Source: Lachnospiraceae bacterium
GTDB lineage: Bacteria; Bacillota; Clostridia; Lachnospirales; Lachnospiraceae
Reading direction: 5' to 3'
Length of the DNA: 37,071 bases
Assembly: GCA_024691065.1 (NCBI GenBank)
Contig: JAILOA010000227.1
Coordinates: forward strand, 1-37,071
Below the pieces are notes generated by a model, which had not been told where the DNA came from, did no database searches, and saw nothing but the letters and a program-made list of their open reading frames with translations. How positions within the stretch are numbered: the first letter of the stretch is position 1; every line of letters begins with the position of its first letter. Made by a program: the position numbers and the translations under genes. Below, one piece after another: positions 1-37,071 of the stretch.

Positions 1-1
1 A

Positions 2-91
2 AATCAACCACCGTTAATGCAACCGGGAAATCAGCCGCCTGACGATAATGCGGTACCACCGTTGCCAAGCAGAGATAATAATCAAGTATAA
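2..91 (+). CDS. 3' end of an upstream ORF cut by the window edge (P/Q/N-rich tail)
   Basis: Frame 2 reads NQPPLMQPGNQPPDDNAVPPLPSRDNNQV, then TAA at 89-91. No start is visible. The low-complexity composition resembles other proteins of the downstream cluster. Confidence 0.3.
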   Translation, partial: NQPPLMQPGNQPPDDNAVPPLPSRDNNQV

Positions 92-270
92 CGCTAAAGC
101 GTTTAGGTGGTGACATAAATAATAACTAATAAACCGTACCGGGTCAAAGCTTATAAAGAGTCAGTGCACAGACTGTTTATATGCTTCCCGGGAAGTATTT
201 TTATAATTATGATTCTTGGTATATGACATACCGGTTACATATACATAAGGGTTATAAAATGGGATAGAAT

Positions 271-3200
271 ATGAGATTAATACCAGGAAAAACAAAGGTC
301 AGGATAGAACTGTTTAAAGGAATAACTTTAGCTGATATTATAGTAGCATTACTTGGAATCGGTATTGCTACATTATGTATTGTATCAACTATTCCAGGTC
401 GAATAGGTATCGCTATAGCGATAATTGCAATCTTTGGTTTATTGTTATTCAGGCTTGATGATGAAGGACTTTATGTTTTGATTTGGCATATGTTAAGGTA
501 TTCCTCATATTCTAAAAATTATAAAATAAAGGAAATTGGAGAAGAAGAGAAAGAAAATAAGTTACTTCAGGAAGAAGTAGCTAAGGTAGTAAAAGAGAGA
601 ACAGAAGAAGAGGATAAAGTATCCGAGAAAGAGAAGAAAGAAAGACTTAAGGAATTAATCAAAGTTGAGAATGAAATACTGAAGAGCAAGACAGCTACTG
701 AAGAAGAGAAAGATGCTGTATGGCAGGCCAGAGCTGAAAGAGCTGCAGAAAAGAAAAAGGAGAAAGTTAAGAAGCAGGATAAGACAGCTAAGGTTGAGGA
801 CATAAAGAATATAGTTCCATTTACGGCAATCAAAGACGGATATGTGGAATATGGCGGAAAGTATTACGGTTGTGCCATTGAGATAGATCCGATTGAATTT
901 AGATTTTTTTCACAACATAGAAGAAATAATTCAATTGAGAGTTGTTTAGGTAAGGTATTAAGGAGCTTTCAAGGTGAATACGGTGCAAATATCGTAAAGG
1001 TTCAGAGACCTATAGTTTATGATTCTTTCCTGGATGCTGAATATAATAAATTATCCGAAATTAAAAAATCCTATGAAAACGGAATGTTTACAGAGGAAGA
1101 GTTAAAGGCAAGAGTTGAGATTCAATATGACAGAATCAATGAGGTCAGAAGACTTTGTAATGAAGATAAAGTAATTGAACCGTTTTATTATTTGGTTCTT
1201 TTTGACAGTAGTAAGTCAAGGCTTGATCTCGCAGTCAGACAGGCAATCAATACACTTCAATTAGGAGAATTGGTTGTACGTAGATTGGATTCAAGAGGAT
1301 TAGCAAAATTACTTAAGTATTCCAACGGTTTAGACTTTGATGAGTCCGAAGCTGACAGGATTGATGAAGCAGATCTTGCTAATTGGGCTACACCAAAGGA
1401 TGTTAAGTTCTATGCAAGAAAGGTTGAAGTAAACAATTTTATTACTCACAACCTGAGAGTTATATCATATCCTACAATGGTTGGTGATTCATGGCTTGCA
1501 GGAGTTATGTCATTCCCTGCCACAAAAGTTGTTGTAAAGATAGTGCCTATGGATAATGATAAGGCTATACGTGCAATTGACCGTTCACTTTCTGAACTTA
1601 GAGGTCAATATATAGCTACCAGTCAGGATTCTAAAATGTTAGAGCTTTCCGAGCATATCAATACATTATCGACACTTCTTTTAACTTTACAGCAAGATAA
1701 TGAAACTCTTCTTTCGGTTAATGTATATGTAACAGCTTATGATGCATCAATGACAGAACAAGATCCGGTACTTTCCGAAGATTTTAAGAGTTTGATGCCT
1801 TATATAGCAGATATGAAGAAAACTCTTAAAAGGAGTTGGAGTGAAGCCGGTATGAGGCTTTCAGGTATGGACTTCATGCAGGTTCAAGGTTTTATAGGAT
1901 CACAGATTTCAAACTATGATCCATTGCTTAATGACGGTAGAGGGATTCCAACCAATACGATTGCAGCTATGTTCCCGTGGATATTTGCACATATATCCGA
2001 TGAAGGTGGTATAAAGCTTGGTGAATCAGATGGAGTTCCTGTATTTATAGATTTCTTCAAAAGGGATTCCGAGAGAGTTAACTCCAATATGGTTATCGTA
2101 GGTAAGTCCGGTTCCGGTAAGTCTTATGCTACAAAAGCACTTTTAGCTAACCTGGCTTCGGAGGATGCTAAAATATTTATTTTGGATCCTGAGAATGAAT
2201 ATTCCGAGTTGGCTCATAACCTTAATGGTAAGGTTATAAATGTAGGTAATGCAAAGTATGGAAGATTAAATCCATTCCATATAATTACCGCCCTTGAAGA
2301 TGATGAAGCCGGAGAAGATGGAGGCGGTCCGGGAGGCAGCTTCGCAACACATCTTCAATTCCTCGAAGAATTTTTCAAGCAGATTCTTCCGGATATTGAT
2401 AAGGATGCTCTTGAGTTTCTTAACTCACTTATTGAAAGAGTATATCTTAACTTCGGAATCACACCGGAGACTGATCTTTCGGCTTTAACCGCTGAAGATT
2501 ATCCGATATTTGATGATTTATATGACGTTGTATTGGCAGAGTTTGAAAGAACAAACAATGAGTATTTACGTAAGTTGTTACGTTCACTTGTGAATTATAT
2601 TTCAAAATTCTCAACCGGTGGACGAAATGCTAATATTTGGAATGGACCATCAACAATAACTACCGAAGAAAACTTCTCGGTATTTAACTTCCAGTCCATG
2701 ATAGCAAACAGAAATACAACAATTGCCAATGCCCAAATGCTTTTGGTGCTTAAATATGTTGATAATGAAATCATCAAGAACAGGGATTACAATTTAAAAT
2801 ACGGTCTCAATCGTAAAGTAGTAGTTGTTATCGACGAGGCTCATGTATTTATTGATACAAAATTCCCTGTAGCGCTTGATTTTATGTTCCAGTTAGCTAA
2901 GCGTATACGTAAATATAACGGTATGCAGATAGTTATAACACAGAACATAAAGGACTTTGTCGGTAGTGAAGAGATTGCAAGAAAATCCTCTGCTATTATC
3001 AATGCCTGTCAGTACAGCTTTGTTTTTGGTCTTGCGCCAAATGATATGTCTGACCTTTGTAAGCTTTATGAAAAGGCCGGCGGCATTAATGAAAGAGAGC
3101 AGGAGGACATAGTCGGAGCCAAGAGAGGTGAAGCATTTACAATTATGAGTCCGACTTCAAGATCTTCATTTACTATAGATGTACCTCATCAGATGGTAGA

Positions 3201-4506
3201 AATGTTTGAAAATAGAGATTTCAGAAGCTATTATTTCTCCGGAGAAGAGGGTAAATCAAATTGGGAGGATTTTGTTTCAGGTAGCAGAGAAGCTCATGAT
3301 ATTAATTTCGAAGAGCGTAAACGTGCTGAAACAAAGGAAAGAGTTGTTAATGAGCGTCAAAGTATATTTAGCTTCTCTGAAATTACAGAGGATGAGGCTA
3401 AGGAAATTCAAAGGTCTTATGAAGCTGAAGCGGATGGCTCATATAATGACGAGAAAAACTCCATTAAGAGAATGATGGAAGCCGAGATGGCTGTCGACAA
3501 GAAAGAATATGAAATGGCGATGGGTCGCTTTGGTAATATTGATTTCCAGGAAATCAGCGACAGTGAAGTGAATTTGCAGGAGGAAGCTGCAGATTCGAAA
3601 TTCGGCGGTATAAGCTTTTCCGAAGTATCGGATGATGATTTGGAGAAGTTGGCAAAGGCTTCCGAGCCTACTGCTCAGTCAGCTAATACAGCTAATACTG
3701 CTAATGTAGATGAGCATTATATCAATGATACCCTCAATGAGTTCAAAGAATCTATGCGTGAAGAAATGGAAAAGGAACTTATTGATAAGATCAAATGGAT
3801 TCAGCTTGGAGCCGGTATTAATATGGCTCAGCCGGTAGCTTACGGCGGAATGGATCCGGTTAATACGGGTACTATGCCTTATCAAACGCCTCAGATGCAA
3901 ATGCCGGATAGTTACGATGATAACGGATTTGTGGACAATAATGATTATATGCCGGATAATATCGCAGGTATGGATTATGATTTAAATGATATCGGTACAT
4001 TATCAGACAGTGATGATTCACTTGATGATGAGGAAATGGATGAAGAAGACGAATTCGCATCTCTGGACGATGCACTCGGTAGTCTTGATAATATCGATCT
4101 GGATGAAGATGAATTTGAAGATTCCGATGATAATGATGATATCTTTGCTGACATTTTTGACGATGATGATGAGGATGAATTTGAAGACGATTCGGATGAC
4201 GATGATGACATCTTCGATTTTGATGAAGAATCCGATGATGAGGAATCCGAAGAAGAATCCGATGATGAATCCGATGATTTTGATGATGACTTATTTGATG
4301 ACGATGATGACATATTTGAGGTTGAGTCAGAAGAATATGAACCTACACCATTTGTATTTTCAGAGTTGCTCGCTGAAACAGCAGAAGAGTATTCGCATAT
4401 GGATGTAAGCGAGAGAATGGATGAAATCAACGAAGAAGTAATGGAAATAACCCTTGAAGAACTAATTGCATATGTAAAGAAACACAGAAAAAAGAAGGTT
4501 AGTTAA
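271..4506 (+). CDS. Fusion protein: PrgI/VirB3-like membrane hairpin + K/E coiled coil + VirB4-family (TrsE/ConE/Tn916-Orf16-like) T4SS ATPase + long extension with a polyacidic tract
   Basis: aa 1-80 carry two hydrophobic helices (FKGITLADIIVALLGIGIATLCIV; IAIAIIAIFGLLLF) in a PrgI-like layout. aa ~90-180 are K/E-rich. The ATPase core has Walker A GKSGSGKS (nt 2101-2124), ILDPENEY, NPFHI, Walker B VVVIDEAH (nt 2821-2844) and ITQN. aa ~985-1411 form an extra tail that includes a D/E tract (nt ~3900-4340). The RBS before ATG 271 is weak. Confidence 0.85.
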   Translation: MRLIPGKTKVRIELFKGITLADIIVALLGIGIATLCIVSTIPGRIGIAIAIIAIFGLLLFRLDDEGLYVLIWHMLRYSSYSKNYKIKEIGEEEKENKLLQEEVAKVVKERTEEEDKVSEKEKKERLKELIKVENEILKSKTATEEEKDAVWQARAERAAEKKKEKVKKQDKTAKVEDIKNIVPFTAIKDGYVEYGGKYYGCAIEIDPIEFRFFSQHRRNNSIESCLGKVLRSFQGEYGANIVKVQRPIVYDSFLDAEYNKLSEIKKSYENGMFTEEELKARVEIQYDRINEVRRLCNEDKVIEPFYYLVLFDSSKSRLDLAVRQAINTLQLGELVVRRLDSRGLAKLLKYSNGLDFDESEADRIDEADLANWATPKDVKFYARKVEVNNFITHNLRVISYPTMVGDSWLAGVMSFPATKVVVKIVPMDNDKAIRAIDRSLSELRGQYIATSQDSKMLELSEHINTLSTLLLTLQQDNETLLSVNVYVTAYDASMTEQDPVLSEDFKSLMPYIADMKKTLKRSWSEAGMRLSGMDFMQVQGFIGSQISNYDPLLNDGRGIPTNTIAAMFPWIFAHISDEGGIKLGESDGVPVFIDFFKRDSERVNSNMVIVGKSGSGKSYATKALLANLASEDAKIFILDPENEYSELAHNLNGKVINVGNAKYGRLNPFHIITALEDDEAGEDGGGPGGSFATHLQFLEEFFKQILPDIDKDALEFLNSLIERVYLNFGITPETDLSALTAEDYPIFDDLYDVVLAEFERTNNEYLRKLLRSLVNYISKFSTGGRNANIWNGPSTITTEENFSVFNFQSMIANRNTTIANAQMLLVLKYVDNEIIKNRDYNLKYGLNRKVVVVIDEAHVFIDTKFPVALDFMFQLAKRIRKYNGMQIVITQNIKDFVGSEEIARKSSAIINACQYSFVFGLAPNDMSDLCKLYEKAGGINEREQEDIVGAKRGEAFTIMSPTSRSSFTIDVPHQMVEMFENRDFRSYYFSGEEGKSNWEDFVSGSREAHDINFEERKRAETKERVVNERQSIFSFSEITEDEAKEIQRSYEAEADGSYNDEKNSIKRMMEAEMAVDKKEYEMAMGRFGNIDFQEISDSEVNLQEEAADSKFGGISFSEVSDDDLEKLAKASEPTAQSANTANTANVDEHYINDTLNEFKESMREEMEKELIDKIKWIQLGAGINMAQPVAYGGMDPVNTGTMPYQTPQMQMPDSYDDNGFVDNNDYMPDNIAGMDYDLNDIGTLSDSDDSLDDEEMDEEDEFASLDDALGSLDNIDLDEDEFEDSDDNDDIFADIFDDDDEDEFEDDSDDDDDIFDFDEESDDEESEEESDDESDDFDDDLFDDDDDIFEVESEEYEPTPFVFSELLAETAEEYSHMDVSERMDEINEEVMEITLEELIAYVKKHRKKKVS

Positions 4507-4541
4507 TTAAGAAGGTAAATTACTTGTAAGGAGAATAGATA

Positions 4542-4841
4542 ATGGATGTAAAATTAGTCGACAGAGGTACAGATGGTGAGTTATTGTTGACCGGGGATTT
4601 AGACACCAAGACTGCAAGGGATGCTGATGCTTTATTTACTCAGATGTCCCAGCGGTTTTTAAATATAACACTTAATATGCAGAGACTTGAATATGTATCA
4701 AGTGCAGGTCTTAGATCTATAAGAAATCTTTATATTAAGGTATATCAAAAGGGTGGAAAACTTACCATAACAAATGTTAATGAAAATGTAATGGAAGTAT
4801 TTGAAATGACCGGTTTGGCCGGATTGTTGAATATTAGATAG
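4542..4841 (+). CDS. STAS-domain anti-sigma-factor antagonist (SpoIIAA/RsbV-like)
   Basis: 99 aa. AAGGAG RBS lies 8 nt upstream of the ATG. The conserved phospho-acceptor context YVSSAGLRS is present (Ser53/Ser54, nt 4698-4703). The C-terminal MEVFEMTGL motif is typical of STAS antagonists. Confidence 0.85.
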   Translation: MDVKLVDRGTDGELLLTGDLDTKTARDADALFTQMSQRFLNITLNMQRLEYVSSAGLRSIRNLYIKVYQKGGKLTITNVNENVMEVFEMTGLAGLLNIR

Positions 4842-4932
4842 TTTAGTGAAACCCAATAGAATGGGTGAAATCAATGTGAGAGTATTTTGTAACGAGTTAA
4901 ACTTAGTTTTGTACAGGAAATGAGGTAATGCT

Positions 4933-7900
4933 ATGAAGACACAAAAACTAAAGAGATTCATAAGCTTGCTATTAATCTTAGTGCTTATGTTTTCATTGGT
5001 TCCTGTGAAAAGCGCCATGGCTGTAAAGGATGACGAAACCGCTGGAATTGATATGGACTTTGAGGAGGAAGAAACGACTGCTCCCGAAGAAACCGGATCG
5101 GCCGATTCAGAGGAGGATTCCGAAGATTCGGACAGTGATTCGGAGGATCCTTTTTCCGTCGATGAAGATAGTAATTCATCGGTTTTAAAGTCGCTTTATT
5201 CTGTAGATGTAGATGGTGAGGCACCTACATTTCAAGCGAATAAAGGTATGGAAAATTGGATAAACCGTAAATCCTATAAGGCACTTGCCAATACCTACGT
5301 TCTTCGTGTAGGAACCGGTGAAGCAGCAGGAAGTTCTATTTTATATTTCAGATTGAGATATATAAATTCAGAAGGAAAAGAAAAATTAACTTACTTATTT
5401 CCAAATACAGATGCTATGAGCCGTAGTGAGGCACTTATAAAATACACTACCGGAAATGATGAAAATTCAGTTACCCCTTATGGTGAGTCTTTATTAAAGG
5501 ATCTTCATTATAAGGAGGAATATAATGAAACTCCTCTTGACTCATGGACAGTACAGGATTATGCTTTTGAACTTATTGATTCTGTCAGTAAGCTTACAGA
5601 TGTAGATATTTATCTTTCAAAAGGTAAATGGAGCACCCAGGGTATGACCCTTTTTAAAGCAAAGAAAGTAAGGGGATACGAAGAGTATGGAATTATTTCC
5701 GGACAAAGATTTTTAGATTTTGAAGGTTATAAAATTGCCGAAGTTATAAATAAGAAAAGTGCAGTGACCATTTCTACAACAGGTACAGACAAAATTGAAC
5801 ATGTTGCTGATTCCGAGGGAAATTCGGAATATTGCGACATTATAAATCTTACCGATTCAGGGATTAAAAATTATTTTGCCTCAAGTGATGATGTATATAC
5901 TTTAAGAATGGATTTCCTTGATTCTAGGGGAGCCGGTATAGAGTCATTCATAAATAAGAAAATAAAACAAATCAATCAGGATAATGGTATTGTTGAAGAT
6001 ATTACAGTAAAGTTTCAATATAAAGATGTTGAAGGAATGTACAGAACTATTACATTTCCTGTTATTCTTAGTAGTTTTGCCGAGGCAAGGAAGCATACCG
6101 GTGATTCATATCTTATGGGATTCGCGGGAAGAGGTGAAACCATAGCTTTTACCGGATATTTACCGGGATTTGCTTCGATAGAAGGTAATGTTGAAATATC
6201 ACTTGGCGCAGCTGCAAGAACGGCTATTGAAAAAAATGGAATTACAATGGATAATGGCACAAGCAAGATGAATAATGTTCTTAATGCAACTACCAGTGAT
6301 AATGTCAATCTTTCCGGAATATCTATTTATAAGGGAAGTTGTATGTCATACGTTCTCAACGGAATAGATTCCGATGGAGATGAGTTGCAGGGTGCAAGTC
6401 TTGAATATGAATTTGAAAATGCCGAACCATTGTATTACTTTACAACCTCAGACATAATAGGTAGAGAGATTTATTCCGGAAAAAGCACTAAGCTTAAGCT
6501 TTCTGCATATAAGAGCGGTTCACAGATAATTGCTTCCACTAAAATGTCTGATAAGTTTATGATTACACTTGTTACAAGTGATATAGCGGCAGCAGGAACA
6601 AAGGATGATGTATCATTTAAGCTTTATTATAAAAATAAACAAGGAAAGGATGATAAGACAGTAACAAAATATGTCAGAAACGAAGCTGTCGATTTCATGG
6701 GAGATTGGATCTCTACAGATGATGATGACTTTGTTTATAACGGAGGTATGGCACCCGGAGGATATATTAATTTCCTGATAGATGCTCCTAATTTGAAGAA
6801 CCCGACTCAGGTTGATTTATCTCTTTTAGGTAATGATGAGTGGCAGATGAAGGATATGGTGGTTTCATACCTGGATAGTTATGGAAAGAGAAAAGCCTAT
6901 ATATCCAAAAATCCGGAAAAGGGTTCATATTATTGGGTTCAGCGTTCGTTAGAATCTGCCGAAATATTTACACTTTCCACTGCAAATACAAGCGTACAGG
7001 ATGATAGCGGAAATAATATCAGTCCTGACGGTACTTCAACAGGTGAAGATGAAGAAGAATTTTCTATTAACAGAGGCGAGCAATTATTCTTAGGCGGAGC
7101 GTCGCTCTCATTTTCTTTCGAAACAGGTAAAGCTAATACTGTTGAGGAACAAGATAATTATTCAGAAGTCCGTTATAAGATGAGTTATGAGCAAACTCAG
7201 ATTAACTGGGGATTCACAAAGAAAAGAAAGGTATATGATGTACAGGTTAAAGTAGATAATGATTCCGCTTATTCCAATGATAACGGTGATGCGGGTTCTG
7301 TAAACTATTTCTACTTCCAGCTCATATTTAAGAATGGTAACAGTGCATATGTACTTGCAAACCAGCAGATTTCCAGTGACGGTTTCCGTTCCGGAAAAAC
7401 CGAGACATTTACGATTTCAACTAATAGAGATTACGGAAATTTGGTAGGTATACGTATTATACCTGAAGAAATATCAGATGATACCGATTCATTTGATAAG
7501 CTTAATATTGCAAATGTAACTATATCCGAACATACCAATGGTGGAGCATATATGCTTTACGTAATTGACCAGGTTGGTTGGATTGATATTGATTACAGAG
7601 ACGAAGCAGAGGTTTACTCGGCAAGAGGAAGGGCTGCAAGATCTGCAGATGAGCTTTCCAAGATTTATAAGGTTACACATAAGGAACGTGCTGTAAATCT
7701 CTTATGTGAGATGACTACACATCCATGGGATAATGATTATAAACCATTTGAAGGTTCAATGTTGGCAGAGGTTAAGTATGTGAGCTCAACAACAAATGAA
7801 ATCGAAACAATGACTTTCGATGTAGTACAAAGACTTGCCGATTATATGGGTAAAACTGCCAAGAGCGTTGAATATGAGACAAATCCTAATGTCGAATTGG

Positions 7901-9975
7901 GATATGAGGCATTTATGTCTACCGTATCGGATCCTGACTGGATGTTCAGACCGAGTCAGACAGATAGATTTGTAATGCCACCGCTTCCGGATTTTAAGTA
8001 TTTGAAGAGTATTAAATTTATAGGAATGAGCAGAAACGGCTATCCGGCAATTTGGAATCTTGGAAGAATTACCATTTCTCAGGTATTAGAGGATGGAGCA
8101 ATTCAGCTCACTAATAATAATGAATATTACAGAAACTTAAAGACAGAAAGGTTGTGTGAGAGGACAGATTCAAATATTATATCAACCCTGTTCCCAATTG
8201 GGTCGGTTCAGAGTACACCTGAAATAATGTTCACTGAAAATGAAGTTGAATTTGATAATGAATACTGGACAACACCTGTTACAAGAGTGCCTGATTCGTC
8301 CGATGATAAGTTAAATATTTTCTTATATCCTTCGGCAAGTAACAGACAAATCGGTACTACCGAAGTTGACGTTTCCTTACAATATGAAACGGATTATTCG
8401 CAGATGATGCAGGTAAGTCATGAGGGTATGTATACTGCTAACAGTGGTACAGATGATGCAGTATTCTATATTACCGGATTAAAGGCTAATAATTTTGCCA
8501 GTGCGGGACAAATAGGATTACAATGTTTGAATTCCAGTGTCGCCTTTGATTATGCGATAGTGCAGCATGTCCGGGAAAATGTAGTAATGTCAACGTATCA
8601 ATATGAGTTTAGTGATTCATCTGCTGTTCTGGGACTTATAGGACAACCTAGTCAGCAATTGACAAATATCGATAAAACTACTGAAAAGATTGCATTATCA
8701 TTTGGTGCAGGAACAGAGAATAAGAAACTCATAGCCGAACAATATGATGTGGCCGTTGCATTTTACTATAGATCTACAATTGATGATGGTGCCGCAGAGT
8801 ACAGATCGCCGTATATTTACCTGACAGACCAAGGTTATACAGAACTTCGGGAGGGCTTATATGCCGAGCTTGAATACGATTTGTCCTATGTCAAGAAGAT
8901 AACGGGAATCAGTGTGGTAAGTTTCGGTACATTGAAGGCCAATGTCGATGCCTCCTGTGGAGTAATATATCAAATAGATGAAGAAGTAAAGAATGAAGAA
9001 ACCGGTATTTATGAAGTAACCAAGACTTCAAAGAGAGGTTATACATCATTTGCTAATTCATTTGCGGTAACAGAGACAGAGACTAAGTATGAAAAGACAT
9101 CTCTTAAGACATACGGAGATGAAAGTGTGGCTCCTGTAGCAATTACATTTAGGACATCCGAAGCATCAGCTTTGAATGAGAGCGGAACGGATTCAAAGGT
9201 TAGAATGATATTCTATTACAGAGATTCATCTAATAACCTTCTGACGAAGACCTTTGATGATATTACACCTTATATTCAGGATGACACGAGAAAATTCGTT
9301 ACAGGTGAGGAAGCGACAGTTAAGATATTCCTTCCTAAGTTAAATGAAGCATTATCAATTATAGCGATAGATATTATGCCATATAACGGTAAGATTATAA
9401 CAGATCAGTCGGTTGAGTCCGTGATTAATGATTCAACATCGCTGACAGATGGAACCTCGGTTAAGAAGGTTGTTGAAAGCAAGAATGCAAGCTGGACAAT
9501 TTCATCGGTTAAATGTGATATAGGTTATGGTGACAGAACTATCGAAAGAGAAGTTGAGCAACAATTTGCAGGTGTAACAAATGGCGATAGATTGAGACTT
9601 AATGATGTTACACTTACAACATACACATCCTTGAATGGTGGACTTAATCAGGAAGTTAAGGATCATTCAACAAATATCCTTGCCAAGGGCGGCGATAAGA
9701 TTCAGGGAACAGTAATTGTCAGTGATTCAACAGCAGGTTATAACGTAGATGTATATAGAATGGTTGGAGATGCAGGAGAAGAGATTTCACTTTCTGTACT
9801 TTCAAATGTTAAGAAACGTAAATTTACATTTACTACTCCTGAGAATAATACAACAGACAATGTAATCTACAAGATTGAGATAAGCCCTGTTGATGCACCT
9901 GATATAAAGGATGTTGTCTACATTACAGTAGAAAAAACAGAGACGACCGCGGCGAGTGGCAGTGCCGTTAATTAA
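4933..9975 (+). CDS. Giant exported protein (1680 aa) with acidic N-terminal linker and about 8-9 repeated PLAT/LH2-like beta-sandwich modules; no sortase or lipobox signal
   Basis: Sec signal MKTQKLKRFISLLLILVLMFSLVPVKSAMA. A D/E/S-rich linker follows. A recurring module signature resembles PLAT, for example YVLRVGTGEAAGSSILYFRLRY, ITLVTSDIAAAGTKDDVSFKLYY ... NDEWQMKDMVVSYL, and GDAGSVNYFYFQLIF ... GNLVGIRIIPE. A GAGG RBS is present. The domain call is pattern recognition, not a search result. Confidence 0.8.
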   Translation: MKTQKLKRFISLLLILVLMFSLVPVKSAMAVKDDETAGIDMDFEEEETTAPEETGSADSEEDSEDSDSDSEDPFSVDEDSNSSVLKSLYSVDVDGEAPTFQANKGMENWINRKSYKALANTYVLRVGTGEAAGSSILYFRLRYINSEGKEKLTYLFPNTDAMSRSEALIKYTTGNDENSVTPYGESLLKDLHYKEEYNETPLDSWTVQDYAFELIDSVSKLTDVDIYLSKGKWSTQGMTLFKAKKVRGYEEYGIISGQRFLDFEGYKIAEVINKKSAVTISTTGTDKIEHVADSEGNSEYCDIINLTDSGIKNYFASSDDVYTLRMDFLDSRGAGIESFINKKIKQINQDNGIVEDITVKFQYKDVEGMYRTITFPVILSSFAEARKHTGDSYLMGFAGRGETIAFTGYLPGFASIEGNVEISLGAAARTAIEKNGITMDNGTSKMNNVLNATTSDNVNLSGISIYKGSCMSYVLNGIDSDGDELQGASLEYEFENAEPLYYFTTSDIIGREIYSGKSTKLKLSAYKSGSQIIASTKMSDKFMITLVTSDIAAAGTKDDVSFKLYYKNKQGKDDKTVTKYVRNEAVDFMGDWISTDDDDFVYNGGMAPGGYINFLIDAPNLKNPTQVDLSLLGNDEWQMKDMVVSYLDSYGKRKAYISKNPEKGSYYWVQRSLESAEIFTLSTANTSVQDDSGNNISPDGTSTGEDEEEFSINRGEQLFLGGASLSFSFETGKANTVEEQDNYSEVRYKMSYEQTQINWGFTKKRKVYDVQVKVDNDSAYSNDNGDAGSVNYFYFQLIFKNGNSAYVLANQQISSDGFRSGKTETFTISTNRDYGNLVGIRIIPEEISDDTDSFDKLNIANVTISEHTNGGAYMLYVIDQVGWIDIDYRDEAEVYSARGRAARSADELSKIYKVTHKERAVNLLCEMTTHPWDNDYKPFEGSMLAEVKYVSSTTNEIETMTFDVVQRLADYMGKTAKSVEYETNPNVELGYEAFMSTVSDPDWMFRPSQTDRFVMPPLPDFKYLKSIKFIGMSRNGYPAIWNLGRITISQVLEDGAIQLTNNNEYYRNLKTERLCERTDSNIISTLFPIGSVQSTPEIMFTENEVEFDNEYWTTPVTRVPDSSDDKLNIFLYPSASNRQIGTTEVDVSLQYETDYSQMMQVSHEGMYTANSGTDDAVFYITGLKANNFASAGQIGLQCLNSSVAFDYAIVQHVRENVVMSTYQYEFSDSSAVLGLIGQPSQQLTNIDKTTEKIALSFGAGTENKKLIAEQYDVAVAFYYRSTIDDGAAEYRSPYIYLTDQGYTELREGLYAELEYDLSYVKKITGISVVSFGTLKANVDASCGVIYQIDEEVKNEETGIYEVTKTSKRGYTSFANSFAVTETETKYEKTSLKTYGDESVAPVAITFRTSEASALNESGTDSKVRMIFYYRDSSNNLLTKTFDDITPYIQDDTRKFVTGEEATVKIFLPKLNEALSIIAIDIMPYNGKIITDQSVESVINDSTSLTDGTSVKKVVESKNASWTISSVKCDIGYGDRTIEREVEQQFAGVTNGDRLRLNDVTLTTYTSLNGGLNQEVKDHSTNILAKGGDKIQGTVIVSDSTAGYNVDVYRMVGDAGEEISLSVLSNVKKRKFTFTTPENNTTDNVIYKIEISPVDAPDIKDVVYITVEKTETTAASGSAVN

Positions 9976-9987
9976 ATCAGTAATTAA

Positions 9988-10024
9988 GCACAATTCAGTA
10001 ACCTTTTAGGGTACTGAATTGTGC
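9988..10024 (+). other. Perfect 13-bp inverted repeat (intra-operon stem-loop) without a U-tract
   Basis: GCACAATTCAGTA (9988-10000), an 11-nt loop, then TACTGAATTGTGC (10012-10024). It starts 13 nt after the stop of the 1680-aa gene and ends 23 nt before the next ATG. Confidence 0.6.
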
Positions 10025-10047
10025 TGTGTTGTAAAGGAATAATTGTT

Positions 10048-11421
10048 ATGAAGAATTTAATCGAAAACATTAAAAAAAATAAGCTTCCAATTATTATTGC
10101 ATTAGCTGTAATGGCCTTAATTATAACTATTTTATTGCTCACCGGCGGAAGTGGGGATAGCGGTAAAAAGGAAGAAGAGAAGGAAGCTAAAGTAGAGTAT
10201 ACTAATATTTTTGAAGATTCCGATTATCCTTCAAAGTATACGCTCGAAGGCTCTGATGTGGTAGTTTATGTAAATAATGAAAAAACACCTAACGATAATT
10301 GGATTATAGAAGTTGAAGATGAAGAATTTGTTGAAGTCACTGAAGAAAAAAGTGAAGGAACCGATTCTAAATTTATAATTCATACCAAAAAGCCGGGAAA
10401 AACAGATGTTACAATTACAAAGAGAACACATGTATCAGAGGTTGATTTTGAAATTGTAACCATAACTTTACCTGTATATATTTCCAGGGCTAATGATGTG
10501 CTTACTCCTGAGATTTTAAACAATTATTCTATTGTAGATTATGGTGGAGAAGTTGGCGGTGAAGATGCAAGTTCTCCATATGTACTTATAAATAATCCTT
10601 CCGGTACAGGAGAGATTGTATTTACTAAGGGTATAGGTAACTGGGATATCGATTCGGATTGGGAGGTTGTCAGAACCGGTAATTCCGGAATCGATGTTAA
10701 TAATATGTTCTATGTAGTATTTGAAGAGGGAGCAGAGGAGAAAGTCCAAAACGATATAAATATATACGGAAATTCATATTCTTCCGATGAAAATGATAAT
10801 AATGATGAGTCATCTTCAAATAGTAGTTCGAATTCGGATAGCTCTGACAGTTCGGATAGCTCTGACACCTCGGGTGATTCTACAAATGTTGCAGGAGATT
10901 ATAGTTTCGATGTAGATGGATTTGTAGATGAATATGAAAGTAATTACGGTGATGAAAATGGTACCGTAGAGGGTTCTTCGGAATCAGAACCTGAGGAGGA
11001 AGAGGCCATAGGAACAATTAATAATGAGTTGGAACTTGCCACTAATGGAAATTCCTCAAATGATTCTTCAAAGAAAGATAAAAAGAAAAACAAAAATAAG
11101 AAAAAAAATAAAAAGAAAAAAGATAAAACAGCTACAACGGAAAGTGAATCTACAACGGCATCTGCAGAGGATTATCCGGAATATAATTTCGGTGATAAAG
11201 AAGCAACAACTCCTTCGCCTGAACCTACCCAAAAAGCTTCCGAAAAGAAGGATAGTAGCGAGAAAAGCGATAAAACTTCGGAAATTATTACTTTGACAAA
11301 TTCTAAAAAGAATATTGTAGAGTATGTTAAGGCAAAGGTTACAAAGGACGGAAAAGTTATACTTACCAGGTATGAAAAGAAGTCAGATAAAAAAGATAAA
11401 TCCGAAAAGAAAGATAAGTAA
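10048..11421 (+). CDS. Bitopic membrane protein of unknown function (N-terminal signal-anchor, beta-rich ectodomain, S/D-rich and polybasic tracts)
   Basis: I moved the start to ATG 10048, which has an AAGGA RBS about 9 nt upstream; the GTG at 10021 lies inside the hairpin. TM segment is LPIIIALAVMALIITILLLTGG. Low-complexity tracts include SSSNSSSNSDSSDSSDSSD and KKDKKKNKNKKKNKKKKDK. Confidence 0.7.
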   Translation: MKNLIENIKKNKLPIIIALAVMALIITILLLTGGSGDSGKKEEEKEAKVEYTNIFEDSDYPSKYTLEGSDVVVYVNNEKTPNDNWIIEVEDEEFVEVTEEKSEGTDSKFIIHTKKPGKTDVTITKRTHVSEVDFEIVTITLPVYISRANDVLTPEILNNYSIVDYGGEVGGEDASSPYVLINNPSGTGEIVFTKGIGNWDIDSDWEVVRTGNSGIDVNNMFYVVFEEGAEEKVQNDINIYGNSYSSDENDNNDESSSNSSSNSDSSDSSDSSDTSGDSTNVAGDYSFDVDGFVDEYESNYGDENGTVEGSSESEPEEEEAIGTINNELELATNGNSSNDSSKKDKKKNKNKKKNKKKKDKTATTESESTTASAEDYPEYNFGDKEATTPSPEPTQKASEKKDSSEKSDKTSEIITLTNSKKNIVEYVKAKVTKDGKVILTRYEKKSDKKDKSEKKDK

Positions 11422-11453
11422 TAGTTCTTCGGTTAATGTTAAGAGGTGATTAA

Positions 11454-12374
11454 GTGTTAACAAAGGAAAGTAAAAATAATCCGATTTTAATGGAAGCCAG
11501 AGAGTTTTTACTGGGACATTACAGGGTTGAAGAGGATGGTAGCCTTACAGCTATTTCAGCAATGGAATCCAGAATTAACGGACCTATTGACGGATCACAA
11601 AAGATAATAACTCTTGGTATATCTCATCAAAGTTATAATTATAATTTCGGAGTTGACAATAAAAAAGCCCTGAAAAAAGCCAGGGGTGTAATGAAAAATA
11701 TAGGTAGACCTCTTAACGATTTCGGAGACGGTGATATGGCTGCCTGTATGATAAAAACATATGTTTTTTATCCTACTGTTGCCGTATTTCGCATAAATGA
11801 TAATGATGTTCCTGAGTTGTCTGTTTTTACTGCGAGAGCTACATTTGCTTTTGTTGCTATTTTAATAGCAGTCCGAAAGTTTGAAAATGCTTTTGATGTG
11901 GACTTTGATAAGGAAACAGTTAAGAAAAAAAGTTTTTTTGAAAAAAGGAGAGAAAGAAAAGAAGAGAAAGCAAGAAAAAAAGCAGAAAAAAAAGAGGCTA
12001 AAAAGGAAGTTAAAGATTTATCCGGCAGTAATAAGAAAAGTAAAGGTGGTATAAAAAATTTATTTTCATCCAATAATCCGGATGAGGATGATGAAGATTC
12101 ATACGATATGATAATGGGAGAATATATTAAAGATATTGATGAATCGGATTTTGATACGGATGATTATATCGGTAAAGAACTTGATAACAATATGGTTTGG
12201 AACGGAGAAGATTGGGTTCCTAAGGAACAATATAAGAAAAAAGATGAAAAGATGGTTTGGGACGGGAGGAAAATGGTTCCAATCAGTGAATATAACCCTG
12301 AAAATGAAGATGAAGTATGGGACGGAGAAAAATGGGTTCTAAAAGAATCAGTTGAGAGCGATGAAGACCGGTAA
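11454..12374 (+). CDS. Unknown protein with one hydrophobic segment, a K/E-rich linker and three C-terminal VW(N/D)Gxx(W/M)VP mini-repeats
   Basis: GTG start lies 7 nt after an AAGAGG RBS. Hydrophobic stretch is ATFAFVAILIAV. The repeats are MVWNGEDWVPKEQY, MVWDGRKMVPISEY and EVWDGEKWVLKESV. I recognise no family. Confidence 0.6.
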   Translation: MLTKESKNNPILMEAREFLLGHYRVEEDGSLTAISAMESRINGPIDGSQKIITLGISHQSYNYNFGVDNKKALKKARGVMKNIGRPLNDFGDGDMAACMIKTYVFYPTVAVFRINDNDVPELSVFTARATFAFVAILIAVRKFENAFDVDFDKETVKKKSFFEKRRERKEEKARKKAEKKEAKKEVKDLSGSNKKSKGGIKNLFSSNNPDEDDEDSYDMIMGEYIKDIDESDFDTDDYIGKELDNNMVWNGEDWVPKEQYKKKDEKMVWDGRKMVPISEYNPENEDEVWDGEKWVLKESVESDEDR

Positions 12375-12411
12375 TAATTTCATTTATAGTTAAAGCTCAT
12401 GGAGGAATTAT

Positions 12412-12849
12412 ATGGAGGATGAAAACAAGCTGGTAGTTGATGCGACGGAAGAAGCTTTGGATGATGTCGAAAAGTATATAGAAGATAAGCTTGATGCGGC
12501 CGGTTGCACCAACAAACAAAAGATTCAAATCAGGCTTGCCATAGAAGAAATATTTGTAAATATTGCGATGTATGCATATAGTCCCGGAATGGGTAAAGCT
12601 GAGGTTATTTGCGAGATACTTGATGAAGAGCCTATTGCTGTTATGATTAAATTTATTGACAGTGGTAAGCAATTCAATCCGTTGGAAAAAGAGGATGCGG
12701 ATACATCCGGTAAGATGTTTATCGAGAGAGAGGGAGGCTTTGGAATTCATCTTGTCAAAAATATTATGGATGTTGTAGAATATGAATATATCGAAGGAAA
12801 GAATGTATTAACTGTAAAAAAGGATTTAAATATAAAAAAGGTCAGTTGA
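12412..12849 (+). CDS. Anti-sigma regulatory factor-type Ser kinase (RsbW/SpoIIAB-like, GHKL HATPase_c_2)
   Basis: GGAGGA RBS. N-box AIEEIFVNIAMYAY, G1-like FIDSGKQFNP and G2-like GGFGIHLVKNIMD. Size is 145 aa, typical of the family. Confidence 0.85.
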   Translation: MEDENKLVVDATEEALDDVEKYIEDKLDAAGCTNKQKIQIRLAIEEIFVNIAMYAYSPGMGKAEVICEILDEEPIAVMIKFIDSGKQFNPLEKEDADTSGKMFIEREGGFGIHLVKNIMDVVEYEYIEGKNVLTVKKDLNIKKVS

Positions 12850-14486
12850 CTATGGGGGTAAGGAATTTGGATGAGCAAATAGATATGGGTCAAACCAAAA
12901 AAAAGAAAAGTATCCAGTCAAGGTTCACCAGAGGAATGTTCATCATGGGGATATTGACAGTATTAATCACGAGTGTAAATGTTGGTGTTTTGTTATACAG
13001 AGATAAAATGAATTCATATTCCAGAATGGCATACGGTTATACCCGTTCAATAGCCGAATATATTGATGGGGATACTATAGCAACCTACATGGATACTAAA
13101 GTTAAAGATAGTTATTATATGGAAGTTGATAAATTCCTGGATGCTGTTCAGACTAAAAGTGATATAGAATATTTCTATATAATTATTCCTGACGGAGAGA
13201 ATTATATATATGTATGGGACTCCGTTAATGAACATTTAAAATCAAATATAGGTTATGTGGAGCATTTCAGTAAAAAAGAGGCGGAACATGTTCAAAAAAT
13301 AATGAATGGTACTTATTCCGAAAAACTTTATATTACCAACGATTCTATGTATGGTCACCTAGGAACTGCCTATTCACCTATATATGACAGTAATGATGAG
13401 ATAGTAGCCATAGTTGCCGCAGATGTTGATATGTCAATGGTCTCGGTGATTGTTGCATTGTTTATATTATTTGTGGCTATATGTATAGCGATTGTTCTTA
13501 CTATAACCATTGTTATATATTATTTTGTTACAAAATCAACAATTATAGTACCTATCAGTAAACTTAACAGAATAACATCTACAATGGTAAAAAACATTGA
13601 CAGCAACGAAGAAATAGAGTTGGATATACATACAGGTGATGAAATAGAAGAGCTGGCCGAGTCTTATAAGAAAATGTATTACGAGATGAGGGAATACATT
13701 GATGAAAATACTAAGATAACGGCAGAGCGTGAAAAAGTCGATTCGGAGCTTCAAATAGCGAGAACCATTCAAAATGGTATGTTGCCTAAGCTTTTTCCGG
13801 ATTATGTGGATTCGGATTATTATGATATGTTTGCTTCTATGGATCCCGCAAGAGAGGTTGGAGGAGATTTTTATGACTTTTTCATGGTAGATGAGAATCA
13901 TCTTGCATTACTTATTGCGGATGTTTCCGATAAAGGAATAGGTGCTGCTCTCTTTATGTCTATTTCCAAGGCACTTATAAAGATGAGGATGGAGATGACA
14001 AAATCTCCTTTAGAAACCATTACTTATGTAGATAAGAAAATCTCGGAAAATAATGAAATAGGTATGTTTGTTACTGTTTGGCTCGGGGTTGTAAATTTAG
14101 AAACAGGTCATGTTGTTGCATGCAATGCAGGACATGATTATCCGGCTATTATGCATCAAGGTGAGGATTTTAAGGTGGAGAAGACACCACATGGTCCTGC
14201 AGTTGCATTTTTACCGGGGATGACATTTAATGATATAGAATTTGACCTTAAAGTGGGAGATAGGATTTTTCTTTATACCGATGGCCTGGTTGAGGCTAAG
14301 GATACAGGCGGAAAGCGTTTCGGAATTGAAAAAATGCTTGATATACTAAACAATAATAAAGACGAGAAAAATGAAGATCTTTTGAATATTATGAAGAAGG
14401 AAGTAGAAACATTTTCAAAGGGAGAAAATCAATTTGACGATATGACAATGCTTGGATTTACATTTTACGGAAAAAAAGTAAATTAA
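12846..14486 (+). CDS. Membrane sensor PP2C phosphatase (TM - ~145-aa extracytoplasmic Cache-like domain - TM - HAMP - SpoIIE/RsbU-type PP2C)
   Basis: It overlaps the kinase stop by 4 nt (TTG 12846; alternative ATG 12852). TM1 is GILTVLITSVNVGVLLY and TM2 is VIVALFILFVAICIAIVLTITIVIYYFV. PP2C motifs are GGDFYDFF, LLIADVSDKGIGAALFMS, YTDGLVEA and FDDMTMLGF. Confidence 0.85.
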   Translation: MTMGVRNLDEQIDMGQTKKKKSIQSRFTRGMFIMGILTVLITSVNVGVLLYRDKMNSYSRMAYGYTRSIAEYIDGDTIATYMDTKVKDSYYMEVDKFLDAVQTKSDIEYFYIIIPDGENYIYVWDSVNEHLKSNIGYVEHFSKKEAEHVQKIMNGTYSEKLYITNDSMYGHLGTAYSPIYDSNDEIVAIVAADVDMSMVSVIVALFILFVAICIAIVLTITIVIYYFVTKSTIIVPISKLNRITSTMVKNIDSNEEIELDIHTGDEIEELAESYKKMYYEMREYIDENTKITAEREKVDSELQIARTIQNGMLPKLFPDYVDSDYYDMFASMDPAREVGGDFYDFFMVDENHLALLIADVSDKGIGAALFMSISKALIKMRMEMTKSPLETITYVDKKISENNEIGMFVTVWLGVVNLETGHVVACNAGHDYPAIMHQGEDFKVEKTPHGPAVAFLPGMTFNDIEFDLKVGDRIFLYTDGLVEAKDTGGKRFGIEKMLDILNNNKDEKNEDLLNIMKKEVETFSKGENQFDDMTMLGFTFYGKKVN

Positions 14487-14498
14487 AAAAATTATTTT

Positions 14499-14527
14499 TG
14501 TAACTCATTTGTAACGCATTGTATGGT
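14499..14527 (+). promoter_or_regulatory. Site A: tandem TGTAAC direct repeat (11-bp period) overlapping a candidate promoter of the 531-aa gene
   Basis: TGTAACTCATT TGTAACGCATT occupies 14499-14520. Candidate promoter is TTGTAA (14498-14503), an 18-nt spacer, then TATGGT (14522-14527). The ATG is 73 nt downstream of the -10-like hexamer. Confidence 0.5.
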
Positions 14528-14599
14528 AGACTTGTGAAAAAAGATGGATGAAAAGGAGTTCATCTTAATTGATAACTATTTGAAAGAGAGGTAAAAGTT

Positions 14600-16195
14600 A
14601 TGAATAATAACGATCAGAATCAAATTGATAATATTAATAATTTAAATTATGGACAGAATAATTATAACTTCGACGATAATAATAGTATTGTAGATGTTGA
14701 TGCAAATAATATTGATGATTCTATTTTAGATGGTGAAGAAAATGAGATGAACCAGAACCAGATGGATCCGAATATGATGTATCAGAATCAGATGGATCCG
14801 AATATGATGTATCAGAACCAGATGGATCCGAATATGCAGATGAATCAGAATCAGATGGATCCGAATATGATGCAGCAGAATATGCAGATGGATCAGAATC
14901 AGATGGATCCGAATATGATGCAGCAGAATATGCAGATGGGTGAGAACCAGATGAATCAGAATCAGATGGATCCGAATATGATGCAGATGAATATGCAAAA
15001 TCAGAATCAGATGCAGCAGAATCTGCAGGTTGAAGAAGAGAAGAAGAGAAGAGAAAAGGAAGAAGAAGAAGAAAAGAGAAAGGCTTTCATTGCTCAGGAA
15101 GCAAAGATTCAGAGGGAGAAGGAAGATATTGCTATGAAACAGCAGCAATTCGAATTCGAAAAGAATGCCTTTGAACAAATGAAGGAAGAACAACAGGAAA
15201 GGATGGCTAATGGTCAGGGTAATGGTCAGAATAAACCGGAAGATCCTAATGAAATAAAGCCTACTAAGCGTGTTCGTACAAAATTAGAAGATAGATTGAT
15301 TCGTCAGGCGGAATTTACATACTATAAGAGAACACATAGGGTTCCGAAGGGCGGAAATGAAGCATATAAGAATTTACAAAAGGATCTCGCCGCTTTAGAG
15401 GATTATATGGAGGAAATCGAAGGAAGAACCAATCTTACACAGGAAGAAATGGATAAGTATGATAAACTCTCTTTGCAGGTTTATGATGCATCAAGAAAAT
15501 ACCTTCAAGAAAAGAATGAGGAATATGGTCTAGAGGCTTCTGCAGGTGAAAGAGCAGCAATGAATGCCAAGAAACCTGACAAGGAAGAAAGCGCCAGAAT
15601 AGACTTTGTAAAAGATTTAGCCGCAAGTGTACATCTTATGCGTAAGGAAATGTTTGAGGATCAGCTAAAGGAAAAGGTAGAAAGTCTTAATGCATTGGCA
15701 AGTGAAGGTGTTGCAGCAAGTCAGAGAGACAGAGATGCACTTTTGGGTGCTGATTTATCCGATAATGATAAGAGAGTTCAGCTTGAAGATACAGTTGTTC
15801 GTTCATTGTTTTATGATGCAAGAATCGGTCAGGCCGCTTCTAAGAACGAACTTGAGCTTAAAGAGGGAGAAAGCTTTGATAAAGCATTGATTCGCCTGGA
15901 TTCCTTACTTGATCCAAAGCCTGTAGAATTGGATGGTATCCGTAATGATCCTCTTACTCAGACAATAGTAGACAAGGGTGTTCAGATGAATGAATCCGGA
16001 TTATCCATGACAGTTGATGATATTAATCATGAGAAGAATGTGATCCTGGTTCAAAAGGGAAGAGAAATTGAGCATGAGCGTAACAGACAGAATAATATGG
16101 CTAAGCATGAGCCTGCACGTCAGAATAATCTCGAGAGACAGCTTGAGGGACCTCAGCCAAATAATATCAGCACAGTTCATGCACCCGGTTTCTAA
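14600..16195 (+). CDS. Leaderless 531-aa protein: N/Q/M-rich repeat head (NQMDPNMM units), K/E coiled coil, helical C-terminal domain; unknown function
   Basis: AGAGG RBS. No signal peptide or TM segment. The repeat region spans aa 50-143. I recognise no family. Confidence 0.75.
   Translation: MNNNDQNQIDNINNLNYGQNNYNFDDNNSIVDVDANNIDDSILDGEENEMNQNQMDPNMMYQNQMDPNMMYQNQMDPNMQMNQNQMDPNMMQQNMQMDQNQMDPNMMQQNMQMGENQMNQNQMDPNMMQMNMQNQNQMQQNLQVEEEKKRREKEEEEEKRKAFIAQEAKIQREKEDIAMKQQQFEFEKNAFEQMKEEQQERMANGQGNGQNKPEDPNEIKPTKRVRTKLEDRLIRQAEFTYYKRTHRVPKGGNEAYKNLQKDLAALEDYMEEIEGRTNLTQEEMDKYDKLSLQVYDASRKYLQEKNEEYGLEASAGERAAMNAKKPDKEESARIDFVKDLAASVHLMRKEMFEDQLKEKVESLNALASEGVAASQRDRDALLGADLSDNDKRVQLEDTVVRSLFYDARIGQAASKNELELKEGESFDKALIRLDSLLDPKPVELDGIRNDPLTQTIVDKGVQMNESGLSMTVDDINHEKNVILVQKGREIEHERNRQNNMAKHEPARQNNLERQLEGPQPNNISTVHAPGF
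14747..15028 (+). repeat. In-frame tandem DNA repeats encoding (M/Y)QNQMDPNMM units
   Basis: The core CAGATGGATCCGAATATG occurs six times at intervals of 30-51 nt (30-nt and longer repeat units). Confidence 0.9.
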
Positions 16196-16483
16196 TAAAT
16201 TAAGTAAATAAGATGATATATATACTGCCCAGCTTGTCCAGGTCTTTATATAAGGCTTGGTAGCGGATTTAAGGTCCGGATAAAAGATATATTCCAAAAT
16301 ACACCGAATCCGCGTGTTACCAAGTATGGGCAATATATTTATATATGTGAAATATTTGTTAAGTATTAAAATAAGCTTGAAGAAATATGAATATGTATGA
16401 TAATATAGGCTTGAGAAGCCTTTTATGGGAGTTTCGGGATACAGTTAGTAAATGTAAAATATTAAAAGAAGGAGGTGGCTTTA

Positions 16484-17797
16484 ATGCGCAAGGATTTAAA
16501 AGATAAGCTTGTAAAGGCAGGTAAGGTAATTATTTGTGTTTCAGGTCTGGTCTTATTTGTTTATCCGCCGGAAGGGTTTTCCATGCCGGAAAAAACCGAA
16601 ACAGTTAAGGTTATAGAAACGCCTAAGCCAACTCCGGCTTATAGGATATATCCTAAATATGCACCTACAGTACCTGTTGAACAGGTTGTTAATATTGAAG
16701 AGGAAGTAGAGGAAGTAACCGAAGAAGTGGATTTGGACATTGCATTTTCTACTTCGGAAGAAGGAATAAAAATTTATAAGGAACCTGAAAAGTCAAAGGA
16801 TTATCTTGGTAAGCTATATAAAGGAAATGTAGCTAGTATACTCAGCGTAAACGATGGTTGGGTCAAGATAAAGTCCGGTGATATAAAAGGATATGTAAAG
16901 GGAGATAATCTCTTAATGGGAGAGACAGCCCTTGGATATGCTGATTATTTCGGTACCTATTATGCGAATATTGTAAAAGATAATGATTGTAAATTAAAGG
17001 TTTTCAAGCAAGCCTCCAGAGATTCCAAGATAATAGACAGGGTTGCTACCGATAAACAATATAAAATTCTCGGAAATGCCGGTGAATGGGTACAGGTTCA
17101 GATAGATGATTCGGAAGTCGGTTATGTAAATGCTGATTTTGTAATTCCTGAGCTTGTATTTACCGAAGCGATTTCAAAAGAAGAAGAAAAGGAAATAATA
17201 AAAGAGCAGGAAAAACTTGAGAAAGAGTATAAGAAGCAATATGCTGAAGATCTTGGATTGAATGCTGATATAAGTGAATTTGTTTCAAGAAATGAGAGTA
17301 GGAATTTCCCTACTACTCCGGAGGAAACATATCCGACACAGACATCGACCGAGACAGCTAATGTTTATGCTACTTCCAACAATAATGAGCTTCCGCCTGT
17401 AACGGCTTATTCGGGCGATGTCAGTGGTGGTTCGGCACTTCAACAGGAAATTGCATCTTATGCATTACAATTTGTCGGTAATCCTTATGTTTGGGGTGGC
17501 GAGAGTCTTACAAACGGTTGTGACTGTTCAGGTTTTGTTATGAAGATATATGAGAAATATGGAGTTAAACTTCCGCATTTTGCTGCATCTCAGGCAAATT
17601 ACGGAAAGAAGGTTTCATTGGATGCCTTGGAGCCCGGAGATCTCGTATTCTATTGGCACGGTAATATGATTGGACATGTTGCTATGTATATAGGTAACGG
17701 AAATATCGTACATGCTAAATCCACAAAGGATGGCATCGTTACTAACAGTGTTAATTACAGCACTCCATACAGTGCAGTAAGACTTGTAAATAAGTAA
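16484..17797 (+). CDS. Cell-wall hydrolase: signal-anchor + two SH3b domains + C-terminal NlpC/P60 endopeptidase
   Basis: I moved the start to ATG 16484, 8 nt after GGAGG. SH3b-like segments are GKLYKGNVASILSVNDGWVKIKSGDIKGYV and YKILGNAGEWVQVQIDDSEVGYV. The NlpC/P60 core is GNPYVWGGESLTNGCDCSGFV ... GHVAMYIGNGNIVHA. Confidence 0.9.
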   Translation: MRKDLKDKLVKAGKVIICVSGLVLFVYPPEGFSMPEKTETVKVIETPKPTPAYRIYPKYAPTVPVEQVVNIEEEVEEVTEEVDLDIAFSTSEEGIKIYKEPEKSKDYLGKLYKGNVASILSVNDGWVKIKSGDIKGYVKGDNLLMGETALGYADYFGTYYANIVKDNDCKLKVFKQASRDSKIIDRVATDKQYKILGNAGEWVQVQIDDSEVGYVNADFVIPELVFTEAISKEEEKEIIKEQEKLEKEYKKQYAEDLGLNADISEFVSRNESRNFPTTPEETYPTQTSTETANVYATSNNNELPPVTAYSGDVSGGSALQQEIASYALQFVGNPYVWGGESLTNGCDCSGFVMKIYEKYGVKLPHFAASQANYGKKVSLDALEPGDLVFYWHGNMIGHVAMYIGNGNIVHAKSTKDGIVTNSVNYSTPYSAVRLVNK

Positions 17798-17831
17798 ATA
17801 GGTTCTTACATTTAAGTTAATGGAGGATAAA

Positions 17832-24651: not shown

Positions 24652-25086
24652 ATGATGGAATATTTATTTTATGGTGCCGATACAAGGGATGTGCCGGCAG
24701 TAAACGGGGAGTTTCAAAAGATTAAGAATCAAAGGGATTTGTATGACAAATTAAAGGGTATTTGGTGCGAATACACCTGTGCACCGAGGCTCAGGAAGGA
24801 TTGGAGCGAGGAAAATGTAACGCTCGGTCAATGCTCGATTACGGCCTTTCTCGCCCAGGATATATTTGGCGGTAAGGTTTACGGGATACTGAGACCAGGT
24901 GGTAATTTCCATTGCTACAATGTTATAGATGATGTGGTATTTGACCTTACAAGTGAACAGTTCGGGGACGAAAAGCTTGATTATAGAGGCAATCCCGAGC
25001 AACTGAGGGAGGTACATTTTGCTAAGGTTGAGAAAAAAGAAAGATATGAATATTTAAAGAGGGAATTAAAAAAGATCTTAAATTAA
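24652..25086 (+). CDS. YunG-like uncharacterised protein
   Basis: The pattern W..YTCAPRLRKDWSEENVTLGQCSITAFLAQDIFGG ... FHCYNVIDDVVFDLTSEQF matches my memory of the B. subtilis YunG family. The start was moved from 24589 to ATG 24652/24655, just after a GAGGA. Confidence 0.6.
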   Translation: MMEYLFYGADTRDVPAVNGEFQKIKNQRDLYDKLKGIWCEYTCAPRLRKDWSEENVTLGQCSITAFLAQDIFGGKVYGILRPGGNFHCYNVIDDVVFDLTSEQFGDEKLDYRGNPEQLREVHFAKVEKKERYEYLKRELKKILN

Positions 25087-25131
25087 CAGGGAAAACTTAT
25101 TTAATATATTTCAGGCGTACGGAGGGACATT

Positions 25132-27132
25132 GTGAAGTTAATAGGACACTCTTTTATCAGGAAAAAGTTTTTAAAAATGCTTGTAGGCGGAACGATTTCA
25201 ATGCTTGTGGTTTCGTTGGTGCTTATGAGCGATTCAATCATAGCAGGAACAATTCTCGGAGAAGTGGCCGTAGGCGCGATAGAGATAGTGCTTCCTGTAT
25301 ATTCTTTCGCTGCATTTGTGGGACTTTTATTTTCAATAGGAATTCCGATTATTTACTCTAAGGAAATGGGTAAATCCAACAAAAAAGAGGCTGACAGGGC
25401 ATTTGGATTCGGCCTTCTTATGACAGTCGGAGTAGGAATAGTGATTTTCGCGGTTCTTATGTTCTTTGGGGATTATTATGTGGATTACTATAATCTCTCG
25501 GACGATTTGAGAGACGCAACAATACAGTATTTCTTTTGGATGAAATTTTCTGTTTTGTTTTTGCCTATATCTACATATGTGGGACAGATGGTTTTTACCG
25601 ACGGAGATGAATTTACCAGTACATTGGGGAATGTTGTAAGCGCTGTTGGAAATATTGTTCTTTCAATTGTACTTTGTAAGATAATCGGTATAACAGGAAT
25701 CGGTCTTGCTTCATTTATAGCAACTCTTGCTTCTTTGTTTATTGCTGTTACACATTTCTTCAAGAAGACAAATTCTCTGGAGTTAAATCTTTATTTTTCA
25801 AAAGAGATGTTATTCAGGGTAATAAGCTACAGTTCAATAGATTCTGCAACCTATTTGTTTTTGGCGCTTTTATCGACAACTATCAATAAATTTGTTCTTG
25901 TCTTTTTTGGACATGAATACCTGATTTTAGTTACGGTATTGGTATTTTCAAAGGAATTGCAGCTGTTCTTCGATGGTATAGGAGAAGCCATGACGCCTTT
26001 AATCAGCATTTATCTTGGCGAAAAATCATATGAGGGCGTCGCAAACATTTACAAAATTGGTTTTAAGGTCTCGATATATGAAGGAATATTTTTGAATGTT
26101 ATTCTTATACCTCTTGCCTGGGTAGTGCCTAAAATATTAGGAATAACAGGGGCGAAAATGATTAATTTGGCCATAATCGGCTTTGTTATTCTTACATTTT
26201 CGCTTACATTTTTGAGCCTGCTTTTCTATCTTACATCCTACTATTTATTAATAAAAAAGATAGTTTTCGGATTTGTGGTCAGTGGAATGAGAGATTTCCT
26301 TGTGGTTGCTCCGATGACTATAATATTTAGTTTGTTATTCGGTATATATGGAATGTTTATTGGATTTGCACTTTCGCCGGCAGTAACATATTTCCTGACG
26401 GTATTTATTGCCAAGAAGAAATATGGTGCCGATGATTATCCTTTATTCCTTAAAGACAAAAGGAAAGGTAGCACAAACTATGTATTTGAGTATCTTTTGC
26501 AGCCAAAAAGTATTTCCAATAGGTCTAATGAAATTCGTAAGGTTTTAGAACTTGAGGGGTACAGTCTCAGTGTGATCAATAAGGTTATATTGATATTTGA
26601 AGAAGTAAATATGATGATTATTGAAAGAAATAAGGAGATAAGAAAAGAAAAAAGACATTTGAAGCATATACGTGATTTAGAAGCTATCGAATCGAATGAA
26701 TCCAGGAACCAAAAGGGTTCCGGGAATTCCGGTAATGACAAAGATTCCGGCGAAGGTAAGAATGTAAGTAAATCAGAGAAGCGTTTTGATTCCACTGATA
26801 AAGTGGATGATATATATAGCGCAGATAAATTCTATGCGGGAGTAATTAACCATATCACGATAAGAAAGATGAGGGCGCTAAAGCTTAAGAATGCATATTT
26901 ACGTAAGTATAAGCGCCTTTTGGGTGAATGTTCCATAGTTATAGAGGGGGACAATCTTAAGCTTATTCTTCGTGATGACGGTGAGATTATGGATATAACA
27001 CAAACCGATCAAATAGGTTCATTCAGAGATTATTTTGTTACCAACCTTTTGGAAATGGATGGAATTAACAAGATTTATATGATGACCATGAGTTACAATC
27101 GTAACATTTTTAATATAAGTTTGTCAGAGTAG
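25132..27132 (+). CDS. MATE/MOP-superfamily transporter (about 12 TM) fused to a ~220-aa cytoplasmic C-terminal domain resembling a degenerate RsbW/GHKL fold
   Basis: GTG start after a GGAGGG RBS. Hydrophobic helices run throughout aa 1-440. The C-terminal region (nt ~26464-27132) has EEVNMMIIERN, ILRDDGEIMDITQTD and a terminal beta-like motif that parallel the N-box, G1 and C-terminus of the 12412 kinase. Confidence 0.7.
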   Translation: MKLIGHSFIRKKFLKMLVGGTISMLVVSLVLMSDSIIAGTILGEVAVGAIEIVLPVYSFAAFVGLLFSIGIPIIYSKEMGKSNKKEADRAFGFGLLMTVGVGIVIFAVLMFFGDYYVDYYNLSDDLRDATIQYFFWMKFSVLFLPISTYVGQMVFTDGDEFTSTLGNVVSAVGNIVLSIVLCKIIGITGIGLASFIATLASLFIAVTHFFKKTNSLELNLYFSKEMLFRVISYSSIDSATYLFLALLSTTINKFVLVFFGHEYLILVTVLVFSKELQLFFDGIGEAMTPLISIYLGEKSYEGVANIYKIGFKVSIYEGIFLNVILIPLAWVVPKILGITGAKMINLAIIGFVILTFSLTFLSLLFYLTSYYLLIKKIVFGFVVSGMRDFLVVAPMTIIFSLLFGIYGMFIGFALSPAVTYFLTVFIAKKKYGADDYPLFLKDKRKGSTNYVFEYLLQPKSISNRSNEIRKVLELEGYSLSVINKVILIFEEVNMMIIERNKEIRKEKRHLKHIRDLEAIESNESRNQKGSGNSGNDKDSGEGKNVSKSEKRFDSTDKVDDIYSADKFYAGVINHITIRKMRALKLKNAYLRKYKRLLGECSIVIEGDNLKLILRDDGEIMDITQTDQIGSFRDYFVTNLLEMDGINKIYMMTMSYNRNIFNISLSE

Positions 27133-27202
27133 GTGACAACGGGGATAGGACAGGATGTGAAACAGGTCCAAAATAATTGTAATGGAAAGAGAGGTGATTA
27201 AA

Positions 27203-27586
27203 ATGCCAATTAATTTTAATCAGGAATCGGTGTTTAATTTAAAACCAATTGAAACCGAGGATGTCAGGGAAGAAGTTTTCGGTCTTCTGTTGGATGATGA
27301 AAAAATAATCTATGCATTTAAAACAATTCGTGACCAAATTATTTTTACAAACAAGAGAATTATTTCCGTGGATGTAATAGGATTAACAGGTTTAAAGAAA
27401 AATTTTGCTACTCTTCCGTATTCGAAGGTCCAATTTTTTGAAATAAAAACTCCCGGTTTTATGGAAATAATACCGGATGCCGAGCTTTCGCTTACATTTA
27501 CCAACGGCTTTACGGCCAAGTTTGAATTTAAGGGGAATGTTGATATAGGAATGATAGGAAGACTGCTTTCGGAGTATGTTTTGTAG
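27203..27586 (+). CDS. Bacterial PH (bPH) domain protein
   Basis: I moved the start to ATG 27203, 8 nt after GAGAGG. The motif is IIYAFKTIRDQIIFTNKRIISVDV...LPYSKVQFFEIKT. Confidence 0.7.
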   Translation: MPINFNQESVFNLKPIETEDVREEVFGLLLDDEKIIYAFKTIRDQIIFTNKRIISVDVIGLTGLKKNFATLPYSKVQFFEIKTPGFMEIIPDAELSLTFTNGFTAKFEFKGNVDIGMIGRLLSEYVL

Positions 27587-27759
27587 GATTTTCCGGATAT
27601 TGTTTTCAAAATGTATATTGCTGGTTTTGTAGAATAATGCTTTTGGAGCGGCATATAGTGCCTGTCGGTTAATGTTTTCGGAGTATGTTTTACAGGGCAT
27701 ATAGAAAAATGCTTCAAAGCCTATTTCGTGAAATCAATATACATTTACAAAATTGTATA

Positions 27760-27788
27760 TTGAAAAAAATCAGAAAATAAGCTATATT
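27760..27788 (+). promoter_or_regulatory. SigA-type promoter candidate for ridA
   Basis: TTGAAA (27760-27765), a 17-nt spacer, then TATATT (27783-27788). Confidence 0.45.
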
Positions 27789-27905
27789 AAATGCACCTAA
27801 AGATAAGTAAAAGAGGCATTAAAGTAATTAAAGTTATTAAAGCCAATAAATGAGCCGCATACGGTTCATTTAAATATATTTAAATCAGTAAGGAGAATTA
27901 ATAAT

Positions 27906-28283
27906 ATGAAGAATGTAATCAGTACAGATAAGGCTCCGGCAGCAATCGGTCCTTATTCACAGGCAATTGAAGTAAACGGAATGGTATTTACATCAGGTGT
28001 AATTCCTGTAGATCCTGCAACAAATGAGCTTGTTCAGGGCGATGCAAAGACACAGGCAAATCAGGCTATTCTCAACTTAAAGAACCTTTTAGAGGCAGCC
28101 GGAACATCTATGAAAAATGTAGTGAAGACCGTTGTATTTATTTCTGATATGAACGAATTCGGAAATATCAATGAAGTATATGCAGAGTACTTTGAGGAGC
28201 CGTTCCCGGCACGTTCATGTGTACAGGTTGCACGTCTTCCTAAGGATGTTGCAATCGAGATCGAAGCAATTGCAACCAAATAA
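27906..28283 (+). CDS. ridA: RidA/YjgF/TdcF-family reactive enamine/imine deaminase
   Basis: APAAIGPYSQA, GMVFTSG, FISDMNEF ... NEVY and PARSCVQVARLPKDV.IEIEAIA. 125 aa. AAGGAG RBS. Confidence 0.9.
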   Translation: MKNVISTDKAPAAIGPYSQAIEVNGMVFTSGVIPVDPATNELVQGDAKTQANQAILNLKNLLEAAGTSMKNVVKTVVFISDMNEFGNINEVYAEYFEEPFPARSCVQVARLPKDVAIEIEAIATK

Positions 28284-28327
28284 TACATTTTTGGGATAAT
28301 TAAACATTTTGGGATAATGAATTGTCA

Positions 28328-28364
28328 GTGCATAGGCTTACTTTATTTAAGCAGGTCTATGCAC
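28328..28364 (+). terminator. Probable terminator after ridA
   Basis: GTGCATAGGCTTA ... TAAGCAGGTCTATGCAC forms 8+5 bp with a 4-nt bulge, followed by an A/T-rich tract. Confidence 0.45.
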
Positions 28365-28391
28365 ATAAATTTTATATGAATTGAGGAGAAA

Positions 28392-29426
28392 ATGATGAAT
28401 AAAAAGCAGATAACAGGTATGATTATAGCTGCTGTAATTATTATCGTTACAGGAATAACCGGTATTGCTTCAAATGTTATATCTGAAAAATTCAAGGAAT
28501 CAGCGGCTAAGAAAGAGGAACAAACTACCGATATGTTTAGTTCGCTTTTGGACAGCGGAGAGGTTGATATCGACGCTCCGGATGGACCTTATATAGGCAG
28601 ACTTGATATAATAGGAACAATTCAGGGTTCTACTTCGGATACGCTTGCAACGGGAGACACAAGCACATACAACCATAATGTTCTTATGAAATTTGTGGAT
28701 GAAATGGAGAAAGATTCTAATAATAAGGGGATTCTTCTTTATGTAGACAGTCCGGGTGGAACAGTTTATCACAGTGATGAACTTTACCTTAAATTGATGG
28801 AATATAAGGAAAAAACAAAGCGTCCTATCTATGCTTATTTTGTGACGGAAGCCTGTTCCGGAGGATATTATATTTCCATGGCAGCAGATAAAATATATGC
28901 AAACAGGAACTGTATGACCGGTTCTATCGGTGTTATTATGTCAATGTATAATTACAGCGAGTTATTTAAGAAGGTCGGTGTCGAGGAAATCGATATTACA
29001 AGCGGTGCAAATAAAGCGATGGGATCCGGCGGTCTGGAGATGACAGAAGAGCAGAAGGAAATATTGCAAAGCATGGTAGATGAAGCTTATGATCAATTTA
29101 CAGGAATAGTAAGCGAAGGACGTAATATGGATATCAATACAGTCAAAAAGCTTGCGGATGGTAGGATTTATACCGCATTGCAGGCAAAGGAAAATAATCT
29201 CATTGATGAAATTGGATCATTAGACGATTTAAAGGCTGCTTTAGAAGAGGCTGACGGAGTAGGAAAGGGAGTTGAATATTATAAACCGGAGGGCGATACA
29301 TTTTCCGATATATTCTCATCTATTCTTGGAGAAATTCAAAATATAACCAAAAAGTCTGACGTACAAATAGTTCAAGAGTTAATAAATAATCCTACGGATG
29401 GAGTATTAATGTATTATGCAAAATAA
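28392..29426 (+). CDS. sppA: Signal peptide peptidase SppA (36K type, peptidase S49)
   Basis: N-terminal TM segment. Motifs are LYVDSPGGTVY, GGYYISMAADKIYA and MTGSIGVIM (the Ser nucleophile context). Confidence 0.85.
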   Translation: MMNKKQITGMIIAAVIIIVTGITGIASNVISEKFKESAAKKEEQTTDMFSSLLDSGEVDIDAPDGPYIGRLDIIGTIQGSTSDTLATGDTSTYNHNVLMKFVDEMEKDSNNKGILLYVDSPGGTVYHSDELYLKLMEYKEKTKRPIYAYFVTEACSGGYYISMAADKIYANRNCMTGSIGVIMSMYNYSELFKKVGVEEIDITSGANKAMGSGGLEMTEEQKEILQSMVDEAYDQFTGIVSEGRNMDINTVKKLADGRIYTALQAKENNLIDEIGSLDDLKAALEEADGVGKGVEYYKPEGDTFSDIFSSILGEIQNITKKSDVQIVQELINNPTDGVLMYYAK

Positions 29427-30894
29427 TTTTGAGAAGGTATATGCAGGTTTTTTTGTCAGACTGGCTGCATATACAATAGATAGTTTAATAATGTTTGTTA
29501 TACTTTTTACATTTCGATTTGCCAGATTTGTAGCAAAATTTTCAAATCCGGACAGCTTATATGTAAAAGATTTAGTATTTAAATATTCTTTAAGTGATTT
29601 GATAATTATTGGCATTACGCTGATTTACTTTGTGCTTATGACCTATTTTTGCGGAGGTACAATAGGGAAAATGCTTCTGAAAATCAAGGTTGTAAGTAAG
29701 GAGGACAGAAGGCCTACATTTGTTGAGATTCTTTACAGGGAAAGCGTTGGGAAATTTTTGTCTTCTGTGATTTTTTATATCGGTTATCTTATGATGGGTG
29801 CAAGCGATGAAAAGAAGGCGCTTCACGATATTATGAGCGATACCAGAGTTATATATGTGCATATGGATCATGCTTACAGAAGAAAGATTAACGGTATGCC
29901 GGATGGCCCGGAACTCTTTTATTCCAAGGTAAGATATAATACCGGATTTGCGGGCGGAGAACCAATCCAAACACCGGTTAATGCAGATAATCAAAATGTA
30001 GCGATGCCAAACGGCCCGATGCCTGGAGCACCGATGCAGAATGACCCGATGCCAAACGGCCCGATGCCAAATGGTCCGATGCCTGGAGCACCGATGCAGA
30101 ATGGCCCGATGCCAAACGGCCCGATGCCTGGAGCACCGATGCCAAACGGCCCGATGCCTGGAGCACCAATGCAGAATGGTCCGATGCCTGGAGCACCGAT
30201 GCAGAATGGTCCGATGCAGAATGGTCCGATGCCAAATGGTCCGATGTCTGGAGCACCGATGCAGAATGGCCCGATGCCAAACGGCCCGATGCCAAATGGC
30301 TCGATGCCAAACGGCCCGATGCCTGGAGCACCGATGCAGAATGGCCCGATGTCAAACGGCCCGATGCCTGGAGCACCGATGCAGAATGGTCCGATGCCAA
30401 ATGACCCGATGTCTGGAGCACCGATGCAGAATGGCCCGATGCCTGGAGCACCGATGCAGAATGGCCCGATGCAGAATGGCCCGATGCAGAATACTTCTAA
30501 CGGATTCGACAGGTCCGAGCCTGAGTTCCGGGATATAGGTTCAGCTACGCAGGGACGCTTTGATAATACAGAATTCCAGAGCATAGAAAATGCAAAAATA
30601 GATGACAATATATATACTGATTACAGCAGTGAATTTAAGCCTGTAAATAAAATCGATGAAAATGTTTCAAATGAAACAATGCCGATTAATACTAATGCTG
30701 CCATGCCTTATAATCCAAACGGAATGGTAGGAAAAAGTAATTTTGATGAGAGTTTCTTCACCACCGAGAAGGAATTTACAGACAACGGTAATGTCAATAA
30801 AGTCATTTCCGAAACCGTTCCGGAAGGTGATAACGGCTCATTTGACGCAGCAAATAATATTCAGACAAATTCAATGGATAATGATGATTTATAA
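29416..30894 (+). CDS. RDD-family membrane protein with a long C-terminal GPMP/GAPMQN repeat tail
   Basis: It overlaps the sppA end by 11 nt. The RDD domain runs FFVRLAAYTIDSLIM ... GKMLLKIKVV ... ALHDIMSDTRVI. About 160 aa of P/M/G/N/Q repeats follow. Confidence 0.8.
   Translation: MQNNFEKVYAGFFVRLAAYTIDSLIMFVILFTFRFARFVAKFSNPDSLYVKDLVFKYSLSDLIIIGITLIYFVLMTYFCGGTIGKMLLKIKVVSKEDRRPTFVEILYRESVGKFLSSVIFYIGYLMMGASDEKKALHDIMSDTRVIYVHMDHAYRRKINGMPDGPELFYSKVRYNTGFAGGEPIQTPVNADNQNVAMPNGPMPGAPMQNDPMPNGPMPNGPMPGAPMQNGPMPNGPMPGAPMPNGPMPGAPMQNGPMPGAPMQNGPMQNGPMPNGPMSGAPMQNGPMPNGPMPNGSMPNGPMPGAPMQNGPMSNGPMPGAPMQNGPMPNDPMSGAPMQNGPMPGAPMQNGPMQNGPMQNTSNGFDRSEPEFRDIGSATQGRFDNTEFQSIENAKIDDNIYTDYSSEFKPVNKIDENVSNETMPINTNAAMPYNPNGMVGKSNFDESFFTTEKEFTDNGNVNKVISETVPEGDNGSFDAANNIQTNSMDNDDL
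30001..30492 (+). repeat. In-frame short tandem DNA repeats (15/18-nt units) encoding GPMPN / GAPMQN
   Basis: CCGATGCCAAACGGC and CCGATGCCTGGAGCACCGATGCAGAATGG are iterated dozens of times. All three alternative-frame ORFs here are repeat artefacts. Confidence 0.9.
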
Positions 30895-31043
30895 AACAGT
30901 ATAATTCAAGGTTTGCTCCCGGGATTTGGCCCGGAGTATTGATTTCGGTGTGTATGTACATTTGGATTGCAGAAGGGCAAATATCCGGTGATTCGATTAC
31001 CGGGGAGTTCACATAAAGCGAATACATTTAACGGAGTGATAGT

Positions 31044-31814
31044 ATGGATGGTCTTATAAAAGCAAATGGTGTTGTATTAATCGCATCACCATATAAAGAG
31101 TACGATACAAGATTAGAAATACTAACTGAAAAAATAGGGCGGATTTCCGCCTTTGCAAGGGGAAGTAGGCGGCCGAACAGTTCAATTTCGGCCGCTTGTC
31201 TCCCTTTTACTTTTGCGACCTTTGATTTATATGGAGGAAAAAGTGCATACAATGTACACGGCGCACAAATAACGAGACATTTTGAAGAACTAGCTTACGA
31301 TATGGATGCAATGATCTACGCATCTTATTTTTCGGAGCTTTTAAGATATTATACCAGAGAAAATATACCGGCAGAACGTGAAATAAAACTCTTATTCCTA
31401 TCCTACAGTGCATTGGCAAAGAAGGTTCTGCCACCGGCCCTAATAAGAATCATATTTGAAATGCGTCTTATGTTAATTGAAGGAGAGGCAATTGAGCTTT
31501 CTCATTGTGTAGGATGCGGTAAAAGCAGCCCGGAGACCAAATTGAACACGGTAATATTCAGGCAGGGCGGCCTCTTATGCGAAGAATGCATGGCAAAGAT
31601 AAATCCTGAAGAGCTTGCGAGAAATATTAAATTCACATTGAGTACGGATGCTCTCTACACGCTGCAGTATATATTGAGTGCCCAGCCGCAGAAATTATTT
31701 GCCTTTAATGTAAAGGAACCGGTAATACATGAATTGAAACTATTTATGGAGAAGTATTTTAAGGTATTTGTGAATCATGAATTCAAATCCCTGAAAATGC
31801 TCGAAACATTCTAA
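31044..31814 (+). CDS. recO: DNA repair protein RecO
   Basis: N-terminal OB region (GVVLIASPYKEYDTRLEILTEKIGRISAFARGSRRPNS). Zn-finger CVGCG...CEEC. 256 aa. GGAG RBS. Confidence 0.9.
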   Translation: MDGLIKANGVVLIASPYKEYDTRLEILTEKIGRISAFARGSRRPNSSISAACLPFTFATFDLYGGKSAYNVHGAQITRHFEELAYDMDAMIYASYFSELLRYYTRENIPAEREIKLLFLSYSALAKKVLPPALIRIIFEMRLMLIEGEAIELSHCVGCGKSSPETKLNTVIFRQGGLLCEECMAKINPEELARNIKFTLSTDALYTLQYILSAQPQKLFAFNVKEPVIHELKLFMEKYFKVFVNHEFKSLKMLETF

Positions 31815-31836
31815 AAGCCCTGAGGGGCTTTTTTTA
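31815..31836 (+). terminator. Rho-independent terminator after recO
   Basis: AAGCCC-TGAG-GGGCTT followed by TTTTT. Confidence 0.75.
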
Positions 31837-31840
31837 CATC

Positions 31841-31877
31841 ACAAGAAATCTAAAGGCTAAGGCCTTTGATTTCTTGT
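31841..31877 (+). terminator. Second long hairpin (16 bp with one bulge) downstream of recO
   Basis: ACAAGAAATC-T-AAAGGC-TAAG-GCCTTT-GATTTCTTGT, then TTCTG. Confidence 0.5.
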
Positions 31878-31953
31878 TTCTGTAAAAAAGCCGGGAATAG
31901 CAATGGAAATATTCACAAAATCTTCATTTTTTTTATAAAACCCCAATAAAAGC

Positions 31954-31982
31954 TTGCATTATTGAATTAATTTTGTTACAAT
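31954..31982 (+). promoter_or_regulatory. Strong SigA-type extended -10 promoter for the CHAP-GH5 gene
   Basis: TTGCAT (31954-31959), a 17-nt spacer, then TG-T-TACAAT (31974-31982). The leader to TTG 32145 is about 160 nt. Confidence 0.6.
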
Positions 31983-32144
31983 AGGGTTACGTTTAGGCTC
32001 ATTGCAAGACACTTAAGCGTTATGTAACAGGTGATTGTATTATTTTTATTGAATTTTTTTAAACATAATTATGGGGATAATTATGGGGGATTAGGTAACT
32101 TTAAGGCTTTGCACAATGACACTTTAAACAGGGGGAATTAAACA

Positions 32145-37071: not shown

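Follow-up and report, generated by a model that had tools for sequence, protein, structure and literature searches.

Partner-switching-type STAS, kinase and PP2C genes within a type IV secretion-like cluster of rumen and gut Clostridia

In a 37,071-nt stretch of DNA from a Lachnospiraceae bacterium (hereafter the window), the genes for a STAS protein, a serine kinase and a sensor PP2C phosphatase lie together with a VirB4-like ATPase gene, and the sequence evidence supports their assignment to a partner-switching-type module whose genomic ties are to a secretion apparatus and not to a linked sigma factor. On balance, we lean towards the trio being a dedicated and conserved accessory of a type IV secretion system (T4SS)-like machine with a non-transcriptional output. 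As part of this reading, the machine, which occurs in Clostridia of rumen and gut, is probably chromosomal, relaxase-less and of the VirB4/VirD4 type. The assignment of the trio is based on its domains and their catalytic and acceptor motifs, on membrane topology, on the arrangement of the operon and on conserved linkage; phosphorylation of the STAS protein, the direction of the switch and its target are predicted from these features. All features listed in the original prediction were recovered at their positions in the window, with domain matches far above chance. We found no prior description of this cluster or its trio in the literature.

The window starts at the tail of the gene preceding the ATPase gene, and the head of the cluster, which carries regulators in relatives, lies outside it. 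The ATPase (271-4506, + strand; 1411 aa) is VirB3/VirB4-like with Pfam matches to P-loop_TraG (3.4e-18), DUF87 and AAA_10. Its VirB4 core lies behind two TM segments at the N-terminus and ahead of an acidic tail of ~400 aa, and a motif at the C-terminus is conserved. Its score of 548 bits against the NCBIfam model VirB4_plasma (Mbov_0397 family; cut-off 590) suggests a member of the VirB4 superfamily rather than an Mbov_0397 equivalog, and it is 55-76% identical to more than 100 Clostridia proteins. In the related loci L001, L003, L087 and L108, genes for VirD4, a VirB2-like pilin and a VirB6-like protein lie directly upstream of the ATPase gene, a region whose equivalent is outside the window. 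Neither the window ORFs (Pfam) nor the annotated genes of L001 and L003-L005 include relaxase, integrase or replication families, and there are no plasmid relatives above 29% identity in PLSDB. The term relaxase-less refers here to known families and would accommodate a novel relaxase.

The STAS gene (4542-4841, + strand) follows at the 35-nt distance given in the original prediction, with the ATPase stop at 4504-4506, the STAS ATG at 4542 and an AAGGAG ribosome binding site (RBS) at 4528-4533. It encodes a single-domain STAS protein of 99 aa (Pfam STAS 3.7e-12), a putative phospho-switch whose closest PDB relatives are SpoIIAA and RsbV. With 61.1 bits it exceeded the cut-off (53.45) of the anti-sigma-antagonist model TIGR00377, which places it in this superfamily, and it fell below the cut-offs of the SpoIIAA equivalog (43.7 against 114.75) and of the MlaB profile (1.9e-4; 21.8 against 90). 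The acceptor-site motif in the window reads YVSSAGL. A phospho-site had been proposed at Ser53/54; Ser54 indeed aligns with SpoIIAA Ser58 and RsbV Ser56 and is the putative phospho-acceptor, whereas Ser53 does not align with these residues. Alignment of the STAS proteins of related clusters revealed Y[VI]SSAGLR as invariant, and Ser54 itself is invariant in 24 cluster-linked STAS proteins (including that of the window) and in 11 STAS proteins encoded beside shorter VirB4 homologues. Of all cluster proteins, STAS shows the highest identity to its counterparts in the closest relatives (75-85%), with VirB4 at 65-75%, the kinase at 38-62% and PP2C at 35-47%.

The genes for the HATPase_c_2 kinase and the sensor PP2C are located ~7.6 kb downstream; the previously noted distance of ~7.5 kb came to 7,570 nt when measured between the end of the STAS gene and the kinase start. 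The RsbW/SpoIIAB-like serine kinase (12412-12849, + strand; 145 aa; Pfam HATPase_c_2 1.7e-18), preceded by a GGAGG RBS, has intact N (EEIFVN), G1 (DSG) and G2 (GGFGIH) boxes; these are conserved in the kinases linked to such clusters and can be aligned with those of SpoIIAB and RsbW. Scores against the RsbW equivalogs (31.0 with a cut-off of 145; 23.4 with a cut-off of 155) and the SpoIIAB equivalog (16.4; cut-off 135) were far lower than required for these families, and the kinase has no PDB sequence match at E <= 0.01. The phosphatase (12852-14486, + strand; Pfam SpoIIE 4.1e-41) consists of TM1, a PDC/sCache-like domain, TM2, HAMP and SpoIIE. In line with the predicted extracytoplasmic domain between two TM helices plus HAMP linker, we found two hydrophobic segments (30-52 and about 195-235), a weak HAMP match (Pfam, 0.005) and a compatible topology in the AF2 model (pLDDT 81.7), in which the suggested fold prediction yielded an alpha/beta PDC/sCache-like domain at ~73-193. 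PF00672 (HAMP) is present in about half of the listed PP2C homologues according to precomputed Pfam annotation. Foldseek matched the model to the RsbU domain of Rv1364c, RssB, SiaA, SpoIIE and a WalK-like model, and the metal-binding/catalytic aspartates D339, D357, D477 and D529/D530 are invariant in the PP2C alignment; the score against the SiaA profile was 58.6 bits (cut-off 700). The proposed 4-nt overlap of the kinase and PP2C genes was not borne out, as it needs a TTG start at 12846 without usable RBS spacing. The ATG at 12852, with AAGG 9 nt upstream and a 2-nt gap after the kinase gene, is the more likely start and corresponds to one of two recorded gene calls (P0121, 544 aa; the other, P0122, has 539 aa). 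Even with a 2-nt gap, the two genes are tightly coupled.

Originally, the trio was described as orphan and split, labels that arose because one locus was viewed. We compared 165 loci overall, 31 of which encode a close ATPase (at least 54% identity), and found STAS directly behind VirB4 in clusters of both Lachnospiraceae and Ruminococcus type, with kinase and PP2C genes recurring in the same cluster. The STAS gene is within the cluster in 24 of the 31, counts that do not represent independent lineages, since the related loci are mostly metagenomic and some are near-duplicates (L087, L109). The sequenced range includes both genes in 24 clusters (23 loci and the window), and in 18 of these STAS starts at most 47 nt from the end of VirB4, half of the 18 having a gap of at most 6 nt or an overlap, and in seven clusters STAS and the following giant gene overlap by 4 nt. 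Of the seven loci in which no STAS gene was seen, six fall into a rearranged subclade, where L107 has STAS beyond the sequenced range, and in the seventh (L105) the sequence ends at the VirB4 stop. The order seen in the window, with kinase and PP2C behind the giant gene, p466 and p306, is shared by L004, L005, L086, L087, L108 and L109. In contrast to a split trio, the three genes of the window lie in one co-directional unit, L096 has a contiguous trio (p306-STAS-kinase-PP2C) and the STAS and kinase genes abut VirB4 in L106. Other orders are STAS-p306-kinase (L101), p306-STAS (L107) and p306-kinase (L077). The three genes are not always linked, as L003 and L090 have STAS with neither kinase nor PP2C within reach. 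Behind shorter VirB4 homologues there are likewise weaker STAS genes (L119, L122, L124, L129, L133, L134), twice together with PP2C.

From the ATPase gene to position 18461, all genes point in one direction and are about 2-279 nt apart, and a terminator scan revealed no credible internal terminator. A terminator-like hairpin with a 14 bp stem plus T run (18552-18582, + strand) probably marks the end of the trio's transcription unit. It is the only long-stem (14-pair) site of this type on the + strand within 1-19999, the six others having stems of 5-8 pairs, five of them within CDS and one at 18744-18759.

Three ORFs (1680, 466 and 306 aa) separate the STAS stop from the kinase start. Their description as structural genes holds for the first two but not for the third, which looks cytoplasmic. 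The giant secreted protein (4933-9975, + strand; 1680 aa) has a signal peptide, a hydrophobic N-terminus (5-32) and a weak PLAT-like domain (3.1e-5); its homologues downstream of STAS in related loci are 25-49% identical, indicating a conserved yet fast-evolving protein, and it has no sequence relative in the PDB. The low-complexity, extracytoplasmic p466 (10021-11421, + strand) has an N-terminal anchor (TM segment 19-47), no Pfam match and weak homologues at the equivalent position in L004, L005, L086, L087 and L090. The third protein, p306 (11454-12374, + strand), lacks a signal peptide and combines a conserved N-domain of ~145 aa with a basic tail and W-D-G repeats.

Downstream of PP2C, a conserved gene with homologues in L004, L005 and L101 encodes p531 (14600-16195, + strand), a soluble, Q/N/M-rich repeat and coiled-coil protein without TM segments (repeat array at 14737-14980), possibly a substrate or accessory. 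It is followed by an NlpC/P60 and SH3 cell-wall hydrolase (16475-17797, + strand; Pfam NLPC_P60 3.7e-27, SH3_3) that may play a VirB1-like role and whose gene was not present in the downstream flanks of L004 or L005, and by a polytopic M50B-like membrane protein with TM segments (17820-18461, + strand; weak Peptidase_M50B match of 2.1e-4, below cut-off), encoded by the last gene before the 18552 hairpin. Two soluble proteins without TM segments, p208 and p1209 (19087-23520, + strand), share a C-terminal domain of ~110 aa (BLASTP 1e-10), have no Pfam match above cut-off and are candidate secreted substrates; p1209 is conserved in related clusters, with homologues in L004 and L005. Housekeeping genes lie directly downstream of the cluster genes in the window. 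PADLOC defence models matched none of STAS, kinase, PP2C and six other proteins scanned (including the giant protein, p466, p306, p531 and p208); the P-loop region of the ATPase alone matched, to the mad8 and HerA models, and these matches do not place the cluster in a defence system.

Judging from gene content and by analogy to known systems, the trio probably gates the machine upon a signal from outside the cell. An extracellular cue would be sensed by the PDC/sCache-like domain of PP2C and relayed by the HAMP linker to the phosphatase domain. Ser54 of the STAS protein would be phosphorylated by the kinase and dephosphorylated by PP2C, and its phosphorylation state would set the binding partner of STAS, which would be made in step with VirB4 from one mRNA. 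Assembly or activity of the apparatus could then be gated post-translationally, either on the VirB3/4 ATPase or via release of a kinase-held partner, while transcription of the cluster would be run separately by a two-component system (or an ECF sigma factor) encoded at its head. A more specific version is tentative: in one phosphorylation state, STAS would dock, as a switchable subunit of a domesticated, relaxase-less Gram-positive T4SS, on VirB3/4 or p306 and thereby license export of the giant surface protein and of the soluble p531 and p1209, with PP2C reading an extracellular ligand. The original prediction had likewise proposed an output other than a sigma factor, and the ties of the trio to the apparatus without a linked sigma agree with this; what pointed to the ATPase as the target, however, was gene order. 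Adjacency would fit both binding of STAS to VirB4 and mere co-expression, and p306, the neighbour of the kinase, appears an equally open candidate for the target.

A classical anti-sigma circuit, in which a sigma factor from beyond the window is held by the kinase and freed by dephosphorylated STAS for T4SS transcription, seems unlikely, even though STAS, kinase and PP2C belong to the protein families that make up SigB and SigF circuits. As originally reported, the window has no sigma-70-family ORF: its major ORFs gave no Sigma70 Pfam match, and phmmer searches of ORFs of at least 50 aa with SigB, SigF, RpoD and SigW as queries were negative. Moreover, phmmer detected a SigB/SigF/RpoD-type ORF in none of the 165 loci, and there is no sigma gene in L001, L087 and L109, the closest relatives for which 10 kb upstream was covered, so that a linked sigma gene for the kinase to sequester, as in SigB- or SigF-type systems, is found neither in the window nor in these three loci. 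As a general trait, absence of a sigma factor did not hold up, since 37 kb of the source genome was viewed and an ECF sigma gene lies directly before the T4SS pilin gene in two Ruminococcus-like loci (L092, L108). Because of these genes, and of a PP2C gene immediately upstream of the sigma gene in L092, a transcriptional output is conceivable; ECF sigma genes also occur near shorter VirB4 homologues (L124, L129), and the sigma factor could be one at the head of the window's own cluster, beyond the window, or a SigB/SigF-like factor elsewhere. In contrast, a two-component system occupies this position in those nearest relatives whose upstream sequence is complete, and a PF06580 histidine kinase and/or response regulator precedes the pilin gene in nine close loci; such a separate regulator at the cluster head fits a non-transcriptional job for the trio. 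The low RsbW score of the kinase also argues against the circuit, as does the position of STAS between VirB4 and the giant gene with overlapping stops and starts, which is unlike a regulator operon. The known sigma partners of RsbW/SpoIIAB-type kinases are group-3 or primary sigmas and not ECF sigmas.

Partner switching could instead act on p306, which the kinase would hold (or the reverse) until p306 is displaced by dephosphorylated STAS and, once free, acts on the apparatus. We consider this rather improbable. Where detected, p306 adjoins the kinase or STAS (L096, L101, L107, L077 and the window) or is one ORF away from PP2C (L094), and its conserved N-domain, its lack of a signal peptide and the tiny, specific family it belongs to (77 representatives among 1.84 billion) are in line with such a role. 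However, adjacency is weak evidence, p306 also occurs in L003 and L090 with no kinase seen nearby, its AF2 model is unusable (pLDDT 47.6), and no fusions or domain matches were found. It is very unlikely that STAS is a constitutive, non-phosphorylated, MlaB-like helper of the ATPase, with kinase and PP2C serving other substrates: its tight linkage and high conservation, its presence without nearby kinase and PP2C genes in L003 and L090 and the weak MlaB match would fit, but its invariant Ser54 and SSAGLR are those of phosphorylated antagonists, it passed the anti-sigma-antagonist cut-off and not that of MlaB, and the contiguous trio of L096 and the STAS-kinase pair of L106 speak against it. 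We also doubt that an unrecognised integrative conjugative element (ICE) uses the cluster for its transfer, with the trio timing mating by a recipient or environmental signal. VirD4, VirB4, the VirB2-like pilin, the VirB6-like protein and the cell-wall hydrolase are parts of monoderm conjugation systems and the ATPase is nearest to the VirB4 family of Mycoplasma/Spiroplasma ICEs, but the window and Pfam-annotated relatives contain no relaxase, integrase or replication gene, housekeeping genes directly adjoin the cluster and PLSDB relatives are distant. This alternative concerns the cargo of the machine rather than the working of the trio and is compatible with the accessory role that we favour.

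Among known systems, Bordetella BtrU, BtrV and BtrW are required for type III secretion, with transcription governed by the ECF sigma factor BtrS (PMC8256260). Similar to the trio described here, BtrU (PP2C), BtrV (STAS) and BtrW (kinase) are encoded as a full set inside a secretion locus, that of the bsc T3SS, and their role in secretion does not run via a sequestered sigma factor but alongside a separate transcription regulator; some relatives of our cluster are also headed by an ECF sigma gene. Unlike in the diderm T3SS of Bordetella, however, the predicted machine is monoderm and T4SS-like, STAS is wedged between the ATPase and giant genes, and the phosphatase is a sensor that spans the membrane; we do not imply orthology. 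The Bacillus circuits SpoIIAA-SpoIIAB-SpoIIE/SigF and RsbV-RsbW-RsbU/SigB have the three families, the position of the acceptor serine and the kinase boxes in common with the trio, which differs by the lack of a linked sigma, by gene order and context and by scores that miss the equivalog cut-offs by far. Chlamydia RsbU and Pseudomonas SiaA share the architecture of extracytoplasmic sensor, TM, HAMP and PP2C, and SiaA, which has a non-sigma output, is among the best structural matches of the window phosphatase. The sensor domains, however, show no relationship in sequence, SiaC falls outside the classical STAS proteins, and the outputs are c-di-GMP (Sia) and sigma-66 (Chlamydia). In MlaB-MlaF, a single-domain STAS protein binds and tunes the transport ABC ATPase encoded beside it; this ATPase is of a different family and MlaB has no known kinase/phosphatase switching. 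The nearest VirB4 core is that of MPF-FATA monoderm conjugation systems (including Mycoplasma/Spiroplasma ICEs), which share a hydrolase with the window and VirD4 and a VirB6-like protein with its relatives. In contrast to these, we found no relaxase, the N-terminus of the ATPase is VirB3-like and its acidic tail is long, and the relatives include a VirB2-like pilin gene, none being reported for MPF-FATA.

Control of T4SSs is usually seen as transcriptional or as acting by substrate recruitment. If the proposed role is correct, the trio would be a fast, signal-dependent gate wired into a T4SS ATPase operon, comparable to Btr on the T3SS and PpkA/PppA on the T6SS. The more specific, tentative version with STAS docking would make it the first post-translational phospho-gate for any type IV secretion system, within a new T4SS family common in rumen and gut Clostridia. 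It would also be a comparatively well-supported addition to the sigma-less outputs of partner switching. STAS, kinase and PP2C proteins are not among the catalogued components of any T4SS class (PMC4027160). Cargo and timing of the machine would bear on how abundant commensal fibre degraders deal with surfaces, hosts and neighbours. The cluster is carried by many rumen and gut Lachnospiraceae and Ruminococcaceae, including the cultured Ruminococcus sp. YRD2003 and Ruminococcaceae bacterium FB2012.

The window (GC about 35%, low-GC Clostridia DNA) carries a series of plus-strand genes between 271 and 23520, with housekeeping genes beyond. The gene of a VirB3/4-like ATPase (271-4506, + strand; 1411 aa; matches to P-loop_TraG, DUF87 and AAA_10) is followed, 35 nt past its stop codon, by the STAS gene (4542-4841, +), which has an AAGGAG ribosome-binding site ahead of it. 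Three plus-strand ORFs, encoding a 1680-aa protein with a signal peptide (the giant protein), an N-terminally anchored protein of 466 aa (p466) and a 306-aa protein without signal peptide (p306), lie between STAS and the kinase gene (12412-12849, +; HATPase_c_2, 1.7e-18), and the PP2C phosphatase gene (+; SpoIIE, 4.1e-41) comes next. The features claimed for this partner-switching trio in the original prediction were all recovered at their places, except that the proposed 4-nt overlap of the kinase and phosphatase genes gives way to a 2-nt gap, ATG at 12852 being a likelier start than TTG at 12846. Further 3', on the same strand, are the genes of p531 (531 aa), an NlpC/P60-SH3 hydrolase and an M50B-like membrane protein, then a terminator-like hairpin with a 14-bp stem (18552-18582), after which come p208 and p1209. 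The first bases of the window are the tail of the gene preceding the ATPase, so that the cluster genes from the regulator to p943 lie outside view. A promoter scan stayed at chance level (78 found versus 77.8 expected).

In the STAS protein, the SSAGL context of the proposed Ser53/54 phospho-site is real, and alignment with SpoIIAA and RsbV, where Ser54 falls in the Ser58/Ser56 column, points to Ser54 as the acceptor; the motif Y[VI]SSAGLR is invariant in the STAS proteins of related clusters. The N, G1 and G2 boxes of the kinase are intact. PDB sequence searches with the kinase and with the giant protein gave no match. Exact look-ups of the ATPase, STAS and kinase proteins retrieved no existing entry. 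In an AF2 model (pLDDT 81.7), the phosphatase begins with a long helix, TM1, and continues through an alpha/beta domain and TM2, which extends into HAMP-like helices, to the PP2C domain. The predicted extracytoplasmic sensor is thus modelled as a TM-flanked alpha/beta domain (residues about 73-193) whose succession of helices and strands is that of a PDC/single-Cache fold, a putative assignment based on this secondary-structure order and on WalK-like matches, one from NCBIfam at the N-terminus and one from Foldseek to a WalK model over the full length. The other Foldseek matches of the whole model were the RsbU domain of Rv1364c, RssB, SiaA and SpoIIE; this search was dominated by the catalytic domain and gave no specific ligand-binding homologue for the sensor.

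The ATPase scored 548 bits against the NCBIfam VirB4 model of Mycoplasma ICEs (Mbov_0397 family; cut-off 590), and its VirB4 core is nearest to this Mycoplasma/Spiroplasma ICE family. Two TM segments at its N-terminus are consistent with a VirB3-VirB4 fusion, and its tail, acidic and of low complexity, spans about 400 aa, the last 45 or so forming a conserved motif. The search for relatives gave over 100 proteins with 55-76% identity in two Clostridia orders. They occur in MAGs of Lachnospiraceae and Eubacterium as well as in Ruminococcus and Ruminococcaceae, and two isolates, Ruminococcus sp. YRD2003 and Ruminococcaceae bacterium FB2012, are among the carriers. Annotated contigs, metagenome loci retrieved with the ATPase alignment, and window proteins mapped by tblastn/HMM agreed on one gene order: a regulator, a VirB2-like pilin (PF18895), sometimes p611, a VirD4 coupling protein, p412, the polytopic, VirB6-like p943, VirB3/4, STAS, the giant protein, p466, p306, kinase, PP2C and p531, with p1209 further on; the comparison loci are mostly metagenomic and include some near-duplicates. 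No relaxase, integrase or replication gene was present in the window or in Pfam-annotated relatives, and megablast of the window against the PLSDB plasmids gave no match. A plasmid or ICE origin is unlikely, the closest plasmid proteins in PLSDB being Spiroplasma VirB4s of only 26-29% identity; a defence system was rejected, since PADLOC models match the P-loop region only.

Conserved linkage argues that the trio is part of this secretion machine. STAS lies within the cluster in 24 of the 31 loci that have a close ATPase, and in 18 of the 24 clusters with both genes in range (23 related loci and the window) it starts no more than 47 nt from the VirB4 stop; half of these close pairs (9/18) have a gap of at most 6 nt or overlap. 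STAS and the giant gene overlap by 4 nt in seven loci. Of the seven loci lacking STAS, six fall in a subclade whose genes have been rearranged to VirB4-giant-VirD4-p306-STAS, in which one member (L107) has STAS about 2.8 kb beyond the giant gene and the sequence of the others stops just short; the seventh (L105) stops at the VirB4 stop codon. STAS is also the most conserved cluster protein in the closest relatives (75-85% identity versus 65-75% for VirB4). Downstream of shorter VirB4 homologues (about 880 aa, 43-53% identity), a weaker STAS is sometimes found (L119, L122, L124, L129, L133, L134), twice accompanied by a PP2C, so the VirB4-STAS association is older than this subfamily.

Kinase and PP2C follow p306 in the window and in L004, L005, L086, L087, L108 and L109, sometimes with insertions. 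Other loci are arranged as p306-STAS-kinase-PP2C (L096), STAS-kinase-VirB4 (L106) or VirB4-STAS-p306-kinase (L101). The trio is separated in the window, as had been noted; this split is therefore one arrangement of several, and in L096 the three genes are contiguous. Insertions between module genes are tolerated in related clusters: a HEPN/MNT toxin-antitoxin pair lies among the module genes of L004 (5648-6384), LPG-synthase and MFS genes between kinase and PP2C of L005 (6055-10004), and a PDDEXK/AAA transposase-like gene after STAS in L001 (15558-17234). The kinases linked to the cluster group by themselves, with 55-62% identity in L004, L005, L087 and L109; for more distant cluster loci the values are 38-53%, which overlaps those of generic modules (up to 48%, one at 52%).

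These generic modules came from a genome scan with the PP2C alignment, which returned at least 80 loci (L006-L085), all of the PP2C-then-kinase type among the matches listed. The closest PP2C relatives listed are about 40% identical and lie in such modules without T4SS genes; no match listed had VirB4 or giant-protein neighbours, with the possible exception of L077. Only 2 of 80 listed modules had a sigma gene within 10 kb, and rumen Clostridia may as a rule use partner switching without a sigma factor. Many PP2C homologues from these bacteria (P0139-P0218; 660-680 aa) are fused to a HATPase_c_2 kinase.

The predicted lack of a sigma factor held for the 37-kb window, in which Pfam and SigB, SigF, RpoD and SigW queries found no sigma-70-family ORF, but not for all related clusters. 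Pfam confirms the SigB and SigF queries as Sigma70_r2/r3/r4 proteins, the RpoD query was a fragment, and the SigW query picked up genuine ECF sigmas in other loci. Among the loci whose upstream sequence is complete, the nearest to the window, L001 (500-2677), L087 (2861-4075) and L109, encode a histidine kinase of PF06580 type, a response regulator or both directly 5' of the pilin gene, and so do six other close loci. Two Ruminococcus-like loci have an ECF sigma factor (Sigma70_r2 and r4_2) in its place (L092, 1124-1675; L108, 906-1385), preceded in L092 by a PP2C gene. Different types of regulator can thus occupy the head position with the trio kept throughout, and a cluster that keeps the trio alongside its own transcription regulator favours a non-transcriptional output. 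A separate transcription regulator plus trio is also the arrangement of Bordetella Btr, where the ECF sigma BtrS drives transcription and BtrU/V/W are needed for secretion (PMC8256260). The kinase may still act as a classical anti-sigma factor, on the ECF sigma in loci that have one or on an unlinked sigma; the evidence favours the non-transcriptional output.

For such an output, the PP2C would sense an extracellular cue and set the ratio of phosphorylated to unphosphorylated STAS against the kinase. STAS, made stoichiometrically with VirB4, would switch partners and thereby gate the apparatus; we infer phosphorylation and binding from the observed parts list, motifs, topology and linkage. One candidate target is the VirB3/4 ATPase, given the gene coupling and the analogy to MlaB-MlaF, a precedent for a STAS-ATPase partnership; another is the conserved p306 adjoining the kinase. 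A review of STAS-only proteins covers T3SS, biofilm, motility and stress outputs and no T4SS (PMC8256260), and no STAS, phosphatase or anti-sigma protein is entered in a class-by-class catalogue of T4SS components (PMC4027160). Literature searches outside subscription journals for STAS, partner switching or Rsb with VirB4, T4SS or conjugation in Firmicutes gave nothing relevant. Sigma-less partner switching on a secretion machine is known in kind; the T4SS-like case here appears to be new, and the host T4SS-like system itself appears undescribed.

For p306 (11454-12374), a word-indexed homologue search yielded two relatives, and an exhaustive search 77 representatives among 1.84 billion, with no informative fusion in this small orphan family; an AF2 model from three sequences was discarded (pLDDT 47.6). 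About 145 N-terminal residues form a conserved domain, and the window protein has three V-W-D-G-x-x-W-V repeats at its C-terminus. At most loci with a detected copy, the p306 gene adjoins that of the kinase or STAS. Soluble p208 (19087-19713) and the C-terminus of p1209 (19891-23520), also soluble, match each other over a domain of roughly 110 aa (BLASTP 1e-10). Given this solubility and the recurrence of p1209-like proteins in related clusters, both are possible T4SS substrates, which the shared domain might serve to recognise. Through a direct repeat of 59 nt x1.9 (19668-19781), the 3' end of p208 recurs in the spacer ahead of p1209. In p531, a 48-nt repeat array (14737-14980) codes for an N-terminal region that is rich in Q/N/M (NQMDPNMM-type); a charged stretch resembling a coiled coil comes next.

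The housekeeping genes after 23520 encode GNAT, YunG, MatE, bPH, RidA, S49 peptidase, RDD, RecO, CHAP-GH5 and CoA-enzyme activase proteins. Between the divergent GNAT (-) and YunG (+) genes lies a tandem repeat (24200-24455; 48 nt x 5.4 copies, 90% matches). The RDD-family membrane protein gene (29416-30894) contains a 30/60-nt repeat array (30002-30492) with local GC up to about 0.43, and its product has a sub-threshold Extensin_1 match (25.8 bits versus a cut-off of 105). A single 650-aa protein (32145-34097) joins CHAP, peptidoglycan-binding and GH5 cellulase domains, an unusual pairing of a cell-wall amidase with a glycoside hydrolase.
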